Shown here piece after piece: positions 1-64,000 of a stretch of DNA of 64,000 bases. Source of the DNA: an uncultured Gammaproteobacteria bacterium. GTDB lineage: Bacteria; Patescibacteriota; Microgenomatia; UBA10105; UBA927. The notes beneath the pieces are model-generated. The model was not told where the DNA came from, did no database searches, and saw only the letters and a program-made list of their open reading frames with translations. The position numbers and the translations under genes were made by a program. The DNA is taken from contig CAZNKB010000005.1 of NCBI GenBank assembly GCA_964573695.1, positions 46,012 to 110,011 on the forward strand, read 5' to 3'. The number at the start of each line of letters is the position of its first letter. The first letter of the stretch is position 1.

Positions 1-525
1 GCCTTTTATCTTCTTCATGTGCCGCAGGGCGAATTGGATACGTTTTCCGAGGCTCTTACAAATCTCAAACGGAATACGGTTCTTTGTTCCCTATGCAAAA
101 ACGTAACAGAGAAAGACCCGTGTATTATCTGCGGCAACCCGAACCGAGACACGCGGATCATTTGTGTGGTTGAGCAGCCCACTGATGTGCTCTCGATCGA
201 AAAAACCGGGAAGTATAACGGCGTGTATCATGTGTTACATGGCAGCATAGACCCGCTCAATAACATTGGTCCGGACGAACTCTATATCGGCGATCTTATC
301 AAACGCGTCCAGGCGGCGACATACCCGGTCGAAGAGGTCATATTGGCGACAAATCCCAATATGGAAGGTGAAGCAACAAGTATGTATATACAGAAGCAAA
401 TACTGGGCAACAGTCCGAAGATAATAGTTACCAGACTCGCTCATGGGTTGCCTGTCGGGGCCGACATCGAATATGCTGATGAAGTGACATTATCTCGGGC
501 GTTGGAAGGGAGAAGGCAGTACTAG
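1..525 (+). CDS. recR: Recombination protein RecR, 5'-truncated by the window edge
   Basis: C4 zinc finger CSLCKN...CIIC followed by a Toprim-like region (RIICVVE..., ILATNPNMEGEATSMY). About 30 aa appear to be missing upstream of the GTG at 19. Confidence 0.85.
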   Translation, partial: AFYLLHVPQGELDTFSEALTNLKRNTVLCSLCKNVTEKDPCIICGNPNRDTRIICVVEQPTDVLSIEKTGKYNGVYHVLHGSIDPLNNIGPDELYIGDLIKRVQAATYPVEEVILATNPNMEGEATSMYIQKQILGNSPKIIVTRLAHGLPVGADIEYADEVTLSRALEGRRQY

Positions 526-527
526 CT

Positions 528-833
528 ATGGTGACCAAAAAACAAATTGAAGACGTGCTAAAAACGATACCCGATCCTGAAATCGGGGTATCGCTGTGGG
601 ATTTGGGATTGATTTACGGGGTTACGATAGACAAAAAGACGGGGAATGTCACCGTGAAAATGACGCTCACGACGATCGGATGCCCATTATTTAGCCTTAT
701 ATCAGAGCCTATTAAGCGGGAAGTAGGAAATATATCAGGAGTAAAGGCTGTTGAGGTGGAGCTGACGTTTGATCCACCATGGAATACCGATCGCATGAGC
801 GAAACCGCTAAACAACAGTTGGGATTTGTATAA
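528..833 (+). CDS. DUF59/MIP18-family Fe-S cluster assembly protein (SufT/PaaD-like)
   Basis: 101 aa with the motifs VKMTLTTIGCP and AVEVELTFDPPW, typical of this family. Confidence 0.7.
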   Translation: MVTKKQIEDVLKTIPDPEIGVSLWDLGLIYGVTIDKKTGNVTVKMTLTTIGCPLFSLISEPIKREVGNISGVKAVEVELTFDPPWNTDRMSETAKQQLGFV

Positions 834-834
834 T

Positions 835-1314
835 ATGGCTAACCCGGGAAGCATTCTCAATCAAATTGGTGAGTCGTTCGAAACGCTAACGAAAGATGTG
901 GCGCGCGAAACAGTGCAGGCCCCCAAAGACATCGTCGGTACGGCGCTTGAAAGTTTGGGAGCTTCAAGTGGCAAAAAACCCAAACAGACAGGGCAGTCTG
1001 TGCCGAAACAGGGTGATCCGGCCGGTACTTCAGAGGCAGCAGCGCCTTCAAACGGACCGAGTGACGAGGTCAAACGCGCAATCGCGAGAGCGGCGCTTCA
1101 GGAATTGTCCGGCAAATCACGACCCCGGGAAATGAGCGTATGGGAGAAACTCCAAAAGGAAGAAGAGCAAAAGAAAGAAATGGAGAAAAAACAAAAGGAA
1201 CAGGCGGCCAAACAGTCATTGCCTCAGCCGGCTGCTAAGAGGCCCCGTGGAGATTTATACGGTAAGAAAGCGAAACAAACCAACATGGAAAACAAAGCGA
1301 AACGCCAGGATTAA
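835..1314 (+). CDS. Hypothetical low-complexity Lys/Glu-rich protein
   Basis: ORF between the DUF59 gene and cysS. ATG at 835 (the ORF track's start at 826 is a TTG). Compositionally biased, no recognisable domain. Confidence 0.35.
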   Translation: MANPGSILNQIGESFETLTKDVARETVQAPKDIVGTALESLGASSGKKPKQTGQSVPKQGDPAGTSEAAAPSNGPSDEVKRAIARAALQELSGKSRPREMSVWEKLQKEEEQKKEMEKKQKEQAAKQSLPQPAAKRPRGDLYGKKAKQTNMENKAKRQD

Positions 1315-1330
1315 TTATTTCAGCACCAAT

Positions 1331-2752
1331 ATGAAACTGTACAATTCGTTATCACGCACCATAGAGGATTTTGGGCCGCTTCATCCGCCGAAGGTCAGTT
1401 TATACACGTGTGGCATGACCGTCTATGATTTTGCACACATAGGGCACGGGAGGAAGTACGTCGGGGACGATATTTTGCGCAGAACTCTCACCCGTTTCGG
1501 GTATTTGGTAACGCATGTCCAAAACGTCACGGATGTGGGCCATCTTTCCTCGGATGCTGATGAAGGGGAAGACAAAATGGAAAAGGGTGCCAAAAAATAC
1601 GGCAAGACCGTGTGGGAAGTGGCGCAGTTTTACACAGAACAATTTTACGCATCCATGGATGCACTACATATTTTGCGCCCGACGGTTATATGCAAAGCGA
1701 CAGAGCACATACCGGAACAAATTGCGCTGATAGAAAAATTAATTGCCAATGGTTTGGCGTATGATACACAAGAAGCCGTCTACTTTGACGTGACGAAATT
1801 TCCGGGATATGCGTTGCTTTTTGGGCGCCAAACCCTTGAGGAAAAGAAGACGGCAGTGAGGGAAACGGTAAATGAAGGCGAGCATAAAAAGCACGCAGCT
1901 GACTTCGTGTTATGGTTTAAGCGTGTCGGCAGGTTTACCGACCATGCGATGCATTGGGATAGTCCCTGGGGCGACGGATTCCCCGGTTGGCATATAGAGT
2001 GCTCGGCGATGAGTATGAAATATTTGGGAGATTCGATTGATATCCATACCGGCGGCATTGATCATATACCCGTTCATCATCCCAATGAAATTGCCCAAAG
2101 CGAAGGTGCGACCGGTCAACCGTTCGTTAGGTATTGGGTACATTATAATTTCCTTCGTGTGAATGGCAAAAAAATGAGCAAGAGTTTGGGTAATTTTTTT
2201 ACGATAGATGACGTTGTGAAAAAAGGGGTCGATCCTTTAGCGCTTCGGTACTTTTACCTGACGTCACATTATCGGAGCGAGCTCAACTTTACCTGGGAAT
2301 CATTATCGGCCGCTGCAGCCGCCTTAGTCGAACTCCAGAAACAGGTAGTACTACTCAAAGCAAATACGACCGGTCGCCAAAGTTTAAGCGAAGAGAAACT
2401 TCATAAGGTCGATGAGTACCGGGCAAAGTTTGACGCGGCACTGGAAAACGATATGAATACTCCACAGGCGCTGGCGGTAGTCTGGGAAACACTCAAGTCA
2501 AACATCCCAAGTCCGGACAAATATGACCTTCTTATGGATTTTGACGAAGTACTAGGGCTTCAATTGTCCCACGTTGCAACGCCGACTAAGCATGCGGCAG
2601 TTCCGGAGAGTGTGAGAGCTTTGGTAGAAAAACGCGATATGCTGCGGAAAGCCAAGCGGTTTGCAGAGTCCGATGCAGTTCGTGATGAGATCGCCGCACT
2701 TGGATTCGATATAGAGGATGCTTCTTCGGGTACTATTGTCCGGGCGAGGTGA
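1331..2752 (+). CDS. cysS: Cysteinyl-tRNA synthetase
   Basis: HIGH motif (HIGHGRKY) and KMSKS motif (KMSKSLGNFF), class I CysRS layout. Start placed at MKLYNSLS (ATG 1331); the longer ORF from 1247 overlaps the upstream gene. Confidence 0.95.
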   Translation: MKLYNSLSRTIEDFGPLHPPKVSLYTCGMTVYDFAHIGHGRKYVGDDILRRTLTRFGYLVTHVQNVTDVGHLSSDADEGEDKMEKGAKKYGKTVWEVAQFYTEQFYASMDALHILRPTVICKATEHIPEQIALIEKLIANGLAYDTQEAVYFDVTKFPGYALLFGRQTLEEKKTAVRETVNEGEHKKHAADFVLWFKRVGRFTDHAMHWDSPWGDGFPGWHIECSAMSMKYLGDSIDIHTGGIDHIPVHHPNEIAQSEGATGQPFVRYWVHYNFLRVNGKKMSKSLGNFFTIDDVVKKGVDPLALRYFYLTSHYRSELNFTWESLSAAAAALVELQKQVVLLKANTTGRQSLSEEKLHKVDEYRAKFDAALENDMNTPQALAVVWETLKSNIPSPDKYDLLMDFDEVLGLQLSHVATPTKHAAVPESVRALVEKRDMLRKAKRFAESDAVRDEIAALGFDIEDASSGTIVRAR

Positions 2753-2777
2753 TACTTCGTGAGCCTAGCACTTGCGG

Positions 2778-3182
2778 TTATTTCTGAACAATAGCCACGT
2801 CCGCCGCCGTTACCTGCTTTGAGACGACGTTAAAGGAATCGGAATTTACCGTGAAGGTAACTTTTGCTCCCGGTACTGCAGTAAACAGGCTAAATGTCTG
2901 TGGCGGGGTGACTGTCCAGGTGCCGTAGTTGACCGGCTTACCGCTTCTGCTTTCGGCAGCAAACTGGACGTCCAGCACTGTTATGGTTCCGGCTGTCTCG
3001 TCGATGTGATCGACTGTTCCCGTGAGTTTGAGCGTGTTTATGACTCCTGCCTTTGCTCGGATGTCCGTTGCCGAACTTTGGTTATTTTTGACGACGTTTA
3101 TAATAGCGGTCGTGATTACCCCCACAATGATAAGGGCCCCGAGTGCTATCGCGTAGACCATGGAATCAGGTCTTTTGTTCAT
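2778..3182 (-). CDS. Hypothetical membrane-anchored protein
   Basis: N-terminal TM helix (AIALGALIIVGVITTAII). Start taken at the internal Met, 8 nt downstream of the glycosyltransferase stop, so probably co-transcribed. Confidence 0.4.
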   Translation of the reverse strand: MNKRPDSMVYAIALGALIIVGVITTAIINVVKNNQSSATDIRAKAGVINTLKLTGTVDHIDETAGTITVLDVQFAAESRSGKPVNYGTWTVTPPQTFSLFTAVPGAKVTFTVNSDSFNVVSKQVTAADVAIVQK

Positions 3183-3189
3183 TATGTAC

Positions 3190-4338
3190 TCATTGTGCAA
3201 TGTAGGGCAGTACAGTGTCAAGCGCGTGCGCGGCCTGTGTATTCCAATCGAGTGACACGCCCAATGATCTGGCCTGGCGGCCCAGATCCGCTCTCTTTCC
3301 GGGATTTCGGAGTAAACGAATTATCGCCTCGGAAAATTCCGGCACGTCAAATAGTTTTACGAGTATAACCCCCTTGGGGTAGACGATTTTTCGTAAATTA
3401 TAGGCAACTCCCGGCACGCCGCATGCAAGCGCTTCGTCTAGAGCGAGATTTCCCGTGTCATAGTGCGACGACGAAATAAACATCCGTGAGGATACAAGAA
3501 GGTTAAATTTGTCGGTTCCGTCGATTTGATCTAGGAGTGAAATGTTTTTTTCGAGTTTACAATCTGTGATAGCCTGGCGTAGCGCTCCCTTTAGAAATCC
3601 CGCTCCGGCGATTGCCAGTCGGGCACGGGGCAATATTCGGGTTACCAATTTCCAGATGTCGACGAGCTCTGTGATGTTTTTTTGTGGATGAAATCTTCCG
3701 ATGTAGACGGCATCGTAGACTTTTTCGTGGGCAGATAGCCTCGCTTGCGTGGCGGCTTTTATATCTGCTCCTCCCCTTATGGCTGTGGCGCGTTTGTGCC
3801 AGTGGGTTCGTATGTAGGTTGCGTCTACGGGGCTTGCGGTCCAGACGGTGTCTGCAAACAGCCTCATAAGGGTGATCCCGATGAGGTACTCCAGCCAAAA
3901 CACCCAGCGGTTAAACAGATTGGAGCCGTATGTTTTTCGCCATGGGGGAAGAAGAAATATATAGCAACCTACCACAAGCAATGCGCGCGGGTGTTTGTGC
4001 GCATCGATAAGCGCAGGGAGTAAATCCTGTAAACTCCACGACCCGGCAAAGATAATCGCTGCATCCAATTGGGGACGTTTATACACGTCAATAACGGCAT
4101 TTAGGATGTGCGCAAGACTTGCCAGGAGTACGCTCTTGTAGTCGGTTTTGAGAATTCGGGCTACGGTCATTTGGTGGGAAGCTATGCCGCGTAAACGAAA
4201 AAAATCGACGGCGTCCTGACTTATGGACACGGTAGCCGTGTGTCCGGCAGCATTCCAAGCACGGGTAAATTCCGCCGCGATGACATCTCCGCCGCTTACA
4301 ACTTCATGGAAACTATGATCGTAGACGCGTATATTCAT
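3190..4338 (-). CDS. GT-B fold (GT4-like) glycosyltransferase
   Basis: 382 aa with a two-domain GT-B pattern and a C-terminal donor-binding-like stretch (E..ALACGVPGVAYN). Confidence 0.75.
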   Translation of the reverse strand: MNIRVYDHSFHEVVSGGDVIAAEFTRAWNAAGHTATVSISQDAVDFFRLRGIASHQMTVARILKTDYKSVLLASLAHILNAVIDVYKRPQLDAAIIFAGSWSLQDLLPALIDAHKHPRALLVVGCYIFLLPPWRKTYGSNLFNRWVFWLEYLIGITLMRLFADTVWTASPVDATYIRTHWHKRATAIRGGADIKAATQARLSAHEKVYDAVYIGRFHPQKNITELVDIWKLVTRILPRARLAIAGAGFLKGALRQAITDCKLEKNISLLDQIDGTDKFNLLVSSRMFISSSHYDTGNLALDEALACGVPGVAYNLRKIVYPKGVILVKLFDVPEFSEAIIRLLRNPGKRADLGRQARSLGVSLDWNTQAAHALDTVLPYIAQ

Positions 4339-5366
4339 GGCACAAATATGTCATGACGCTTACTGAAATCGTCGCTAAACATTCTCGTATTTCCTCCGAG
4401 TAAATGGATTCGTTTGCCTATGGCAACTGCTGTAGAGGCATAGCGAGCTTCCCGTAAATCAGGATGCCGCGTCCAGGTGTCTGATTGAGAATTGTATTCG
4501 AATACATACGGTGATACTGCCCACCCTTGTTCTCCGCCAAATACGAATACCTTACTGCCCAATCCCACAGCGGCAAATCCGCACAACCGCATCGGGAGCG
4601 GGGAAGCGGTGTGCCACATATTTGATTTCGGATCATATACTTCATGCGTCGTAAGCGAGCCGAAACGATCTGTGTTATAGCCGCCTAACGCATGGAGTTT
4701 CCCTCCACTGACTGCAACAGCGAGATGTTCCCGTGGCGTGGGCATGTCTTGTCCGCGTGACCAGGATGATGAGGCGATATCATATATTTCGAGCGTTTTA
4801 TATTTACGGTTGTAGTCGGCACCTCCTACGGCGTAGAGCTTGCCATGTATGTATACTACTCCCAACGCACCCCGGCGAGTTGGCATGTCTGGTAAACGTC
4901 GCCACGAGAGGCTTTTCGGGTCATATTGCCACACGAGGGATAATGGCGCGATACGGATGCCGCACCCTCCAACGATATAGAGATATGTCTTGTCCGCAGT
5001 TACTCCGGGGTGGTGGGTCACATGCGGTACGTTAGGCAGCGACATCCACGTGCCCTTGCGCGCGTCGTAGCTTTCATATTTGGCGGTCGGCAGCCATACC
5101 GAGGGCTGAAAAATACCACCCGCAACATACATGACCTCTCCGATTGCAGCAGCTCCGAATTCGTATCGGTGTGACGGCAAATCCGCAGCATGGAGCATGC
5201 GGCTTTTGGCGGCTCGCGCCACTTTGAGCGCGGGTCCTTCAATATAAGTACGGTCTGGCCGGTGCCATAGATCGCGGAGTACATAAAGTATGCCAAGACC
5301 AAATCGTGTGAGGGCAAATAGTGGCGCAAGCAAGGGATTATGTTCCATATAGAGCGTCTTTCGCAT
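4335..5366 (-). CDS. Kelch-repeat beta-propeller protein with an N-terminal membrane segment
   Basis: Repeated GG...Y/W blades (LYAVGG, LHALGG, VFVFGG, IHLLGG). Start placed at MRKTLYMEHN (5366), so it does not run into the divergent ABC gene. Confidence 0.7.
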   Translation of the reverse strand: MRKTLYMEHNPLLAPLFALTRFGLGILYVLRDLWHRPDRTYIEGPALKVARAAKSRMLHAADLPSHRYEFGAAAIGEVMYVAGGIFQPSVWLPTAKYESYDARKGTWMSLPNVPHVTHHPGVTADKTYLYIVGGCGIRIAPLSLVWQYDPKSLSWRRLPDMPTRRGALGVVYIHGKLYAVGGADYNRKYKTLEIYDIASSSWSRGQDMPTPREHLAVAVSGGKLHALGGYNTDRFGSLTTHEVYDPKSNMWHTASPLPMRLCGFAAVGLGSKVFVFGGEQGWAVSPYVFEYNSQSDTWTRHPDLREARYASTAVAIGKRIHLLGGNTRMFSDDFSKRHDIFVP

Positions 5367-5421
5367 TATATCCGATTCTAGTGAGAAGGGGAAAAAAGGT
5401 GTAAGATATCCTACAGAGAGA

Positions 5422-7233
5422 ATGAAAAATATCGTCAGTATATTCCGGTTTACCAAGAACTTTCGGGGCTGGTACCTAGCGATGAGTTTTTTTATCATCG
5501 TGTCGGCACTGCTCAATTTTGTCACGCCCTTCGTACTCAAAAAAATTGTCGACGTAATTACCCTGCAAATAACCGGCTCCGGGGGGGAGATCACGGTAAT
5601 TTATTGGGCATTGGGTATATTGCTTGTTTCTGATGTGGCGGGTACCGTACTTACAGCCTACAGCATGTGGATCGGTGATCAGCTGGCCGTCAAACTTCAG
5701 ACGTTTCTGTCCTCACGGTTTTATCGTCATGTGTTATCACTCGATGTCGGATATTTTGACAGTATTGCCGTAGGTAACCTTACAAATAAATTGTACCGAG
5801 GGATCGCCAGCATTACGAGCTTTATCCAGAACGCGACGAATAACTTTCTGCCGTTTTTTCTCACGGCTTTTATTACGATCGGTATTCTCATGATGTATTC
5901 TCCGGTAGTCGGCATATTGCTTGCGGCACTCTTTCCGCTTTACACGGTCATAACACACCGTTCATCCGTAGCATGGGGTAAGCATGAGGGCAAAAAAAAC
6001 GAAATCGGGGATATTTCTCAGGGCAGAGCACTCGAAAGTCTTAGCGGCATACGGGTGGTTAAAGCGTTCGTAGGAGAGCTTTTTGAATTCAAAACATTTG
6101 TCGCCGCACGGGATAAGATAGAAGAAATCACCCGGCAACAGACGAAGGAGTGGCACGTATTCGATTTTTACCGCCGGATAGTATTAAACGTTATTCTGTT
6201 TATCATCATTTCATATATCTTGTATGAAACATATCACGGTATCTATTCACTTGGCGAGATGACGCTGTTGTTGCAGCTTGTCAATCAGGCGAGGTGGCCG
6301 CTTTTTGCCATGTCATTTATCATCGGCCAAATCCAACAGGCAGACGCCGGAAGCAAAGATTTTTTTGAGGTGCTAAATACCCGACCGGCTATCCTTGATA
6401 AGCCGGGAGCCAAAGTGCTCGCTTGGCCTAGATCGACAAGAGGATCTGTGCTTGACGTGCGCGACGTTTCTTTTGCCTATGGAAATAATTCCGAAGCAGT
6501 GCTCAAGCATATATCGTTTTCGCTTCGCCACGGGGAGAAGCTCGCGCTGGTCGGAGAAAGCGGCCAGGGAAAGTCAACACTTGTCAATTTAATTCTCCGC
6601 TACTATGTTCCGCAAAAGGGGATGATCGCGCTTGCCGGCAAAGACGTCTCGGGTGTAACAAGCGATTCGCTCAGAAAATGTATTTCCATAGTATTTCAGG
6701 ATGCGTTGCTTTTTTCGGGAACTATATCGGAAAATATCCGCTACGGAACTCCCGGCGCGACCGATAAACAAATGTACGAAGCGGCCAGGTTAGCAAACGC
6801 TACAGAATTTATCGATACACTTGAGCACAAGTATGAAACGACCATAGGTGAGCGGGGCGTCAAGCTCTCCGGAGGCCAGAAGCAGCGGATTGCTATCGCG
6901 CGGGCCATACTCCATGATGCGCCATTTATTATCTTAGACGAGGCGACAAGTTCGCTCGACAGTAAATCTGAATTATTGGTGCAGCAGGGACTTGCACATC
7001 TGACCCGTGGGAAAACGACGATTATCATCGCACACCGCTTATCGACACTTTCGGGTGTCGACAAGATTTTGGTGCTTCAGGGAGGGGAGGTTGGACAATT
7101 CGGTTCTCCGACAGAACTGCTTCGGGACAAGCGCGGCCTCTATGCGCGCATGATAGAGCTTCAAAAGACGCTCCTGGGGGCTTCCGAGGAAGAGCGCTCA
7201 CGCGCGCTTGAAAAATACGATTTGGTCGGATAA
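5422..7233 (+). CDS. ABC transporter permease/ATPase fusion (MsbA-like exporter)
   Basis: Six-TM N-terminal half; Walker A GESGQGKST, ABC signature LSGGQKQR, Walker B IILDEATS. Confidence 0.9.
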   Translation: MKNIVSIFRFTKNFRGWYLAMSFFIIVSALLNFVTPFVLKKIVDVITLQITGSGGEITVIYWALGILLVSDVAGTVLTAYSMWIGDQLAVKLQTFLSSRFYRHVLSLDVGYFDSIAVGNLTNKLYRGIASITSFIQNATNNFLPFFLTAFITIGILMMYSPVVGILLAALFPLYTVITHRSSVAWGKHEGKKNEIGDISQGRALESLSGIRVVKAFVGELFEFKTFVAARDKIEEITRQQTKEWHVFDFYRRIVLNVILFIIISYILYETYHGIYSLGEMTLLLQLVNQARWPLFAMSFIIGQIQQADAGSKDFFEVLNTRPAILDKPGAKVLAWPRSTRGSVLDVRDVSFAYGNNSEAVLKHISFSLRHGEKLALVGESGQGKSTLVNLILRYYVPQKGMIALAGKDVSGVTSDSLRKCISIVFQDALLFSGTISENIRYGTPGATDKQMYEAARLANATEFIDTLEHKYETTIGERGVKLSGGQKQRIAIARAILHDAPFIILDEATSSLDSKSELLVQQGLAHLTRGKTTIIIAHRLSTLSGVDKILVLQGGEVGQFGSPTELLRDKRGLYARMIELQKTLLGASEEERSRALEKYDLVG

Positions 7234-7238
7234 TCCTT

Positions 7239-8285
7239 ATGAAGAAACGAATGTCGGTCGCGGCCCTTGTCGTCGTGACAGTGCTGGGTCTTTTCTTGTT
7301 TGATCGCTTGAGGCAGCGAAAAAATCAGGAGCAAGTTGCCAAATCGTTTTTTACCCTTCCCGGGTCTATGACGACCCCGACGCCGTTTCCGTTTTCTGAG
7401 ATGACGATACCGTATTTACGACAGCGTAACTATACAAGTGCCCTTGGAGAGCGAGAGCAAATTTCCGACGGTGCGGCATCGTATACGTCCTACGTTACCC
7501 GGTATGATTCGGACGGACTAAACATTCGGGGGTTACTCACGATTCCAAAGGGGACGATGCCTGAAAAAGGCTGGCCTGCCATAGTTTTTGTCCATGGGTA
7601 TATTCCTCCAACACTATACCGCACGAAAGAGAATTACGTGTCGTATGTCGATTCGCTTGCAAGAAACGGTTTTGTGGTATTCAAAATTGACCTTCGTGGT
7701 CATGATCAGTCTCAGGGAGAACCCGGAGGCGCGTATTATTCTTCCGATTACGTGGTAGATACGCTCAATGCGCGGGCGGCTCTTGCATCTTCGGATTTTG
7801 TTGACAAGACAAAGATCGGCCTTTGGGGTCATAGTATGGCGGGCAACGTGGTTATGCGTGCGTTTGCAGCACGGCCAGATATTCCTGCGGTAGTCATTTG
7901 GGCGGGAGCAGGGTATACGTATACGGATTTACTTACTTATAGAATATCGGACGCGAGTTACCGGCCGCCGCTTCTTACGACGCCACGGCAAGCCAGGCGC
8001 CAACAGCTTCGAGATACGTACGGGGAGTTTACGGAAAGTAGTCCATTCTGGCGGCAGGTTGCCGTTACGGATTATCTTAAAGATCTCAAAGGCGCTTTGG
8101 AGATTCACCATGCTGTTGACGACATGGTGGTAAGTGTCGAGTACAGCCGTAATCTTATGAAACTATTAGATGAGACAGATGTGACGCACAGGTTATACGA
8201 ATACTCCTCAGGAGGGCATAATATTTCGGGAGCAAATTTTCCCACAGCAATGCAGCGGACTGTAGAATTTTTTAGATCGCACTGA
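7239..8285 (+). CDS. Alpha/beta hydrolase (S9/dienelactone-hydrolase-like) with an N-terminal TM segment
   Basis: GxSxG nucleophile elbow (GLWGHSMAGN). Catalytic H near the C-terminus (SGGHN). Confidence 0.65.
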   Translation: MKKRMSVAALVVVTVLGLFLFDRLRQRKNQEQVAKSFFTLPGSMTTPTPFPFSEMTIPYLRQRNYTSALGEREQISDGAASYTSYVTRYDSDGLNIRGLLTIPKGTMPEKGWPAIVFVHGYIPPTLYRTKENYVSYVDSLARNGFVVFKIDLRGHDQSQGEPGGAYYSSDYVVDTLNARAALASSDFVDKTKIGLWGHSMAGNVVMRAFAARPDIPAVVIWAGAGYTYTDLLTYRISDASYRPPLLTTPRQARRQQLRDTYGEFTESSPFWRQVAVTDYLKDLKGALEIHHAVDDMVVSVEYSRNLMKLLDETDVTHRLYEYSSGGHNISGANFPTAMQRTVEFFRSH

Positions 8286-8299
8286 ATACCAGGATTCTC

Positions 8300-8884
8300 C
8301 TATCGCCTTGAGCGCCGCAACTTAAATACAAATGTGTTGATCAGAGCTCCCATAGGTAGTGGTAACGCGGGTGCTCCCTCGTCTGACACGAGGGTAACGG
8401 CATGCGTCTTTATATCAGGGATAATGTGAGCTGCGTGTTTTTCCCCGCCGCGTTTGGTTTGTAGGAGGAATATGCCGACGACCCGATTGCCGTTTCTTAC
8501 CTCGTCGTCTATTTGGGGAAGAGAAAGGGATTTTTCTACGATATGATAATCGCCTAATGCTTTGCCCAGCGGTGTGCCACGTTGCGCGAGTAATCGGGGC
8601 AAACGGCGTATATGACCGTTGTCTCTCGACATGAGTCGGTGACCGAGAGCTGAGGATTTCCTTTGCCCCATGCGCCTGGCGGAAGTGTACTCATATTCGA
8701 ATTGGGTATCATCCTGGGGGTCGAGTTGTATGAGGCGCTCTCTGTAGTCGCTTTCCTCGGCTCGCACGCCAACAGCAGAGCTAAATGCGCGAATGACACA
8801 GCCTTGATCTTCTTCGCGTTGTTTGTACCGAACAGCATCAAGATCAACGCCTAACCGTTTCATGGCATCTTTCCAAGATTCCAT
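8300..8884 (-). CDS. dCTP deaminase/dUTPase-superfamily-like protein (putative)
   Basis: Start taken at the internal MESWKD. Its ATG shares one nucleotide with the upstream stop (TAATG). Weak similarity to Dcd patterns (RGTPLGKALGDYHIV.. ~ GRSSLARLGLMVHV; ALPLPMGALI ~ LPLALRPGMLIGAL). The assignment is tentative. Confidence 0.35.
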   Translation of the reverse strand: MESWKDAMKRLGVDLDAVRYKQREEDQGCVIRAFSSAVGVRAEESDYRERLIQLDPQDDTQFEYEYTSARRMGQRKSSALGHRLMSRDNGHIRRLPRLLAQRGTPLGKALGDYHIVEKSLSLPQIDDEVRNGNRVVGIFLLQTKRGGEKHAAHIIPDIKTHAVTLVSDEGAPALPLPMGALINTFVFKLRRSRR

Positions 8885-9552
8885 TAGGTTATCTCCTTTG
8901 CTTTTTGGGGCACCAAAAATTGTGAAAGAGCACTTATTAAGCGCTGAGCATCGTTGTTTCGCACCACAAACGATAACTCCGTATATGTGGAGACGATTTC
9001 GATAATATTGATGCGTGAGGAGGCGAGTGCCGATATGAGGGTAAAGAGCATGTTGGGAATTTCTATATATTCCTGCTCGATAAACCGTACTGTTATGGCA
9101 GTCAAATCCATATACCGGCCTTTCGGGGGAGCGGGAAATTGGTTTACGATTTGGTCCAAATGCGCACTGTCGCATATGACCGTCAGTTCGTGTGTTCCTT
9201 GCGTTATGGCAAAAAAAGCCTCCGGGTTGACGATGAGTGTGTTGAGCTTTGCCGCGGCGATCACAGCTTCCTTGGTTTTTTCATATGTTATTTCGCTCAG
9301 GTTTGCCCGAAGCGACAATTCTTCGATTTTCACCGGGGGACGATAATCCGGCTCATCGAGGAATTTGCCCCGTATCCGAGACATGGAAACGACGATTGAT
9401 CCTACTGATACCGGCTTATAGAGCCGAGAACTGATTTGGGGTGCTATTTTTTTGGCATATGCACTCATGTTGAGGTAGCCGAGTTTGAGCGCTTCACGCG
9501 CAATGTCGTCTCCTTTGAAAATTTCTTCTATTACCTGGGATATTTTGATCAT
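8884..9552 (-). CDS. Putative regulator with an N-terminal HTH-like segment and two ACT-like domains
   Basis: 222 aa. Two ACT-like domains, the second reading TLISALASSRINIIEIVSTYTELSFVV, an aspartokinase-type ACT pattern. N-terminal 40 aa look helix-turn-helix-like. The start codon sits inside a perfect palindrome. Confidence 0.45.
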   Translation of the reverse strand: MIKISQVIEEIFKGDDIAREALKLGYLNMSAYAKKIAPQISSRLYKPVSVGSIVVSMSRIRGKFLDEPDYRPPVKIEELSLRANLSEITYEKTKEAVIAAAKLNTLIVNPEAFFAITQGTHELTVICDSAHLDQIVNQFPAPPKGRYMDLTAITVRFIEQEYIEIPNMLFTLISALASSRINIIEIVSTYTELSFVVRNNDAQRLISALSQFLVPQKAKEIT

Positions 9553-9572
9553 ATGTTATAAATATAACATAT
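9551..9572. promoter_or_regulatory. Perfect 22-bp palindrome ATATGTTATAaaTATAACATAT overlapping the start codon and -10 region of the HTH-ACT gene (putative operator)
   Basis: 10-bp perfect inverted arms with a 2-bp spacer. On the minus strand a TTGTTA, 17-nt spacer, TATATT promoter-like pair places the transcription start at or near the ATG, consistent with a leaderless mRNA. Confidence 0.5.
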
Positions 9573-9654
9573 TTAGTCAAATGTAACAATTATTTATAAA
9601 ATTTACATATCCAATATACGCCCGTATACTCACGCAAGAGAGGAGGTGAGATAT

Positions 9655-9888
9655 ATGAGTGGTAATCAGGAGCGGAGACCACACCCGTCACTACGAGGCA
9701 TACAAGCGTATTTGGATCTTGTGTATGAACATATAGAAGAAGTCGCTTCCGGGCGCCGGATTATGTTTGGTCACGGTAGATTGAGTACGCACGTACCTCA
9801 TCGCCGAACGAAGATCCAAACAGTTCGGGACGAGCTTAGCAATAGGCACGAGAAAGGATCTGATCCGAAAAGTGGACCTGCTACATAA
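9655..9888 (+). CDS. Hypothetical small protein
   Basis: Strong SD (GGAGGTG) about 10 nt upstream of the ATG at 9655. No similarity recognised. Competes with an antisense ORF at 9691-9906. Confidence 0.3.
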   Translation: MSGNQERRPHPSLRGIQAYLDLVYEHIEEVASGRRIMFGHGRLSTHVPHRRTKIQTVRDELSNRHEKGSDPKSGPAT

Positions 9889-9926
9889 GCGTTGCATTTG
9901 CCCCATGCTAGCTGGGGTAGATGCAG

Positions 9927-10322
9927 TTACAAAGCAATGATTTCAGGAAGCGGGGTTTCCTTCGGAACAAACCGAATCGAGAGTGAATTGACACAGTGCC
10001 GCGTGTTTTTGGGCGTATACCGTTCACCGGTAAAAACGTGCCCCAGGTGTCCATCGCAGTTACTACACCTGATTTCTACCCGATGTCCGTCGGGGTCAGG
10101 GAGCCTGCGCAGCGCATCAGGAAAATTGTCATCGAATGCGGGCCAGCCACATCCGGCGTCGAATTTCGCTTGGGAAGTGAAAAGCAGAGCGTTACATCGT
10201 CTGCAAATATACGTCCCTTCTTTGACAAAATTATCATACTCGCCGCTAAAAGGAGCTTCCGTTCCCCGGTTCACTATGACATAGGATTCTTCGTCAGAGA
10301 GAGGATTATACGCGGGTTTCAT
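9927..10322 (-). CDS. msrB: Peptide methionine-(R)-S-oxide reductase MsrB
   Basis: SelR domain with CGWPAF, zinc-ligand pairs CRRC/CSNC and the catalytic RCSNCDGHLGHVF. Confidence 0.9.
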   Translation of the reverse strand: MKPAYNPLSDEESYVIVNRGTEAPFSGEYDNFVKEGTYICRRCNALLFTSQAKFDAGCGWPAFDDNFPDALRRLPDPDGHRVEIRCSNCDGHLGHVFTGERYTPKNTRHCVNSLSIRFVPKETPLPEIIAL

Positions 10323-10329
10323 GAGGATA

Positions 10330-10953
10330 TTATACGTTGCGCTGCTTTCTGGTGGCTACACCCATGAGTGTGAACCAAAAAATGACGGGAACAGCGATCA
10401 TTTTCTGGAATATTCCGCGATACCCAAGTCCAATTCCCAAGACAAAAAACAGAAACCACGCGATGCTTGCTACAAAACACGCATAACCGATGACGGTCGT
10501 AAGTGTACTATACATTTTATAATGAGGCTCCGAAGCCAATATCCGGGCAAGCCGGCGGATACCGAGCGGGGAAGAAACGAGGAACAGAATAACCGCGCCC
10601 GCGTGCACGAGTCCCACCGGAGTGTAAAGAGATAGCCGGAGCGGCACGTTTTCTATAGGGTCGGTCGGCGCAAGGGCGGCAACGGTAAGAAATAAGCCAC
10701 AGAGGAAAAATATAGTGCGAGCAGCTACCCGGGACGATGATGTTTTGAGACTTTTGGATAGCGTATTGCCAAGAAGGGTGACGCCTGCGGCAAGCTGCAA
10801 AAAATTGAGTGACTGTATCCAGCCGTATTTTTCTATGGCGAGCCTACTTATCGTGTGGTTGATATGGTTGTAGCCCGGAGTCAAGAAACCAAGAATGACT
10901 ACCACGCAAGCAAACAATAGGGGACTTATCACCGGAAACGTCTGTATAAACAT
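10330..10953 (-). CDS. Hypothetical polytopic membrane protein
   Basis: About six predicted TM helices. Its stop lies 8 nt upstream of the msrB start (operon-like). Confidence 0.5.
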   Translation of the reverse strand: MFIQTFPVISPLLFACVVVILGFLTPGYNHINHTISRLAIEKYGWIQSLNFLQLAAGVTLLGNTLSKSLKTSSSRVAARTIFFLCGLFLTVAALAPTDPIENVPLRLSLYTPVGLVHAGAVILFLVSSPLGIRRLARILASEPHYKMYSTLTTVIGYACFVASIAWFLFFVLGIGLGYRGIFQKMIAVPVIFWFTLMGVATRKQRNV

Positions 10954-10969
10954 AGGCAGTGCGTGATTG

Positions 10970-12151
10970 TTAGATTAGGCGTTTACTGCGCATCTGGCGG
11001 TACGTCGCCTGTTTCTCAAAGAGAAGGGCCCCTGTGGCGATAAGGACAAAAACCGCTCTGGCAAGCCAGCCTAAGACCGGAATCATGGTGAATATCGCAA
11101 GCGCGATAAGCCCTACGAAAAGCTGCCACCCGCGGGCAACGTCAGCCTTAAAGCCGGTGAACACCTTTTCTCCGATATATACTGCCGCATAAATGTGCCC
11201 GACAACACAAAGCAGCGCGAGTGCCATAAAGAGAAACACTCCGACCGGGATGCCGACTACCGTCATCATGGCCATGACGGCTAGAATCGGCAACACGATT
11301 GTCGTGACGATAGCAAGCCCGAATGATCCCCAGGGATTTTTCTGCATTCCGCGGATCGTTCTATCGCTAAATGCAGGCAGTAAAGCCATAATGATCAGGC
11401 CCAATATAAACATCGCGATTACTCCGACAATCGCCATCATGATCGCCATGCCGGCAAACGCGACACTAAGCGCTTTGAGCCCCCCTTTGGCAACCTCTGC
11501 CTGTTTCGCTTCGTTTTTTGGCATTTCATGGTAGACAAGTTCGCCCGATAGCGCGACATTGTCGGCGATTGAAGCTTTTTGTTGACTCCAGTAGGTGATA
11601 TTGCCGGCAACTTTTGTTTTGGACTGCATAATGAACTCATCAGATGCGACAAGCATATCCCCGCCGACAGCGTCGTTTATAGTGAGGGATCCTGCTCCAG
11701 CAGTGATTCCTCGTCCGACCGGCGCGAAAACACCGATATTACCGGCTCCGGCCAACACGCTTCCGGCGATTTTGGCTTCCGGACTTATCATGACCGTGCC
11801 ACCACCCAGGGTGACGTTTCCTCCTACGGTACTTCCCAGCGTAAGCGAGCCGCCTACTACCCGGATGTCGTTTTTGACCGGTCCACTTATCTGTATGGTG
11901 CCTGCGGCCGCGATGAGGTCGCCATTAACAATTCCGTCAATCACGACGGAGCCCCCGGCGACATAGACATCTCCATTGACGGTTCCGGACACCCGGACAG
12001 TGTCACCTGCAGCGAAGTAGTCTTTGTTGATGACTTCTTTGCGTTCTAGTACTACGGAGTTTTGTTGAGGGGCGTCATCTGCGTGGGCTGCGCGCGCGAA
12101 AAATGTGACGGAAAGCAAGACGAGGACCAGAATTTTTGCAAATAATTTCAT
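10970..12151 (-). CDS. Secreted beta-helix (bactofilin/polymer-forming-like) repeat domain fused to a C-terminal polytopic membrane domain
   Basis: Signal peptide MKLFAKILVLVLLSVTFFARAAHA. About 200 aa of G-x-V/I-x-G repeats (VSGTVNGDVYVAGGSVVIDGIVNGD...), then four to five TM helices. Confidence 0.55.
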   Translation of the reverse strand: MKLFAKILVLVLLSVTFFARAAHADDAPQQNSVVLERKEVINKDYFAAGDTVRVSGTVNGDVYVAGGSVVIDGIVNGDLIAAAGTIQISGPVKNDIRVVGGSLTLGSTVGGNVTLGGGTVMISPEAKIAGSVLAGAGNIGVFAPVGRGITAGAGSLTINDAVGGDMLVASDEFIMQSKTKVAGNITYWSQQKASIADNVALSGELVYHEMPKNEAKQAEVAKGGLKALSVAFAGMAIMMAIVGVIAMFILGLIIMALLPAFSDRTIRGMQKNPWGSFGLAIVTTIVLPILAVMAMMTVVGIPVGVFLFMALALLCVVGHIYAAVYIGEKVFTGFKADVARGWQLFVGLIALAIFTMIPVLGWLARAVFVLIATGALLFEKQATYRQMRSKRLI

Positions 12152-12296
12152 ATGAACCCCTCTCTATATTTCACGATACACAATGTGAAAACTATTGTAA
12201 ATAGCCTTATATGATCTAAGGGCACATCCGGGGTGAACGGCTGTTACGATTTTGGGCAGTGTAACAATTACTATCCGGTTTTGATACAATTTGCAG

Positions 12297-13271
12297 ATGA
12301 TTTGGAACACGTTACCACGTCCGTTTCTCATGCTCGCCCCACTTGAAGGAGTAGCAGACACGGTGTTTCGGCAGATCGTCGCCTCTACGGCCAAGCCGGA
12401 TGTTTTTGTAACCGAATTTACATCCGCTGACGGATTTTGTTCGCCTGGGAGAAAAGCGGTGGAGGAAAACTTCGTATTTACCCCCGTGGAACAGCCGATT
12501 ATCGCCCAAATATGGGGTCAGAATCCGGAAACGATCTACGAAACCGCCAAAACGGTTGCCGGCATGGGATTTGCCGGCATAGACATAAATATGGGATGCC
12601 CGGACAGAACGGTTATGGCTCATGGCGGTGGTGCCGCGATGATAGATACGCCGGACATTGCGGCCAAGGTAATCGCCGCGGCAAAAGCCGGCATACAGGA
12701 TAGCGGCACAGAAATTCCGCTGAGTGTGAAAACGCGTATCGGAATCAGACGAATACTCACCGAATCCTGGATCAGTTTTTTGCTGGAACAGGACATTAGC
12801 GCGTTAGCGGTGCATGGCAGAACTGCCGCAGAATTATCCAAAGTTCCGGCCCACTGGGATGAAATCGCAAAAGCAGTATCTATCCGTGACGCGATGAAGA
12901 TAAAAACGGTGATAGTGGGCAACGGAGACGTAAGAGACGCCAAAGACGCTCAGGAGAAACAGAGAAGATATGGCGTGGACGGGGTGATGATCGGCAGAGG
13001 TATATTTGCCAACCCTTGGGCATTTGACCGGGCAGAAAATCCACACACGGCAACACCGTCGGAATTGTTAGATGTCATGGAGCGGCATATTAGGTTATTT
13101 GCCAAAACTTGGGGGGAAAGGAAAAATTACGCGACGCTCAAAAAATTCTATAAAATATACGTGAATGGATTTCATGGCGCGACGGAGTGGCGTGTTCGGG
13201 CCATGGCGACAAAAAATTCCGAAGAAATACTGCATATGTTGCCTGAGCTTCGGTTGAAAGCCCGACTGTAA
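12297..13271 (+). CDS. dus: tRNA-dihydrouridine synthase
   Basis: LAPLEGVADTVFRQ motif and TIM-barrel FMN-site residues (K...HGR). ATG at 12297; the ORF track starts at a TTG at 12291. Confidence 0.9.
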   Translation: MIWNTLPRPFLMLAPLEGVADTVFRQIVASTAKPDVFVTEFTSADGFCSPGRKAVEENFVFTPVEQPIIAQIWGQNPETIYETAKTVAGMGFAGIDINMGCPDRTVMAHGGGAAMIDTPDIAAKVIAAAKAGIQDSGTEIPLSVKTRIGIRRILTESWISFLLEQDISALAVHGRTAAELSKVPAHWDEIAKAVSIRDAMKIKTVIVGNGDVRDAKDAQEKQRRYGVDGVMIGRGIFANPWAFDRAENPHTATPSELLDVMERHIRLFAKTWGERKNYATLKKFYKIYVNGFHGATEWRVRAMATKNSEEILHMLPELRLKARL

Positions 13272-13290
13272 CCAATGATACAATGGTTAC

Positions 13291-14004
13291 ATGATACGAA
13301 AAGACGATGTCCTGCAGTATGCGTTTTCCGCGTTGTTTTCCCTTTTGCTTATTCTTGGTCTTTATGCCGTAGAGTCGTATACTTCCGGAGAATCAGGGCT
13401 GTCCGTATTGAATGTGAGTTTGGCGGCAGGGACACTTTTTCTCCTTGGGTTCGTTCTTCTCTTAGGGCCTCTTTCGCGAATGTTTGCCGTATTTGATTGG
13501 GCGTTTAAATATCGCAAAGAACTTGGCATCATGGCATTTATAACCGCGACTGTCCATGTGTATCTTGCCATGTTTCCGCTTGCCAGAAATGGTCCGTGGG
13601 GACTGTACCGGGCGAGGCCTTTTTCCGCCTATCCGGGACTCGAGGCGCTTATAGTGCTGCTTGTCCTTTTTCTGTTGTCTTCAAATTGGGCGACAAAGAT
13701 GTTGGGAGCCAAACTTTGGTGGCAGATACAGTATTGGGGAGCGAGACTTGCGTTTGTATTGGTTTGTGCACACGTCATTATCCTCAAGTACAAAACGATA
13801 ATGCTCTGGGTGATCCCGGGGAGCGAGACGGTAATTTCGGGTGTGTATGCGCCTCCGCTTGTCGTATGGGAGGCGCAGTTTATCCTGCTTGTATTTGTGA
13901 TCCGCCTGTCGGAACTCTTCGGTCCCAAGGCATCACGGATCATCACTCAGGTTGCCACAGCAAGCGTGCTTTCTGTCATTGTCTGGTCGACTTTTTTGCG
14001 ATAG
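13291..14004 (+). CDS. Ferric-reductase-like transmembrane domain protein (MsrQ/YedZ-like heme-b membrane protein, putative)
   Basis: Six TM helices with His in helices 3 and 5 (TATVHVYLAMFP, LVCAHVIIL), as in FRD/MsrQ bis-heme sites. Confidence 0.45.
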   Translation: MIRKDDVLQYAFSALFSLLLILGLYAVESYTSGESGLSVLNVSLAAGTLFLLGFVLLLGPLSRMFAVFDWAFKYRKELGIMAFITATVHVYLAMFPLARNGPWGLYRARPFSAYPGLEALIVLLVLFLLSSNWATKMLGAKLWWQIQYWGARLAFVLVCAHVIILKYKTIMLWVIPGSETVISGVYAPPLVVWEAQFILLVFVIRLSELFGPKASRIITQVATASVLSVIVWSTFLR

Positions 14005-14046
14005 GGAGTATCTGGCGGGGTAGAACATCCTTGCATTCTGGTTTCG

Positions 14047-14337
14047 GTGGTGTATGATAGCTATATGTTGGATCACATGATCCGTCATCATAAGTTATTC
14101 TTCGTTTACCTCATTCTTTTCTTTTTCGTCGGGGCTGTCGATATATTTAACCTCGACCGGCTGACCTACAAAGCAGTATGCGATATGGTATCTCCCGTGT
14201 CCGGCAGTCCGTGCCCGCCGTTTTATGACATCCCGATCTGGAACGTGTATCTTTCGCTTGCCGTGCTTGCGGGACTATATCATGTCCATGACGAGATTCG
14301 CACGTCAAACAAACATCTGTCCTCGCATAAGCACTGA
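14047..14337 (+). CDS. Hypothetical small membrane protein
   Basis: Two predicted TM helices and His-rich termini. Confidence 0.3.
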   Translation: MVYDSYMLDHMIRHHKLFFVYLILFFFVGAVDIFNLDRLTYKAVCDMVSPVSGSPCPPFYDIPIWNVYLSLAVLAGLYHVHDEIRTSNKHLSSHKH

Positions 14338-14345
14338 TTATTCCT

Positions 14346-14861
14346 ATGGAAGAAAAACCTCTGGGTAGTGTCACCAAGAAGAAAGTCGGTTGCGGACCGG
14401 CAATTATTTTCGGCATTATCCTGGTACTTTTGATAGGTGTCGGATCCAATGAAGCACTTGGGCATTATATGTCCGAATGTCGCGATGCAGAAGATATCAT
14501 GGATTGTATGCTTGATTGGTCAGAGGAGCCGGTACCGGAAGGATCCGCGACAGCCACAGGAACATATACGTATCAGGATTACAGCGTTACCCTTGTTTTA
14601 CATATTCCCCTCGAAGGGGGAGCAGTTACCGGTACGATTTCGGGAGCGTGCGACGGCACGGCGAAGGGTACGTATAACGGACAAGACAACGGGGCGATTA
14701 CCGGAACAATCTCTGGCGCATGTGACCCGTTTTTTGTGAAGGTACCGGCGAGCGCGACGTATAACGGGGTGGTAAACAAAGGTACGAAAGCCGTTCCTAT
14801 TAGTTTTACCGGCCAGGGAGCTGGGGTTACCCACGACGGCTCCATGTCTCTCTCATACTAA
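14346..14861 (+). CDS. Hypothetical membrane-anchored protein with an internal tandem repeat
   Basis: N-terminal TM segment. Duplicated segment GAVTGTISGACDGTAKGTYNGQDNGAITGTISGACDPF. Confidence 0.4.
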   Translation: MEEKPLGSVTKKKVGCGPAIIFGIILVLLIGVGSNEALGHYMSECRDAEDIMDCMLDWSEEPVPEGSATATGTYTYQDYSVTLVLHIPLEGGAVTGTISGACDGTAKGTYNGQDNGAITGTISGACDPFFVKVPASATYNGVVNKGTKAVPISFTGQGAGVTHDGSMSLSY

Positions 14862-14887
14862 CCCCTTCACACCTCCGATGTGTGAAG

Positions 14888-15121
14888 CTAGACTCCCTTG
14901 ATTTCTAACCGTTTGTTTTTCGATTTATGGCCGGAAAGGAGGGTGACGGCATTTTTCTTTATCCCGAAGTGTAAAGCAAGCGCTTCTATCACCGCTTGAT
15001 TAGCTCGGTCTTCTAATGGCGGCGCGTTCACGTACACATGCAGCATGCCGGTCAGGTCTTCTTCTATCCTCGGGCGTTTGTTATTTGGGTGCGTGATGAC
15101 GGAGATAGTCATTTCATCCAC
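14888..15121 (-). CDS. DUF167/YggU-like small protein
   Basis: 77 aa with the pattern V.V.A.P..G.AN.A..E.LA..FG..K..V.LL.G..S..K...I. It overlaps the RuBisCO 3' end by 13 nt. Confidence 0.55.
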   Translation of the reverse strand: MDEMTISVITHPNNKRPRIEEDLTGMLHVYVNAPPLEDRANQAVIEALALHFGIKKNAVTLLSGHKSKNKRLEIKGV

Positions 15122-16368
15122 TTTTCCAGTGCGCGCTTGAGTTCAGGACTGTCTTTGGCTTCCGCAAGCGGAATTCCTGTGAGCGTTGCTTTGAGTGACT
15201 GGACGATCGCGCGTGCTCCCGCCGGGGTGCCGTCCGGATGACCGTGGATGCCGCCGCCGAAATTCATAAGCAGGTCTTTGCCCAGGATAGCCACAAGATC
15301 GGGAATATGCCCCGGGTGCAGTCCGCCGGAGGCGGTGGGGAGCGTCGTTTTGAGTCCGTACCATTCGCTTCTTAGGAAATCGTTGATTGCGACTACTTCC
15401 TCTTTGCCGCCTTCCATTTTGCCGACGACCGTTCCCGTGTGGAACGAGTCGATGCCCGCAAGTCTCGCGAGTTTCGCAATCACGAGCATGGAAATGCCGT
15501 ACTGGCGGGAGCGGGTAAATGCAGCGTGCATTGCCCGATGCCCATGGATCATGAGTCCATAATTCCGGTTGCGTATGCCTTGGGTTGCTGCAAATCCAGC
15601 GGTGAGTACATCGATCATCAGGCAGTTGGCGCCACTATCCCGCACATAATTTGCGCGTTTCATCATTTCTTCGTAGCTTGCCGTGATATTGAATGCATGT
15701 ACTTTGGCGTTACCGATTTCGAGATAGTTTTTTTCCTTCATGCGGCTGGTAACTTCGTCTACGCGTGTGTAAAAATTATCAAATGTCATGTTGGCAAGAT
15801 TCTCGTCGTCTTTCACCAGATTTACGCCGTTGTCCCATACTTCCATACATGCCTGTGCGTGGCGGACACTGGTAAGTCCCAATTTGGGTTTGATAATGGA
15901 GCCGGTGAGCGGACCGTCTTTGACTCCCGTAAGGTTACGTATGCCCTCGATGCCCAAAGCAGGGCCAGGAAACGCCTTGACAAACACTTCCGGAAATTCC
16001 AGGTCTTCGAGCCGGAGCCCCACGATTTCCTTTAGCCCGAATACATTGCCCGTTATGGAAGAGAGAAGCTGCGGAATACTTCCTGCCTCAAATAAGTCCA
16101 GTGGGTAGGCGATAGTAATCGAGCCGGATGTTTCGTCCATGGCAATTACCTTGGCATGAAGTTTGTCCCATATCTTTTTTTCCTCAAGTCCTATGTCCGT
16201 CCATGTGCCGACAGAGGATTCTGCAGCCACTCCGCCTGCTGTTTTGTCAAACGGCTCGCCCTCGACCTTGAGTGTAAAGGTAGCGATGATGTGTTTCGTC
16301 TTATCGACAGGCTCGTTAAGGGCGAGATAATGGATATACCGATTTGCCATAGTGCAGATATCTATCAT
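15109..16368 (-). CDS. rbcL: Ribulose-1,5-bisphosphate carboxylase large subunit, form II/III-like
   Basis: Motifs IIKPKLGL (carbamylated Lys), VKDDENL, GGGIHGHPDG and the catalytic loop residues. The start is uncertain: MIDICT at 16368 or MANRYI at 16350. Confidence 0.95.
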   Translation of the reverse strand: MIDICTMANRYIHYLALNEPVDKTKHIIATFTLKVEGEPFDKTAGGVAAESSVGTWTDIGLEEKKIWDKLHAKVIAMDETSGSITIAYPLDLFEAGSIPQLLSSITGNVFGLKEIVGLRLEDLEFPEVFVKAFPGPALGIEGIRNLTGVKDGPLTGSIIKPKLGLTSVRHAQACMEVWDNGVNLVKDDENLANMTFDNFYTRVDEVTSRMKEKNYLEIGNAKVHAFNITASYEEMMKRANYVRDSGANCLMIDVLTAGFAATQGIRNRNYGLMIHGHRAMHAAFTRSRQYGISMLVIAKLARLAGIDSFHTGTVVGKMEGGKEEVVAINDFLRSEWYGLKTTLPTASGGLHPGHIPDLVAILGKDLLMNFGGGIHGHPDGTPAGARAIVQSLKATLTGIPLAEAKDSPELKRALEKWMK

Positions 16369-17251
16369 ACCCCGTATCGAATATAAAAGGGTAGTGTTTG
16401 TTTGCGGCTTTTTTGATCTGTTTGCCCGTTAAGATTCCGGCTTCACAGATCACGCGGACATTACTCATGTAAGGCACATAATCGAAAGCAGGTGAATAAA
16501 ATTTAAGTGTTGTCGGCGCTGCTTCCCAAATTTCCTCAGAGCTTCTTGTTTCGATCATCGTAGGAGAAAATGGTGCAGGGTCATACTTGAGGAGCGTCGT
16601 GAGCACGTATACGGGGATATGTTTGCGTTTGGCAGCAGCCGTGACGGCAAGTGAGCCGATTTTGTTTACAAATCCCTTGTCATTTATAAGGTCCGCTCCG
16701 ATAAATACGGCATCTATTTTACCGACACGTCCCTCTATGAGAGAAACAGCCACGTCATCCACAGTCATGATGACGTCGTCAAAGCCGGCAGCCAAAAGTT
16801 CCGAAGCGGTGACTCTTCCTTGGAATCGCGGCCGGGTTTCGGCAACGTACAGAGAGAAATACGCACCCCGTTTTCGCGCGGCTTCAAACAGACGCACCGT
16901 GGTCGAGGAGTGGCAGAGAGTAAGATACACGCCGCCGTCGACTAAGAGTGGCACACCTACTTGCGGGATCGATAGTTTCCCTTTTTCTATATATATTTTG
17001 TATTCGGCGATACGTTTTTTGGCGTCCGCTGTGCATCCGCTGCTCACATACCGGACGGCGTTTTGCGCGAGCGGTTCCGTGGGACGGGCATAGGCCAGTG
17101 CCTCGCCAAGCCTCGTAAGTTCATAGCACGAAATTTCCGGCTGATCTTTGATCGCTTGACTGAGCGCGTCTAGGACGGCGATTGCGACATTGGTCGCTCC
17201 CTGTATCTTGAGGCTTTTGATGTCGGCAAGTATCTGGTCTTGGGGCAGCAT
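16316..17251 (-). CDS. Ribose-1,5-bisphosphate isomerase (eIF-2B alpha/beta/delta-like, e2b2)
   Basis: eIF2B-family fold pattern (GADLI..G.VNKIGS, KIDAVFIGAD). Sits directly upstream of, and overlaps, the RuBisCO gene, the classic AMP-salvage arrangement. Confidence 0.85.
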   Translation of the reverse strand: MLPQDQILADIKSLKIQGATNVAIAVLDALSQAIKDQPEISCYELTRLGEALAYARPTEPLAQNAVRYVSSGCTADAKKRIAEYKIYIEKGKLSIPQVGVPLLVDGGVYLTLCHSSTTVRLFEAARKRGAYFSLYVAETRPRFQGRVTASELLAAGFDDVIMTVDDVAVSLIEGRVGKIDAVFIGADLINDKGFVNKIGSLAVTAAAKRKHIPVYVLTTLLKYDPAPFSPTMIETRSSEEIWEAAPTTLKFYSPAFDYVPYMSNVRVICEAGILTGKQIKKAANKHYPFIFDTGYDRYLHYGKSVYPLSRP

Positions 17252-17334
17252 AGGGTTGCAACGTTATTGTAGACCGAAAAAATCTTCGGGGCAATCAGCG
17301 GTAGAATATTATTGGCGTCTGTGTAATGGGCGTC

Positions 17335-17649
17335 TTATTCTCCTGGAAATTTGAGGACGCCAGTAATAAATAAATCAATGCTGTGAAGCAACTGAAGCTG
17401 TGTTTCTCTTTGCCCCTTGAGTGGATCTCTTTTTCTATTATCCTGTCGCAGCTTTTGGATTTGTCTTTGATCCATTGACAGAACAGTTGTCACAATTTCT
17501 TCGAATTCGGATCTTGAATGACCCCATTGGCTTGCCCATGCTATTTTTGCTGGGGTCAGGAAGTGTGTCTGAAGGCGATCACGGTTAGCGTGAATAAAGC
17601 TAAGTTCGTCGTCTACGCTAATTCGTCGTGGTCTGTGGGACTCATTCAT
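17335..17649 (-). CDS. Hypothetical protein at the left end of the island
   Basis: 104-aa ORF of intermediate GC. No domain recognised. Confidence 0.35.
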   Translation of the reverse strand: MNESHRPRRISVDDELSFIHANRDRLQTHFLTPAKIAWASQWGHSRSEFEEIVTTVLSMDQRQIQKLRQDNRKRDPLKGQRETQLQLLHSIDLFITGVLKFPGE

Positions 17650-17920
17650 TTCACGATAATTATAGCATTAAGGGGTATTTGGACAATTGTTCCACCCATA
17701 CTTGGGGTGTGGATACGTTTAACACATGATACAATCTTGGAATGAATTTAAAAATCGGGATGCCACGACTTCTACTCGACATAACAGCCTCCCGTTTGAT
17801 TTGAAAATTAGACTACCTCCTCCCTGTAAGTCGAGAATTATTAATCAACGATTAGGTAATGGGCGAATAGTTAGCGCTGTGGTTCTTGAAGGTGAGCATT
17901 TATCCATTTCTGATTTTTAA

Positions 17921-18204
17921 TCAGTGCTTAGCAGGATTATAGGGATTAGATTGAGAAGGGTTAATTGCTTTCTTAGTTTGAATGTCGAATTGTAATCTTG
18001 TTGTTGTCTGATTTGAGATACTAGCGTTAGTACTCCCTTTAATTAATCCAACAACCTGAACACCGCCATCAACTCCTAGATTTTCATTAGCTATTACAGC
18101 TACATCAAATGAATTGTTCCTCTAACGCCAATAACTGAAGGCGACTCTGTTACCGCTTCATCTAAGTCTTTTACAGGTTCCTTAATGAAATTTTTTAGTT
18201 TCAT
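17921..18204 (-). pseudogene. Possible frameshifted small gene remnant
   Basis: ATG at 18204 gives 33 codons to a stop. An adjacent frame then continues for about 60 more codons to a TGA at 17921. Very AT-rich intergenic context. Confidence 0.2.
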
Positions 18205-18268
18205 TTTAGCCTATTAGAATAGTCTAAATGCAATAGTTGACGGTCTGTGAGATAATCTAAATAGGTAT

Positions 18269-18733
18269 ATGAGTAAATCACAACAATTATTATACTATAT
18301 CATTAAACAGAAACGCGTTGTTGAGGATAAGACTAAATTAGCAAAGATACAATATTTTGTTGATTTTATTCATTATGCCTTTCATAGCAATCCGGTATCT
18401 GACGAATCATTAGTTTACACTCGCCAAAAACAGGGTCCTTTGGCAAGGACTTTCGGTCAAGATATAGAGATGTTAAAAGATGCCGGATTTATTAAAGAGA
18501 GTCCGAAATATAATTATCAGGTGGCAAAAGACATTGATACCGATTTGACACCAGAAGAAAAAAAGACCGTTAAATTTGTTCTGAATAAATATGGTCAACT
18601 ATCATATAAGGAACTGATGGATATTTGTCATAATCAGGAACCATATTTATCTACACAGGATGGAGGTATAATTGAATATTTTACGGCATATAACCTCGTA
18701 GATTCATATCCCGATTATGCAGCCGCAAGTTAA
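18269..18733 (+). CDS. Panacea-domain (SocA/DUF4065-like) putative antitoxin
   Basis: KLAKIQYFVDFIHYAFHSNPVSDESLVYTRQKQGPLARTF matches the Panacea pattern (KLQKLLYY...G.pl.......W..GPV). Overlaps the next ORF by 17 nt. Confidence 0.5.
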   Translation: MSKSQQLLYYIIKQKRVVEDKTKLAKIQYFVDFIHYAFHSNPVSDESLVYTRQKQGPLARTFGQDIEMLKDAGFIKESPKYNYQVAKDIDTDLTPEEKKTVKFVLNKYGQLSYKELMDICHNQEPYLSTQDGGIIEYFTAYNLVDSYPDYAAAS

Positions 18734-19148
18734 TGTATGCCCCCGTTTTTGGAGAGATATAAAGGATTTGTATAAACATACAAAATTTCGCTACCTTCAA
18801 ACCACGCTTAATTTAGAACAGTTTGAGAGTTCAGATGATGAGATCAAGCTAAATTCAATACCTTATGTACATGCAATTTCGAATACAATTATTAATAAAT
18901 TGCCTGATAATCTTGATGATATTTCAGATCAATATGATCGTCAACATTTGTTACACCACGGTTGGGTAATTCGAAAAATGAGATACGCTCTTAATAATAA
19001 GGGAAAAAGTGATGGAGTCAGAATAATATTCTGCGTGAATAGTATACATATAATATACGTATATATTAATCAAAAAAATTTATGCGCGGATGAACGAAAG
19101 ATGGAAGCTGAATTCATGTCGAGAATTAATTCGTACCTCAATATTTAG
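18717..19148 (+). CDS. Putative RelE/ParE/HigB-like toxin with an N-terminal extension
   Basis: C-terminal HHGWVIRKMRYALNNKGKSDGVRIIFCVNSIHIIYVYI resembles an mRNA-interferase core (RiiY...v.il.I). Co-oriented with, and overlapping, the Panacea gene. Confidence 0.4.
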   Translation: MQPQVNVCPRFWRDIKDLYKHTKFRYLQTTLNLEQFESSDDEIKLNSIPYVHAISNTIINKLPDNLDDISDQYDRQHLLHHGWVIRKMRYALNNKGKSDGVRIIFCVNSIHIIYVYINQKNLCADERKMEAEFMSRINSYLNI

Positions 19149-19182
19149 TTGTTAATAGACTTCAAGAGTTATAATACCCCTT

Positions 19183-19995
19183 ATGCCTATCATTATTGCT
19201 ATAGTTGCTTACGCAATTTTATTCATCAGTGGCACTGCAGTCTCATACAACCTACCAAAACCCACTCCTGCTCCAACACTAATTTCATCACCTACAACAA
19301 TACAGCTACCGGTGACTCCCATCCACACAATAGCAGATCGTAAACTAAACAAAGTATTAAAAGTTATAGACGGTGACACAGTCAATGTTGAAATTGGGGG
19401 AAAAAGCCAGACAATACGGCTTATTGGTATAGATTCTCCCGAAACTGTTGATCCTAGAAAACCTGTGCAGTGCTTTGGTAAAGAAGCTTCAAATAAAGCA
19501 AAAGAGTTACTTACTGAGAAAAGTGTAAATCTTGAAGCTGATCCAACTCAGGGAGATAAAGACAAGTATGATCGGTTACTTCGATATATTTATTTAGAAA
19601 ATGGGATGAGTGTAAACAAATACATGATTAGTGAAGGGTATGCTCACGAATACACCTATCAAAATAATCCGTATAAATATCAGGCTGAATATATCAGAGC
19701 TGAACAATCGGCAAGAGAGGGTAAGAAAGGTTTATGGGCGGACAATGCGTGTCTCACACCCACGCCTACGATAAAACCTGCATCAGTGCAGATAATTTCT
19801 ACGATCAATCCTACTGTCGCAACGTATGTTCAGCCTGTGACGCAGCCAAATACAGGTAGTTATTCATGTAACTGTAGTAGAAACTGTGATGCAATAGCTT
19901 CTTGTGAAGAGGCATATTTTCAACTTAACCAATGTGGATGTTCAAAAAGAGATGGTGATAGCGATGGAGTGCCTTGTGAAAGTATTTGTAATTAA
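19183..19995 (+). CDS. Membrane-anchored secreted thermonuclease (SNase-like) with a C-terminal Excalibur calcium-binding domain
   Basis: N-terminal TM segment and Pro/Thr linker. SNase core (VIDGDTV...IRLIGIDSPE...RLLRYIY...GYA). Excalibur motif DGDSDGVPCE in a Cys-rich tail. Confidence 0.8.
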   Translation: MPIIIAIVAYAILFISGTAVSYNLPKPTPAPTLISSPTTIQLPVTPIHTIADRKLNKVLKVIDGDTVNVEIGGKSQTIRLIGIDSPETVDPRKPVQCFGKEASNKAKELLTEKSVNLEADPTQGDKDKYDRLLRYIYLENGMSVNKYMISEGYAHEYTYQNNPYKYQAEYIRAEQSAREGKKGLWADNACLTPTPTIKPASVQIISTINPTVATYVQPVTQPNTGSYSCNCSRNCDAIASCEEAYFQLNQCGCSKRDGDSDGVPCESICN

Positions 19996-20201
19996 GTGAA
20001 TAGATCCGCAAGCGTTACGCCCAATGCGTGAGCGATTTTATATGCAGTTTTAATTGAGATATTTCTTCCATTCTCAATATCCCAGAAATACGCTCTATGT
20101 AGCCCTGCTTTCTCAGCTAATTCTTCCTGAGTAATTCCTTTTTGGCGACGTAATTTCTCAATTTTCTCTCCAAATTTACGGTAAAGTGGATCGTAGTTCA
20201 T
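19992..20201 (-). CDS. XRE-family helix-turn-helix transcriptional regulator
   Basis: 69 aa with LRRQKGITQEELAEKAGLHRAYFWDIENGRNISIKTAYKIAHALGV. Confidence 0.85.
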   Translation of the reverse strand: MNYDPLYRKFGEKIEKLRRQKGITQEELAEKAGLHRAYFWDIENGRNISIKTAYKIAHALGVTLADLFT

Positions 20202-20305
20202 AGCTACATATCAGAGTAGCTACTTACCAGACATTTCTTTACCAGATATATCTAGCTTTTTTTATGGTTTGGGTTATACTTACGGTTAGTATAAAGATTT
20301 ATAAT

Positions 20306-21394
20306 ATGAAACGAAAAAGTGATAACAAATCTAAACCTTCAAACTCACGTATTTCAATTTGGGTAATTATAACTTGCATAATATTAGCAAGCATGTTAAT
20401 TGGAAAGTATTTATTCGATCAGATTCAACTTATTAGTCTTAATCGATCATTTCTACGGGCAACAAGTCTAATTACCTCCAGAAATTTCAAAGACCTATAT
20501 GATGAATTTGAGCCCACTACTGCTGCAGTAAAGATAAGTGAAGAAAAATATATTGCAAATTACGAACGCATGCAAATTCCGGCGAAAATTGAACGAATAA
20601 TTCATAAAACTTATTTAGCAGGAGACAACGGGGGTTATATTGACGCAACCTCCATTATATGTCTAATCGATACATGTCCTCCAAAATATAGATTTGAGAT
20701 ACGAAAAACATATATCATGCGAAAAATAAATAACAAGTGGAAATATTTAGGAGAAAATAACAGCCTAATTGCAACATGTGAAAGAAACAAACCCTTTATT
20801 ATTCCAACTGAATTCAGAAACAGTATTGATCTAATTGTTGAAAGATTAAATTCATCTAATACTGATTACAATGAAGTAAATTCACTCAACAAGACGAAAG
20901 CAAATGAAATTTTAAAATTTATAAACTGCCTTGATATTCAATATGCGGAAACTGATTCTTTGATAGATAACTCGGAGGGTGTATTTAACCTCATAGCTAA
21001 TCCATTTAATCAACGTTACTTAATAGAAGTTTCGCCAAGATATAAAAATTCGGACACATTAATAACATCGCTATTACTCAGGCATGAAATCGAGCACGCA
21101 CTGTCATTCTATAATTTTATGTCTGGAATGAATTTAGATAAGGCATATACAGAAGATAATTGTTATGGTGATGAAGCAAAAGCATTCTTATCTGGAATTC
21201 TATTTTTTGGTGCACTTAAAAATGAAGAAAGGAGCTGGTTAAAGTCAAAATATAATTCTTCTATTGAAATACAAGGATTTTTTGATACTTATAACGCCAT
21301 AAATGGTTATCCGGGCGAACATGTTGAAGATCAGGTGCTAAATTTTGTACGTAGTCAACCCGTTTATCAAGAGCAATGCATGGGTCGAAATTGA
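20306..21394 (+). CDS. Hypothetical membrane-anchored protein with an HExxH motif (possible metallopeptidase)
   Basis: N-terminal TM segment. LLLRHEIEHALSF zinc-binding-like motif. Divergent from the XRE gene. Start taken at MKRKSD (20306); the ORF track starts at 20264. Confidence 0.45.
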   Translation: MKRKSDNKSKPSNSRISIWVIITCIILASMLIGKYLFDQIQLISLNRSFLRATSLITSRNFKDLYDEFEPTTAAVKISEEKYIANYERMQIPAKIERIIHKTYLAGDNGGYIDATSIICLIDTCPPKYRFEIRKTYIMRKINNKWKYLGENNSLIATCERNKPFIIPTEFRNSIDLIVERLNSSNTDYNEVNSLNKTKANEILKFINCLDIQYAETDSLIDNSEGVFNLIANPFNQRYLIEVSPRYKNSDTLITSLLLRHEIEHALSFYNFMSGMNLDKAYTEDNCYGDEAKAFLSGILFFGALKNEERSWLKSKYNSSIEIQGFFDTYNAINGYPGEHVEDQVLNFVRSQPVYQEQCMGRN

Positions 21395-21527
21395 TCATTA
21401 GTATAACTTGAAGCAAGTATAACCCCTTCTTCAAATATTAGCTACATATAGGGGTATAGGTATATATATTCCGGTAGCACTTACCCCTAAAGTTATAGAA
21501 CCTGTCTGAAGTCGGTAAAATATAGGT

Positions 21528-21968
21528 ATGGATAGCCAACTATATACTCAAGATGTGAATCTCCGTCAACGAATGTTCCTACAATCCTACTTAGAGTCGG
21601 GAAATGCTACTAAAGCATATATGGAAGCATATAAAGTGTCTGAAAAACATCGTGCTACAGCCTCTGTATTGGCTTCTAGGCTTGTTAGAAAGGTTAAGGA
21701 TTCGTTCATACTTCTTCTTGAAAAAAATGGTTTAGATGACAAGGCTGTAATTGACGTATTAAAGGGTGCTTTGAGGGCGAATAGACAACAAGTCTATCAT
21801 AGTAAAGTGTACGAATTTCCAGATTATTATGCTCGTATGAAAGCAATAGAATTGTTGGCAAAACTAACAGGTCGCACATCGAAAGAGGATATATCAATGA
21901 ATCAAATGAATATACAGATTATTTCTGATAAAGAAAAGGGTGTATTTAAAATAATTTCAGATGACTAA
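21528..21968 (+). CDS. Phage terminase small subunit (Terminase_2-like)
   Basis: RQRMFLQSYLESGNATKAYMEAYKVSEKHRATASVLASRLVRK, an HTH-type TerS N-terminus. No large terminase or structural genes are nearby. Confidence 0.5.
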   Translation: MDSQLYTQDVNLRQRMFLQSYLESGNATKAYMEAYKVSEKHRATASVLASRLVRKVKDSFILLLEKNGLDDKAVIDVLKGALRANRQQVYHSKVYEFPDYYARMKAIELLAKLTGRTSKEDISMNQMNIQIISDKEKGVFKIISDD

Positions 21969-22010
21969 ATTTTGAATTAGAGCGCTATAATAGTATTTGT
22001 AAGCAAGGAG

Positions 22011-22409
22011 ATGAATATGAAAATGGATAAGCCACGACACTTTGTTGAGTTGATGGAAAAAATGGTTAAGAGAGATGAGGTTTTGCGATTAGGAGAAATT
22101 ACACAGAAGCGAATCAAGCACGTTTTGAAAAAGAAGACGTTTATATCATCGTTAATAAGTAAATTTCCTAAAAAGCAGAAGAAATTGCTATTGTCACTGG
22201 CTGACGGACATTCGAAAGATCGTAAGGAGCTAATGCGATTGGTAGGTACAACGAATCTAAAGAGTCTTGTGAGAGATACACGGCTGACAATTAAGAAGTT
22301 TGGTTATCGTCAATTATTAATTATCAAAGTAACGAAGGGGACAGGTTCGCTCCCAAAGTATTACTATTCATTAATAGCCACAATGGTAGCGCCTACCTCT
22401 GATAAGTAG
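22011..22409 (+). CDS. Hypothetical basic protein (island)
   Basis: 132-aa ORF. No domain recognised. Confidence 0.35.
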   Translation: MNMKMDKPRHFVELMEKMVKRDEVLRLGEITQKRIKHVLKKKTFISSLISKFPKKQKKLLLSLADGHSKDRKELMRLVGTTNLKSLVRDTRLTIKKFGYRQLLIIKVTKGTGSLPKYYYSLIATMVAPTSDK

Positions 22410-22569
22410 TCATAAATTTTATCAGCTTCAAAAACGCACCTCTAGTAACCAAATAACGCACTAGCAAAATAATTGACTCCAAAGTTTGCCTCAAAAACGC
22501 ACCGGTCTTTTTTGCTGGACTGAACGTTTGCGTTGTTAAATAGCTCTATAGATAAACAGAGATATTGAC

Positions 22570-22821
22570 ATGCATATGGACACACTACCAGTAAAGGATT
22601 TATCTTTAGCCTCATATTTAAGTGTTTGTGCTGATATTAGGCTACTAAGAACTGAAAGGAATAGCTCAGGGAGTGTAATTTTCCATTTTTCCCCATTAGA
22701 ACGATCCCAGCAATTAGTTTCGGATTATTGGTCCGATAAAGCTCCGTCAATCCAACCTAGAAGGCTTTTGAGTGCCTTGCGTGATCTTAAGGAGCTAATT
22801 TTTTCCGGAGGGAATTTATGA
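22570..22821 (+). CDS. Small phage-associated protein (DUF5659-like, tentative)
   Basis: Pattern DLSLASYLSVCADIRLLRTERNSSGSVIFHFSPLE...LKELI resembles DUF5659 proteins. Confidence 0.35.
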   Translation: MHMDTLPVKDLSLASYLSVCADIRLLRTERNSSGSVIFHFSPLERSQQLVSDYWSDKAPSIQPRRLLSALRDLKELIFSGGNL

Positions 22822-22974
22822 AAACTCCTGACGGTTTGAAAGTTAGGAAGCTGCTTTCGGTTAAATATGCGTTTGTCGATTACGAACAATTAGACCGTCA
22901 GAAGAGGCTAGACGACGCATTTGATGTGATATTTGATGAGATAGAAATTGATGATACAGAGCGTATCAACAATA

Positions 22975-23550
22975 AATATGAATATGAACAGCGCGCGTTT
23001 ATCAAAAGATGATGTAATCCGGCGGATTGAACAACTTGGAGGCACGTATGATCCTGAATCCGCACTACCACTAGAAGATCAGCTCATGATCTGTGAATCC
23101 CTAGTTCAATCAACGCCTGTAGACCCTAATGATGAAGATGGGAAAATCATACTAAAGTTAAAAGAAGAAGAGAACAAACGAAATGGTAGTGTTAATGGGA
23201 GTGTTAATGGTATAGGAAAACGACAAGAAAACGTAGACGAAACGAATAAGAAAAAACAAGCAATCATTGAATTAACGACATTTAATTACCGGACAAGCCC
23301 AAAGAAAATTGCATTACAACTTCAAATAGTGTTTTCAATGTATCCGAGCAAGGAGGGTCATTGGTTATATATTGCTCAGCACTATACCCCCAAATCCATT
23401 AATTGTGTTATTCATCAAATGACTAAAACGCACGTTGAAGGATGGCAAACGATAAAAAATCCTTCAAGCTACTTTACAGACGTGTTGAAGCAATATCATC
23501 CAATGAGGAAACATAAAAGAAGTGTGAGCAGGACTATTGACAAAATATGA
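22975..23550 (+). CDS. Hypothetical protein (island)
   Basis: ORF of about 190 aa with a GSVNGSVNG repeat. The start is uncertain (22948 or 22975). Confidence 0.35.
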   Translation, partial: NMNMNSARLSKDDVIRRIEQLGGTYDPESALPLEDQLMICESLVQSTPVDPNDEDGKIILKLKEEENKRNGSVNGSVNGIGKRQENVDETNKKKQAIIELTTFNYRTSPKKIALQLQIVFSMYPSKEGHWLYIAQHYTPKSINCVIHQMTKTHVEGWQTIKNPSSYFTDVLKQYHPMRKHKRSVSRTIDKI

Positions 23551-23571
23551 ATATGGGTATACTATGGACAT

Positions 23572-23994
23572 ATGAATAATATGACTAACTATATGACAAT
23601 TCAACAGGTTGCGAATGAACTTGGTGTTTCTACTAAAACTTTACGTAGATGGGATGAAAAGAAGCTTCTTATACCCGAAAGACAGGGTACTACAAATATA
23701 AGGTTATATCATACTTGGCTAGTGGGATATTGGAAGAAATATCTTGAGCTGGATAGAGCATTAAAAGCACATTTGGCTTTATTAGGGGAAGTTCGTAGAG
23801 AGCTGGAAAAATATATAGTTACGAAACCGTTGGGCACTGGACCAACAAAGATGTTTGACAGTAAAGCATTTATTGAAGCACATAAGGCAATGGAAACATG
23901 GGAAAAGGGTTTTGATCGCTTATGGCGAGAGTTAGCAGATTATCCTCCATTTATGCATCAAGCTAGGGGTAATTCTGAAGGAGAAGATCTATGA
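23572..23994 (+). CDS. MerR-family HTH protein (excisionase/recombination-directionality-factor candidate)
   Basis: MTIQQVANELGVSTKTLRRWDEKKLLIPER. Its stop overlaps the serine recombinase start (ATGA). Confidence 0.65.
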   Translation: MNNMTNYMTIQQVANELGVSTKTLRRWDEKKLLIPERQGTTNIRLYHTWLVGYWKKYLELDRALKAHLALLGEVRRELEKYIVTKPLGTGPTKMFDSKAFIEAHKAMETWEKGFDRLWRELADYPPFMHQARGNSEGEDL

Positions 23995-25604
23995 GGATAG
24001 CTCTCTATGCTCGTGTTTCGTCACAGCGTCAAGAAGTTGAAGAAACGATAGAAACTCAAATAATGGCAATTAAAGATTTCCTGAAGGTCAATAACCACGC
24101 TTTAGTACAAGAGTACAGGGATGATGGGTGGAGTGGCACAATTTTAGCCCGTCCCGCACTTGATCAGCTTCGCTTAGATGCTACAAAAAAGCTTTGGGAA
24201 GCAGTAGTGGTGTATGATCCTGATCGACTTTCTCGTAAGTACGCACATCAAGAACTTATACGTGATGAACTAGAAGGTCGTGGGATAAAAGTATTATTTG
24301 TTACAACTCCACCCGTGAGAGATGAAGGGGATAGGTTGTTATATGGAGTAAAAGGACTATTTGCCGAGTACGAACGGTCTAAGATTGCAGAACGATTTAG
24401 GTTAGGGAAGATTCGAAAGGCACGAGAGGGGCACGTAGTGACCTCACAAGCCCCGTATGGATATGCATATATACCAAAACAGGGTGAAATGCATGGATAT
24501 TTTGAACCAATATCAGAAGAAGCTCGAGTTGTACGAGACATCTTCGATTGGGTAGGTAATAAAGGGTTGACTATTCGAAAGGTTATAAAGAAATTACAGG
24601 AACAAAATATATCGCCTCGTAAAAGCAGGCGTGGAGTGTGGAATAATAGTACACTCACGACACTTCTTCGAAATGAAACGTATTACGGAAAAGCGCATTA
24701 CAACAAGACAATCGGAATAATTCCGACTAAACCTAAGAATACAGAGAAATATAAACGGATTGTTAAAAGTAGTAGGAAAAATAAGCCGGAATCAGATTGG
24801 ATATATATTGAGTGTAAACAGATTATTGAGAGAGAATTGTTCGATAGAGTACAAAAGCAGTTAAGGATAAATTTTGAACGGTGTGTTCGTAATAAAAAGA
24901 ATGAGTATTTGCTCGGTAATATTATCCGGTGTACGTGTGGGGCAACAAGAACAGGGGAAGGACCACAGCGTGGGAAGCACCTTTATTATCGTTGTTCGGG
25001 TAGGGTGAATCGGTATCCCATGCCCCCATCTTGTTTAGAAAAGGGTATAAATGCTCGAATAGCTGATGCGATGGTTTGGGATAGCGTGAAACGCCTTATG
25101 GTATCCCCGCAGTTACTTAGGAGACAGGTCGCTCGATATTTTGATCGTAAATCACAAGCTGTCGATCATTCTCTGGATATCGCATCGATACAGCAGGATA
25201 TATCGAAGTTAGATATTGAAGAAGAACGGTATACGAAAGCATATGGCAAGCAGGTCATTACGTTAGCTCAATTAACTTCGTATATTCAGGATATCCGGCT
25301 GAAACGTACGACACTAGAACAGAAACTAACCGAATATTCAAAAGAACAACGGCTTTTACCATTTGCCAAGCCCACGGATAAACAGATAGAATCATTCTGT
25401 CAAAAGGCAAAAGAGAAATTAGAATCTTGTGGCTACGAGCAGAAGAGACGAATAGTATTAAATGTTATAAACAATATCGTTGCAAGTGAAAAAGAGGTGC
25501 AAGTTTTCGGATTTCTACCGATAACTGAAGCTAATTATGTCAAGTTCTGGTCTGAAAGTCGGTATCGTAGGGCTACCCAACGCAGGCAAAAGCACGTTAT
25601 TTAA
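23991..25604 (+). CDS. Large serine recombinase/integrase
   Basis: Resolvase catalytic domain (MRIALYARVSSQRQ, nucleophile Ser), recombinase domain and a Cys-rich zinc-ribbon (CTCGATR...RCSGR). The 3' end overlaps ychF by 68 nt. Confidence 0.95.
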   Translation: MRIALYARVSSQRQEVEETIETQIMAIKDFLKVNNHALVQEYRDDGWSGTILARPALDQLRLDATKKLWEAVVVYDPDRLSRKYAHQELIRDELEGRGIKVLFVTTPPVRDEGDRLLYGVKGLFAEYERSKIAERFRLGKIRKAREGHVVTSQAPYGYAYIPKQGEMHGYFEPISEEARVVRDIFDWVGNKGLTIRKVIKKLQEQNISPRKSRRGVWNNSTLTTLLRNETYYGKAHYNKTIGIIPTKPKNTEKYKRIVKSSRKNKPESDWIYIECKQIIERELFDRVQKQLRINFERCVRNKKNEYLLGNIIRCTCGATRTGEGPQRGKHLYYRCSGRVNRYPMPPSCLEKGINARIADAMVWDSVKRLMVSPQLLRRQVARYFDRKSQAVDHSLDIASIQQDISKLDIEEERYTKAYGKQVITLAQLTSYIQDIRLKRTTLEQKLTEYSKEQRLLPFAKPTDKQIESFCQKAKEKLESCGYEQKRRIVLNVINNIVASEKEVQVFGFLPITEANYVKFWSESRYRRATQRRQKHVI

Positions 25605-26622
25605 CGCACTGCTCAAAAAGCAGGTAGCGTTTGCCGCGAATTACCCGTTTGCCACGATTGAACCCAACATCGGCGTGGTTCCTGTGCCGGATGACCGGCT
25701 GTTGAAGCTTGCAGAAATCACCAAAGCGGAAGATCACCTGGACGCATTACCGCCGCTCCGGCCTGCGACCGTCGAATTTGTGGATATTGCCGGACTTGTA
25801 AAGGGTGCGAGCGTTGGAGAAGGACTGGGGAATAAATTTTTGGCGCACATCCGCGAAGTTAATATTATCTGCCATGTGCTCCGGTTTTTTCCGGATTCCA
25901 ACATCGTCCACACCGAAGGAACTATCGATGCCGGCCGTGATCGTGAAATCGTTGAAACCGAGCTCATCCTTGCTGATTTGCAAACCCTCAACAAACAACT
26001 AGAACCCAAGATGAATGCGACCAAAGAGGATCGGCAGCGGTATGACCTGGTAGGGAAGCTAAAGTCTGCCATGAACGAGGGCAAACGCGCACTCGAGATT
26101 CTTACCGATCCGGAGGATCTTAATCTTATCCGGCCGCTTCAGCTATTGACGACCAAGCCGATCGTTTATGTTGCAAACGTTTCGGAGTCCCAACTAGGAA
26201 ACCCGCCACAGACGGACCTTAGCCCTATCGTGCGTATTTGTGCCCAAACCGAATCGGAACTCGCTGCCATGACTCCGGACGAACAGAAAGACTATCTAGC
26301 GTCACTGGGGGTTACATCATCGGGATTGGATCTGTTGATCCGTACAGCCTATCAGACGCTGGGTCTTATTTCGTTTTTGACGACGGGGGAGCTTGAGAGC
26401 CGCGCATGGACAATAGAAAAAGGTATGAAGGCACCACAAGCTTCCGGCGTGATCCATACGGACTTTGAAAAGAAGTTTATCAAAGCGGATGTGGTGGCCT
26501 TTGAAGATTTCGTTTCTTTGGGTGGTTGGAAAAAGTCCAGAGAAGCTGGAAAAGCCAGAAGTGAGGGAAAAGAATATGAAATGCAGGACGGTGACGTGGT
26601 AGAGTTTAAAATAGGCGCCTAA
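25537..26622 (+). CDS. ychF: Ribosome-binding ATPase YchF
   Basis: G1 motif GIVGLPNAGKSTLFNAL, then the YchF coiled-coil insert and TGS domain. Confidence 0.95.
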   Translation: MSSSGLKVGIVGLPNAGKSTLFNALLKKQVAFAANYPFATIEPNIGVVPVPDDRLLKLAEITKAEDHLDALPPLRPATVEFVDIAGLVKGASVGEGLGNKFLAHIREVNIICHVLRFFPDSNIVHTEGTIDAGRDREIVETELILADLQTLNKQLEPKMNATKEDRQRYDLVGKLKSAMNEGKRALEILTDPEDLNLIRPLQLLTTKPIVYVANVSESQLGNPPQTDLSPIVRICAQTESELAAMTPDEQKDYLASLGVTSSGLDLLIRTAYQTLGLISFLTTGELESRAWTIEKGMKAPQASGVIHTDFEKKFIKADVVAFEDFVSLGGWKKSREAGKARSEGKEYEMQDGDVVEFKIGA

Positions 26623-26699
26623 GGAGTAAATATGACAATAAGGGTAACCTCTAAACATCTCATTGAGAAGCGCGTGTGGTTTATGGTAAGATTCCTCCT

Positions 26700-26978
26700 A
26701 TGAGTACGTACGAACTAGTCGTTTTGGTCGCCCCGTCTGTGGATATGACCGAGACCAAAACACAAAAAGATTTGATCACCAAACTTGTTGGTGAGCGAGG
26801 TGCTATCAAGGAAGTGACTTCACTCGGCAAGAAATCCCTTGCGTATCCGATCAAGAAACAATCAGAAGCGACCTATCTCGTCGCAGTCATTGAAGGAACG
26901 GTCAAATCAGCCGAACTCGAAAACAAAGCAAAATTAATGGATGAAGTATTGCGTCAAATGTTGATTGTAAAAGAGTAA
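26700..26978 (+). CDS. rpsF: 30S ribosomal protein S6
   Basis: YELVVLVAPS...LAYPI pattern. Conserved rpsF-ssb-rpsR order. Start taken at MSTYELV (26700). Confidence 0.85.
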   Translation: MSTYELVVLVAPSVDMTETKTQKDLITKLVGERGAIKEVTSLGKKSLAYPIKKQSEATYLVAVIEGTVKSAELENKAKLMDEVLRQMLIVKE

Positions 26979-27004
26979 GTGATTGGATACTATTGGGGGA
27001 TGTT

Positions 27005-27505
27005 ATGTCCAGCAGAAGTTTAAATAAGGTGACACTGATCGGCAACCTGACCCGCGATCCCGAACTTCGGTATACGCCGACCGGGGCAGCAGTCTGTACG
27101 TTGGGAGTGGCGACAAACAGAACATGGGTGACCGACGCGGGAGAGAAAAAGGAAGAAACTGAATTTCATAGGGTTGTGGCATGGAATAAGTTGGCTGAAC
27201 TTTGCAGCCAGCTGCTTTCCAAGGGACGCAAGGTGTACGTTGAGGGCAGGTTGAGGACTTCTGCCTGGCAGGCCCAAGACGGCAGTCAGCGGACAAGTAC
27301 GGAGATCGTCATAGAAGACATGATCGTACTTGATTCGAAAAAGCCGGTAGGGGCAACAGGAGAAGAGGCGACGGCTGCGGAAGTGCCCAGCGTGACACCT
27401 GCTCCGGCCAAAAAAAAGAGTAGCAAAGGGGAGGCAAGCGAAGAAGAATCGCACCAAAGTAACGCTGTGTCAGAAAACGTCAACCCTGACGACATACCGT
27501 TCTAA
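27005..27505 (+). CDS. ssb: Single-stranded DNA-binding protein
   Basis: OB fold (LNKVTLIGNLTRDPELRYTPTGAAV...FHRVVAW) and the acidic C-terminal tail DDIPF. Confidence 0.9.
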   Translation: MSSRSLNKVTLIGNLTRDPELRYTPTGAAVCTLGVATNRTWVTDAGEKKEETEFHRVVAWNKLAELCSQLLSKGRKVYVEGRLRTSAWQAQDGSQRTSTEIVIEDMIVLDSKKPVGATGEEATAAEVPSVTPAPAKKKSSKGEASEEESHQSNAVSENVNPDDIPF

Positions 27506-27520
27506 TTTATTTATAAATTT

Positions 27521-27766
27521 ATGATGAAACGATCTGGAAAATTTATTCGAAAATTGCGTCCGGTACCGACGAATTGTCCGTTTTGCGCAGCAAAAAGCAA
27601 TCCGGATTACAAGGATGCGAGCATGCTCAGCAAATACCTGACGGAACGAGGCAAGCTCTTGGGGCGTGCCCGCACAGGCGTATGCGCGAAGCATCAACGC
27701 CGGGTAGAGCAAGCGGTGAAGCGTTCTCGGCTGATAGCGCTTCTTCCCTTTGTGGTGAGAGCATAA
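27521..27766 (+). CDS. rpsR: 30S ribosomal protein S18
   Basis: CPFC...PDYKD...[25 protein letters not shown]...[10 protein letters not shown]. Confidence 0.9.
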
Positions 27767-27768
27767 TA

Positions 27769-29061
27769 ATGAAATCCCTGCCATTTTCCAAAATACGTTC
27801 TGTTATTCTTGCTGTTTCCATTCTTATCCTCGTAGGCGGTTTCGGGTACAGATTGGGAGAGCGTAAAGCAACGCTTAACTTCGTCGATAAACGTCCGGTC
27901 ATAAATACTGCCGCCCCCGCTGGTACAAATGTAGATTTCAATCTTTTTTGGGATGTGTGGGGCAAACTCACCCGGTACTATATAGAACCCAAATCGATTG
28001 ACGTTCAGAAATTGGTATACGGGGCGATTTCCGGTATGGTAGCGGCGGTAGGAGATCCCTACACATCATTTTTTCCACCGCAGGAAAACAAGCAATTCAA
28101 AGAAGACTTGGGAGGTGAATTCGAAGGAATAGGGGCGCAGCTCGGGATGAAAGACGGAAGGGTCGTAATTATTTCCCCGCTCAAAGGCACCCCTGCGGAA
28201 GCAGCGGGTGTATTGCCAAACGACATCATTCTCAAAGTCGATGATGATGATACAGCGGGCTGGACTGTCGAGCAGGCGGTCAACAGAATCAGGGGACCCA
28301 AAGGCACCAAAGTACGCCTTACATTGCTTAGCATAGACTCTTCTGAGGGCCCTCATGAGATCAGTATTGTCCGAAATACTATCACCGTGCCTTCCGTGAC
28401 CTGGTGGGTAAGACCCGTGAATGCTATAGAGGAGATTTCTCAAGCGACAGAAGCGGCACAGATAAAAGCAAAATCAGGGAACACCAGAGTGGCGTATATC
28501 AACCTTACCAGGTTCGGAGACAACACGAATACAGATTGGAACAAGGCGGTTGATGAGATTCTGGCATCGGAGAAATCAGGAGGAAAACTTGCTGGATTAG
28601 TTTTGGACTTACGCAACAATCCGGGAGGATATTTAGACGGAGCCGTCTACATAGCGAGCGAATTTATAAAAAGCGGCACCGTAGTCTCGCAGGTCAATAG
28701 CGACGGCACCCGTCAGGATTATCCCACTGACCGCAAAGGCAGGCTTACGAATATGTCGATTGTCGTGCTCGTGAACAAGGGCAGCGCATCGGCCGCGGAG
28801 ATAGTTTCAGGGGCTCTTCGGGACAGTAAACGCGCTAAGCTCGTCGGGGAGACGACCTTCGGCAAAGGGACTGTGCAAACGCCTTTTGATTTGGCTTCGG
28901 GAAGCAGTGTTCACATTACCACAGGCAAATGGCTGTTGCCGGGTGGCGATTCTATCAGCGAAAAAGGATTAACTCCGGATCTTACCGTTTCCTTGGGTAC
29001 AGCATATTCCGCTACGTCAGATGCGCAACTTGCCAGGGCTATAGAGCTTCTCCTTCAGTAA
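27769..29061 (+). CDS. ctpA: Carboxyl-terminal processing protease (S41, CtpA-like)
   Basis: N-terminal TM segment, PDZ domain, and S41 catalytic region (GSASAAEIVSGAL...TTFGKGTVQ). Start at MKSLPF (27769), overlapping the rpsR stop (TAATG). Confidence 0.9.
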   Translation: MKSLPFSKIRSVILAVSILILVGGFGYRLGERKATLNFVDKRPVINTAAPAGTNVDFNLFWDVWGKLTRYYIEPKSIDVQKLVYGAISGMVAAVGDPYTSFFPPQENKQFKEDLGGEFEGIGAQLGMKDGRVVIISPLKGTPAEAAGVLPNDIILKVDDDDTAGWTVEQAVNRIRGPKGTKVRLTLLSIDSSEGPHEISIVRNTITVPSVTWWVRPVNAIEEISQATEAAQIKAKSGNTRVAYINLTRFGDNTNTDWNKAVDEILASEKSGGKLAGLVLDLRNNPGGYLDGAVYIASEFIKSGTVVSQVNSDGTRQDYPTDRKGRLTNMSIVVLVNKGSASAAEIVSGALRDSKRAKLVGETTFGKGTVQTPFDLASGSSVHITTGKWLLPGGDSISEKGLTPDLTVSLGTAYSATSDAQLARAIELLLQ

Positions 29062-29109
29062 TTTTTCAGTTTTGAACATTAACGTAGAGTATCGTATACT
29101 TTATCTATT

Positions 29110-30270
29110 ATGAAGATGCGTCAGGTGCTCATCATAACGGCAGCTCTCCTGTTATTGGTTGGCGGCAGTGTTTCCGCAGGCTGGTTGGGCCTGAATTGGA
29201 ATAAGGTCGATAAACTTTTTAAGTTACCCGGATCAGGAAGTTCCTCTATAAGTTTGCCCTCCGAAAGACTCAAAGTTGTAGAAGAGGAAAACGTCATAAC
29301 GGATGTCGTTGAACGCGTGTCACCGTCTGTCGTGACGGTAGGGGTATCCCAAACGAGGAGAATCGGGGATATTTTCCAGTTCGATCCGTTTGATCCCTCG
29401 TCTTCGGAATCGCTTCCCGGTAGAGGCTCGACGATTGAACAGGATATAGGAAGCGGTTTCGTCATAAGTAGCGACGGGTTGATCGTTACCAACAAACACG
29501 TTGTGTCGGTGCCCAACGCGAAATATCGCGTCATTACCAAAGACGACAAGTCCTATGATGTGGTTAAAATCTATCGCGATCCGGATAATGATCTGGCAAT
29601 TGTCAAAATCAATGCAACCGGACTCACTCCTGTCGAAATGGGAGATTCGGATAAGATAAAAGTCGGTCAAATGGCAATTGCCATAGGTACCGCATTGGGA
29701 GAATTCCGAAACACAGTCACCGTAGGAGTCATTTCCGGGGTCGGGCGGGGAATTACTGCCGGAGGCCCTTTTGACGGATCTGCAGAGAAGCTCGACAACG
29801 TTATCCAGACCGATGCAGCCATTAACCCCGGAAATTCCGGCGGACCATTGCTTAACTCATCCGGTCAGGTCGTGGGGGTAAATACTGCGGTGTCCTCACA
29901 GGGTCAAGGTATCGGGTTTGCTCTGCCTATAAGTGCTGTGAAGGATGCGGTAAATAACTTTAATACCACGGGTCAGTTTAACCGGCCGTTTATGGGAGTC
30001 GAATACCGCATGATTTCCCGGCAAATGGCCGTGCTAAACGAGATTCCTGAAGGGGCATACATTATGACCGTGGTTGAGGGGAGCCCTGCTGCCAAAGCGG
30101 GAGTGCAGGCTGAGGATATCATTACCAAAATCAACGGTGACAAACTGACAACCAACAACGACCTTGCAAAAATTGTCGGCAAGAAAAAGGCAGGGGATGT
30201 TATAAGTCTCACCATTTGGCGCAACGAGAAAGAAACAACCCTTACGGTGACCTTGGGAACCCAGGAATAA
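29110..30270 (+). CDS. htrA: HtrA/DegP-family serine protease with a PDZ domain
   Basis: Catalytic triad context TNKHVV, DLAIVKI, GNSGGPL. C-terminal PDZ domain. Confidence 0.9.
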   Translation: MKMRQVLIITAALLLLVGGSVSAGWLGLNWNKVDKLFKLPGSGSSSISLPSERLKVVEEENVITDVVERVSPSVVTVGVSQTRRIGDIFQFDPFDPSSSESLPGRGSTIEQDIGSGFVISSDGLIVTNKHVVSVPNAKYRVITKDDKSYDVVKIYRDPDNDLAIVKINATGLTPVEMGDSDKIKVGQMAIAIGTALGEFRNTVTVGVISGVGRGITAGGPFDGSAEKLDNVIQTDAAINPGNSGGPLLNSSGQVVGVNTAVSSQGQGIGFALPISAVKDAVNNFNTTGQFNRPFMGVEYRMISRQMAVLNEIPEGAYIMTVVEGSPAAKAGVQAEDIITKINGDKLTTNNDLAKIVGKKKAGDVISLTIWRNEKETTLTVTLGTQE

Positions 30271-30295
30271 TTTACCCGAAGTATACGAAGGGAAG

Positions 30296-30988
30296 TTATG
30301 AAGCGAGCATGGCTTCGGTAATCTTCGCCATTTTTCCTTCGATGATGTCTTCGAGATTATGCCAGGATTTGTTAATCCGGTGGTCGGTCACCCGATTTTG
30401 GGCGAAGTTGTACGTTCGGATTTTTTCACTCCGCATGCCCCTGCCGATAATGCTCCGCTGCTCGCTCATGGATTGTTCGCGCTGTAATAGTTCCCGTTCC
30501 CAGAGCCTTGCCCGTAGCATAGAGAGTGCGACTTGACGATTTTGATATTGGTCACGTTCTGTCTGGCACTGGACGACGATTCCGGTTGGTTTGTGTCGAA
30601 GACGTACAGCAGAGCTTACTTTGTTGACGTTTTGCCCTCCCTTCCCTCCGGCGCGATAGAAGTCCCATTCGACGTCCTCGGACTTGATATATACTTCGTT
30701 TTCCGGTATTTCCGGCAACACTGCTACAGTTGCAGTGGAGGTGTGTATGCGCCCGTGTCGTTCGGTAGCCGGTATTCGTTGTACGCGGTGTGTGCCGGCC
30801 TCATACTGTAACTTGGTGAATGCTTGTGTGCCCCGTATGCGTATAGCGAAGTCATCCAACTGTTCTACCTTCCAACCCAATATTCCTGCGTAACGGGAAT
30901 ACATCCGCATGAGATCGGCGGCCCAGATTTTTGCCTCTTCGCCACCGGGACCTGCACGGAACTCCAAAATAGCAATATCGGTATTCAT
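30296..30988 (-). CDS. Peptide chain release factor 1-like protein lacking the N-terminal domain 1
   Basis: PxT-type tripeptide motif ([14 protein letters not shown]) and GGQ motif ([10 protein letters not shown]). Begins at the equivalent of RF1 domain 2. Only 22 bp separate it from the upstream rpmE stop, so there is no room for domain 1. Confidence 0.8.
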
Positions 30989-31010
30989 GGAAAAAAACAG
31001 CGATAAGGAG

Positions 31011-31310
31011 CTATTTAAGCCCCATTAACATTTCCTTGAGGGACTTCGGGGTCGTATCGCCTAAAGATTGCTGCTTTTTCTTTTTCTTGGAGACGTAGCC
31101 GCTGGTAGCTGCTTTTTTCTGCTTGCTTTGGAATTTTTCCACTCGTCCCATGGTATCGACAAAGCGCATCTCACCGGTGAAAAACGGGTGGCACTTGCCG
31201 CAGATTTCAACCTGGATTTTATCTTTGGTTGCTCCCACGGTAAACGTATTGCCGCATGCGCAGCTCACGACTGCCGCTTGGTACCATTTTGGATGAATAT
31301 CGGACTTCAT
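31011..31310 (-). CDS. rpmE: 50S ribosomal protein L31 with a Lys-rich C-terminal extension
   Basis: [10 protein letters not shown], and zinc ribbon CACGN...[10 protein letters not shown]. Confidence 0.9.
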
Positions 31311-31368
31311 AGAGGACTATTATAGCAAAAAATCCGAACGACGTATAGTTAGGGATTGCGATACCGAA

Positions 31369-31397
31369 TTGACATATTATAGGATAAAATATATAAT
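31369..31397 (+). promoter_or_regulatory. Sigma70-like promoter (TTGACA, 17-nt spacer, TATAAT) 9 nt upstream of the ATG at 31407
   Basis: Consensus -35 hexamer at 31369-31374 and -10 hexamer at 31392-31397. Implies a very short or absent leader. Confidence 0.45.
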
Positions 31398-31406
31398 TTT
31401 TTACTT

Positions 31407-31745
31407 ATGCGTCTCACTGTTGTTCATAAGCCTTATCGCTCAGCAAAATTACGTTCAGTTGAAAGGGAGTACAATGCAGGTGAAGTGTTTCGTCATCCGA
31501 CATTGGGGAAAATATTGCTAGATGAGGATGGATTTTTGTATGCGAAAGTGCCGAATAAGCGTAGAACATCTTTTTCTTTATTTACCCGAGCATACGTTGA
31601 AGGAAAAGAAGTGAATGCAAATGTCGCGATTCCGAACGGAGGAGAGGTTAAATCAAATGTAGACACGAAGTACGGGTGGTTTGAAATCGCTGCACGTAAA
31701 ACTCGCAGAAGTTTAGCTTGGGTGAGTATTTTCGTTGAGAAATGA
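31407..31745 (+). CDS. Hypothetical protein
   Basis: 112-aa ORF downstream of a consensus promoter. No domain recognised. Confidence 0.4.
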   Translation: MRLTVVHKPYRSAKLRSVEREYNAGEVFRHPTLGKILLDEDGFLYAKVPNKRRTSFSLFTRAYVEGKEVNANVAIPNGGEVKSNVDTKYGWFEIAARKTRRSLAWVSIFVEK

Positions 31746-31750
31746 CGTCG

Positions 31751-32662
31751 CTAGGTGAATTTCTTTTTCCTTTCTGCAATTAATACCCCAGTTGCAATGA
31801 TAACTCCGCCAATAATGTATGATAAGGTGATCGATTCATGAAGCCATAGTACTGCCAAAACTGCGGCCCACAGCGGTTGAAGATAGGAGTAGAGGGCGGA
31901 CTGGGAAACCTCAATGGATTTCACTGCGATATTGCGCAATGAATACGCGACTGAACCGGACATGATCGCCATAAAAGCGACCCCTAAGTGCGCTTCCCAT
32001 GGGGCACTTATAAGCATTTGCCACGCAGTATGGGGGCTTTGTATGAGAAAAAGTGCGGGCAAGAATATGACAAATCCAATGATAAATTGTACCTGAGCGA
32101 CGAGTGTAGGAGCGGCGCCCTTTTTGATCGCTTCTTTACTCAAGAGCGCTCCGATGATGTCGGTAATTACCGCAAGCAGCATCAGCCCGTTTCCTTCTAG
32201 CTTTCCTAAGCTGTCCATGTGCCCATTCATGATGATCGGTCCGAATACAGTAAGTAGGGTGCCGAGTATGGCGATACTTATGCCCAATTTCTCGTTTTTG
32301 GTTATCCGGTCATGGAAAAATATCACTCCGCCCAGTACCAGAAACAAGGGTCCTGATGCCGTGATAAGGCTTCCCGAAAGTGCCGTAGTTTTATTGAGTG
32401 CCTCGAAAAACAAAAATAAAGAAAGTGGTGCCGAAATGATTCCCGTGAGCATAATAAGCCAGATGAGCGAGGCCTTTTTGGGGAGTGGTACGCCGGAAAA
32501 GGCGAGGTGGGGAAATGCAATCAGCGTACTTATGGCAAACCGGTAGGTCAGAAAAAGCCAGGGGTTAAACCATTGGAGTGTATTTTTGACGACTGGACTT
32601 GCTGCTCCCCAGATAAGTGACACAAGGAGAAGATAGGCGTAGGCAGTGGTACGGCGGTTCAT
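31751..32662 (-). CDS. EamA/DMT-family transporter
   Basis: Ten TM helices in two EamA repeats. Start taken at MNRRTTAYAY to avoid overlap with hisS. Confidence 0.75.
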   Translation of the reverse strand: MNRRTTAYAYLLLVSLIWGAASPVVKNTLQWFNPWLFLTYRFAISTLIAFPHLAFSGVPLPKKASLIWLIMLTGIISAPLSLFLFFEALNKTTALSGSLITASGPLFLVLGGVIFFHDRITKNEKLGISIAILGTLLTVFGPIIMNGHMDSLGKLEGNGLMLLAVITDIIGALLSKEAIKKGAAPTLVAQVQFIIGFVIFLPALFLIQSPHTAWQMLISAPWEAHLGVAFMAIMSGSVAYSLRNIAVKSIEVSQSALYSYLQPLWAAVLAVLWLHESITLSYIIGGVIIATGVLIAERKKKFT

Positions 32663-32675
32663 GGCAGTATGTGTG

Positions 32676-33887
32676 CTAATCCCTTGAGAATAATTTGGGA
32701 AGTTCAGCAAGTGATATCTCTTTTTGCTCCTTTGTTTTCATGTTTTTGAGTTTTACGAAGTCTTTTGCTGCTTCATCGGGCCCTTGGATCACGACGTAGG
32801 GGATAGCATTTTTGTCGGCGTACTTAAGCTGCTTTTCCAATTTGTCTGAGCCCGGATACAGATCTGCCGTCACGCCGGCGTTTCTGAGGGTTTTCGCTAT
32901 TTTTTGAGCATTGGATAGCAAATCTTTGGAAAATATGGTGATGAGCACCTGTCCTCCTACCGAGAGAGCGGGGATTAGCCCCATGATTTCCGCGGCTTCC
33001 AACGTGCGGTCGAAGCCAACAGCAAATCCGGTTCCACCAATGTCGCGGCCGGCAAGTTTTTCCAGTAAACCGTCGTATCGCTCTCCTCCAAGAACGGACA
33101 TATTGTACCCGGCATCAGGAATTTCGACTTCCCAAATAGGTCCCATGGAATACGAGAATGACCGTGCAATGGTCGGGTCAAATGCATACCAGTCATCAGA
33201 GAAGCCGTAGTTTTTAAGATATCGTAAAATAAACGCGATCTCCTCATTTGGTTGGAGATTTTTTACGTACGAGAGATATTCCCGTGCTTTCGTAAGCGCG
33301 ATCCCTTTGCGCTCCATTTCCTGTAACACGCCGTCATCGCCGATTTTTTTGATTTTGTCGATAGAGACAATTGCTTCGTAGGGCATGTCTTTAAATAGGG
33401 CACGGCTGTTTATCCTTACGACCGCACGCTTGAAGCCTAACTGTTTGTAGATCTCGAGTGAGAGTGCGATTGTTTCCGCATCGGCGTCAGGCGTTTTGAT
33501 GCCGAAGATATCGGCATCAACCTGAGTAAATTCGCGGTATCTGCCTTTTTGCGGCTTTTCACTGCGGAATGCGGGTTGGATCTGATACCGCTTGAAGGGG
33601 AAGGTGAGCTGGTTTTGGTATTGGGCTATCACACGGCACGTGGGGACCGTCTGGTCGTATCGAAGCGCGACGTCCCGTTCTCCCTGGTCCTTGAATTTAA
33701 AAAATAATTTTTCATCTTCTCCGATAGCACCCACAAAAATTTCCAACGGTTCCAACGTCGGTGTTTCGAGTGGTGAAAACCCCCAATTCTCACAGATTCC
33801 TGCGAGTTTATCCCGGAGCCATTTGCGTTTCGCCGCCTCCGGGGGCAAGAAATCCCGAAATCCTTTGAGAGGTAAAATAGTGTTCAT
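32676..33887 (-). CDS. hisS: Histidyl-tRNA synthetase
   Basis: Class II motifs (GFRDFLPPE, RYDQTVP, GGERYDGL) and a C-terminal anticodon-binding domain. Confidence 0.9.
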   Translation of the reverse strand: MNTILPLKGFRDFLPPEAAKRKWLRDKLAGICENWGFSPLETPTLEPLEIFVGAIGEDEKLFFKFKDQGERDVALRYDQTVPTCRVIAQYQNQLTFPFKRYQIQPAFRSEKPQKGRYREFTQVDADIFGIKTPDADAETIALSLEIYKQLGFKRAVVRINSRALFKDMPYEAIVSIDKIKKIGDDGVLQEMERKGIALTKAREYLSYVKNLQPNEEIAFILRYLKNYGFSDDWYAFDPTIARSFSYSMGPIWEVEIPDAGYNMSVLGGERYDGLLEKLAGRDIGGTGFAVGFDRTLEAAEIMGLIPALSVGGQVLITIFSKDLLSNAQKIAKTLRNAGVTADLYPGSDKLEKQLKYADKNAIPYVVIQGPDEAAKDFVKLKNMKTKEQKEISLAELPKLFSRD

Positions 33888-34906
33888 ACGATAGTGAGCT
33901 CCTTTTGCGATCGGGACAACGTGTATATCCCTTTATCCGTTAAGAGTACCAAATCTTCGATACGGATGCCATACGAGCCTTCGATATACACACCCGGTTC
34001 CACCGTGACGACCATGTCTGTTTTGAGAGTTTCCGGTTTTTTGACCGTTAGTCGGGGAGCCTCGTGGATATCGAGTCCTACCGCATGACCAAGCGAGTGT
34101 GGATACACTGGAAGGCCGGTCTGTACAATAATTCTTTGGGCAGCAGCGTCGAGTGTAGCTCCGTTGCGTTCACCTTTGGTGAGCATATCAATTGCTTTTT
34201 TGTTTGCCGCTAACACGGCATTATATGCATTGATCCATTCTGGTTTCGGGGATCCCAAAAATATGACGCGCGTCATATCTGCGCAGTACCCATTCACTTT
34301 CGCGCCAAAATCGAGAAGAATGAGAGATTTTTTGCGTAAGGGACTATTACCCCGAGATACATAGTGTGGCTGACTGCTGTTCGTGTTGAATGCGACAATA
34401 GGGGAAAATGCCAGATCCCCACCTTTGACTCTTAAATAACTTTCTATTTCCCACGCAAGGCGCGACTCGGTGATTCCGGGTTTTATCCGATTGAGTATGA
34501 ATGAGAAACACTGGTCGGTGACGGATGCAGCACGTTTGATGTATTGGATTTCCTGTTTGGTTTTTATCTCACGTAGTGCCTCGATTTTGTTTTTTGTCGG
34601 AGTAAGTGTAAATCCCGAGGCCACGAGCCGTGCGTATTCGGCGTAGGTCAGATTATCCGATTCGAATTCAATTTTTTGTACCGATATATCCGTGAGAGCC
34701 TGCGTAATCGGATATGCGGCAGAAAGGATAATAGGGGATAAGTGTTTGACCTGCTCGGCATAGAGTGAACTGGTAAAAAAATACGTAGTGGTACGTGTTA
34801 TAAGCACATATGCGTCGCGGTTTTCCACTCCGACAAATCCGGTCAAGTACCGGATATTTGTCGGGTTGGTGATCAAAAGACCGTCTTTTTCTATCGGTAC
34901 AATCAT
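33884..34906 (-). CDS. pepP: Xaa-Pro aminopeptidase (M24 family)
   Basis: M24 metal-ligand context (HSLGHAVGLDIHE...VEPGVY..G..GIRIED). 4-nt overlap with hisS. Confidence 0.85.
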   Translation of the reverse strand: MIVPIEKDGLLITNPTNIRYLTGFVGVENRDAYVLITRTTTYFFTSSLYAEQVKHLSPIILSAAYPITQALTDISVQKIEFESDNLTYAEYARLVASGFTLTPTKNKIEALREIKTKQEIQYIKRAASVTDQCFSFILNRIKPGITESRLAWEIESYLRVKGGDLAFSPIVAFNTNSSQPHYVSRGNSPLRKKSLILLDFGAKVNGYCADMTRVIFLGSPKPEWINAYNAVLAANKKAIDMLTKGERNGATLDAAAQRIIVQTGLPVYPHSLGHAVGLDIHEAPRLTVKKPETLKTDMVVTVEPGVYIEGSYGIRIEDLVLLTDKGIYTLSRSQKELTIV

Positions 34907-34924
34907 ATTTCTATTATATACTTT

Positions 34925-35152
34925 TTACGGCCTATTAATTTGCCTCTTCGCGTCTTGTTCGGCTTGCTTTAACATCAGACTGAATATCTTTATACCGTTT
35001 CTTTTTTGTTTCCGCGCAAATCTCCTTGCTTCCTGTATCTCTCCGGTCTCTAGCAACGATTGAAAATATTTTTGCCGTTCTTTGGATTCTGCTTGTGCTT
35101 GGGCAGCCTGCCGCGTTGATTCTGTATCCCCAAATTCTCCATAAAAAATCAT
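34925..35152 (-). CDS. Hypothetical small charged protein
   Basis: 75-aa ORF between pepP and the ammonia-lyase gene. Confidence 0.3.
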   Translation of the reverse strand: MIFYGEFGDTESTRQAAQAQAESKERQKYFQSLLETGEIQEARRFARKQKRNGIKIFSLMLKQAEQDAKRQINRP

Positions 35153-35171
35153 GTCATGCCACCTCCTTCCT

Positions 35172-36701
35172 TCATTTCATTTTTCCGATAATTTGCTCCG
35201 CTTTTTCGAGTACTTTGTAGGTACGTACAAGCGGCACAAGATTTTCGATATCCTTATAAAACGCCCGATCTTGCGTAATTGCGGGACTTACTGAACGTAC
35301 GAGTGCATAGACTCCCTGGAACGTCGGTGACGGTTTGATCGGTTTCCGAAATTCATACGCCTGGCAGGTAGCCAACAGTTGAATAGCAACGACTGCTTCG
35401 GTATTACGTATAATCTCTCGAGCTTTTCTGGCAGCAATAGTGCCAAATGAAACGTGATCTTCCTGATTGCCCGAGACGGGAATTGAATCCACGCTAGCGG
35501 GGCTGGCGAGAATTTTGTTTTCGGAAACAAGGGCAGCCTGCGTGTACTGGCTGATCATAAGGCCCGAATCCAGTCCGGCGCTTTTGACCAGGAACGCCGG
35601 TAAATCTTTGGAGCACGCCGGATCCATAAGATTATTGGTTTGCCGTTCAGAAATATTACCAAGGTCCGTGACGACAATCCCCAGTAAATCCTGTGTGTAT
35701 CCTATTGGCGCACCGTGAAAGTTAGCACCAGTTCGGCAGACTTTTTCCCGTGTAAAGAAAATCGGATTATCCGCAACCGAGTTCATCTCGATTTCCGTAA
35801 TTTTCCGCACGTAGTCCAGCGCGTCCCGCGCCGCTCCCGAAACCTGGGGGACCGAGCGCAAGGAATAAGCGTTTTGCACCTGTGCCTTAGGTTGCTTCAT
35901 GAGCTCACTGCCTTTGATAATGAGACGGATATTGGCCGCGACCGCGTTTTGCCCCTTATACGGCCGGACTTCGTTATATTCCTTGCTGTAGGCGCTTTCG
36001 ACGCAATTTAAAACGTCGATCGTCATACTACCGACGATCTCCAGTTGTTTGATGAGCCGCTCAGTGTCGTAAATATTAAGAGCTGCAATGGCCGTCATAA
36101 ACTGGCTGCCGTTCATGATTGCCAATCCTTCCCGATACGCAAGCGGTACCACGGGAATTCCGGCATTTTTCATGGCGATGTTACCGGGCATTATTTTCCC
36201 TTTGTAATAGGCTTTTCCTTCTCCTATGACGACCAATCCCATTTGTGATAAGGGAGCAAGATCTCCGGAGGTACCCACCGACCCCTTTTCGTAAAACACA
36301 GGGGTGACGCCCCGATTGAGCATCTCGACAAACGTAAGAAACAGTTTCGGGCGTAATCCGCTATAGCCCTTGGCAAAAACATTGAGCCGAAGCAGCAATG
36401 TCGCCCGCGCAGTTTCCTCATCTACCGGATTGCCGTATCCGGATGAGTGCGCGCGAAGCATGCGTGTAGAGAGTTCTCCTGCTTTATCCTTGGAAATTTT
36501 GACGTTGCCAAACCCTCCAATTCCGGTATTTAGTCCATACATGACATCCCCACGTTCAAGCATTTGCGCTATCGCATCCCAATTTTCCTGAATGCGCTTG
36601 ATGACAGTATTTGGGATGACTACGCGGGCACGCTTGCGTGCTACTTCCACCACGTCTTCAATGGTTAATCCGTCGCCGGATATCGTGATTTGTTTTTTCA
36701 T
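35172..36701 (-). CDS. hutH: Histidine/aromatic amino acid ammonia-lyase family enzyme (MIO-dependent, HutH-like)
   Basis: N-terminus typical of HAL. MIO-forming tripeptide region reads GTSGDLAPLSQ, that is Thr-Ser-Gly rather than Ala-Ser-Gly. Confidence 0.8.
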   Translation of the reverse strand: MKKQITISGDGLTIEDVVEVARKRARVVIPNTVIKRIQENWDAIAQMLERGDVMYGLNTGIGGFGNVKISKDKAGELSTRMLRAHSSGYGNPVDEETARATLLLRLNVFAKGYSGLRPKLFLTFVEMLNRGVTPVFYEKGSVGTSGDLAPLSQMGLVVIGEGKAYYKGKIMPGNIAMKNAGIPVVPLAYREGLAIMNGSQFMTAIAALNIYDTERLIKQLEIVGSMTIDVLNCVESAYSKEYNEVRPYKGQNAVAANIRLIIKGSELMKQPKAQVQNAYSLRSVPQVSGAARDALDYVRKITEIEMNSVADNPIFFTREKVCRTGANFHGAPIGYTQDLLGIVVTDLGNISERQTNNLMDPACSKDLPAFLVKSAGLDSGLMISQYTQAALVSENKILASPASVDSIPVSGNQEDHVSFGTIAARKAREIIRNTEAVVAIQLLATCQAYEFRKPIKPSPTFQGVYALVRSVSPAITQDRAFYKDIENLVPLVRTYKVLEKAEQIIGKMK

Positions 36702-36855
36702 AAACTATCCATTTCTCATCCGAAAAATAATGCGGATGGTTCTAGGGATAATTTATGGTTGAAGAAAAATTGTCAGCAGAACGACCCGCGTTATGTTATG
36801 CGGGTATGGTGGGGAAGCGATGAAGATATCACTATAGACGAGTTCATAAGCATGT

Positions 36856-36880
36856 CATCATGGTAACACGCTAATATGTC
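36856..36880. repeat. Direct repeat copy 1 (CATCATGGTAACACGCTAATATGTC), putative TrpR-like operator
   Basis: Matches the copy at 37196-37225 at 21 of 25 positions. Lies just downstream of the TrpR-like gene and about 155 bp upstream of the hutH-like start. Confidence 0.4.
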
Positions 36881-36885
36881 TAAAG

Positions 36886-37191
36886 TCAAGAGGTCTCTTT
36901 AAAGACGCGGGATGCGATCGTCCTGTAGCCACCCGTTCCGTTATTGAGCCACTGGGCTACTCTTGTGACAGTGGTCGTAGAAACACCCAGTGCTTTTGCA
37001 ATAGTAAGATAAGATTCTCCTCGCATTAAGCGTTTGACCATTTGCCAACGGCTTGCGAATTCTTCGAGTTCGGCAATAGTAAGTAAGTCGCGGAAAAAAT
37101 TAGCCGCTTCCTCTGATGAACGTATTGTTCGGATGGCTTCAAAAAGTTCCTTCATTGCATCAGAGGGGTAGGGAGCTGCTGCTTTTTTCAT
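36886..37191 (-). CDS. TrpR/YerC-family DNA-binding protein
   Basis: ELEEFASRWQMVKRL...YLTIAKALGVSTTTVTRVAQ, typical of the Trp-repressor-like family. ATG at 37191 (MKKAAAPY). Confidence 0.75.
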   Translation of the reverse strand: MKKAAAPYPSDAMKELFEAIRTIRSSEEAANFFRDLLTIAELEEFASRWQMVKRLMRGESYLTIAKALGVSTTTVTRVAQWLNNGTGGYRTIASRVFKETS

Positions 37192-37195
37192 ATGC

Positions 37196-37225
37196 CAGCA
37201 TGGTAACACGCCGATATGTGTTTCT
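37196..37225. repeat. Direct repeat copy 2 (CAGCATGGTAACACGCCGATATGTG) immediately upstream of the TrpR-like start
   Basis: See copy 1; positioned as an autoregulatory operator. Confidence 0.4.
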
Positions 37226-37231
37226 CAAGCG

Positions 37232-38053
37232 TTATGGTGTAGGCGTTGCCGTAGGTTTTGCGGTTGGCTTGGATGTCGCCTTGGGAGTGGCAGACGGTGT
37301 TGCGTCCTGATCCGCGGATGTCGTTGGTGTGGCCGTCACCGCTGCCCCGGTGATATTCCCAAGATCCAGGATGCGGGAAGCGCTGATTCGGTTTTCCGAC
37401 TTCGGGACCAATGTGCCGACGATGTGTACGGTATCACCAACGGCTATTTTTGAGAATCCGCCCTTCACGATGCCCCCTGTGGCGGTCCAGGAGGTCGCTT
37501 TGGTAGTTTTTTCGATATCCACGGTGACACTTCGGCCTTCGGACGTGTTGACCGTGAGCGAGAATTCCGCTTCATCGACATCAGCGACTACGCCGGACAG
37601 GCGGGTTGTCAGGGTCGTGCTTTCGATGAATATGTATTGTGCCTTGAGTAAATCAAGTGCTTCGTCATAGGTTCCGAAAACAGTTACTGTGTCTTTTGCT
37701 TCCAGTTTTTCCAGATCCAGACTCGTCCGTTTGCCGGAGATAATTTGAGACACAGAGACATCGTCAGTAAGCTCGATTTTTATATCCTTGGTCTTGGTTT
37801 CTACGGTTGCAGAGGTGAGAGAAACAGTCTTCACGGTTCCATACATTGCCCGTTTGACGACGGAACGAAGCTCGGCGACCTTGGTAGCCAACCGAACTTT
37901 GAGCTCTTCAAGTTGCGCGCTTGCCGTCGCTTGAGGGGTTTTCGGTGTGGCAGACGGTGTCGCATTTGTTGCCGCGAAAACTGGAGAACCCTGCAGGAGA
38001 ATCAAGGCAAGGATGCTCACTGTCACACCTGTTTGTATATGTATTTTTTGCAT
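37232..38053 (-). CDS. Secreted hypothetical protein with a Thr/Pro-rich C-terminal tail
   Basis: Signal peptide (VSILALILLQGSPVFAA). TPxATP low-complexity tail. Confidence 0.45.
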   Translation of the reverse strand: MQKIHIQTGVTVSILALILLQGSPVFAATNATPSATPKTPQATASAQLEELKVRLATKVAELRSVVKRAMYGTVKTVSLTSATVETKTKDIKIELTDDVSVSQIISGKRTSLDLEKLEAKDTVTVFGTYDEALDLLKAQYIFIESTTLTTRLSGVVADVDEAEFSLTVNTSEGRSVTVDIEKTTKATSWTATGGIVKGGFSKIAVGDTVHIVGTLVPKSENRISASRILDLGNITGAAVTATPTTSADQDATPSATPKATSKPTAKPTATPTP

Positions 38054-38059
38054 AAGTAT

Positions 38060-38515
38060 TTAAAAGTCTTCCGGCGTATAGTACACAATAACTGACTGCG
38101 TTTGGACACTAGCACCCGAATAGCTGGTTACCCGTATTTCGTTTTTTCCTTCCCCGAGAGAAATTTTCCCGGCGTAGGCTCCTTCTGCATTTGCGACGAC
38201 GACGTTTTCGGTTCCTTCGCCTTCTATAACGATAATTGCATTTGCCGGGGAAGCGCCGGAAATGAGTGATTCGTTTTTCGGTTCTATAGCTTCGGGCAAG
38301 GGGCTTTGGATATTGAGAATTTCATTTGGTTTGGGTGTGGGTGTGGGTTTTACCGTTCCCGATTTGGACGAAAACTTACTTATCAGGGAAGAAAAATCAG
38401 GCAAGCGCAAAGGAGGAAAATTTTTAAATATCGTAGGTCCCAAAAAAACAAGCGCGGCGATAATAAGCCCCACTCCGAATCCGATAACGGTTGCCAATAA
38501 TGCATCCTTGTTCAT
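38060..38515 (-). CDS. Hypothetical membrane-anchored protein
   Basis: N-terminal TM segment, a PTPTPKP linker and a beta-rich C-terminal domain. Confidence 0.4.
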   Translation of the reverse strand: MNKDALLATVIGFGVGLIIAALVFLGPTIFKNFPPLRLPDFSSLISKFSSKSGTVKPTPTPKPNEILNIQSPLPEAIEPKNESLISGASPANAIIVIEGEGTENVVVANAEGAYAGKISLGEGKNEIRVTSYSGASVQTQSVIVYYTPEDF

Positions 38516-38650
38516 ACTGTGTGAGATATCCTATGTATTAAAAATAATATCAAATATGTTGGGCAGGGGAACCAGCCTCGACTCATAGCGTTGTTGGCGC
38601 GAGGCGGGTGTTGCTTAGGATACTTAAATCTGATATAAAATGCAACTACT

Positions 38651-39286
38651 ATGGAAATACTTCCTTTGGGTCATGCTTCTTTTAAATTTCGAGGAAAACA
38701 GGCAACTGTTGTAACAGATCCCTTTGATGAAAAGGCAGTGGGGATTAAATTCCCAAAGCATACGGACGCCGATATCGTCACTATTTCTCACGGACACGCC
38801 GATCACAATGCGGTAGCAGCCGTGGGCGGGAATCCCTTCGTCGTTTTTGGGGCAGGCGAGTATGAGATAAAAGGCGTATCGATCATCGGAGTAAGCTCAT
38901 TTCATGACGAGACGGCGGGGGCTGATCGGGGAAAAAACACGATGTATCGTATTGAAATAGACGGAGTTCGCGCGCTTCATCTGGGAGATTTGGGACATGT
39001 GTTGTCATCTGCGCAGGTGGATCAGGTTGACGGTATTGACGTGTTGTTTGTGCCAGTCGGTGGGACATATACAATCGATGCAGAAAAAGCAGCGCAGGTA
39101 ATATCCGATTTGGAGCCTCGCATAGTCATCCCCATGCATTACGGAACGGATACGCACAACAAAAATCTTGATCCTGTTTCTGTTTTTTTGAAAAAAATGA
39201 GCAAAGAATCTGTTGTTCCCATGGCTAAATTGACCGTAAGCCGCGATAAACTACCTGCCGAAATGCAAGTCGTCGTACTTGAGTAA
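38651..39286 (+). CDS. MBL-fold metal-dependent hydrolase (UPF0173-like)
   Basis: HxHxDH motif (ISHGHADH) and downstream His/Asp ligands. Confidence 0.75.
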   Translation: MEILPLGHASFKFRGKQATVVTDPFDEKAVGIKFPKHTDADIVTISHGHADHNAVAAVGGNPFVVFGAGEYEIKGVSIIGVSSFHDETAGADRGKNTMYRIEIDGVRALHLGDLGHVLSSAQVDQVDGIDVLFVPVGGTYTIDAEKAAQVISDLEPRIVIPMHYGTDTHNKNLDPVSVFLKKMSKESVVPMAKLTVSRDKLPAEMQVVVLE

Positions 39287-39289
39287 ACC

Positions 39290-40639
39290 ATGACGAGCCC
39301 CAAAGTTCCTCCGCACGATAACGTCGCCGAACAGTCGGTGTTGGGAGCAATCCTTATCGACAAAGATACCATGGTCGATGTTGCGGAGTTTTTACGCCCC
39401 CAACATTTCTATTCGCCTATGCATGGGATGATTTTTCAGGCAATGATCGATTTGTACGAAGCGCATGAGCCGATCGACGTCGTTACCATGGCGGCTCAGC
39501 TCAAGACGAAAGGTACGCTCAAAGATGTCGGTGGGACGGCATATCTTTCTGATTTAGTGAATGTGGTGCCGACGAGTGCTCACGCACAGCAATATGCGCG
39601 CATCATCACCGAGCATGCGACAAAACGCAGACTTGTGGAAGCTGCGGCAAAAATTACCGAAATGGCCTTCCGCGAAGAAGGAAATGCACAGGCGATCGTC
39701 AACGATGCAGAGTCAGAAATTTTTGCAATTGCCCAGACCACTACACGGCGAGATTTTATGCCGATAAAGGATGCGCTGGCTTCATCGTTTGACCGTTTGG
39801 ATGAGCTGCATAAACGGGCCGGTGGACTCCGAGGGGTGCCGACTGGATTCAATGAAGTGGATACCAAGCTTGCGGGTATGCAGGACGCGAACCTTATAAT
39901 TTTGGCGGCACGCCCCGGAACCGGGAAAACAGCAATGATTTTAAATATTGCCCAGCACGTGACAGTGAAGGAAAAAATTCCCACCGGAATTTTCTCGCTC
40001 GAAATGAGTAAAGAGGAGCTTGTGGATCGTTTGCTGGTATCCCAGGCGGATATCGACGCATGGAGGCTAAAAACCGGCAAGCTTACCGACGATGATTTTA
40101 CCAAGTTGTCGGACGCCATGGGTGAACTGGCGGAAGCTCCTCTTTATATCGATGATACGCCGGGAATGAACATCATTGAGATGCGCACGAAAGCCAGGCG
40201 TCTTCAGGTGGAACATGGGGTCAAGCTCATCGTCGTCGATTATTTGCAATTGTGTGATCCCGGCCGCAAATTCGATAATCGGGTACAGGAGGTGTCTATT
40301 ATTTCTCAAAGCCTTAAAAACCTCGCACGTGAACTGCGGATTCCGGTGTTGGCGTGTTCACAGCTCTCCCGGGCGGTCGAGTCGCGGGGTACAAGAATTC
40401 CGGAGCTTTCTGATCTTCGTGAGTCAGGCTCGATCGAACAGGATGCGGACGTCGTGATGTTTTTGTATCGGGAGGAGGGGGATCAGGCCATGTGGGGAGA
40501 TCAGATCCAAACCAAACTTCGCATTGCCAAGCACAGAAACGGCCCCTTAGGCGAAATAGACCTTATTTTCCGAGGAGATCGTATCCGGTTTTATTCCGTG
40601 GAGCGAAAACACACCGAAGCACCTCCTGCAGTTCACTAA
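39290..40639 (+). CDS. dnaB: Replicative DNA helicase DnaB
   Basis: N-terminal DnaB domain. Walker A GARPGTGKT. RecA-like C-terminal domain. Confidence 0.95.
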   Translation: MTSPKVPPHDNVAEQSVLGAILIDKDTMVDVAEFLRPQHFYSPMHGMIFQAMIDLYEAHEPIDVVTMAAQLKTKGTLKDVGGTAYLSDLVNVVPTSAHAQQYARIITEHATKRRLVEAAAKITEMAFREEGNAQAIVNDAESEIFAIAQTTTRRDFMPIKDALASSFDRLDELHKRAGGLRGVPTGFNEVDTKLAGMQDANLIILAARPGTGKTAMILNIAQHVTVKEKIPTGIFSLEMSKEELVDRLLVSQADIDAWRLKTGKLTDDDFTKLSDAMGELAEAPLYIDDTPGMNIIEMRTKARRLQVEHGVKLIVVDYLQLCDPGRKFDNRVQEVSIISQSLKNLARELRIPVLACSQLSRAVESRGTRIPELSDLRESGSIEQDADVVMFLYREEGDQAMWGDQIQTKLRIAKHRNGPLGEIDLIFRGDRIRFYSVERKHTEAPPAVH

Positions 40640-40680
40640 ATGTTACTGCGTCTATTCGTATTTTGGGTTATAATACTTTC

Positions 40681-40824
40681 ATTGATAAACGATTATTGCC
40701 GAGGTGGCACTGCGGTCGTTGCCGCAGCACAACAGGATATTGATAAACGATTATTGCCGAGGTGGCACTGCGGTCGTTGCCGCAGCACAACAGGATATTG
40801 ATAAACGATTATTGCCGAGGTGGC
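40681..40824. repeat. 58-bp tandem repeat, two full copies plus a partial third that is the real tRNA 5' end
   Basis: Copies at 40681-40738 and 40739-40796 are identical by eye. Each unit is 17 bp of upstream sequence, then GCCGAGGTGGC (tRNA positions 1-11), then a 30-nt hairpin segment (CTGCGGtcgttgCCGCAG). Confidence 0.8.
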
Positions 40825-40901
40825 GGAATGGCAGACGCTCAGGTCTCAAAAACCTGTGAGGTTAACCCCTCGTGGAGGTTCGACTCCTCTCCTCGGCACC
40901 A
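40814..40901 (+). tRNA. tRNA-Leu (anticodon CAA), class II with a long variable arm and encoded CCA
   Basis: 7-bp acceptor stem (GCCGAGG/CCTCGGC). 3-bp D stem. Anticodon stem CAGGT/ACCTG with loop CTCAAAA. T arm GGAGGTTCGACTCCTCT. Discriminator A followed by CCA. Confidence 0.85.
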
Positions 40902-40927
40902 AGGTGTTATGATATAGTGAAGCATAT

Positions 40928-41881
40928 ATGAAACTATCCAAACTCTACAGACTTGCCGTTGATATGGGCATCGCTTCGGACCCGCGAGGGAAAGAAGGGA
41001 TAAATAAGCTTCTTGCCCGCCGAAAAAAAGAATTCGATGAGCTTCCGAAATCCAAGCAGGCAGAATATGATCCCGAGGATTTAGTTAACCCATATTCGGA
41101 TTCACGCATTTTTTGGGGAGAGCCGGATCTCGAGGTGGATTCGATTATGGCGGGTATCGATATCAATGCGGCAGAAGTTTTGCTTGCCGACCGCCTGAAC
41201 CAGAAAGGTGAGAGTATCGATCTTTTGCTTACCCATCACCCGGAGGGCGCCTCGCTTGCATCATTGCATGAAGTCATGGATGTCCAGGCGGATATCTGGG
41301 CAGATTATGGTGTCCCTATTAATATCGCCGAGGGAGTCATGAGAGAGAGAATCCTTGAAGTACAGCGAAGGTTTAGTCCGGTAAACCACGCGGAAGCCAT
41401 TGACGCCGCCAAATTACTCGGGCTGGCGTTTATGGGTATGCATACCGTGACGGATAATCTCGTGCATCAGTACATGGAGCGTTTATTCCAAAAAGCAGCT
41501 CCGGATACCGTAGGAGAAGTTCTTGATATCCTCAAAAAAGAACCGGAATATCAGGAGGCCATGAAAGGCAAAGCAGGGCCTATGATTTTTGCGGGAGACC
41601 CAAAGAATCGCGCAGGTAAAGTTGCTCCGATCGAATTTACGGGAGGAACCGAACCCTCACACATTATCTACGAAAAGTTAGCTATGGCAGGAGTAGGGAC
41701 GGTGATCGGTATGCACGCAGGGGAGGAGCATCGGAAAGAAGCACTTAAATACCACATCAATTTAGTGATCGCGGGGCACATGAGTTCGGATAGTTTGGGT
41801 ATGAACCTTCTTTTGGATGCGTTCGAGAAAGAAGGGATAAAAATTCTTCCGTGTTCCGGACTTATCCGGGTTGTAAGATAA
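40928..41881 (+). CDS. NIF3/YqfO-family dinuclear-metal-centre protein (tentative)
   Basis: LLLTHHPEG and VIAGHMSSD His clusters are consistent with NIF3-type metal sites. Confidence 0.45.
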   Translation: MKLSKLYRLAVDMGIASDPRGKEGINKLLARRKKEFDELPKSKQAEYDPEDLVNPYSDSRIFWGEPDLEVDSIMAGIDINAAEVLLADRLNQKGESIDLLLTHHPEGASLASLHEVMDVQADIWADYGVPINIAEGVMRERILEVQRRFSPVNHAEAIDAAKLLGLAFMGMHTVTDNLVHQYMERLFQKAAPDTVGEVLDILKKEPEYQEAMKGKAGPMIFAGDPKNRAGKVAPIEFTGGTEPSHIIYEKLAMAGVGTVIGMHAGEEHRKEALKYHINLVIAGHMSSDSLGMNLLLDAFEKEGIKILPCSGLIRVVR

Positions 41882-41889
41882 CGCGAGTA

Positions 41890-42363
41890 TTAGGCAAGAA
41901 GAAATACAAAAAATACCACGGTAGCAACCTGCGTGACGACTCCCAGGGGCAATTGGGCCTTCGCATGAAATACGTTAGGTATTTTATAGAATGCATAACT
42001 TACTTTTTCCAACACACCGGCATTTTTGAGCGGAGCATGTTTATTCTGATGGGCATAGAAGATATACCAGGGGGTTTCAAGCCAGTCAGGTATTATGGCT
42101 GCCATAACGGTCGTTGCCCAAAGCACGAGTGGCAAGTGCTGGCCGAAAAAATAATACGATAATGCTATTCCTACGATAGTTTCGGCAATGGCAAAAAATC
42201 CAGTTGTTTTTTTTGCGCGGGATCTCCAGTTTGTTCCGAAGTCCCAGTGTGGAATGCTATCCATGATAAAGTGCGATGCAAGCGCCATGATTCCAGCGAC
42301 ACCCGGATCGGAAAATCGCGATGCTAAAGCGCCTGCCACAAGTGCGTGAGCGGTTGCAGTCAT
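41890..42363 (-). CDS. Hypothetical membrane protein (YdjM-like metal-dependent hydrolase fold, tentative)
   Basis: N-terminal MTATAHALVAGALA and His-rich TM helices. Confidence 0.35.
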   Translation of the reverse strand: MTATAHALVAGALASRFSDPGVAGIMALASHFIMDSIPHWDFGTNWRSRAKKTTGFFAIAETIVGIALSYYFFGQHLPLVLWATTVMAAIIPDWLETPWYIFYAHQNKHAPLKNAGVLEKVSYAFYKIPNVFHAKAQLPLGVVTQVATVVFFVFLLA

Positions 42364-42421
42364 GTTTCTATTGTATGATAAGATGATTTATGTTGCAAAG
42401 CGTGAAGACCTTCTGTCGTAT

Positions 42422-43726
42422 ATGAAAGTCACACAAATTACCCAAAAAATGGATCCGGTACTCGACGTTTTGAAGAACCGATTGTTTACAAGGCTTTGGA
42501 TCGGACAGATGACCAGCCAGCTCGCAAGCAACATGCTGATATTCATGCTGGCACTCCTTATGTATCACAAAACGGGGAGCAATGTCGCTGTTTCCGGATT
42601 ATTTCTTTCCTATGGGTTGCCTTCGCTTCTCTTCGGCGTTATGGTTGGCACTATTGTCGATCGGCTGGACCGCCGAGCAGTGCTTTTAGTCGCACATGTC
42701 ACGCGGGCGCTTCTGGTGTTTGCGGTGCTGGTTGTTAGTGAGCGAATTTCCGCTGTGTACCTTATTGTTTTTGCATACGCCGTAATCAATCAGCTCACCA
42801 CACCTTCTGAAGTCCCGCTTATTCCGCAGTTTGTTCCGAAGAGTCATTTGGTGAGTGCAAATAGCCTTTTTTCATTTACGTTTTATAGTAGTATGGCTAT
42901 TGGTCTGATTTCGGCAGGACCCGTACTCCGTTTTTTGGGCCGTGACGGCTCACATATACTGATATTTTCCCTCTACATTATTGCTGCGGTATCGGTTTTT
43001 GGCATTCCTCCGCAGGGAGAGGGGATCAAATCGCTTCGCCGAGTATTCCAGTATGATTTTTTCTATATCGTCAAGCGGTTTTTGGCCAATATGCAAATGG
43101 GCGTACAATATGTGGCCAAATCCCGAGTGCTTCGCGATGCAGTGGTGTTGCTTACCGGCACCCAAATCATGCTTGTATTGCTTGGTACTTTAGGGCCCGG
43201 GTTTGCAGATACCGTGCTCAAGATTGATGTGCGGGATGCGTCGCTTCTTATCGTGGGGCCGACAATCGTGGGTATTTTGAGTGGTTCACTTTGGGTGGGG
43301 AACCGGGGATATAAATACTCCTCCCATAGTCTTATGAATATTGGAGTGCTTTCCGCAGGTGTCATATTGATTTCGACGGCTCTGTTGTTCGGGGCCGCAA
43401 ACACAGTGTGGTTTGCTCTGTTGCCGCGACCTCTTGTGTTGACTGTTGCTCTGGCGCTCTTTTTTTTCCTCGGGGTGGCCAACAGCCTGCTTGATGTACC
43501 CAGCAATACTATACTTCAGAGAGAAGCAGAAGGCGATATGCGGGGGAGAGTGTATGGGATTCTTTCGGCTTCAGTTGGGGGAGCAGGAATACTCCCCGTG
43601 GTCATAAGCGGAGTACTCGCAGACCTTATCGGGGTTGGGCAGGTTATTTTTTTGCTTGGTCTCGTGGTAACATTATATGCGGCTTACCGTTTGTTAGTGG
43701 AGCGCAAAAAATACGAAATGACGTAA
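42422..43726 (+). CDS. MFS transporter
   Basis: Twelve TM helices and an MFS signature-like loop (GTIVDRLDRR). Start at MKVTQ (42422). Confidence 0.8.
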   Translation: MKVTQITQKMDPVLDVLKNRLFTRLWIGQMTSQLASNMLIFMLALLMYHKTGSNVAVSGLFLSYGLPSLLFGVMVGTIVDRLDRRAVLLVAHVTRALLVFAVLVVSERISAVYLIVFAYAVINQLTTPSEVPLIPQFVPKSHLVSANSLFSFTFYSSMAIGLISAGPVLRFLGRDGSHILIFSLYIIAAVSVFGIPPQGEGIKSLRRVFQYDFFYIVKRFLANMQMGVQYVAKSRVLRDAVVLLTGTQIMLVLLGTLGPGFADTVLKIDVRDASLLIVGPTIVGILSGSLWVGNRGYKYSSHSLMNIGVLSAGVILISTALLFGAANTVWFALLPRPLVLTVALALFFFLGVANSLLDVPSNTILQREAEGDMRGRVYGILSASVGGAGILPVVISGVLADLIGVGQVIFLLGLVVTLYAAYRLLVERKKYEMT

Positions 43727-43736
43727 TGAATTTGCT

Positions 43737-44579
43737 ATGATACCCACTCTTATCCCAATCGAGCACGGCGGCATCATTGTGTTCAATTGTTTTATCATCG
43801 TTGCTTGGCTTGTTTTTTCGTTTCTTTTTTGGCGCGGGTTGCGCGCTGTGGCGGTTGAAGAGGACCGGATTTTTGATCTGACGTTTTATGCAACTATGGT
43901 GGCATTTGTCGCTTCCCGGTTTGGTTTTGTGGTGTCTCATTGGGAATTGTTCAGCGGAAAATCCCCACTCCTGATCGTGGCGCTATGGGTATCTCCAGGA
44001 CTTTCGTGGGTTTCGGCTTTGATTGGCGGGCTGCTCGCGTGTGTTTTTTTGAGCCGACAATATAAAATCCGTTTGGGGCATGTGCTGGATACTCTGGCGG
44101 CTGCTCTGCCGCTTCCTGTTATTTTGGGGAAGGCGGGCTCATTGCTTACGGGTATTGAATCCGGCGTGCGAACGACTATCCCATGGATACAACGGGACGG
44201 TGCGAGCCTTGTCGTAGAGCACCCGGTACAGCTTTACGAAATGCTTGTTTTGGTCATTATTAGTATTGTTGTGCTCAGGTTAGGCCAAGTATCGGTGGTC
44301 AAAAAATGGCCGTATGGCATCGTGGGTATATGGTTTCTCCTTTTATACGCAACGGGCGGGTTTGCGCTTGAATTCTTGAAAGATTCTCGTGTATACTGGA
44401 GTACGTTAACCGCCAATCAATGGATGTTGATTGGCATTTTTGCTGAATGCGTCGGCGTATTGTACGTTCGGGGCGGAGGAAGGGAGCGCTTACGGCCATT
44501 TGCACATAAAACGATCGCGTTTATACAGGAGAAAGGAAAAAAGTTTCATGAATCAATTTCCAAAAGACACCCTCATTGA
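43737..44579 (+). CDS. lgt: Prolipoprotein diacylglyceryl transferase (Lgt-like)
   Basis: Polytopic membrane protein with an Lgt signature-like HPVQLYEM. Confidence 0.65.
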   Translation: MIPTLIPIEHGGIIVFNCFIIVAWLVFSFLFWRGLRAVAVEEDRIFDLTFYATMVAFVASRFGFVVSHWELFSGKSPLLIVALWVSPGLSWVSALIGGLLACVFLSRQYKIRLGHVLDTLAAALPLPVILGKAGSLLTGIESGVRTTIPWIQRDGASLVVEHPVQLYEMLVLVIISIVVLRLGQVSVVKKWPYGIVGIWFLLLYATGGFALEFLKDSRVYWSTLTANQWMLIGIFAECVGVLYVRGGGRERLRPFAHKTIAFIQEKGKKFHESISKRHPH

Positions 44580-44910
44580 CATAAAGACGCACTTGGACGA
44601 AGAAAAATCCCGGTTACTTTCCCGTATTTCGGAACTTAGCGTGCAGGATCCGTTTAGTGATCCGGACAGATCGAATGATAACGCAGCCAGTGACACCGAA
44701 GCCAGTGAAGAAAGTAATCACGATCGTGTATCGGCACTTGTCGCTGAGCTTAAGGTGCAGGCGGATGAAGTGGAAGCGGCACTTCAGAAGATTACCGACG
44801 GCACCTATGGATTTTGTGTGGAATGCAAAGATATGATAGATACCGATCGGTTGGCGATACATCCCACAGCTACCATGTGTCTTTCCTGCGAGTCCAAGAA
44901 AAAAAAGTGA
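44548..44910 (+). CDS. DksA/TraR-family C4 zinc-finger protein
   Basis: Coiled-coil N-terminus and CVECKDMIDTDRLAIHPTATMCLSC. SD AGGAGAAAGG upstream of the ATG at 44548. Overlaps the lgt 3' end. Confidence 0.75.
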   Translation: MNQFPKDTLIDIKTHLDEEKSRLLSRISELSVQDPFSDPDRSNDNAASDTEASEESNHDRVSALVAELKVQADEVEAALQKITDGTYGFCVECKDMIDTDRLAIHPTATMCLSCESKKKK

Positions 44911-44953
44911 CCAATTCCTTATGGTCTCCCAAGGCGAGCCGAAGGGCCTTTTT

Positions 44954-45667
44954 ATGACGTTAGATATCCCCATACTTTACGAAGACGAAAGTTTTATCGT
45001 CATAAATAAGCCTCCTGGTATTGTGGTAAACAGAGCTGATTCAGTGAAAGAAGAAACTGTGCAGGACTGGGCGGAGCCGCGAGTGCTTACTCATGGAGCG
45101 AATCCAGTAAACGAGGAAGAAAAGGTTTTTTTTGATCGGGCCGGGATAGTGCATCGGATCGACAAAGAAACTTCAGGATGTCTTATTATCGCCAAGCATC
45201 CAAACGAATTTATGGATATGCAGCGGCAATTTAAAGAGCGGACAGTCAAAAAAACATATCTGGCAATCGCACATGGCAAAATACTTCCCGAGGCGGGAGA
45301 AATACACGCGCCTGTTGGCAGGCTGCCTTGGAATCGCGAACGGTTCGGTATTCTGCCTGGCGGCAAGGACGCCGTGACCAAATATCAGGTAGTACGATAT
45401 GCACATACCCATGACGAGGATATTTCACTCGTCTCCTTGTTTCCCGAAACCGGACGGACGCATCAGATACGGGTACATCTTAAGTACCTCAATCACCCCA
45501 TAATAGGAGACTGGCAATACGCCGGACGAAAAACCGCCAGGGCTGATAGGCTATGGGCGCCGAGGGTTATGTTGCATGCGTGGAAAGTTTCATTTATCCA
45601 TTCCGTGAGTCACCAAGAACTTGCAATTGAAGCGCCGGTGCCGGATGATATGAAGAGTATCATCTAA
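44954..45667 (+). CDS. rluA: RluA-family pseudouridine synthase
   Basis: Catalytic motif HRIDKETSGCLIIAK. Start at MTLDIP (44954). Confidence 0.85.
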   Translation: MTLDIPILYEDESFIVINKPPGIVVNRADSVKEETVQDWAEPRVLTHGANPVNEEEKVFFDRAGIVHRIDKETSGCLIIAKHPNEFMDMQRQFKERTVKKTYLAIAHGKILPEAGEIHAPVGRLPWNRERFGILPGGKDAVTKYQVVRYAHTHDEDISLVSLFPETGRTHQIRVHLKYLNHPIIGDWQYAGRKTARADRLWAPRVMLHAWKVSFIHSVSHQELAIEAPVPDDMKSII

Positions 45668-45674
45668 TGCACTC

Positions 45675-47420
45675 ATGTCTCATTCGCTTTCCCTCATAAC
45701 CACCTTTCTTATGCTTCTTGCAGCCGCTCTCGCGGGAGGATCTTTGGCGGTTCGCCTGAGACTTCCTTCGATTGTAGGTTATATTGCAGGAGGAATTCTC
45801 ATCGGGAATGTATTCTCAAAAGTTTTTGACCACCAGCTCATCTCAATCATCGCGGAGGCGGGTGTGACGCTTTTGCTGTTTACGCTAGGGGTGGAATTTT
45901 CGTTCCACCGGCTTAAGCGAATTCTTCACGCTATCGCCTGGCCGGCAATTGCCCAAATGGTCATAACACTTCTCGTTGTGCTTTTGTCTCTTATAGCGCT
46001 TAAGATGTCATTTATCCCTGCATTGTTTCTCTCCTGCGCCGCGGCTCTTTCCTCAACGGCTATTGTGGTTAAGTTGCTCTCCGAGCGGGGAGAACTCGAT
46101 TCTGTTCCGGGAGAGTTGGCTACGGGTTGGCTTGTCGTACAGGATTTGGCTGTGGTGCCTATTCTTATCCTGCTCTCGGCTGTTGCCGGTGTGAGTGCGG
46201 GGTCAGGCTCTGTTATCCCCGTTATGGGTACGATTGTTGTCGCTATGCTCAAAGCCGGCGTGCTCATTCTGCTCGTGTTGTACTTGGGGAGCAAGGGGGT
46301 ACCGGCACTCTTAAGTACTGTTGCGGGATTTCGGAATCGTGAATTTTTCTTGTTGACTACGATTGGTATCGTGTTTTTTGTTGGATTACTTACCTATGCC
46401 GCCGGACTGTCTGTTTCTTTGGGGGCATTTTTGGCCGGCTTATTGGTGGCGGAATCCAGTCAGAATCATGCAGTATTTTCGGAAATACGGCCGCTTCGGG
46501 ATTTGTTTGCCGTTGTGTTTTTTGTCTCACTTGGTTTGTCTTTGCCTATAAGCACACTAATTGAGTCGTTTCCTGCAATCCTTGTTATGACTCTTTCCGT
46601 GGTGTTTATCAAAGGGGGTAGTATTTTCGGATTACTTCGGTTTTTGGGATATCATCGGAAAACAGCTTTTTTGGTCGGGATGTATCTTATACAGATAAGT
46701 GAATTCGGGTTTGTCATCGCAGGCACTGGGATAGCTTTGGGAGCGCTTTCAGAAAACCAATCCGCCATGCTTGTCGCAGTGACGTTTATCACAATTTTAT
46801 TGTCCAGCCCGCTTATTAGTCGTGCACATGAGGTGTATTATTCGGTTCATTCGTTTATGAAACGGTTTCCTAAGTTGTTTCCGGAGTCGACTGTTTTAGA
46901 TATATCAGGGCCGCAAAATGAAGGCAAAACCTCGGACGGGTATCCAATCCGTGACCACGTAGTTATTTGCGGATATGGCAGAGTCGGCAAATACATAGGG
47001 CGGGCGCTTGAGATGAGCAGCATTCCATTTCTTGTCATTGATTATAACCAGCACACGCTCTCCGGTCTTCGGGGAGCAGGGATTCAAACGGTGTATGGTG
47101 ATCCCGCTGATAAGGAGGTGCTGGATTTTGCACAGGTTGACTATGCGAAGTCGCTTATTATCGCCATTCCCGACAGGCACACGCAGGAAATGGTCATTGG
47201 CAATGCGCTTTCCCTCAATAGAAGAATAAAAATTATTTGCCGCACTCACCACGAAGAAGATCAGCGTCGGCTCAAATCACTTGGAGTGCAAACGCTTGTG
47301 CAACCCGAGTTTGAAGCAGCGCTTACTATCGTCACAAAATTATTAACTGATTTCGATATCCCGGCCGAGGAAATTGCCGGTCGCATGAGCCGGCTCAAAA
47401 TTGAACACGGAATAGGGTAA
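45675..47420 (+). CDS. CPA2 cation:proton antiporter with a C-terminal RCK/TrkA-N domain (KefC-like)
   Basis: About 12 TM helices followed by a Rossmann motif ICGYGRVG. Confidence 0.85.
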   Translation: MSHSLSLITTFLMLLAAALAGGSLAVRLRLPSIVGYIAGGILIGNVFSKVFDHQLISIIAEAGVTLLLFTLGVEFSFHRLKRILHAIAWPAIAQMVITLLVVLLSLIALKMSFIPALFLSCAAALSSTAIVVKLLSERGELDSVPGELATGWLVVQDLAVVPILILLSAVAGVSAGSGSVIPVMGTIVVAMLKAGVLILLVLYLGSKGVPALLSTVAGFRNREFFLLTTIGIVFFVGLLTYAAGLSVSLGAFLAGLLVAESSQNHAVFSEIRPLRDLFAVVFFVSLGLSLPISTLIESFPAILVMTLSVVFIKGGSIFGLLRFLGYHRKTAFLVGMYLIQISEFGFVIAGTGIALGALSENQSAMLVAVTFITILLSSPLISRAHEVYYSVHSFMKRFPKLFPESTVLDISGPQNEGKTSDGYPIRDHVVICGYGRVGKYIGRALEMSSIPFLVIDYNQHTLSGLRGAGIQTVYGDPADKEVLDFAQVDYAKSLIIAIPDRHTQEMVIGNALSLNRRIKIICRTHHEEDQRRLKSLGVQTLVQPEFEAALTIVTKLLTDFDIPAEEIAGRMSRLKIEHGIG

Positions 47421-47429
47421 AATAGTCGG

Positions 47430-48644
47430 ATGCCACAATTTTCATTTACCGCAACGCGGGCTCGCTCTCTGCCGCACGCGCGGCTTGGTACGATAGTCAC
47501 TCCACACGGGATTATCCAAACTCCCGCCTTTGTCCCTGTGGGCACACAAGCTTCGGTCAAGTCCCTTACTCCCAACGAGTTGAGTACTTTGGGTGTTCAG
47601 TTGTTTTTTGTAAATACCTATCACACCTATTTACGACCGGGGCTTGATGTCATCCGCCGGTTTGGGGGTCTTCATGCATTTATGGGCTGGACCGGTCCGA
47701 TCATTACGGATAGCGGGGGATTCCAGGTTTTTTCTCTTGCCAGGCCCAAATACACTCCGACCCAGCGGGATGAGGAGCAGGCTGCTTTGGTGAAGATAAC
47801 CGAAGACGGTGTCATGTTTCGATCCCATTGGGACGGAAGCGAGCACTTTTTCAGTCCGGAATTTTCTATGCAGCACCAGTGGGAATTAGGGAGCGACATC
47901 CATATCGCGTTTGACGAGTGTACGCCGTATCCGGCAACGCCTGCCTATGCGCGGCAGGCTATGGACAGGACCCACCGTTGGGCTACACGGTCATTATCGG
48001 AACACCAGCGTCTCTGGAATATCCACAATGCAGCAGGTAAGCCATATCAGGCGTTGTACGGGGTCGTACAGGGAAGTGTTTACGAAGATCTCCGGCGTAA
48101 ATCCGCCGAAACAATTGCCGCTATGGACATTGACGGTATTGCCATAGGAGGGGTATCGGTAGGAGAGAGTAAGGAAGAAATGCAACAAGTGCTTACCTGG
48201 GTGACACCGCTTTTGCCCGAAAAGAAACCCCGGCATTTACTCGGGGTCGGGGAGATAGATGATATTTTCGTATTGGTTGAACATGGTATGGACACCTTTG
48301 ACTGTGTGCAACCCACCAGGCTCGCGCGCATGGGGAAACTCTACGTGCGCCCGGGTTTTGGCACAGACAACCGTCACGCCTATATGATCGACGTCACGAA
48401 AAAAGAGTTCGAAAAAGATACGCATCCTGTTTCAGCGGGCTGCGAGTGTTTTACGTGCAGCCATTTCTCAAAGGCCTATATACATCATCTGTTTAGAGTT
48501 CGGGAGCTGTTGGCCTATCGTTTGGCCAGTATCCATAATATTCATTTTGTCACCAATCTGGTAAGCCAAATACGCGAGTCGCTCAAAGAAGGAACATTCC
48601 TTGAAATGAAGAAGCACTGGCTTTACAATACATACATATCATAA
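47430..48644 (+). CDS. tgt: Queuine tRNA-ribosyltransferase
   Basis: TIM-barrel Tgt motifs (TDSGGFQV, LGVGEIDD) and zinc site CECFTCSHFSKAYIHHL. Confidence 0.9.
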   Translation: MPQFSFTATRARSLPHARLGTIVTPHGIIQTPAFVPVGTQASVKSLTPNELSTLGVQLFFVNTYHTYLRPGLDVIRRFGGLHAFMGWTGPIITDSGGFQVFSLARPKYTPTQRDEEQAALVKITEDGVMFRSHWDGSEHFFSPEFSMQHQWELGSDIHIAFDECTPYPATPAYARQAMDRTHRWATRSLSEHQRLWNIHNAAGKPYQALYGVVQGSVYEDLRRKSAETIAAMDIDGIAIGGVSVGESKEEMQQVLTWVTPLLPEKKPRHLLGVGEIDDIFVLVEHGMDTFDCVQPTRLARMGKLYVRPGFGTDNRHAYMIDVTKKEFEKDTHPVSAGCECFTCSHFSKAYIHHLFRVRELLAYRLASIHNIHFVTNLVSQIRESLKEGTFLEMKKHWLYNTYIS

Positions 48645-48653
48645 GGAGGATTT

Positions 48654-48800
48654 ATGGGACAATTTGGAGGCTATTACAAAGGGGATAAGAAAAAATCAAA
48701 GAAAAAGGACTTGGAGAAAAAAGCTCAAAAGCAATTATCAGGGGGTTCCTGGCAACTTCCTCAGGTGGAAATAATCAAAAAGGGCAAGAAAGAGTGGTAA
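48654..48800 (+). CDS. Small 48-aa Lys-rich protein (not in the ORF track)
   Basis: Strong SD AAGGAGG 6 nt upstream of the ATG. Translation: MGQFGGYYKGDKKKSKKKDLEKKAQKQLSGGSWQLPQVEIIKKGKKEW. Tightly packed between tgt and the next gene. Confidence 0.35.
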   Translation: MGQFGGYYKGDKKKSKKKDLEKKAQKQLSGGSWQLPQVEIIKKGKKEW

Positions 48801-48812
48801 TTGTACCGTACA

Positions 48813-49790
48813 ATGATGCGTTTATCTGCCACGAGGAATCATAGGCCCCCTCAGATGCGCAAGGTGGCCAGGATACTGCCAAGCGTGATCGTTGGCGGTA
48901 TTGGGATCGTTATCGTAGCCCTTGTCATTTTGGGCCTCCGGGCAGCTATTAAGAAAACCCCTTACCGGCAGACTATGGTTATCGCGGGTAACCCAACGCA
49001 TATCCTGTCTCTCAATGCTTCAAGAACTGCGCTAACCATTATTGATTTGCCTGAGGATACGGTTGTTTCCGCGGTAAATGGGTATGGGCATTATTCAATT
49101 CGCTCTCTTATGAGTCTGGATACTCTCGATAACCATCGCGGGGCGCTTGTTATCAATAGTCTAAGCGATGCGATCGGCATCCCGATATCCTGGTACATTA
49201 ACCCGGGAGAGAGTGCCAACGGAGTAGGATCGGTAGAAATGATACGCAGAGTATTTTCATGGGGTAGTGTCGGTAAATTGTTAAGTAGCAGGTTGGAGTC
49301 ATCAATTCCGCTTGTAGACTGGGTAGGATTAGTGTATGCGCTTCGTTTTATCCCTTCAGACGCCGTAACTTTCCTTGATATCGCCCCCGCAATTGTCCCC
49401 ATAGAGTCACCCGACGGAAGCGTGGTACCGACCTTGGATGAATTTAAGCTCGATTTTATACTAGAGAATTCGTTGTATGATGCCGGACTTCGGGCAGAAA
49501 ATCTGACGGTAGCCGTATATAATACCACGCAGGTTCCGACGGTGGGGTCGAGAGCGTCACGACAACTTGCCCGTATTGGTATACAGCTTGTGTTTGTGGG
49601 CAATGCAGAGCCGGCTATCACGGGATGCAAAATTACAGGGACAAAGGAGGCACAAAAATCCAAGACCGCTCAGTTTATCCGATCGTATTTCTTGTGTACT
49701 CAAGCCGCTGATGACGAACGTATCGGAAAGGGGACAGGCGCTGATTTGGTTGTGGAATTGGGGTCTGACTATGCCGCCCGTTACAAATGA
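48813..49790 (+). CDS. Membrane-anchored protein with a LytR_C-like C-terminal domain (LCP-family-like, tentative)
   Basis: N-terminal TM segment. C-terminal ENLTVAVYNTTQVPTVGSRASRQLARIGIQLVFVGNA resembles LytR C-terminal domains. Confidence 0.4.
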   Translation: MMRLSATRNHRPPQMRKVARILPSVIVGGIGIVIVALVILGLRAAIKKTPYRQTMVIAGNPTHILSLNASRTALTIIDLPEDTVVSAVNGYGHYSIRSLMSLDTLDNHRGALVINSLSDAIGIPISWYINPGESANGVGSVEMIRRVFSWGSVGKLLSSRLESSIPLVDWVGLVYALRFIPSDAVTFLDIAPAIVPIESPDGSVVPTLDEFKLDFILENSLYDAGLRAENLTVAVYNTTQVPTVGSRASRQLARIGIQLVFVGNAEPAITGCKITGTKEAQKSKTAQFIRSYFLCTQAADDERIGKGTGADLVVELGSDYAARYK

Positions 49791-49791
49791 C

Positions 49792-50505
49792 CTACTCGTC
49801 TGTATCAGCCTCTTTGGGGTCGCTGTCAGAATCCGTCCCGATATCTTCTCGTTCTGATCGGGTAAATGGAACGTACATTGCAGTTGATGCAAATGACGGT
49901 TGTGTCAGGTAGCGTTTTCCTCTCGATAATTCACGGATAAATACAGTCAGCGTATTCTTCCCGATTGATTTGACGAGTGCCTGATATGTATTACCGACCG
50001 CCAAAAATTTGATCAGCCGGAACGATAAATCGTCAGGTAGGGCCGCTAAATACACATTACTGGAGTTTCTCACCTCGACGACATGATTTCTTGCTTTGAG
50101 TTCGACTTCTTCTCCCGGTGACACCGTTGCCAGTGCGGAAAGCGGTGCAGAATTTACACATTCGACAATTTTTGTTTTCCCGGGCTCCTCAAGGAAAGAC
50201 ATGGGTGTGACCTGCTTTTTGTTTGCTTTTAGAAGATCTTTCTGTCGGACGGACCCAAGTTTTTTGAGGTTTTTTATGGCTATTTGGTTGTATTCATCCA
50301 GCTTTGTAACCTTAAGAAAGGTCTTTTTGGCTTGGGTGATTTGTCCGCTTTGCAAATAGGCAAACCCGAGTCTGTTAAGCAAGCTTATGTTGTTTTTGTC
50401 GGTTTTGAGGAGAGTGGAGTTGATCCGTATGGCCTCTTTCCAGTCTTGGGCAAGTGCTGCATTTATTGCAGAAAGGTCGGAAATATTTGGATCGCTCATG
50501 GTCAT
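49792..50505 (-). CDS. TPR-repeat protein
   Basis: N-terminal TPR-like helices (LGFAYLQSGQITQAKKTFLKVTKLDEYN) and an acidic C-terminal tail. Confidence 0.5.
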   Translation of the reverse strand: MTMSDPNISDLSAINAALAQDWKEAIRINSTLLKTDKNNISLLNRLGFAYLQSGQITQAKKTFLKVTKLDEYNQIAIKNLKKLGSVRQKDLLKANKKQVTPMSFLEEPGKTKIVECVNSAPLSALATVSPGEEVELKARNHVVEVRNSSNVYLAALPDDLSFRLIKFLAVGNTYQALVKSIGKNTLTVFIRELSRGKRYLTQPSFASTAMYVPFTRSEREDIGTDSDSDPKEADTDE

Positions 50506-50561
50506 TGAGGTTACCAGAGTTTCTTGAGAAAAGTCAAGACAGAAGATACAATGAGGCGAGT

Positions 50562-51281
50562 ATGAGCGGACATTCCAAGTGGAGCAAAGTCAAACATCAG
50601 AAAGCGACGACAGACGCGGTGAAAAGCAGAGCGTTTACCAAGGCATCACGCGGTATTACCGTAGCAGTGCGGGAAGGCGGAGGGATTGCGGATCCGGACA
50701 AAAATTTCCGCCTGCGTCTCGCTATCGAATTTGCAAAATCCGTTAATATGCCCAAAGACACGATAGAGCGCGCGATAGAGAAAGGAGCGGGCTCGGGGGG
50801 AGCGGCGTACGAAAACCTGTTATACGAAGGGTATGGGCCGGGAGGAATAGCATTTTTGGTAGAGGCTGCCACTGATAACCACCAGCGGACCGCATCAGAA
50901 GTCAAACATGAGTTTGATCACGCGGGAGGATCGTTAGCGTCGCCGGGGGCAGTCAGTTATCAGTTCAAGAAACGCGGACTGGTGCTCGTATCCAAAGCGT
51001 CGGTCTCGCCGGACTCGATGCTGGAGGTGGCTCTTAGCGCGGGCGCGGATGACGTCGTAGAGCGTGATGATGTCTATGAAATATTTACCAAAAGCGCGGT
51101 ATTGTCTCAGGTGAAGCGGGCACTGGAATCCGCAGGGATGATGATCGATCATACGGGATTTATCATGCAGTCCGATTCCCAGGTGAATCCGGGGGAATCC
51201 GTGCGACCAAAAATTGAGCAATTAGTGGAATCGCTAGAGGCGCTTGATGACGTGCAAAATGTTTATACAACTATGGAGTGA
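50562..51281 (+). CDS. yebC: YebC/PmpR-family transcriptional regulator
   Basis: MSGHSKWSKVKHQKA N-terminus, diagnostic of the family. Confidence 0.9.
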   Translation: MSGHSKWSKVKHQKATTDAVKSRAFTKASRGITVAVREGGGIADPDKNFRLRLAIEFAKSVNMPKDTIERAIEKGAGSGGAAYENLLYEGYGPGGIAFLVEAATDNHQRTASEVKHEFDHAGGSLASPGAVSYQFKKRGLVLVSKASVSPDSMLEVALSAGADDVVERDDVYEIFTKSAVLSQVKRALESAGMMIDHTGFIMQSDSQVNPGESVRPKIEQLVESLEALDDVQNVYTTME

Positions 51282-51305
51282 TTTTTGTCATACAATAGGG
51301 GAGAC

Positions 51306-52145
51306 ATGCCAAAGAAATTGTTAACTTCCATTACAAAGCGGTTCCAACGCTGGGAACGCACGCAACCGTTTACCAAGCGTCAGCAGTTTGTCATCATAAC
51401 CGGATTATTGACCGGAGTGCTCATGCTTACGCAGCTGGTTTCATTGGATTTTCGCTATCCTATGGTAGGTGTGTTGGCGGTGTTGAGTTATCTTTTGTGT
51501 GCGTTTGCGTTGCGTGATGATCTTCGCGGTCACGAATGGTTCACGCTGCTTATTTTGCCGTCTTTTTTTACGGCGGCTGTTGCGGTGTTTTATTTTTTGT
51601 TACCGACCCGTTGGTTGACCCGGCTTCCGATCGTCGTACTCTATGCCATTGGCATGTATGCGTTGCTCCTAACCGAAAATATTTATAATGTGGCTGCAGC
51701 ACGGACGATTGCACTTCTTCGCGCTGCACACTCGGTGGGGTTTTTGCTCACGCTTGCGACATTTTTCCTACTGTCCCAGACGATTTTGGCCTATCGTTTT
51801 TCCGGATGGTTTAGCGCCTTGCTTATGGGGATCGTGACGTATCCTTTGACTATACAAATATTGTGGGCTACCAATTTGGAATCACAAATAGGGAAGTCTA
51901 TAAAGGAAATAACGCTTGTCGTGAGTATTATCCTTATAGAGTTGGCTTGGGTTTTTTCATTTCTTCCCGTCAGGACGACTCTTCTCGCATTGTTTCTTAC
52001 GACCGTCTTTTATGGTCTCGTGGGCATGGGCCAGCAGTACCTCGCAGATCGACTTTACAAACGGACAGTCTGGGAATTCTTCGGCGTTGTTGCAATCGTA
52101 TTTGTGATTTTGTTGTTAACAATTAATTGGCGATCCGCCATATAA
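51306..52145 (+). CDS. Hypothetical polytopic membrane protein
   Basis: About eight TM helices. SD GGGAGA upstream of the ATG at 51306. Confidence 0.45.
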   Translation: MPKKLLTSITKRFQRWERTQPFTKRQQFVIITGLLTGVLMLTQLVSLDFRYPMVGVLAVLSYLLCAFALRDDLRGHEWFTLLILPSFFTAAVAVFYFLLPTRWLTRLPIVVLYAIGMYALLLTENIYNVAAARTIALLRAAHSVGFLLTLATFFLLSQTILAYRFSGWFSALLMGIVTYPLTIQILWATNLESQIGKSIKEITLVVSIILIELAWVFSFLPVRTTLLALFLTTVFYGLVGMGQQYLADRLYKRTVWEFFGVVAIVFVILLLTINWRSAI

Positions 52146-53366
52146 GTTTCAAAGAGGTGCAAAACACGGGGACCTGCCTCGCCGGCAAGGCGGAGTGGGA
52201 GAGTGGTATAGTTTGATATAGTTGATATAGTTTGATATATGTCGGTAAAACTATAGGGTATAATGTGGATAATTATTTTCACGGCGTCCGACAAGTATTT
52301 TCACAGCCTCACCGCAAGCTGGCCACAGCCTGCATGAGGCTAAACTATAGGGTAGAGTAAGTCTTGGGTCCTTCGCACTCGCTTCTTTGAGTACACAAAG
52401 TGTGCGATAAAATGACTATTCGGATTGTTGTAACGCGCTAAATACGATATATCAATACGTCCGGAGTAGTGAATAGCAGCCTCAAATATACGAGTTTGGA
52501 GCATAATACGGCGCTAAATAAAGCCGAAAAGCAAACAAGCTTAGCAGTACTGTTACGTAAACGCTAACATTAGCCTCATATGACGCCGGGAAGCGGATAG
52601 AATACGCACGAAATGCTGTAAGCGGGGCGTTATCATGCTCCATTCTCGTTTTTCACAAGCGGCAATAATATATACATGCAGCCTTGAAAATAGTGATTTG
52701 GAGCGTATGAATGCTCTAAATTGCAACGTCTCCGGCAATCGGACATGCAGCGGAGTGGGATATTAGCCTCAAAAATGTGTAATTAGCGCATTAATACGCG
52801 CTAACTGTGTATAGCATAAAAAACCCGAATGCCCGTTGAGAAGACGCAGGTAATGCTGCGCATTTTTCGTCTTGGGCAGAGCACAGGATTTGTAACGTCT
52901 GCTAGCCTCACTTCAGGGGTGTTACGAGGAGAGGGGTCGCATTCTCCTCCGGGGGTGCCACCGTGGTTTTTTTATCCCTGTTTCGGCCTCAAGTGTTTTC
53001 TGGTTGATTCACGGCGGGGAAGAAAAATCACTATAGTCGCACAATAATACTTTTGCGACGTTAGTATCAGGCATGTGCCTGAATAGGACTTTTGTTGTCG
53101 CGTCGTTGTTCTTGTATTGTTTAAGCAAATTGTATGCGATTGTCGTGCAGTTATTTTTTTTGGCGCTTCGCTATTCTCCTTTGGATTTGGTCGCGTTTTT
53201 TTTGGATCTCCTATGGCAACGATTAGACCTGTTTATAGGGTTACGTATTGTTACTTTTCCGGTCCTACGGGCCGTATTGATTTGTGCGGTTTGGTTGAGA
53301 CGTCTACTTGTACGTCTTTTCGTAATCAGGGGCCTTGTAGGTCAGTACAGGGGCAGGAATTTGAGG
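52146..53366. other. ORF-poor 1.2 kb region with degenerate ~200-bp tandem units and recurring TTAGCCTCA/CGCTAAAT motifs; candidate non-coding RNA locus
   Basis: No convincing ORF on either strand. Related 44-nt segments at 52476-52519 and 52678-52721, period 202 bp. AGCCTCA motif at 52305, 52335(rc), 52478, 52572, 52765, 52904 and 53362(rc). TATAAT at 52259-52264. 7-bp hairpin 52926-52949 followed by T7 at 52967-52973. Confidence 0.45.
52207..52240. repeat. Short tandem repeat (TATAGTTTGA TATAGTTGA TATAGTTTGA TATAT)
   Basis: About 3.5 copies of a 9-10 bp unit immediately upstream of the promoter-like TATAAT. Confidence 0.6.
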
Positions 53367-54065
53367 CTAAATCGATCGAAACAGATACTGGCCCAAAATC
53401 ACGGTTTTTGAGGGGCTGGCGCCGGCATTCATCTGTACTAAGGAGACATTGGTTGCTGTAAAAGATCCAATCATCAGATCTTTCATAGTCGTGAGTTTTT
53501 CGATAAATTCCGGCGACGGTTTATGGGTATACCGGCAAATCGTTATATTGGCAAAAATGATTTCATCGGTAAAGTATTTTTTGTCATCGGGCACATGGGC
53601 GTCAACAAGTTTGTTGCGGAGCTTTTTGACGAATTGGTCATATTCGGGGCTTACGAGTGCAATAATGGAAACACTCGTGGGCATACTGAGGAGTCCGGCA
53701 AGGGTAAATTGGAATGGTTCTGATGACGGTATTTCTTCGGCCAATACACGTTGCGCTTTGGCTATATCTGACGCGCCAAAATGTGGCGGATTGTTGATGA
53801 CCCTGATATTTTGGATAGTAAGATGCAGCGCATTATCAGGGTAATAATAAAATTCAGGTTCTATGATTTGAAGCGGCTGAATAAGTTGAGTTTGGATTGT
53901 CGCAGTAAGATTTTTGTCTATAAAACTAATGCATGTTAATGCGATTTGTGGATCGTTCACATAATCCGTTTGCATAGGGACAATGGTTGACGCGTGAGCG
54001 CCATTGGCGAGAGTTGCCTCCATTTGGCGCATCAGATTAAGCTGTTTCTGTTGAAAAGGAGTCAC
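53367..54065 (-). CDS. 2H-phosphoesterase-superfamily-like protein (LigT-like, tentative)
   Basis: First H-x-T-x motif present (HLTIQ). At the expected second motif the sequence reads ANITICR, with Asn in place of His. Confidence 0.3.
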   Translation of the reverse strand: MTPFQQKQLNLMRQMEATLANGAHASTIVPMQTDYVNDPQIALTCISFIDKNLTATIQTQLIQPLQIIEPEFYYYPDNALHLTIQNIRVINNPPHFGASDIAKAQRVLAEEIPSSEPFQFTLAGLLSMPTSVSIIALVSPEYDQFVKKLRNKLVDAHVPDDKKYFTDEIIFANITICRYTHKPSPEFIEKLTTMKDLMIGSFTATNVSLVQMNAGASPSKTVILGQYLFRSI

Positions 54066-54129
54066 TATATCATTCTAGCATATTGACAATACTAATCATG
54101 TCGTACAATGATTGTTGTAGAGACGTCTT

Positions 54130-55116
54130 ATGGATTTAGACCAACTGATCAAAGATTTCCTGGAATATCTTGAAATTGAGCGAAATGTTTCGCAATTAAC
54201 AATCCGGAACTACCGGCATTATTTGGAGCGATTTGTGCGCTTTTTAGCGCATACCGGAGCCCCCTCCCCTACTAGTCCCCCCTCCGTGTCTGGCGAAGCC
54301 GGATCCCGCTTCGCGGGAAAAACTGTGAATATAACCGATATTCATCCAGAATCCATCCGTCAATATCGGTTGTATCTGTCCCGTTTCGTCGATGAAAAAG
54401 GGATGAGCCTCAAACGCGTGACTCAAAATTATCACCTGATCGCACTTCGGAGTTTTCTTAAGTATATGGCTAAACGCGACATCCCGACTATTTCTCCGGA
54501 CAAAATCGATCTGCCGAAAGCAGAAAGCAGGTCGATTAAATTTTTGGAACACAATGACATGGAACGTTTGTTGAATATGCCTGAAATCAGTACCAAAGAA
54601 GGGTTACGGGACAAAGCGATACTGGAGGTATTATTTTCTACCGGACTTCGGGTATCGGAACTCGTGAGTTTGAACCGCGATCAGATTAATTTGGACCGCC
54701 GGGAGTTTAGTGTCGTCGGCAAAGGCCGTCGTACCCGCATTGTATTTTTATCCGAGCGCGCGGCTGATTGGTTACGCCGATATATCGCGACCCGGGAAGA
54801 TGATCTCCGGCCAATATTTATCCGCTATAGTGGAAAAACCCCCGACGAACATGACACTACGGGCGAATCGATCAGACTGACTGCGCGCTCTGTCCAGCGC
54901 GGCGTCGAGAAATACGTCAAAAAAGCAAAGCTGATGATCAAAATTACGCCGCACGGACTTCGCCATACATTTGCAACCGATCTCTTGGGCAATGGTGCAG
55001 ACTTGCGGGCTATTCAGGAATTGTTGGGGCACAAAAATGTGTCGACCACCCAGATTTACACGCACATTACTAATCCGCAGCTTAAAGAAATTCACGACAA
55101 ATTTCATAGCAAATAA
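54130..55116 (+). CDS. xerC: Tyrosine recombinase XerC/XerD-like
   Basis: N-terminal SAM-like domain with a Pro/Ser-rich insertion. Catalytic R...HxxR...Y (HGLRHTFATDLL, LGHKNVSTTQIYTH). Confidence 0.85.
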   Translation: MDLDQLIKDFLEYLEIERNVSQLTIRNYRHYLERFVRFLAHTGAPSPTSPPSVSGEAGSRFAGKTVNITDIHPESIRQYRLYLSRFVDEKGMSLKRVTQNYHLIALRSFLKYMAKRDIPTISPDKIDLPKAESRSIKFLEHNDMERLLNMPEISTKEGLRDKAILEVLFSTGLRVSELVSLNRDQINLDRREFSVVGKGRRTRIVFLSERAADWLRRYIATREDDLRPIFIRYSGKTPDEHDTTGESIRLTARSVQRGVEKYVKKAKLMIKITPHGLRHTFATDLLGNGADLRAIQELLGHKNVSTTQIYTHITNPQLKEIHDKFHSK

Positions 55117-55133
55117 ATGCACGTATCATATCG

Positions 55134-56129
55134 ATGAACATCACCGTTTTATATAACAAGCCTGCAGCTCGCTTTACGTCCCATACGAAGAATGTGGAAG
55201 CAGAGGAGGATACTGAAGAGTCCGCAGATGAAGTCGCCGCGGCACTTCGGAGTAAGGGAGCTCAAGTTTCTGTCGTACCGATTACGGAAACCACCATACC
55301 GGAAACCGTCGCAGCGTTACCAAACGATCTTATATTTAACCTGATCGAGTGGACCGGAACAGATGCCACCTATGCTGCGCAAACGTATGATCTTCTCCAT
55401 ACTCGCGGCCTTTCGTATACCGGGGCTACAAAGGAGAGTTATTTCCTCTCCTGCGATAAAATCGCGATGAAAAAGAGACTCGTTGCCGGCGGATTCCCTA
55501 CCGCTTCTTGGCAGGAGTTTGTCACAGGCGATGAACCTATACGGAGTGATTTGCCCTTTCCCGTCATTGTGAAAATCAGTCTGGAACACTCCAGCGTCGG
55601 ACTTTCAAAGGAAGCAATCATCGATGATGCTCATCACCTCCGTGCGTTTGTAAAAAAGCAAATTGCGGCATTTCGCCAGCCGGTGCTCGCAGAACAATTT
55701 TTGACCGGCAGAGAGTTTCAGGTGACGTTGGTTGAAAAGAAGAACGGACTTGCAGTCCTTCCCCCAGCGGAGGTTATCTATACCAAGGGAACCAATGTGC
55801 CATTTCTGACCTATGAAAGCCGGTGGAACGCAGATCACCCTGATTTTCAAAATTCAACGGTCGTGCTGGCGACATTATCGGATCAGCTCGCCCGACAAGT
55901 GGATCGCATGTGCCGCGGGGTATTTACCGATATGGGATATCGGGATTATGCACGGTTCGATCTACGGTGTTTCGGAGAGCAGCCGATGTTTTTGGAAGTG
56001 AATTCTAATCCCGGGTTAAGCGATGATGAACAGTACGGTATGACCGTATCTTATAAAGCCGTTGGCATGACATTTGCGGATTTCGTTTGGGAAATCGTGG
56101 AATCCGCCAAGCGAAGAATTACGGGATGA
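55134..56129 (+). CDS. ATP-grasp enzyme (D-Ala-D-Ala ligase-like)
   Basis: Ddl-like N-terminal domain and ATP-grasp motifs (FPVIVKISLEHSSVGLS, LEVNSNPGLS). Confidence 0.65.
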   Translation: MNITVLYNKPAARFTSHTKNVEAEEDTEESADEVAAALRSKGAQVSVVPITETTIPETVAALPNDLIFNLIEWTGTDATYAAQTYDLLHTRGLSYTGATKESYFLSCDKIAMKKRLVAGGFPTASWQEFVTGDEPIRSDLPFPVIVKISLEHSSVGLSKEAIIDDAHHLRAFVKKQIAAFRQPVLAEQFLTGREFQVTLVEKKNGLAVLPPAEVIYTKGTNVPFLTYESRWNADHPDFQNSTVVLATLSDQLARQVDRMCRGVFTDMGYRDYARFDLRCFGEQPMFLEVNSNPGLSDDEQYGMTVSYKAVGMTFADFVWEIVESAKRRITG

Positions 56130-56712
56130 ACACGCGGGCAGTGTCCGTTCGGAAATACGGCAACGATTCGGGATCACGAGCGATAACCAGCATAAGCTGC
56201 GGCTGCCATTTGCGGATAAGCCGGAATTTATTGCTATTTTTCTTCACTTTTTTGCGTTTGAAATCGTAATCCCACCAGCGCAGGCGGAAATCATTCCATG
56301 CGTACGATTTACGTTTTCCGGTTGAGCTGTCGAGGAGCACGATGCGGGATTTGCTGGATAAATATGACGCAACCACTGCCCAGTGTCCGGACTCCGGTTG
56401 GGGTTCGTGTCGCTCGTTGACGTCGTATAAGTAAGAAACGATGACAGCACAAGGTTCTTTAGGTCGGTATTTCAATGCGCTTTGCAAATGGTGAAGCGTG
56501 GCATACTCTACAACAAGAACGGATAGACCGAGTTTGTTTGCTGCCTCGATCATATGTTTTGTGGAGGTCCCGTTTCTTCCTGTTTTGCAAAGAGAGATGA
56601 GTCGGTCCATGGAGGCCCGCATGCCCAACACGCTCAACGCGTGTTTAAGCGACGCCGGTCCGCACGTTGTGTCATCCGGCTGCATGATTGGTTTGACATG
56701 TGATCTACCCAT
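56119..56712 (-). CDS. Papain-like cysteine peptidase domain protein (C39-like)
   Basis: QPDDTTCGPASLKHAL Cys motif and a downstream His (GHWAVV). Converges on, and overlaps by 11 nt, the ATP-grasp gene. Confidence 0.45.
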   Translation of the reverse strand: MGRSHVKPIMQPDDTTCGPASLKHALSVLGMRASMDRLISLCKTGRNGTSTKHMIEAANKLGLSVLVVEYATLHHLQSALKYRPKEPCAVIVSYLYDVNERHEPQPESGHWAVVASYLSSKSRIVLLDSSTGKRKSYAWNDFRLRWWDYDFKRKKVKKNSNKFRLIRKWQPQLMLVIARDPESLPYFRTDTARVFIP

Positions 56713-56865
56713 AGTATTTTGACAAAAAAGTATGTTTTGAAAACAAGGGGTCTCGCGGAGCGAGATCCTGCTCCGCAGGACGCTGGAACAACCATTTTAC
56801 CCCGTTCAGAAATGACCAGCAAGACCTATAGTAGGTCTAACTTTGAGGCTAATTAGCTACGAATA

Positions 56866-57600
56866 CTATTGAATTTCGTAACTCAACGTGACACTTACGC
56901 TAAGCTCAGACGAGCCCGGTTCAACCTGCGTTGGCTCACCGCCCCCGGAGATTGGGAGAGATTTTACGGCATCGTACATCATCGGCCGTGGTGATGACCC
57001 GCCCCCTTCGCTGTAGTTTATGACGCGGCCCAGCTTAAATCCTGCTGCCTTGGCAGCCGCATCGGCTTTTGATTTGGCGTCGGCAACCGCAGCTATCCGT
57101 GCCTGATTTTCTGCCTTTGTTTTGTCATCGACGTCGAAGTGGACGCCCCCAACTTCATTTGCCCCCTGGGTAGTCGCCGCGTCGATCACTCCGTTAACCG
57201 TGTCGATTTTTCGTACTTTTATCGTGAGGTTGGAATTCGCCTGGTACCCGGTGATGCGCTGGGTGGACGAAGAATAATCATAGGTCGGCGAAATATTGTA
57301 ATAACTTGTTTTGATGTCCTTGTCGTCAACACCAAGTTTTTTGACTGCGGCACTTACTGCATTTATTTTGGTATTGAGTTCCTGCTGCACCTTGGTAACG
57401 CTTTGTCCCTGAGCCGTAACTCCCGCGGATACTATGGCGATATCCGGCATCATGGTCACTTTTCCTTCACCCGATACCGAAAACGTATCGCTTTTGGCAG
57501 TCGTGACACTATTTAATGAAAACGGTATGGGACCGGCAAGCTTGGTGTAAGCAAAGAGAAGAACAAAAAAAAGTACTACGGCCCCTGCGGAATCTTTCAT
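56866..57600 (-). CDS. SIMPL-domain (DUF541) secreted protein
   Basis: Signal/TM N-terminus. SIMPL pattern (GEGKVTMMPDIAIVSAGV...VSAAVKKLGVDDKDIKTS). Gly-rich near the C-terminus. SD GGAGG 6 nt upstream. Confidence 0.65.
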   Translation of the reverse strand: MKDSAGAVVLFFVLLFAYTKLAGPIPFSLNSVTTAKSDTFSVSGEGKVTMMPDIAIVSAGVTAQGQSVTKVQQELNTKINAVSAAVKKLGVDDKDIKTSYYNISPTYDYSSSTQRITGYQANSNLTIKVRKIDTVNGVIDAATTQGANEVGGVHFDVDDKTKAENQARIAAVADAKSKADAAAKAAGFKLGRVINYSEGGGSSPRPMMYDAVKSLPISGGGEPTQVEPGSSELSVSVTLSYEIQ

Positions 57601-58457
57601 AGTTTGCCTCCTTGTTTCATCTTACACGCTTTTATGAGATTTTGCATAAGGCAAGCGACATTTACAGGTCCTACCCCTCCCGGTGTCGGCGTATACCAAG
57701 AGGTAATGTCCGCAATATCTTCTTCGTTGTAATCCCCGCGGAGTTTGCCTTGGGCGTCCCGCCACAGCCCGACGCTTATAAGTATGGATCCCGGTTTGAC
57801 CGCTTCTCTGGGTACGACTCCTTCTTTGCCCACGCAGGATATAATAATGTCGCTTTGTTTCAAGATTTCCAAAGGGTTCGGTGTGGATGCATGAATTACA
57901 GACGTCGCACAATCGTTGTTATTGAGATAGCGCCCAATCGGGGCCCCTGCCGTCTCTCCCCTGCCGATGACCGTAATGCGTCGGTGTTGTAACCACCTCA
58001 TATAATTTTTTTCTTCCGGTTGGATATGTTTATATATTGATATTAGGATCTCCCCTACTGCAACAGCGACCGGCACGTCAAAGGGTGAATTCGGTAAAAA
58101 TCCGTCTATGTCCTTTTCCCTGGCGACACTCTCCAATATCCCTTTCGTATCTCCCGTTTGTATAGGAACAGGGCGTTGGATAATGAGACCGTGCACCGCT
58201 TTGTCCTTATTATATTTCCATATCTTTTCGCGAAGATCCTCCACAGTGGTGGCATTGGGCAGGTGGTCAAAATGTATTGCGGCGCCGATCCGCTCTGCTG
58301 CTTTTTGTTTCTGCCGGATATACGCCAAACTCGCCGGATCATCTCCTACGAGGATTACGGCGAGCGTCGGGATCCCCCAGTCCTTCGTGTGCTCGGAAAC
58401 CTCATGGGTCAGTGTGGCTAGAATGGTTTCCGCGAGTGCCTTGCCGTCAAATTTCAT
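57597..58457 (-). CDS. folD: Bifunctional methylenetetrahydrofolate dehydrogenase/cyclohydrolase
   Basis: KFDGKALAE, LAVILVGDDPASLAYIRQKQKAAERIG, DIDGF, VIGRGETAG, TPTPGGVGP. Start at the internal Met (58457); the upstream extension would overlap the next gene. Confidence 0.9.
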   Translation of the reverse strand: MKFDGKALAETILATLTHEVSEHTKDWGIPTLAVILVGDDPASLAYIRQKQKAAERIGAAIHFDHLPNATTVEDLREKIWKYNKDKAVHGLIIQRPVPIQTGDTKGILESVAREKDIDGFLPNSPFDVPVAVAVGEILISIYKHIQPEEKNYMRWLQHRRITVIGRGETAGAPIGRYLNNNDCATSVIHASTPNPLEILKQSDIIISCVGKEGVVPREAVKPGSILISVGLWRDAQGKLRGDYNEEDIADITSWYTPTPGGVGPVNVACLMQNLIKACKMKQGGKL

Positions 58458-58539
58458 GATGTGTCCAGTCAGTATAACAAATTCGCGATTGACAGGAGGA
58501 AGAATTTCTTCTTGAATGGTAAGAGAGGAGTTATTTCGT

Positions 58540-59277
58540 ATGGAACATAAATCTGTGAGTATGGCCATTATCGTAAGCGCTGTATTGGTCGTTTCGCTTG
58601 TTGCCATAGGTGGGATGTTTCTTCCTTCCTGGGGTAAGTTCGAGCTTCTCCCTTCCGGCGCCATAACGGTCGTCGGCGAAGCAAAGAGTCAGGAAAAAAG
58701 CCAGATCGCCGTATTTTCTGCAGGAGTGAATGCGTTTAACGACGATAAAACCGTGGCGGTCAATGAGGTAAACAAAAAAGTCGAAGCGATCATCGATGCA
58801 GTCAAGGAGTTTGGTGTGACGAGCGAAGATATCAAGACACAGAGCATGAATATTTATCAAAATCAGGACCAGTATTATGAAGACGGACGACAGAAATATC
58901 GCCCGGGACAATGGAATGTGGGTAATACCGTCGAGATCAAGCTTCGCAATGTGGATCGCGCGGCTTCTTTGGCCGGGGTATTGACCAAAAGCGGAGCGAC
59001 CAATGTGTACGGACCCAATTTTACGTTTGATGACACCAGTGAACAGGCCACCGCGCTTTTGGATGCCGCGTACAAAAACGCACAGGAAAAAGCGGCGAAA
59101 GTGGCACAAAGCACCGAACGCAAGCTGGGTAAAGTCGTTTCCGTTACGGAAGCCGGAGCGTCACAGCAGCCGGTCTTTTATCGCATGGAAGGCGGCGGTG
59201 GAGGCGGCGGAGGTGCAGTGGAACCAGGAAGCGGCACCGTTTCCAAATCAGTAACCGTGACGTTTGAGCTCAAATAA
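58540..59277 (+). CDS. SIMPL-domain (DUF541) secreted protein, paralog
   Basis: ITVVGEAKSQEKSQIAVFSAGV...IIDAVKEFGVTSEDIKTQ and a C-terminal Gly run. SD AGAGAGGAG upstream of the ATG at 58540. Confidence 0.65.
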   Translation: MEHKSVSMAIIVSAVLVVSLVAIGGMFLPSWGKFELLPSGAITVVGEAKSQEKSQIAVFSAGVNAFNDDKTVAVNEVNKKVEAIIDAVKEFGVTSEDIKTQSMNIYQNQDQYYEDGRQKYRPGQWNVGNTVEIKLRNVDRAASLAGVLTKSGATNVYGPNFTFDDTSEQATALLDAAYKNAQEKAAKVAQSTERKLGKVVSVTEAGASQQPVFYRMEGGGGGGGGAVEPGSGTVSKSVTVTFELK

Positions 59278-59280
59278 TCC

Positions 59281-59676
59281 TTATAAACTTTTAATACGGA
59301 GTTTTCTTGTTCCGCGAATTGTGCCCGAGTGTGGGTGGCTGAATGATTGGTCGCATTCCACAAAGACGACGCTGCGACGATTTGAAACAGAAAGTAGTCC
59401 GTCGAGACTTCGGGCAATGATTCCTCTGCCGATATTGAGTTCAATATTAGAGCTCATTGTCCCGGCGAGAATAACTCGTCCCGAGTGAGTTCGTGAATTA
59501 TAGTCTACGCTAAGAGAAGTATCAGGGTTTAAAAATACCGGCAGTTGTAGTCCTGCATTTATTTTATCTAGTTCCCCAACGTGGTATAAACCACGACGAA
59601 GTCTAAGTACTTCCAGTGGTCTTCGTGTGAAATATAATTGCGAAGCCTCCCGCATGAAAAAGCCGATTTCTATCAT
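59281..59676 (-). CDS. Questionable hypothetical ORF in a convergent intergenic region
   Basis: 131-aa ORF with no similarity, in the 400-bp gap between the SIMPL gene and gyrA. Confidence 0.15.
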   Translation of the reverse strand: MIEIGFFMREASQLYFTRRPLEVLRLRRGLYHVGELDKINAGLQLPVFLNPDTSLSVDYNSRTHSGRVILAGTMSSNIELNIGRGIIARSLDGLLSVSNRRSVVFVECDQSFSHPHSGTIRGTRKLRIKSL

Positions 59677-59680
59677 GAAA

Positions 59681-62203
59681 TTATTTGGTGAGGCAGGTGG
59701 CGGCAGCGATCGTATCGTTTTTATCCGTAAATCGCATCAGGATGACCCCGCTCGTCGCTCTCGAGAGCTGCGGGATCGATTTCATAGGGAGTTTGACGAC
59801 CTGGCCTTTGGTTGAGGTGAGGATGACTTCCTCGCTTCCCTCCGGAACCATTTGGGACAATACGATTTTTCCGGTTCTCGGTTTGATTTCTGCGACCTTC
59901 ACTCCCTGCCCGCCACGTTTCTGTTTGGGGAATCCCGTTATGTTCGTTTTCTTTCCAAGGCCTTTTTCCATAAGCGTGAGGAAGTCGGCTTTCTTGTTTT
60001 CGCTTCCGATAACCTCCATGGCCACAGCATAATCACCGGGTTTGAGCAAAATCCCCCGTACTCCCATGGTATCTCTGCCGGTGTGGCGCACTTCGTTTTC
60101 GCTAAAACGGATCGACTTACCTTCGTGCGTGACGAGCAGCACATCGTCATTGCCGCTTGTTAACTTTGCCCAAATCAGTTCATCGCCGGCATCGAGTTTA
60201 ATGGATAATAATCCGTTCCGCCGGATATTTTCGAATTGGGAAAGCTTCGTCTTTTTGACCACGCCTTTTTTGGTAGCCATGAGGATATATTCCAATCCTT
60301 TTTCCTTTTGCTCCGTGCGTTTCAAGCTGTAAGAAAGCATGGAAGTGACTTTTTCCGAGCTTTCTATATTGATGAGGTTGACGACCGCTTGTCCTTTGCT
60401 CTGTCGGCTTGCTTCCGGGATATCCCAGACTCGGACCTGGTAGACTTTGCCTTTTTCGGTGAAAAAGAGCATGTTGTCGTGCGTTTGTGCTGACAGCAGA
60501 CGGTCAATGGCGTCTTCTTCTTTGGTGGTCATGCCGATCACTCCCTTGCCGCCGCGCTCCTGAAGTTTAAACGTACTGCGGGGTACCCGCTTGATGTATC
60601 CGGTTTCCGTCATGGTGATAATCGTCTCTTCGTTCGGGATCAACTGTTCGTCGGAGAGTTCGCCCACGCGGCTTTTGTACACGCGGGTACGTCTGTTATC
60701 GCCATATTTTTCCTTAAGCTTGGTGAGTTCTTCTTTGATTACTTTGAGTATTTTTTCCGGGTGCGCCAACAAATCATTGAGGTAGGATATCGTTTCCCGG
60801 ATCATAGCAAGCTCGTCTTCGATTTTCTGGCGCTCAAGAGCAGCGAGTTTCCGCAGTTGCATATCCAAAATAGCTGTCGCCTGGATATCGGAAAGCTTAA
60901 ATCTGGCCATGAGTTTTTGTTTCGCTTCATCGGCGTCTTTGGCCTTTTTGATGATAGAAATGACTTCATCGATATGATCGACGGCAATCTTGAGACCCTC
61001 CAAGATATGTTCGCGGGCTTTTGCCTCTTTGAGTTCGAATTCACTTCTTCGGTATATGACGTCATGCCGGTGCTTCAAGTATTCCTCCAGAATTTCGCGA
61101 AGCGTGAGCGTCCGAGGTGTGCCGTCGACTAATGCGACGACATTGACCGGGAAGGTTGATTGCAGCTCGGTAAACTTATATAAATTATTGAGTACTTTAT
61201 TCGGCTGTGCGTCGCGTTTGAGTTCGACGACCACCCGAATGCCGCGGCGATCAGATTCATCGCGCAAGTCGGAAATGCCGTCGAGTTTTTTGTCTTTTAC
61301 AAGATCCGCGATTTTGATGACGAGATTGGCTTTGTTTACCTGGTATGGGAGCTCGGTAATGGCAATCATGCTTTTGCCGTTGCCCATTTCTTCGATTTCT
61401 GCCTTGCCCCGCATTACGATTTTACCTCTGCCAGTGGCGTACGCGTTTCTGATTTCGTTCACGTCATAAATCGCTCCCGCAGTCGGAAAATCAGGCCCCT
61501 GTACGTATTGCATGAGGTCCTCAAGCGAGACGTCAAACGTCATGCCAAAGCGTTTGCTTTCCCCGACGTCGTTTTGGGTGGCAACCCCTTTTTTGTCGAT
61601 CGTTGCTTTGCTGATCATAAATATGATCGCATCGACGAGTTCGGACAAATTATGCGGCGGGATTTTTGTAGCCATACCGACGGCGATTCCCTCACTTCCC
61701 ATAAGCAGCAGGTTGGGCAATTTGGCCGGCAGATAGACAGGTTCTGCGATTGATCCGTCGAAGTTCGGTATGAAATCGACCGTTTCCTTCTCGATATCCA
61801 GAAGCATTTCATCGGCGATAGAATCCAAACGGCACTCCGTGTACCGCATGGCAGCCGGCGGATCTCCGTCGATACTACCGAAGTTGCCCTGCCCGTCCAC
61901 CAAGGTGTACCGCATGGAAAAATCCTGCGCCAATCTCACTAATGCTTCGTAGACAGAGGAGTCCCCGTGCGGGTGGTATTTGCCCAGGACTTCTCCGACT
62001 ACGGTAGCGCTTTTTTTGTATTTGCCGCTGTGATGAAGGCCCGTCTGATGCATTGCAAACAAAATCCTCCGATGTACCGGTTTTAATCCGTCACGTGCGT
62101 CGGGGAGAGCGCGAGCCACGATGACGGACATCGCATAGTCCATGTAGGACTTTTGCATTTCCTCGACGATCTCACTAGGTTGGATTTTGCCAATGGCTGC
62201 CAT
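59681..62203 (-). CDS. gyrA: DNA gyrase subunit A
   Basis: AAMRYTE active-site region, QRGG-type motifs, and C-terminal beta-pinwheel repeats. Confidence 0.95.
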
Positions 62204-62206
62204 AGG

Positions 62207-62725
62207 TTATGTGTGCGCAATGCCGTCCATGATTTCTTTTTGGGCGACTGATTTCCCCTTCCACTCCTTGAGTTTGACCCATTTGCCGGGTTCAAGTTCT
62301 TTATAGTGTTCAAAGAAATGTTTGATTTTTGCTTTGGTGGGTTCCGGAATGTCGCTCAGGTCCTTCATCGCGCCGTATATCGGGTCAGATTTTTCGCTTG
62401 GGACGGCTATGACTTTCATATCAATGCCGGATTCGTCTTCCATTTCGAGCATGGCAATCGGGATGACGTTTACCATGACGCCGGGATAAAGCGGTTGGCT
62501 ACAAAGCACTATGACATCGACCGGATCCCCGTCTCCGGACTTCGTGTTCGGAACAAATCCGTAATTTGCCGGATATCCCATGGTGGTCCGGACAAACCGG
62601 TCAACCATGATCACTTCGGCTTCTTTGTCCATTTCGTATTTCACCATGCATCCCTCGGGAATTTCGATGATGACATTTATGTCTTCTGGCGGATTTTTTC
62701 CTGGTGTAATGGTTGATAGTTTCAT
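62207..62725 (-). CDS. ppa: Inorganic pyrophosphatase (family I)
   Basis: [10 protein letters not shown] and the acidic metal-binding cluster. 172 aa. Confidence 0.95.
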
Positions 62726-62749
62726 AAGTTTCCTCCTTTATGAGAGAAA

Positions 62750-64000
<1,251 letters not shown>

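Follow-up and report, generated by a model that had tools for sequence, protein, structure and literature searches.

The segment at about 17,759-25,562 of the 64-kb window (the whole stretch of DNA that was analysed) is very likely a mobile, excisable integrative element, a member of a CPR-wide family that is inserted in ychF by a large serine recombinase (LSR). Its host is an ultra-small (CPR/Patescibacteria) bacterium. The evidence supports a discrete, integrative element that was acquired horizontally. GC content was 36.5% in the element and 48.6% in the rest of the window; 500-nt windows across 17.5-25.5 kb ranged from 0.31 to 0.43, and all other 2-kb bins of the 64 kb from 0.44 to 0.52. 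A first-pass annotation had noted this low-GC segment, and the computed values bear it out. The element that it placed at 17300-25604 is real, with limits that required correction. As the annotation had suggested, related genomes were searched for an empty site, and one was found (L011), which defined attL and attR. On the left, L011:9564-10014 aligned with window positions 17305-17761, and on the right L011:10004-11071 aligned with 25555-26622, which sets the element at 17759..25562 (forward strand, 7.8 kb, ends approximate to +/-3 nt). The 104-aa ORF at 17335-17649 on the reverse strand, 79% identical in L011, is a host gene outside the element. Coding features and att sites described below are on the forward strand unless stated otherwise.

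The insertion lies inside codons 5-7 of ychF, among the first codons of the gene, at an integration core of TCGG-N-AT, and the crossover is probably at the GG of a ychF Gly codon. A three-way alignment of the empty site, attL and attR located the stranded native 5' end of ychF at attL (17730..17761), which contains a -10-like TACAAT (17730-17735), the old ATG (17742), the codons MNLKIG and the core GGGAT (17757-17761). The same attL structure, with a stranded native start, was observed in L006, L010, L092 and L097. Comparison of the right junction with the empty site placed attR, consisting of the P arm and the core GGTAT (25561-25565), at 25516..25565. This DNA is double-coding, as it specifies both the C-terminus of the integrase and a replacement ychF start (ATG 25537, MSSSGLKVG). 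The resulting chimeric ychF (25537..26622) matched YchF-GTPase_C and MMR_HSR1; when its start was compared with that of native ychF in L011, the first eight codons were found to derive from the element and the remainder from the host. On the aligned sequences, the presumptive native promoter, the start codon and the first five codons of ychF are left behind at attL, and the right end of the element gives a new ATG plus eight codons, restoring a predicted intact P-loop GTPase. ychF remains intact after insertion because the element carries this replacement 5' end, and in the integrated state its expression would be driven from the element side.

The integrase gene, int (23991..25604), encodes an LSR with Resolvase, Recombinase and Zn_ribbon_recom domains (phrog_95, 3.5e-93) and a Ser10 that is nearly invariant among homologs. 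The last 13 codons of its ORF are host ychF sequence in another reading frame. As int spans attP, integration exchanges a conserved tail of ~53 aa for 13 host-encoded residues; the protein is 537 aa long when integrated and a predicted 577 aa when excised. Reconstruction of the reading frame showed that the excised gene would take this tail (DATTSTRHNSLPFDLKIRLPPP..., 53 aa) from the P' arm of attP, located at 17762..17920. L006 and L010 have left junctions that are 77-82% identical in nucleotide sequence to window positions 17725-17844, and the circular contig L137/L091 has int continuous with a homologous tail. Among the top 120 integrase homologs, tails follow the same pattern (ychF overlap or attP-type tail), and overlap of int with ychF is common to all close relatives. 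The reconstructed attP displayed dyad symmetry centred on G|G at 13-17 of 30 positions, compared to 5-10 of 30 for attB. The start of int overlaps (ATGA) the stop of a gene for a MerR/excisionase-type HTH protein (23572..23994; MerR 40.7 bits; TIGR01764 excise, weak), and in relatives int is always preceded by a MerR or HTH_17 gene. This int-coupled protein is a putative excision factor, or recombination directionality factor (RDF). The three LSR domains and the MerR match agree with the initial description of an LSR preceded by a MerR-type putative excisionase.

Among 70 informative metagenome loci, int overlaps ychF in 51 and has an attP-type tail in the other 19. Relatives at the same site have 47-83% integrase identity, and the four elements with both ends mapped measure 5.4, 6.8, 7.8 and 8.8 kb. 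Every relative that was checked proved AT-rich, and cargo differs among them. One relative, with 80% integrase identity, was assembled in two datasets as a 7,314-bp circle with an intact attP and int across it; a P-P' junction of this kind can also come from tandem arrays, as in L097. We found no description of a large family of ychF-inserting elements in the literature. The insertion inside ychF with its 5' end rebuilt, the position of int across attP and the CPR-wide family were all absent from the first-pass annotation.

Backbone gene order is kept across 47-83% integrase divergence. The dN/dS ratios of the backbone genes, estimated with dS saturated, were 0.05-0.11, and by this measure these genes, including that for the small terminase subunit (TerS), are shown to be under purifying selection. 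A 132-aa backbone protein with no assigned function (22011..22409; 63% identity in L095) gave no family match in Pfam or PHROG searches. Upstream of the backbone operon are the conserved non-coding blocks GCCTCAAAAACGCACCGGTCTTTTTTGC and GTTGTTAAATAGCTCTATA (22488..22550), identical in L095 despite saturated synonymous sites and with a half-repeat at 22425-22440; they are a candidate promoter/operator or origin. The family-wide DUF5659 gene (22570..22821; PF18903, 28.9 bits; dN/dS 0.07) is present in 13 family loci, and a 64-aa protein (22818..23012) has homologs in L006, L010, L091 and L095 and a p73-like counterpart in further family loci. An all-alpha protein of ~190 aa (22978..23550) is 53-73% identical in eight relatives and has 174 family representatives. 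In P0180 and P0255 this C-terminal domain occurs as a fusion with Prim-Pol and PriCT_1. In other family members the position of its gene is occupied by a primase-helicase-like protein of 795 aa (proteins of this type at seven loci) or by a 442-aa protein that had no family match and in which a Walker-A-like motif, GAPSSGKT, was read by eye. We infer that the ~190-aa protein is replication-associated, and together with the conserved non-coding block it may constitute a reduced replication module; no primase or helicase was recognisable in the window copy.

The left arm appears to be cargo, made up of a Panacea toxin-antitoxin module, a secreted nuclease and an HExxH membrane protein. A frameshifted ORF on the reverse strand (17920..18204; 34 aa plus about 60 aa by three-frame translation) had no Pfam match and is probably a decayed cargo gene. 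The Panacea-domain (SocA-like) antitoxin gene (18269..18733; PF13274, 47.8 bits; phrog_1281) overlaps by 17 nt a putative toxin gene (18717..19148; phrog_5869, 8e-5), which is assigned as such because of its position beside the antitoxin. Of the toxin-antitoxin module proposed at first, the antitoxin is thus upheld, and its partner has a weak RelE-like match of 17.7 bits, below the cut-off. A staphylococcal-type nuclease with an Excalibur Ca-binding domain (19183..19995; PF00565, 95.6 bits; PF05901), secreted or membrane-anchored, matched PADLOC C3a212 SNc+LTD (1.5e-45) and is 69% identical to a copy in L006. The XRE regulator was likewise recovered (19992..20201, reverse strand; XRE/Cro-type, HTH_3, 59.7 bits). 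It is divergent from the rightward operon, is 87% identical in L095 with a dN/dS of 0.05, and would act as repressor of that operon, making it the candidate master repressor. Searches of Pfam, PHROG and further profile sets gave no match for a membrane-anchored, Cys-rich protein of 376 aa (20264..21394). It shares with its only two homologs six invariant Cys, the motif H274-E275-x-x-H278 and an N-terminal hydrophobic segment read as a membrane anchor, and is a putative secreted metallopeptidase. A capsid identity for this HExxH-bearing, protease-like cargo protein was considered and rejected.

The element also carries an orphan TerS gene of the Terminase_2 family (21528..21968), with no large subunit (TerL) alongside. 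The earlier TerS-like assignment survived profile tests against Pfam (Terminase_2, 36.8 bits; cut-off 26.1), PHROG (phrog_51, 6e-13, residues 10-129) and the PDB (SF6 small terminase 3zqp, 2.7e-7, residues 9-131). These matches and a dN/dS of 0.08 support a genuine homolog, with purifying selection acting on the gene. Profile searches detected TerL neither in the window nor in close relatives, and no ORF of the element matched capsid, portal, tail or TerL families in Pfam or PHROG, in agreement with the annotation.

With an orphan phage DNA-packaging gene on board, the element may be a phage satellite, and we rate a true PICI-like satellite of a helper CPR phage as not far short of an even chance. 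Helper infection or induction would relieve XRE repression, the element would excise and replicate, and its own TerS would steer the helper TerL so that element DNA is packaged in helper capsids. The full length of TerS and the selection on it are consistent with this, as are its viral relatives, in which TerL always adjoins, directly after TerS. The same TerS (77%) recurs in two other small LSR elements, L095 and L096, one with an unrelated LSR. True TerL lies beside int at ychF in L146, L147 and L149, where host genes bound the interval to <= 9.4 kb. An XRE gene divergent from a rightward operon recalls the stl/str arrangement, many relatives have primase-helicase-like genes, the cargo is of defence type and structural genes are absent. 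However, only a sub-clade carries TerS (5 of ~90 family loci), and the circular relative lacks it. The helper phage was sought through TerS relatives, as had been proposed, and none was found; the nearest viral TerS is 37% identical, and cultured phages had no close TerS. IMG/VR contained no close integrase relative, no pac or cos site was recognised, and 7.8 kb would require concatemeric or small-capsid packaging. Hijacking of helper TerL and capsids is, tentatively, the leading candidate for transfer of the TerS sub-clade. The combination of integrase, regulator and TerS without structural genes that had suggested a PICI stands; the satellite claim itself is no more than plausible, given the few loci with TerS, the missing helper and primase, and a serine integrase at the end opposite to that in PICIs.

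PICIs such as the SaPIs are ~10-15 kb and have a tyrosine integrase. The element is like them a small site-specific island with an integrase, a divergent HTH repressor, replication-linked genes, a Terminase_2-family TerS and accessory defence- or toxin-type cargo, and without TerL or structural genes. In contrast to PICIs, its serine integrase occupies the distal end of the rightward operon, it is 7.8 kb long, this copy has no primase/helicase, no capsid-remodelling or phage-interference genes were recognised, and TerS is not family-wide. The PICMI of Vibrio and P4-like satellites are very small (about 5-11 kb), with variable defence cargo and no structural genes. They share with the element its size, defence cargo and core of integrase, regulator and replication genes, whereas att site, integrase class and backbone genes all differ and no sequence relationship was found.

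To a phage-independent integrative episome or mobilizable element we give a real though clearly less than even probability. The excised form would be a small plasmid-like circle spread by transformation, FtsK-type DNA translocation or vesicles, with the TerS-like protein a DNA-binding accessory and not a capsid-packaging factor. The universal backbone (DUF5659, the 64-aa protein, the replication-linked gene, RDF and Int) lacks TerS, no gene for packaging is present on the 7.3-kb circle, a TerS-like gene accompanies an FtsK/SpoIIIE motor (182 bits) in L010, and viral contig collections were without such elements. Yet TerS is homologous to a packaging protein over its full length, beyond the HTH, and strongly conserved, the relatives with TerL link the family to phage packaging, and none of the family loci inspected showed a relaxase, oriT or conjugation genes.

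A decayed prophage, immobile after loss of structural genes, had been the annotation's alternative; L147, in which attL was not detectable, could be a deletion remnant, and the window has its one frameshifted ORF, but this reading is very improbable and was rejected, since both att sites, int, RDF and TerS are intact (dN/dS <= 0.11), four independent elements are mapped at both ends, backbone order is conserved and a relative assembles as a circle of the same size. No more credible is a minimal virus, non-tailed and membrane-associated or filamentous, with small membrane proteins as virion components: genome size (5-9 kb), circular form, integration, the L010 FtsK-superfamily ATPase and hydrophobic N-terminal segments or many Cys in translations of several relatives' ORFs would fit, but no search found coat, Zot-like or rolling-circle Rep homologs, the membrane proteins are variable cargo and not backbone, and the 376-aa protein has a protease-like motif.

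The integrative element at ychF can also be compared with other insertions in genes. SPbeta in spsM, skin in sigK and Listeria A118 in comK are LSR elements that split their target gene, which is inactive until excision. The element shares with them an LSR acting at a short intragenic site and an expected RDF-dependent excision; unlike them, it brings a replacement 5' end and leaves ychF intact. The lambdoid phage 21 and e14, complete and defective E. coli prophages with tyrosine integrases, replace the 3' end of icd. They too carry a substitute gene end that keeps the target functional, whereas here the 5' end is rebuilt, by a serine recombinase. Myxococcus phage Mx8 (intP/attP) and mycobacteriophages with integration-dependent immunity use tyrosine integrases, and the mycobacteriophage target is the repressor. 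In these phages, as in the element, attP lies inside a phage gene and integration alters the C-terminus of a protein; in the element the altered protein is an LSR, its tail becomes alternate-frame ychF sequence, and the whole family keeps this arrangement. In a defective pneumococcal prophage, int lies directly upstream of ychF and can therefore control ychF expression, and the attB given for it (PMC8637289, Table 4) falls between ychF and the DUF951 gene. The likeness is one of position, int being immediately upstream of ychF in both, and of possible control over ychF; the pneumococcal prophage has a Firmicute host, whereas the element is inside ychF in a CPR host.

The ends of the AT-rich segment upstream of ychF were located by comparison with an unoccupied site. 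Species-representative genomes were scanned with YchF, which returned one close relative, a Patescibacteria MAG (L011, 87% YchF identity). An empty site, which the first-pass annotation had proposed to look for, was present in this genome, where the homologues of window positions 17305-17761 and 25555-26622 directly abut. The same comparison exposed the 104-aa ORF at 17335-17649 as belonging to the host, with 79% identity to its L011 counterpart. A comparison of the element ends for direct or inverted repeats gave chance 10-mers only and was set aside, and the junctions were defined by the empty site instead.

A three-way alignment gave attB as ATGAATTTAAAAATAGGCAT/CGTCGGGCTTCCC, attL as ATGAATTTAAAAATCGGGAT/GCCACGACTTCTACTCGAC and attR as TATGTCAAGTTCTGGTCTGAAAGTCGGTAT/CGTAGGGCTACCC, where the slash marks the junction; the predicted attP and attB junctions read ...GAAAGTCGG/GATGCCACGAC... 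and ...AAAAATCGG/TATCGTAGGG..., respectively. The common att core consists of GG-N-AT only, and the alignment places integration within codons 5-7 of ychF. The -10-like box of the native gene (TACAAT) is left behind at attL together with its start codon and codons MNLKIG, and the element supplies ychF with a new start (ATG at 25537, MSSSGLKVG) in frame with the P-loop. Around the G/G of the Gly codon, four reconstructed attP sites show dyad symmetry at 13-17 of 30 positions. The real attP, known from a circular relative (L137), scores 15 of 30, against a background of 7.7 +/- 2.5 and 5-10 of 30 for attB. The native TACAAT box lies only 6 nt before the ATG in both the window (17730-17744) and L011 (approximately 9985-10003), a spacing which suggests that the native ychF mRNA is leaderless. 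After integration, the native promoter would aim into the left-end arm of attP (P'), and ychF would be expressed from inside the int gene or by read-through.

The large serine recombinase (LSR) of the element, Int (23991-25604, + strand), has 537 aa when integrated and contains a resolvase catalytic domain (PF00239, 100.9 bits), a Recombinase domain (PF07508, 70.6 bits) and a zinc ribbon (PF13408, 26.7 bits), with an R8-V9-S10 motif, which includes the nucleophilic Ser, that is nearly invariant in 37 homologs. Its ORF overlaps ychF by 68 nt, and the final 13 residues of Int are ychF read in another frame. In the excised form the ORF would run on into the P' arm (17762-17920) to yield a 577-aa protein ending DATTSTRHNSLPFDLKIRLPPP..., and L091 and its longer version L137 (80% integrase identity) encode a 567-aa Int ending ITVSTRHSSLPFELKIKLPPP... 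across the junction of the right-end arm (P) with P'. The tail peptide motif RH..(I/L)PF.(F/L).(I/V)..P.P is kept even in integrases only 48% identical to the window Int. The P' arm shows low dS (0.5-0.85) with a dN/dS of about 0.45, values which argue that DNA-level constraint on the att site contributes to its conservation. Loss of the conserved tail of about 50 aa on integration may be an intrinsic switch that sets directionality or stability. Int is predicted to recombine attP with attB, and attL with attR in dependence on a recombination directionality factor (RDF); indirect support comes from an empty site, occupied sites and a circular attP form in relatives. We conclude that the segment is a real and intact LSR element that is almost certainly mobile. 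The way in which it inserts is distinctive, as the target gene is repaired and the integrase's own tail rewritten, a case of relevance to the control of LSR directionality and expression.

The low GC content reported by the first-pass annotation was evident in a 500-nt profile, which falls from about 0.49 to 0.31-0.43 across 17.5-25.5 kb and returns to about 0.50; elsewhere in the 64-kb window, each 2-kb bin had a GC of at least 0.44. The left flank holds the form II/III RuBisCO and e2b2 genes and the right flank ychF, S6, SSB and S18. The RuBisCO and e2b2 (IF-2B family) genes overlap by 53 nt (15109-17251, - strand), and this pair is expected for the CPR/DPANN nucleoside-salvage pathway and thus confirms the host type. 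No tRNA that could act as a target was found near the element, nor did Rfam report an RNA family within 17-26 kb.

The ORFs listed in the first-pass annotation were recovered, and HMM searches upheld their assignments. They comprise a Panacea antitoxin (47.8 bits); an overlapping 143-aa toxin candidate, with a RelE-like match that is weak and below cut-off (17.7 bits) and a match to phrog_5869 (8e-5); a nuclease with SNase and Excalibur domains, an XRE HTH protein and a MerR-type HTH protein (all Pfam); the small terminase (TerS); and the three-domain LSR (phrog_95, 3.5e-93). The XRE gene, a candidate for the master repressor, is encoded on the minus strand, divergently from the rightward genes, the last of which is int; it is 87% conserved in L095, a relative at ychF. 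A membrane HExxH protein is the sole large ORF of unknown family in the element. Likewise, the claim that virion genes are lacking held: Pfam, PHROGs, NCBIfam and PADLOC searches of all ORFs gave zero capsid, portal, tail, lysis or large terminase (TerL) matches, and a phmmer scan found no TerL in the element or the rest of the window. The left-end ORF (17920-18204, - strand) is frameshifted, with 34 aa followed by about 60 aa in another frame, and lacks a family match; a Trypco2-like identity was given no support by Pfam and was abandoned.

Homologs of Int number more than 2,300 (E <= 1e-20), the best 120 of which share at least 48% identity; where a source is named for these 120, it is nearly always a Microgenomates or Parcubacteria lineage, with one labelled Omnitrophota. 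In all close relatives examined (L006, L007-L009, L010, L092, L095, L135 and L136), int immediately precedes ychF-S6-SSB-S18 and overlaps ychF in the same way. We also collected 80 metagenome loci with an integrase profile (47-82% identity), and int overlapped ychF in 51, reached a contig edge in 10 and had an attP-type tail in 19. No occupied site was detected among 80 ychF loci in species-representative genomes, and no close integrase was present in viral collections, as matches in IMG/VR and INPHARED (cultured phages) reached at most 37% identity.

One relative, L137 (Ga0315284_10031572, positions 1-7419; the same element as L091), carries an exact 105-bp terminal repeat and is therefore a circular assembly of 7,314 bp, which was recovered from two independent datasets at 99.9% identity. 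Several ORFs on this circle were read as membrane or Cys-rich proteins. The contig L097 (1-8252) starts with an attL in which the host ychF promoter and start are joined to P', and its int enters a second, diverged P', so that two different elements are seemingly in tandem at ychF. Because of this array, a P-P' junction by itself was dropped as proof of excision, and the circle evidence is taken from the L137 terminal repeat only. Integrases with attP-type tails were also present on long contigs (L162, L182, L194, L093 and L094; up to 689 kb), with neither ychF nor a second int within 10 kb; these copies may be plasmids, partners in large tandems or insertions at some other site. Some of these long-contig integrases adjoin type I restriction-modification and RES-Xre genes, and the distant ones on L093 and L094 (35-58 kb contigs) lie next to restriction-modification genes, with phage genes absent.

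Elements with both ends mapped measured 5.4 kb (L092), 6.8 kb (L010), 7.8 kb (window) and 8.8 kb (L006), and all four were AT-rich relative to their hosts. Their common backbone consists of DUF5659, a protein of about 60 aa, a gene in the replication position, a MerR/HTH_17 gene and Int. The replication position is occupied by a protein of about 190 aa in elements of the window type (174 family representatives), by a 442-aa protein in L010 and six other loci (a Walker-A-like GAPSSGKT by eye, family match absent), by an HTH_36 protein in L096, and by a protein of about 795 aa in L147 and seven other loci that is primase-helicase-like by eye, with Prim-Pol-like and P-loop motifs. No primase or helicase was recognised in the window element. 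The C-terminal domain of the 190-aa protein is fused to Prim-Pol and PriCT_1 in two other proteins (P0180 and P0255); its structural model (pLDDT 85.7) matched no PDB fold, and the PDB sequence profile search was empty.

Cargo in the left arm differs among members. The window element carries the putative TA module, the nuclease and the HExxH membrane protein, whereas L095 encodes a 1,347-aa STAND-like NTPase, L092 an ABC-3C-like domain, and L006 GIY-YIG, DUF1828/9 and DUF6978. Between the window and L006, the host flanks share 87-90% DNA identity whereas the elements align at the SNase gene, the 190-aa gene and int only, which indicates that cargo turns over faster than the hosts diverge. In comparisons with saturated synonymous sites, dN/dS was 0.05 for XRE, 0.08 for TerS, 0.07 for DUF5659 and 0.11 for the 190-aa protein (window vs L095), and 0.05 for Int (window vs L006).

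Among hypotheses on how the element is transferred, a satellite lifestyle ranks first, at less than even odds. The TerS assignment made from sequence alone proved sound: Terminase_2 scored 36.8 bits (cut-off 26.1), phrog_51 matched residues 10-129 at 6e-13, and a profile of TerS and its relatives matched the SF6 small terminase (3zqp/3zqq, 2.7e-7) over residues 9-131, nearly the full length, so that the HTH and the oligomerisation core are both covered. An AF2 model of TerS was too poor (pLDDT 59.6) for its Foldseek matches to carry meaning. In every viral TerS relative examined (29-37% identical), TerL is the next gene, as in L002 (Terminase_3C, phrog_2), L216 (4zni, 2e-21) and L215 (2wbn, 2e-15). 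A phmmer scan found no TerL in the window, L095, L096 or L010, and the window TerS, with no adjacent cognate TerL, is therefore an orphan. A search of 5.8 billion proteins gave only six close homologs, each on a small contig. Two of these lie in small LSR elements: L095, which shares the backbone and the ychF site, and L096 (5217-8158), in which a TerS 77% identical to that of the window accompanies the HTH_36 protein and an unrelated LSR that phmmer with the window Int missed (E <= 1e-4). The TerS in L096 suggests that this module travels from one lineage of elements to another. TerS is thus conserved, mobile and without a partner, which is the hallmark of phage-inducible chromosomal islands (PICIs).

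A phage link of the family is also indicated by L147 (JADMIO010787495.1, 3294-11605), a member at ychF in which a genuine TerL lies directly upstream of an RDF-like gene and int. This TerL matches T4 gp17 (1e-8) and nuclease domains; ahead of it come the 795-aa primase-helicase-like gene and, where TerS would be expected, a 166-aa ORF. In L146 and L149, homologs of this TerL lie beside int. The L147 interval, limited by host ProRS to at most 9.4 kb, contains no capsid genes; its attL was not detectable, and this copy could therefore be a remnant. L147 would be either a satellite with both TerS and TerL or what deletion has left of a CPR phage that integrates at ychF.

Several observations count against the satellite hypothesis. 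TerS is limited to 5 of about 90 family loci, one of them a 61-aa HTH fragment, and the circular L137 is without it. In L010 (4281-6271), a TerS-like gene (35% identical) is followed about 0.55 kb downstream by a gene for a 317-aa FtsK/SpoIIIE motor (182 bits), and the gap holds a single small ORF on the opposite strand; this pairing hints at another DNA-translocation route in some family members. A helper phage, which the first-pass annotation had suggested might be traced through shared TerS specificity, was not found: viral TerS relatives are at most 37% identical and the cultured phages of INPHARED yielded none. That the element is instead a phage-independent episome is nearly as likely as the satellite lifestyle, and likewise a tentative reading. 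A decayed prophage, which the first-pass annotation had allowed, was rejected as very improbable. Decay is visible in the element only at the frameshifted ORF (17920-18204).

Within the satellite hypothesis, the proposal that the element is PICI-like stood in part. An integrase with its att site, the lack of virion and TerL genes, and TerS agree with it. PICIs, however, use a tyrosine recombinase and this element a serine recombinase; as the layout also differs, the replication module is incomplete and helper dependence is hypothetical, the element cannot be filed as a PICI.

We regard it as possible, short of probable, that the window element belongs to the first recognised family of CPR/Patescibacteria phage satellites or satellite-like episomes. 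Elements of 5-9 kb would all home to the first ychF codons by means of a dedicated LSR, and the new 5' end that they donate would keep ychF alive. Int would be remodelled by integration, with loss of the conserved tail of about 50 aa acting as the directionality or stability switch, and sub-clades with TerS alone (window) or with TerS and TerL (L147) would steal the capsids of CPR phages. If these sub-clades are satellites, phage-satellite parasitism would extend to episymbiotic ultra-small bacteria.

To our knowledge, few mobile elements have been described from CPR bacteria. Full-text literature searches found no description of elements such as these, and a pneumococcal defective prophage beside ychF (PMC8637289) is a loose analogue. 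The locus opens onto a family of more than 2,300 integrase homologs with an att site precisely defined in a highly conserved gene, and offers empty, occupied, tandem and circular states side by side. Its compact serine integrases, with predictable sites of 40-50 bp, are candidate tools for organisms without a genetic system.

Scans of the element for iterons, tandem repeats, promoters and terminators were at background, except for a conserved block at 22488-22550. Here, two non-coding stretches upstream of the DUF5659 gene (22488-22515 and 22532-22550) are identical in L095 despite saturated synonymous sites, with a half-copy at 22425-22440, and may represent an operator, a promoter, an origin or a pac site. 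An independent assembly (L001, Logan SRR14932511) is 100% identical to window 13814-17872 and ends 110 nt inside the left end of the element, a break that a mixture of occupied and empty populations in the sample might explain.

Follow-up and report, generated by a model that had tools for sequence, protein, structure and literature searches.

A Structured, Lineage-Specific 5′ Leader of a Patescibacterial tRNA-Leu(CAA) Gene, Probably Duplicated Recently in Tandem

The tRNA-Leu(CAA) Locus and Its Tandem Repeat

The window, by which we mean the whole 64-kb stretch of DNA that was analysed, contains a single tRNA gene, and no other Rfam family was detected in it at the gathering threshold. This gene encodes an intact tRNA-Leu(CAA) with an encoded CCA end (positions 40814–40901, forward strand) and was identified by ARAGORN and by Rfam model RF00005 with a score of 54.4 bits. 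The replicative helicase gene dnaB occupies positions 39290–40639 of the forward strand; its open reading frame was assigned by the Pfam domains DnaB and DnaB_C on an identical product. A NIF3-like gene (40928–41881, forward strand) follows 27 nt 3′ of the tRNA gene. Together with genes for an MFS transporter, a TrpR-like protein and a lactamase-fold protein, dnaB and NIF3 form the neighbourhood of this locus both in the window and in its relatives.

A tandem repeat begins 41 nt after the end of dnaB. Tandem Repeats Finder reported positions 40681–40824 as one array with a period of 58, 2.5 copies, 100% matches, no indels and a score of 288. A run over the whole window revealed this array as the sole sizeable tandem repeat; the only two other matches were found at 23182–23210 (period 12, 2.4 copies) and 52207–52239 (period 10, 3.4 copies). 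A repeat search resolved the array into two 58-nt copies (40681–40738 and 40739–40796) and three 28-nt copies starting at 40681, 40739 and 40797, all of them 100% identical. The two perfect 58-bp tandem repeats described in the first-pass annotation are indeed present.

Repeat unit 1 (40681–40738, forward strand) is composed of an AU-rich leader of 17 nt (40681–40697), a decoy copy of tRNA nucleotides 1–11 (40698–40708) and a spacer of 30 nt (40709–40738). Unit 2 (40739–40796, forward strand) is the same, with its leader at 40739–40755, its decoy at 40756–40766 and its spacer at 40767–40796. A third copy of the 17-nt leader (40797–40813, forward strand) is the immediate 5′ leader of the genuine tRNA, with UU at positions −2 and −1, and alignment showed it to be homologous to the linker ATTGATAAACGAGTATT of the single-copy module of related genomes. 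The sequence GCCGAGGTGGC, which corresponds to tRNA nucleotides 1–11, was found in the whole window only at 40698, 40756 and 40814, in agreement with the earlier observation that the units copy the first 11 nt of the tRNA once more. The 30-nt spacer occurred exactly twice, compared with zero expected occurrences in shuffled sequences. Its further copies, which the annotation had proposed to look for, were absent from the window and from about 30 related loci searched with blastn-short.

Support for the Array from an Independent Assembly

Perfect 58-bp units are longer than small values of k and shorter than a read, so that the array might represent a mis-resolved short-read repeat in a genome which possesses the single-copy module only. 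An independent k=31 assembly of SRR14932511 (Logan contigs) does break at the array. One of its contigs, L025, starts with a 30-mer consisting of AT, the leader and GCCGAGGTGGC. This start implies that the leader together with the adjoining 11 nt, when preceded by the spacer, continues both into another spacer and into the tRNA, and thus that at least two units exist. A single unit would give no k=31 branch at the junction of spacer end, leader and 11 nt, yet L025 starts there. Moreover, reads of 150 nt and large values of k can span the 144-bp array, and independent duplications of the same kind are seen in two related loci, namely the remnant of a second unit in L003 and at least four units in L013. 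The number of units in the window is known from assemblies of short reads, and the k=31 assembly sets its lower bound at two. An assembly artefact, which the first-pass annotation had named as the finding that would overturn its reading, is consequently very unlikely, as the independent assembly branches in the way expected for at least two units.

Another contig, L026, carries an identical dnaB and ends with ...TATAATACTTTCATTG, 5 nt into the repeat (L026:4380–4395, corresponding to 40665–40685 of the window). This break lies earlier than a clean two-unit model predicts and hints at heterogeneity. Possibly SRR14932511 contains a second haplotype at the 5′ edge of the array.

Probable Promoter and Transcription of the Array

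A perfect TATAAT is located at positions 40669–40674 of the forward strand and is conserved at the equivalent position in all orthologous loci. In most of these it lies 8–15 nt 5′ of the tRNA or of the first decoy copy, while the gap is longer in L003 and L016. This conserved position provides good comparative evidence for a promoter at 40669–40674, and TATAAT probably represents the −10 box of the tRNA-Leu transcription unit. The promoter had initially been proposed as TTACTG...TATAAT, of which only the second element stood. The proposed −35 sequence TTACTG (40643–40648) lies 20 nt upstream of TATAAT, a non-canonical spacing, and is not conserved; a sigma-70 scan made no call at this pair of sequences.

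Scanning of the repeat units revealed no TATAAT within them and no call of a promoter-like site or a second promoter. The search for intrinsic terminators gave no terminator-like site between 40400 and 41100, where the hairpin of the unit is followed by CACAACAGGAU. The idea of repeated promoter modules therefore had to be abandoned. The only TATAAT lies upstream of the array. Since the units contain neither TATAAT nor promoter or terminator calls, transcription of the decoys most likely begins at the upstream promoter and places them at the 5′ end of the pre-tRNA, so that the suggested co-transcription of the repeats with the tRNA is probable. Transcription would start approximately 7 nt after the conserved TATAAT, and with such a start the module would form the very 5′ end of the pre-tRNA. 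A role as terminator, attenuator or internal promoter was also considered and rejected; none was called, and the units are devoid of the TATAAT found at every native promoter of the locus.

Homologous Modules in Related Genomes

About 30 orthologous loci were assembled from a genome collection and from contigs encoding NIF3 homologues, with the NIF3-like gene serving as anchor. The loci of close NIF3 relatives belong to Candidatus Gottesmanbacteria and other Patescibacteria MAGs, and the genome of the window is itself a Candidatus Gottesmanbacteria of the Candidate Phyla Radiation (CPR). A canonical single-copy module was found in L274 (90% NIF3 identity), L003/L175 (86%) and L009 (82%). It has the order TATAAT-ACTTT-CTGTT-GCCGAGGTGGC-CCCTCAAA-GCCACTGGGGCAACAG-CAT-ATTGATAAACGAGTATT-tRNA, that is, the native leader, a decoy of nucleotides 1–11, an 8-nt loop, an inverted copy of leader and nucleotides 1–11, an AU-rich linker of about 20 nt and the tRNA. 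The same module with a mutated first tRNA fragment is present in L267 (97% NIF3 identity), which is the closest relative and has the same promoter sequence as the window, and in L269–L271 (91%). More diverged versions were observed in L283 and in the widespread L002 type (L277–L284). A single unit is thus found in relatives at 97%, 91%, 90%, 86% and 82% NIF3 identity, and the comparison of copy numbers recommended in the annotation sets the two units of the window against a mostly single-copy homologue at the same locus.

In order to relate the repeat of the window to these modules a covariance model, R1, was built from six relatives only. It matched the window unit at 40692–40755 with 33.3 bits and an E-value of 4e-4, and it also matched L283 (E 1e-5) and, weakly, L002 (E 0.16). 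The match to the window unit indicates that the repeat is a member of this locus-specific family. The earlier idea of a processing module or a small structured RNA therefore pointed in the right direction, with the modification that the unit is a derived copy of a conserved structured leader module. A metagenome scan with the pattern GCCGAGGTGGC-N30-60-GCCGAGGTGGC returned almost exclusively GC-rich coding repeats; the useful matches were L175, which equals L003, and L230. We also considered the AU-rich linker as an inverted copy of the −10 region; the alignment was suggestive at first sight, but its score of 12 was not significant against shuffled sequences (p about 0.3).

The architecture of the module is most clearly seen in L274. 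Its two arms of 16 nt each, CTGTTGCCGAGGTGGC and GCCACTGGGGCAACAG, show 81% complementarity across a gap of 8 nt, and a direct repeat of 13 nt, TTGCCGAGGTGGC, recurs at a spacing of 55 nt. The segment after the loop is an imperfect reverse complement of the native leader and tRNA nucleotides 1–11, and the conserved CAACAG is the complement of CTGTTG of the native leader. With an inverted copy of leader and nucleotides 1–11 followed by a direct repeat, the module is a partial duplication, inverted plus direct, of the 5′ end of the gene itself. Comparison of the loci shows this origin. In L274 the sequence has the features of a template-switch product, and we infer a rearrangement of the template-switch type during replication as the mechanism.

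This origin bears directly on the proposal that the repeats are scars of successive site-specific integration and excision, i.e., attL/attR-type duplications at the tRNA 5′ end, possibly left by miniature non-autonomous elements. Integrases do produce a partial tRNA copy as a direct repeat, and in L009, L230, L013 and L014 the first copy directly follows TATAAT at the native start position of the tRNA. The distribution of the module is patchy, and the hairpin loops of 6–8 nt superficially resemble recombinase core sites. However, no integrase, transposase or element body was found between or beside the copies in any of the approximately 30 orthologous loci, and the inserted DNA is an inverted local copy instead of foreign DNA. 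The decoy continues after GCCGAGGTGGC with CCCTCAAA (in the window with ACTGCGGT), whereas the tRNA continues with GGAATGGC; the overlap thus differs at the junctions (CCCTCAAA versus GGAATGGC), which is incompatible with a conservative crossover. Searches with the window spacer and with the canonical 24-mer gave no match in 2.9 million viral contigs, and no copy was seen elsewhere in the window or in the loci. In addition, precise site-specific excision leaves no scar. In the light of this evidence integration scars are a highly improbable explanation of the repeats. The loose motif CAACAGNATNTTNATAAA gave only chance matches in the viral contigs, none of them beside a tRNA-like 5′ end.

Folding of the Leader

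RNAfold predicted a hairpin CTGCGGT-CGTT-GCCGCAG in unit 1 at positions 40710–40727 (forward strand) in both the minimum free energy (MFE) and the centroid structure, and an identical hairpin in unit 2 at 40768–40785 (forward strand). The stem CUGCGGU/GCCGCAG comprises 7 bp including one G-U pair and is closed by a CGUU loop. The hairpin of the first-pass annotation is consequently real, though its dimensions of a 6-bp stem and a 6-nt loop required correction. The 3′ arm GCCGCAG of the window aligns with GCCACTG of the ancestral 3′ arm in the relatives, while the 5′ arm sits at the position of the ancestral loop. The motif CAACAG at 40730–40735 and 40788–40793 (forward strand) remains from the inverted copy of the native leader CTGTTG; the sequence it once paired with is gone from the window.

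In the canonical module the predicted structure is considerably stronger. The leader of L274 folds with −25.2 kcal/mol (z −4.28), and none of 200 shuffled sequences was as good. The full L274 pre-tRNA is predicted to fold as a 5′ hairpin plus cloverleaf, and in this canonical arrangement the AU-rich linker is predicted to be unstructured and to separate a strong 5′-terminal hairpin from a normal cloverleaf. L267 (z −0.56), L283 (z −0.26) and the unit of the window (z about −0.9) show a weak or decayed hairpin, which indicates that the structure is not uniformly maintained and renders its function uncertain. Apparent compensatory changes from U-A to G-C in the L002-type stem and from G-C to U-A in the leader stem of L283 were noticed by eye only. 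The L002, L283 and window variants pair in different registers, so that a MAFFT column alignment would mis-score their pairs.

Comparison with Rfam 15 detected RF00005 tRNA as the only known RNA family in the window and seven related loci, even at E-values up to 1–10. A known RNA family, ribozyme, riboswitch, T-box or sRNA was accordingly discarded as a candidate, as Rfam 15 contained nothing beyond the tRNA. The conserved loop CCCUCAAA (L274:1340–1347; also in L003, L009 and L269) contains CUCAAA, which is identical to positions 32–37 of the tRNA anticodon loop. By our estimate the chance of such a shared 6-mer is approximately 6% for any place in the tRNA and approximately 0.15% for the anticodon loop. 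In place of CUCAAA, the loop of the L002 type has CUGAAU and that of the L283 type has UUGAAA.

Conservation, Loss and Remodelling of the Module

The modules of L274, L003 and L009 are 91–95% identical to each other, and loop and 3′ arm agree at 27 of 27 positions. In contrast, the four-fold degenerate sites of NIF3 in the same three loci are only 28–40% identical and hence saturated, and the flanking non-coding DNA is 39–70% identical. Module identity of this degree next to saturated four-fold sites points to purifying selection or, less likely, to recent horizontal spread. The sequence comparison thus implies that the single-copy module of the relatives is under purifying selection. High conservation together with the patchy distribution could alternatively, with lower likelihood, result from horizontal spread through recombination anchored on the conserved tRNA.

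On the other hand, the module is dispensable, because it has been cleanly lost from the sister genomes L001 and L005. The locus of L001 matches that of L274, and L005 matches L009, except that in both cases 55 bp are missing exactly between the 13-nt direct repeats. In a neighbour-joining tree of NIF3 the module is found in three subclades, with sister taxa that lack it. This distribution fits one origin followed by repeated deletion.

Between the window and L267 the module is only 67% identical, compared with 71% at the four-fold sites of NIF3 and 83–89% in the flanks. Since the module has diverged far more than its surroundings, the copy in the window has to be regarded as derived. Three changes distinguish it. 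CTGCGGT stands at the ancestral loop position and pairs with the mutated 3′ arm GCCGCAG; through this remodelling of the hairpin to CUGCGGU/GCCGCAG the decoy is unpaired in the window and outside the stem. Past ACTTTC the native leader has given way to linker sequence, and the 58-bp unit is present twice.

A further reading takes the upstream copy as a functionless mini pseudo-tRNA, the remnant of a whole-gene tandem duplicate after internal deletions, with the array of the window as simple slippage. In our own reading the 3′ arm and its tail resemble the 3′ acceptor strand of the tRNA followed by ACCA (CCGCAGC-A-CAA in the window versus CCTCGGC-A-CCA), and the loop sequence CUCAAA equals tRNA anticodon-loop nucleotides 32–37. 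Decay of the decoy differs among L267, L269 and L002, and loss of the module from L001 and L005 had no visible consequence. Yet the complementarity extends to tRNA nucleotides 8–11 (GTGGC/GCCAC) and into the leader (CTGTTG/CAACAG), which a tRNA 3′ end would not give, and D, variable and T arms have left no trace. Furthermore, 27 of 27 identical positions across lineages with saturated synonymous sites are unexpected for a neutral sequence. A neutral pseudo-tRNA relic is therefore an unlikely account of the locus as a whole, possible in part.

Further Duplications and Related Arrangements

In L003 the segment between the native leader and the first intact unit (L003:3806–3835) reads GC-TCAAT and then repeats the 17-nt linker in full. 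It looks like an internally deleted second unit and hence like an independent duplication of the module. The 'Woesebacteria' MAG of L013 carries at least four units of another type, 113–114 nt long, 5′ of the orthologous tRNA-Leu(CAA) (L013:3333–3886), with a 100-N gap inside. Each unit contains tRNA nucleotides 1–17, a long hairpin (TTGA...TCAA), a CCCC...GGGG hairpin, tRNA nucleotides 18–24 (GTAGACG) and a linker. In the unit nearest to the promoter the central hairpin is a different one, whose stem changes compensate each other (CACAT/ATGTG versus TGAAT/ATTCA). These secondary duplications in L003 and L013 are independent of that in the window.

A copy of tRNA nucleotides 1–24 in three pieces (nucleotides 1–9, 10–17 and 18–24) was found in L014 (L014:3527–3665), with two hairpin-forming insertions between the pieces. 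A linker and the intact tRNA follow the split copy, and the z-score of the region is −2.66. The short metagenome contig L230 displays the same architecture at a different isoacceptor, tRNA-Leu(UAG) (L230:147–195, minus strand). There, TATAAT is followed by tRNA nucleotides 1–16, a 7-nt loop, the imperfect inverted copy GTTCCTCCACACTTAGGC, another 7 nt and the intact tRNA; the predicted fold has −20.2 kcal/mol and z −3.8. Its presence at tRNA-Leu(UAG) suggests a repeated origin of the layout or its spread from one tRNA-Leu gene to another.

A palindromic element, CCTGCCCGC...GCAGGCGGG, was observed near tRNA-Leu in three genomes. It is located inside the decoy in L014 (L014:3536–3575), 5′ of the promoter in L017 (L017:~97–135) and in inverted orientation 3′ of the tRNA in L004 (L004:~3925–3965). 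It looks like a dispersed REP/MITE-like hairpin family.

Proposed Origin and Possible Function

Taken together, the array probably represents a structured 5′ leader module of tRNA-Leu(CAA), specific to this lineage, which was recently duplicated in tandem. Its origin and expression can be outlined as follows. In an ancestor of this Gottesmanbacteria clade, CTGTT and tRNA nucleotides 1–11 were copied once in inverted and once in direct orientation. In the transcript, the decoy paired to the inverted copy would form a 5′-terminal hairpin and leave the real tRNA free to fold. Removal of the 5′ leader by RNase P is established in bacterial tRNA processing, and RNase P would cleave the leader off after the AU-rich linker. 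In the lineage of the window the hairpin was remodelled, the native leader overwritten by linker sequence and the 58-bp unit duplicated.

The duplication itself shows the marks of slipped-strand mispairing or unequal crossover: perfect head-to-tail copies, the 28-nt repeat present three times and single-copy relatives. Direct repeats of 28 bp that lie 30 bp apart readily give rise to slippage or unequal exchange, as is well known. Replication slippage or unequal recombination at these repeats is most likely how the 58-bp unit came to be duplicated.

The conserved loop and 3′ arm argue for some role of the module, be it stabilization or processing in cis, a released leader RNA or a switch. Our best guess is a cis-acting element of pre-tRNA stability or processing, or a leader-derived RNA which would be released by RNase P.

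A switch of tRNA maturation would make use of the anti-5′ strand, which may pair either with the decoy, whereupon the tRNA could fold and be processed, or with the genuine 5′ strand and positions −1/−2, whereupon the tRNA would be trapped and RNase P blocked. The module would in this manner tune the maturation of tRNA-Leu(CAA), and the extra decoys of the window would shift the balance. Because the sequences of decoy and tRNA are identical, the genuine 5′ end is as good a partner for the 3′ arm as the decoy. The idea originates from the MFE structure predicted for the whole precursor of L267, in which the decoy is decayed and the 3′ arm conserved: the arm pairs with the genuine tRNA 5′ end and the cloverleaf is destroyed. 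In addition, conservation is stronger in loop and 3′ arm than in the decoy. Against this, the evidence is a thermodynamic prediction, and the local hairpin is favoured by the tertiary structure of the tRNA and by folding during transcription. L001 and L005 do without the module, no ligand or factor is known, and the window version has lost the pairing between decoy and anti-strand. Pairing of this kind is thus a rather doubtful explanation of the module. Equally tentative, and if anything slightly more so, is the claim of a natural cis-acting maturation switch made from decoy and anti-copy, in which a free anti-strand would trap tRNA positions −2 to +11 and block maturation. The decoy would become unavailable for pairing if it were mutated, outcompeted or bound by a factor recognizing the conserved CCCUCAAA loop. 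If such a switch existed, the arrays in the window and in L013 (at least four units) would be dosage variants.

Returning to the duplicated leader module as the favoured reading, the perfect repeat of the window is the most visible and derived form of a leader built from forward and backward copies of the tRNA start. To our knowledge, structured and conserved 5′ leaders of bacterial tRNAs have hardly been described, and we know of none in Rfam. If the module affects folding or stability of the precursor or the access of RNase P, it would provide an example from nature, in the reduced CPR genomes, of tRNA maturation under the control of a leader. If it has no such effect, it is a well-documented template-switch product with subsequent slippage. 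The module also cautions that a partial copy of a tRNA need not be a scar of integration.

Comparison with Known Systems

In E. coli the 3′ETS of leuZ acts as an sRNA sponge. The module described here resembles it as a non-coding spacer which is probably co-transcribed with a tRNA-Leu, as promoter position suggests, and which would be released by processing, with a possible function of its own. In contrast to the leuZ 3′ETS it is a 5′ leader without sequence relation to that spacer; the comparison draws on its promoter position and conservation.

The tRNA duplications at att sites of tyrosine integrases likewise place a tRNA fragment in direct orientation beside an intact gene and are patchy among relatives. 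Here, however, the 5′ end and not the 3′ end is copied, the repeats are 44–47 nt apart, and integrase and element are absent. Moreover, the intervening DNA is an inverted local copy which is conserved as a unit across species.

The dimensions of a 28-nt repeat and a 30-nt spacer are CRISPR-like. A CRISPR array or off-target spacer acquisition was nevertheless rejected, since the two spacers are identical, the spacer is found at the same place in other species, the 'repeat' is the leader plus 5′ end of a tRNA, and the repeat length varies between relatives (13 versus 28 nt). No cas-like neighbours were found within about 5 kb of the array.

A designed, ligand-controlled RNase P riboswitch is reported to sequester or expose the 5′ leader of a pre-tRNA (PMC7897497). 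This designed system lends plausibility to leader sequestration as a control of RNase P cleavage, and the anti-5′ strand of the module, which is predicted to be able to pair with positions −2 to +11, could gate RNase P in a similar way. Unlike that synthetic system, the leader described here is natural and without known ligand or aptamer.

Quasipalindrome-forming or short-range template switches and slipped-strand events create or perfect inverted repeats from nearby sequence and expand direct repeats into perfect tandem copies (for example PMC7202029, PMC7954356). Events of this kind fit the origin of the module as well as its duplication by 58 bp. These reports deal with mutational events, whereas the module represents a product that is conserved far beyond neutral expectation.

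The module is thus best described as a locus-specific variant of known phenomena, namely template-switch duplication, slippage and a structured tRNA spacer, and the chance that it truly regulates the maturation of the tRNA is modest.

Follow-up and report, generated by a model that had tools for sequence, protein, structure and literature searches.

The window, that is, the whole 64,000-nucleotide stretch of DNA that we analyzed, contains a 1.2-kb gene-free stretch that proved to be a real non-coding locus kept across Gottesmanbacteria, which are CPR bacteria. In the window, the locus sits between convergent genes, and its right edge lies slightly beyond 53366, where the stop codon of a 2H gene falls inside the tail motif TTTGAGGCTAAAT (53360-53372). 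Of 59 Ca. Gottesmanbacteria genomes, almost all retain the locus (most of the 59 by blastn), and it is present in reduced form in more distant relatives. Its flanks are constant, with a DUF5656 membrane-protein gene on one side and an Xer-family tyrosine recombinase gene on the other, and synteny is stable across the whole class; two distant relatives, L097 and L104, have the modules in a permuted order. In closed relatives, the locus is placed at 925-938 kb of JAHFKK010000001.1 (1.218 Mb), 990-1003 kb of CAWBPL010000002.1 (1.223 Mb), and 107-120 kb of MFJV01000001.1 (1.020 Mb). We tentatively take the interval for one non-coding locus, passed on vertically and associated with the downstream Xer-family gene. 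A search of the literature on CPR dif sites, CPR origins, and Gottesmanbacteria intergenic elements found no paper.

The longest internal ORFs of the region encode 112 and 114 aa, have no Pfam family, and show no conservation in relatives, and 46 orthologous copies of the first repeat unit (unit 1) carry stop codons in all six frames, which speaks against a pseudogene. ORFs lying 3' of a conserved 26-bp element (the 26-mer, described below) reach up to 132 aa and are unconserved even among close relatives, so we rejected a small-ORF reading. A leaderless mini-ORF starting from ATG/GTG-TGGATAA was also rejected because several loci have stops or lost starts and the variation is not codon-like. 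The preliminary description had stated that the region holds no credible ORF, and this was borne out. It had also raised two possibilities against its own account; neither the reading frames nor the Pfam search of the internal ORFs revealed a protein-coding pseudogene, and conservation in relatives is present.

The locus opens with a purine-rich block, GGCGGAGTGGGAGAGTGG (52188-52205), and most loci, the distant L097 and L104 among them, have a GGGAGAG-type block in this place. Next to it is a promoter cluster on the + strand (52204-52240), where a 10-nt tandem repeat, already reported at 52207 and given by TRF as 3.4 copies at 52207-52239, carries three tandem extended -10 motifs, TGGTATAGT at 52204 and TGATATAGT at 52214 and 52223. 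Of 60 loci, 55 have the extended -10 motif on the + strand and none has it on the - strand. Elsewhere, 29% of its copies are found 6-10 nt before start codons, compared with 4.8% of random positions. This conserved orientation of a candidate promoter is what would be expected of an independent transcription unit, judged by motif only, and rightward transcription of the locus is plausible, as had been suggested for the + strand. The promoter-like TATAAT singled out earlier is present (52259-52264) but unconserved, and the conserved promoter-like element is instead TGATATAGT.

To the right of the cluster, AAACTATAGGGTA (52248-52260, + strand) includes a -10-like CTATAGG and has an exact second copy at 52342-52354 (repeat family D5). 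The sequences AAAACTATAGG / CCTATAAT are conserved 5' of a DnaA-box-like element, TGTGGATAATTATTTTCACGG (52264-52305), in which a DnaA-box-like 9-mer, the only perfect one in the window, is set within an imperfect palindrome, with a second TTTTCAC 22 nt on. Almost all loci keep GTGGATAAT, TTTCACG at +12, and TTTCACR at +22. The candidate DnaA-type sequence of the locus reads TGTGGATAA. AGCCTCA and an inverted copy are found at 52305-52311 and 52335-52341, and the AGCCTCA-type motif after the TTTCAC pair is forward in 24 and inverted in 14 cases among orthologous loci.

The array consists of repeat units of about 105-150 nt, 2.5 copies of which are present in the window (52380-52532, 52607-52726, and 52755-52831). 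Each unit comprises two 25-bp dyad-symmetric boxes plus AGCCTCA; the box half-site is TTTAG[A/C]GC, and paired boxes lie about 76 bp apart. As a single string, the box sequence is TTTAGCGCATTAATACGCGCTAAA. Unit 1 (52380-52532, + strand; nhmmer E = 8e-37, alignment of 46 orthologues) contains the palindrome TTGAGTACACAAAGTGTGCG (52387-52406), box L (52419-52443), AGCCTCA (52478-52484), box R (52495-52519), and AGCCGAAA (52522-52529), and the 33-nt spacer after its box L is fixed in length and variable in sequence. A half box, ACGCTAAC, plus TTAGCCTCA lies between units 1 and 2 (52553-52581, + strand). Unit 2 (52607-52726, + strand; nhmmer E = 2e-16; 44-nt repeat family D1) has box L at 52620-52644, AGCCTTG at 52680-52686, and box R at 52697-52721, and directly 3' of this box R, TTGCAACGTC (52722-52731) resembles one arm of the 26-mer. 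The partial unit 3 (52755-52831, + strand; nhmmer E = 5e-11) combines AGCCTCA (52765-52771), the best dyad-symmetric box, AATTAGCGCATTAATACGCGCTAACT (52781-52806), and the array end motif CATAAAAAACCCGAATG (52815-52831); within it, ATAAAAAACCCGAA is nearly invariant among close relatives.

The preliminary description had regarded this region as a decayed array of a tandem unit of about 200 nt. The repeat units are real and maintained, but a clean 200-nt unit is not what they form, and the array is not decayed; from genome to genome, each box stays recognizable by its own sequence, a sign of sequence-specific constraint rather than loss of function. The related 44-nt segments at 52476 and 52678 are indeed 202 bp apart and are 70% identical, and a third copy, 64% identical, begins at 52763; within the window, this self-similarity is weak (best self-BLAST match, E = 0.001). 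Six copies of AGCCTCA had been counted; the enrichment held, but the count did not, as there are seven copies within 52305-53368 (about 0.1 expected), and 13 in the 64-kb window (5.4 expected). Copies of AGCCTC are spaced 10-11 bp apart. The repeated CGCTAA(A/C)T-type words were recovered as GCKCTAAAT, which occurs three times in the window, always inside the region. In the alignment of 46 orthologues, the spacers between conserved blocks keep their length while their sequence varies. An AA/TT periodicity signal was seen as well; given the homology of the loci and a naive shuffle control, we do not count it as evidence.

Internal repeats, inverted repeats, and a nearby tyrosine recombinase gene might suggest a decayed pseudogene or the remnant of a mobile-element, MITE, CRISPR-like, or integron cassette array. 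The stops in all frames across the 46 orthologues, however, come with no 3-nt conservation pattern. A profile of the unit gave 254 matches in 60 genomes, all within this locus and none (0/254) outside it in about 700-760 kb searched; its absence elsewhere in about 760 kb speaks against dispersed repeats of the REP or MITE type. A CRISPR array is not supported either, since the boxes are only 64-70% alike in the window and the spacers are orthologous, drifting by point mutation instead of being acquired sequences. With stable synteny, boxes that keep their own identity class-wide, and no match to the 26-mer in 2.9 million viral contigs scanned for Xer-exploiting elements, we consider a remnant of any of these kinds extremely unlikely.

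The earlier proposal that the region is a structured ncRNA array fared poorly. It would require one fold for every unit of about 200 nt, whether the units were structured small RNAs in tandem or parts of a single structured regulatory RNA, and there are observations in its favor; unit 2 can form a long hairpin on the + strand (-37.1 kcal/mol, z = -2.4), and a helix between box L and box R has a mean pair probability of 0.3-0.45 across the 46 orthologues. This box L / box R helix was the only recurrent one, and column composition alone explains it (78.4% paired versus 78.2% in shuffles, with 206/500 shuffles as good). Unit 1, in contrast to unit 2, is not significantly stable (z = -1.4). RNAalifold predicted 0 pairs in the 46 orthologous copies of unit 1 and no structure in the 3' half of 12 close relatives (-3.8 kcal/mol over 447 columns). 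Local box hairpins paired worse than shuffles, 496/500 of which were as good or better, and the degenerate half-site position assorts independently, leaving 33/46 sequences unpaired at columns 122-135. The stem of the 26-mer showed no covariation (229-281/500 controls as good); its only variable pair was CG in 31 cases, UG in 4, UA in 2, and unpaired in 10. Mean folding energies of 97 units were -25.4 kcal/mol on the + strand and -25.7 on the - strand, with 43/97 favoring + (P = 0.54). Covariation across homologous loci had been proposed as a check, and none of three explicit structures (the helix between box L and box R, the local hairpins at the boxes, and the stem of the 26-mer) exceeded its controls. 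Absent covariation is negative evidence, and the aligned sequences are related by descent.

Rfam likewise offered no family, in agreement with the preliminary description. At gathering score, the sole match in the window was a tRNA; at E <= 10, there were 0 matches in 52000-53500, and 11 homologous loci gave 0 matches. A search for terminators on both strands of 48 loci found no terminator-like site recurring at a fixed position. We therefore rejected the structured ncRNA, for which neither compensatory pairs beyond column composition nor a folding advantage of the + strand was seen, and regard it as very unlikely. The conserved parts appear to be short DNA sequence motifs at fixed spacing and not RNA helices. 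In keeping with this, the degeneracy of the box half-sites has the mirror symmetry that a dimer bound to duplex DNA would be expected to produce.

Beyond the array, a poorly conserved spacer with few blastn matches (52832-53035) ends in a purine block, GGGGAAGAAAAA, just 5' of the 26-mer. The hairpin GAGGAGA...TCTCCTC (52926-52949) and the T7 run (52967-52973) noted earlier are both present within this spacer, but they are not conserved as a terminator in the 48-locus search. The 26-mer itself (53036-53061), GTCGCACAA-TAATAC-TTTTGCGAC-GT, is a 9-6-9 inverted repeat and a candidate Xer core-type site or operator. It is near-invariant, with an exact copy in 17 of the 59 genomes and a copy with at most 3 mismatches in 46, and is more conserved than the flanking proteins. 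One copy is present in the window, and no enrichment of extra half-sites was found in the array after discounting the 26-mer itself. Among loci with at least 1.7 kb upstream of Xer, 67/89 contain it, 164-3665 bp upstream of that gene. It is retained in loci that lack the box units and whose Xer is only 56-60% identical. In outgroup L058, GTCGTAAAT-TGTTTC-TTTTACGAC lies about 100 nt before Xer, with the arms kept and the 6-bp spacer changed.

A T-rich spacer (53062-53296, + strand) of roughly constant length, such that the 26-mer and the tail are about 285 nt apart in close relatives, with unconserved sequence and no conserved ORF, leads from the 26-mer to a tail block (53297-53372) that is conserved in differing reading frames across close relatives. 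The AT skew of the segment 3' of the 26-mer is -0.23, and it is negative (T-rich) in 33/34 loci; the + strand of the array is A-rich in 30/34. The tail consists of an AGACGT..ACGTCT hairpin plus TTTT (53297-53320), TAGGTCA (53338-53344), and the inverted TTTGAGGCTAAAT noted above, and TAGGTCA with an inverted AGCCTC motif 24 nt on is recurrent in relatives. In 14/15 close relatives with the tail located, it lies 281-305 nt from the 26-mer, the exception being L008 (179 nt).

The Xer-family gene (54130-55116, + strand) encodes 328 aa and matches Pfam Phage_integrase (E = 1e-43). The XerC, XerD, and XerA models all match the protein, each below its equivalog cut-off, and by sequence it matches XerD and XerA structures. 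In every case, the gene follows the locus on the same strand, and in eight lineages (L008, L016, L029, L030, L040, L043, L050, and L058) the two are immediately adjacent. Xer identity is 60-91% across nearly all loci and 50-52% in the outgroup loci L057 and L058. Its putative promoter (54083-54127, + strand), made up of TTGACA (54083-54088), 11 nt, GTCGTACAAT (54100-54109), GATTG, and TTGTAGAGAC (54115-54124), contains a second inverted repeat of the 26-mer type. In 60/115 distinct loci, where about 2 would be expected, the 100 nt before the Xer start include the arm consensus GTCG[CT]A[CA]A[AT].

These arms could belong to another arrangement, in which one or more ordinary transcription factors would use the 26-mer and the box array as operators to control the internal and Xer promoters, with no recombination involved. 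The arm motif and the -10 of the Xer promoter overlap, a -10-like TATAGT/TATAAT stands directly 5' of the 26-mer in many loci, and the dyad-symmetric boxes resemble the operators of helix-turn-helix dimers. Near-invariance of all 26 bp across the class, including the 6-bp center, would be unusual for an operator, however, and no regulator gene is conserved beside the locus. The 26-mer also stays conserved after a reverse-strand gene has been inserted between it and Xer. We find operators of this kind an improbable explanation for the locus as a whole.

The perfect DnaA box beside AT-rich 10-mer repeats, together with the adjoining Xer gene, raises the question of a chromosomal replication origin (oriC) or else a classical terminus dif region. 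Enterobacterial oriC consists of conserved blocks with spacers of fixed length, and the locus resembles it both in its length-conserved, sequence-free spacers and in this placement of a DnaA-type box. The genes on either side point toward the region, and gene-wise GC skew has its best single breakpoint at 54 kb; this hint disappeared once 10 kb more of the right flank was included in two relatives. The 1.2 kb contain a single DnaA-type box at up to 1 mismatch, however, and no dnaA or dnaN was found within the window or beyond gyrB. The replication-related GC skew is +0.067 to the left and +0.055 and +0.035 to the right over 20 kb in two relatives, so its sign is identical on both sides of the locus over about 85 kb, with neither the negative-to-positive change of an origin nor the opposite one. 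Without a sign change, the locus would be neither an origin nor a classical terminus dif site, and we hold both to be highly improbable.

The main rival is a long, unstructured ncRNA of about 0.6-1.1 kb, or two of them, transcribed rightward from the tandem extended -10 promoters, whose units would serve as sequence-specific protein-binding motifs of a sponge or scaffold type. The 26-mer would then lie within or at the end of the RNA, or mark the start of a second, U-rich transcript. Several features fit such an RNA. The promoter motif keeps to the + strand, as described above, and marks real gene starts elsewhere, and because the flanking genes in the window are convergent, this promoter could serve only an internal transcript. 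Strand asymmetry is conserved in both the A-rich array and the T-rich segment after the 26-mer. By eye, the hairpin plus TTTT at 53297-53320 tolerates G-U only on the + strand in relatives, and unit number differs between genomes, as in CsrB-type sponge RNAs. Against this stand the missing Rfam matches in the window and 11 relatives and the lack of any conserved helix or conserved terminator. Motifs that occur in either orientation at orthologous positions would give complementary RNA sequence, and the mirror-symmetric half-sites, as noted, fit a dimer on duplex DNA. We see a long RNA as possible but rather doubtful. Known RNAs invite the same comparison; OLE RNA, with its membrane partner OapA, and the CsrB/RsmZ sponges are also long and ORF-free, with their own promoters and a variable number of repeated motifs, and the position of the locus directly downstream of a conserved membrane-protein gene recalls the setting of OLE RNA and OapA. 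Those RNAs, however, have conserved covarying stems and Rfam families, and the locus here has neither.

Comparison with Xer systems is closer. In XerS/difSL of Streptococcus/Lactococcus and XerH/difH of Helicobacter, as here, an Xer gene is linked to a lineage-conserved, short, imperfect inverted repeat. Xer/dif sites have arms of about 9-11 bp and centers of 6-8 bp (11 bp in difSL), which the 9-6-9 layout fits; like an Xer/dif module, the locus has an Xer-family gene linked to a site with two inverted arms around a center. A terminus location is not required of FtsK-independent systems, such as that of archaeal XerA. Compared by eye with E. coli dif, the 26-mer has no TTATGT-type XerD arm. 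Nor does it resemble dif, difSL, or difH by eye among the sites given in PMC5357621. The xerS gene and difSL adjoin and act as a single module (PMC5357621), whereas the candidate site here is usually about 1 kb from the Xer gene and not directly adjacent. It also differs from difSL and difH in lying off the GC-skew switch and in being embedded in 0.5-1.1 kb of further conserved motifs.

In that embedding, it resembles cer of ColE1 and psi of pSC101, in which a core of about 30 bp is found beside long conserved non-coding DNA for other proteins (putative here). The core of cer, 30 bp long, is joined by about 180 bp of accessory DNA to which PepA and ArgR bind, and a cer/psi-type arrangement works independently of the replication terminus (PMC5357621). 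The dyad-symmetric boxes at fixed spacing beside a core give the locus a similar anatomy. In contrast to cer, however, the flanking DNA here spans 0.4-0.9 kb, its motifs are unrelated to those of cer, and its accessory role is one that we infer; in contrast to both cer and psi, the locus is chromosomal, not plasmid-borne. A further likeness is to iterated centromere or partition sites. F-plasmid sopC consists of tandem units in which a short inverted repeat serves as the site of a dimeric DNA-binding protein, and the locus, too, has regularly spaced tandem units, each with a short inverted repeat. No ParA- or ParB-type genes lie nearby, however, and the units are heterogeneous, each with its own sequence.

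The explanation that we favor, tentatively and somewhat short of calling it probable, is a transcribed, Xer-linked nucleoprotein DNA locus that combines a core-type site with accessory binding-site units. The extended -10 cluster (52204-52231) would fire rightward, and the adjacent DnaA-box-like palindrome may control it. The repeat units, with their boxes and AGCCTCA site, may be binding-site arrays for dimeric and other DNA-binding proteins, multiplied in Gottesmanbacteria by tandem duplication. Because the box and AGCCTCA motifs are unlike the arms of the 26-mer, proteins other than Xer would also be needed. The 26-mer would be the core-type site bound by the neighboring Xer, either as a recombination (dif-like) site or as an operator, and the same-arm inverted repeat over the Xer promoter would permit autoregulation. 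The box array and the T-rich spacer may be accessory or architectural DNA around the core, like the accessory sequences of cer/psi or the arms of attP. The conservation, the motif anatomy, the orientation of the promoter motif, the missing RNA covariation, and the linkage to Xer are observed, whereas we infer the identity of the binding proteins, recombination at the locus, and the accessory role alike. The strand-specific promoter, the A-rich array, and the T-rich downstream segment fit an RNA at least equally well, and given the -10-like CACAAT within it, the 26-mer could be no more than a promoter or operator.

The unchanging skew sign makes a classical, FtsK-guided dif site at the terminus unlikely. 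A more specific version of the Xer-linked DNA locus, which is unlikely as it stands, would be a terminus-independent chromosomal Xer resolution site with a 26-bp core, whose 0.4-0.9-kb accessory array might act as a topological filter like that of cer/psi. Such a site would be shared across a class of CPR bacteria and tied to a promoter that has a DnaA-type box.

Genomes of CPR/Patescibacteria are tiny and contain very little non-coding DNA, so an ORF-free locus of 0.5-1.2 kb kept at one position across the class is likely to be important. The analysis yields a usable promoter motif for the leaderless genes of these uncultured bacteria, and the motif map offers concrete targets in the TGATATAGT promoters, the TTTAG[A/C]GC boxes, AGCCTCA, and the 26-mer. 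If the locus is an RNA, it would represent a new class of large ncRNA without conventional structure. If it is an Xer site with accessory DNA, it would show how chromosome dimers are resolved, or Xer is regulated, away from the terminus in CPR, and a terminus-independent Xer site would amount to a previously undescribed control of chromosome-dimer resolution in ultra-small bacteria.

The locus lies between a plus-strand DUF5656 membrane-protein gene (51285-52145) and a minus-strand gene with weak 2H (2'-5' RNA-ligase-like) similarity (53367-54065). Every feature that the preliminary description listed for 52146-53366 was found in the sequence, including a 10-nt tandem repeat (52207-52239), a GAGGAGA/TCTCCTC hairpin and a T7 run, CGCTAAAT-type words that a search of the window confined to the interval, and two related 44-nt segments at 52476 and 52678, which are 202 bp apart, 70% identical, and accompanied by a third copy at 52763. 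AGCCTCA or its complement does recur in the interval, in seven copies rather than the six first counted, against an expectation of ~0.1; the 64-kb window holds 13 against 5.4 expected. Within the window alone, internal similarity is weak (top self-BLAST match, E = 0.001).

We gathered 59 homologous loci through the flanking DUF5656 protein; almost every one comes from a CPR MAG of Candidatus Gottesmanbacteria or of another Microgenomates-type lineage. When compared with the 1.2-kb interval by blastn, most of these loci show homologous DNA immediately behind the DUF5656 gene (902 nt at 74% identity in the relative L006), and the interval is thus conserved where the preliminary description had allowed that it might not be. 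That description had also considered a pseudogene. No ORF is kept among relatives, ORFs within the interval match no Pfam family, and the best-conserved unit has stops in all six frames across 46 orthologous copies. The lack of a conserved ORF together with these stops excludes a pseudogene, and a reading of the locus as a remnant is unlikely.

A unit profile built from 52380-52535 matched each locus two to five times on the plus strand, and also matches itself on the minus strand because each unit has two dyad-symmetric boxes. All 254 matches fall inside the locus, with none in ~760 kb of other sequence searched. The window copy carries 2.5 units (52380-52532, 52607-52726, and 52755-52831), and because unit number differs among loci, a 26-nt inverted repeat (the 26-mer) lies anywhere from 526 to 1138 nt past the DUF5656 stop codon. 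Element order is almost constant. A purine block is followed by one to four copies of TGATATAGTTTGATA, by GTGGATAAT ~39 nt after TGATATAGTTTGATA, by TTTCACG at +12 and TTTCACR at +22, and by copies of AGCCTC that are often spaced 10-11 bp apart. Unit 1 then comprises GAGTACACAATGTGTGCG, box L, a 33-nt spacer of fixed length and free sequence, AGCCTCAAAAAT, box R, and AACCGAAA; after it come further units, CATAAAAAACCCGAA, ~200 nt of variable sequence, the 26-mer, ~285 nt of T-rich variable sequence, and TAGGTCA with an inverted AGCCTC 24 nt further on. The 2H gene ends inside the conserved tail motif TTTGAGGCTAAAT (53360-53372), its stop codon reading CTA on the plus strand (53367-53369).

In two distant, low-GC loci, L097 (2090-2960) and L104 (1830-2990), the modules are kept in permuted order: the purine block, CCTATAAT, the TTTCAC pair, TGATATAGT with TGTGGATAAC, an identical 26-mer, and GTCGCACAAT in the promoter of the Xer-family gene that follows the locus are all retained, and box units are absent. 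By eye, the purine stretch after the DnaA-like box in both is complementary to the pyrimidine stretch right before the 26-mer. Some other genomes (L040, 7990-8060, and the equivalent part of L043) have a second, inverted TTTCAC-22-nt-TTTCAC pair with AGCCTC 3' of the 26-mer, which makes the locus partly mirror-symmetric. AA/TT periodicity is 9 bp in the T-rich spacer (53062-53296 and its equivalents in 46 loci; z ~12) and 11 bp in the array (z ~15), scores that were computed against mononucleotide shuffles and overstate significance because the loci are homologous.

Our tests lend no support to the earlier claim of a structured RNA. Rfam searches of the window locus came back empty both at the gathering score and when relaxed to E <= 10, as did those of 11 homologous loci. 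Given 46 unit-1 orthologues, RNAalifold predicted 0 pairs, and its value for the 3' half, taken from 12 close relatives, was just -3.8 kcal/mol. The sole recurrent helix in averaged pair probabilities joins box L to box R; it is 78.4% paired compared to 78.2% in column shuffles (206 of 500 were equal or better), its covariation score is 0.172 versus 0.166 shuffled, and local box hairpins pair more poorly than the shuffles in 496 of 500 cases. The degenerate half-site position (A/C left, G/T right) assorts independently and is unpaired in 33 of 46 sequences, as expected for two independent protein half-sites on duplex DNA and the opposite of an RNA stem. The sole variable pair in the 26-mer stem is CG in 31 cases, UG in 4, UA in 2, and unpaired in 10. 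Among 97 units, neither strand folds better than the other (-25.4 and -25.7 kcal/mol), and no terminator recurs at a fixed position. AGCCTC can point either way at orthologous sites: behind the TTTCAC pair, 24 loci have the forward and 14 the inverted form, and within the tail, TAGCCTCA in L014 stands at the place of TGAGGCTA in L002. The pairing, strand, inversion, and permutation results point to duplex-DNA recognition, and a structured-RNA array is unlikely.

Transcription of the locus was considered through TGATATAGT, which matches an extended -10 element (TGnTAnnnT). Nine of the 13 copies of the generalised motif in the window are intergenic, compared to an intergenic share of ~18%; one lies 18 nt 5' of the start of gene 40928 and another at the 2H gene start. 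Across all loci, 29% of the 166 copies outside the target have the first start codon (ORF of at least 100 aa) within 60 nt downstream, versus 4.8% of random positions, and the sharp peak in this distance at 6-10 nt indicates leaderless mRNAs, implying that these would be common in these CPR genomes. TGATATAGT-type motifs stand 6-10 nt before start codons across all loci, and copies of this type lie in the window at 40910-40918 (plus) and 54064-54072 (minus). The latter copy runs into the GTG annotated as the start of the 2H gene (at 54072), and that start is probably mis-called. At the target locus the motif occurs within 240 nt of the DUF5656 stop on the plus strand in 55 of 60 loci and on the minus strand in none (background, 0.27 per kb, both strands counted). 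Because of this orientation, and because the motif marks start codons elsewhere, a rightward promoter at 52204-52231 is likely. Strand asymmetry of composition is conserved as well: of 34 loci, 30 have an A-rich plus strand in the array and 33 a negative AT skew in the segment beyond the 26-mer, where its value is -0.23. Both the promoter and the strand asymmetry agree with our main rival explanation, a long RNA that acts through sequence motifs without dependence on its fold; it is harder to square with the inverted motifs and with the mirror symmetry of half-site degeneracy, and we regard it as somewhat unlikely.

The 26-mer (GTCGCACAATAATACTTTTGCGACGT, 53036-53061) occurs once in the window and was not found in viral contigs. 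Its block is 96-100% identical by blastn even where the flanking protein is only ~50% identical, and the sequence is exact in 17 genomes and within three mismatches in 46 of 59. Family models place a Xer-family tyrosine recombinase gene at 54130-55116 (plus strand), and this gene is found 3' of the locus, on the plus strand, in every locus. XerC, XerD, and XerA models all match it, each under its equivalog cut-off, as do XerD and XerA structures by sequence; its identity is 60-91% in nearly all loci and 50-52% in the outgroups L057 and L058. Since Xer directly follows the non-coding locus in eight lineages, the gene that separates the two here (the reverse-strand 2H gene) or in other lineages (a TIM-barrel gene) was inserted later. 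A metagenome scan with Xer supplied 80 further loci. Among the 89 loci with enough upstream sequence, 67 have the 26-mer upstream of Xer, at 164-3665 nt (median, 1175). The Xer promoter reads TTGACA, 11 nt, GTCG[C/T]ACAAT, and then an imperfect inverted partner (54083-54127), the repeat in L002 being GTCGTACAAT-TATAGA-TTGTAACGAC. Its arm motif is shared with the 26-mer (GTCGCACAA / TTTTGCGAC) and lies <100 nt before the start of Xer in 60 of 115 distinct loci, versus ~2 expected. The 26-mer persists in lineages where Xer is 56-60% identical and box units are undetectable. Outgroup L058 has a minimal locus of one promoter-like CTATAGTTTGA, one TTTTCACG, one box, and AAAAAACCCGAAAG, with GTCGTAAAT-TGTTTC-TTTTACGAC ~100 nt 5' of Xer as the counterpart of the 26-mer, in which the arms and 6-bp spacing are retained and the centre is changed. 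As a sequence pattern, this fits either a core-type site of the tyrosine recombinase or an operator that the recombinase itself would bind; that the locus is purely a regulatory operator seems improbable.

We rejected a replication origin or classical terminus. Replication-related GC skew in the window is +0.067 (gene-wise regression), with the top single breakpoint at 54 kb (step, -0.058). Two relatives in which the right flank was lengthened to 20 kb still gave +0.055 and +0.035 on that side (window orientation), and no sign change across the locus was seen in these relatives or the window. The region has one DnaA-type box only, and dnaA and dnaN were not seen in the window or beyond gyrB. 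The origin/terminus reading is therefore unlikely.

Other features were noted along the way. A soluble pyrophosphatase gene lies between gyrB and gyrA (59681-63988), with a membrane H+-pyrophosphatase instead in the relative L061; in this comparison, which covered L060 and L061, a type IV pilus/T2SS cluster and a gene for DNA polymerase III delta' were seen beyond gyrB. At 40683-40901, ~2.3 copies of a ~57-bp unit (ATTGATAAACGATTATTGCCGAGGTGGCACTGCGGTCGTTGCCGCAGCACAACAGGAT) lie directly 5' of tRNA-Leu(CAA) and run into it, each repeating the tRNA 5' end (GCCGAGGTGGC), as if they were partial tRNA duplications or an integration scar. A low-GC island (~18000-24000 and 23991-25604; 33-38% versus ~48%) encodes a SocA/Panacea antitoxin-like protein, a secreted SNase-type nuclease, and a large serine recombinase, and is probably an integrated mobile element. 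On the minus strand at 15109-17251, a RuBisCO large-subunit-like gene adjoins an IF-2B-family (ribose-1,5-bisphosphate isomerase-like) gene, a pair that we take to be typical of the CPR nucleotide-salvage pathway.

Our tentative reading, held with rather less than even confidence, is that the locus is a composite cis-acting element. A rightward promoter cluster carrying a DnaA-box-like palindrome would precede tandemly expanded putative protein-binding units, composed of dyad-symmetric TTTAG[A/C]GC boxes ~76 bp apart and AGCCTCA sites. The 26-mer, with an arm motif that recurs at the promoter of Xer, would be a candidate Xer-type core palindrome, and the box array and fixed-length T-rich spacer may serve as accessory or architectural DNA. 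Here we infer which proteins bind, recombination at the locus, and the role of the transcript. The arrangement of Xer and 26-mer resembles the XerS/difSL and XerH/difH gene-plus-site modules, and the box array and T-rich spacer have their nearest analogue in the accessory sequences of cer and psi, which span ~180 bp (PMC5357621). Searches of Rfam families and the literature returned no description of the element. It is best filed with the known pairings of a recombinase gene and a linked core-type site, set apart by an unusually large conserved flank; alternatively, it may be a new large non-coding RNA.
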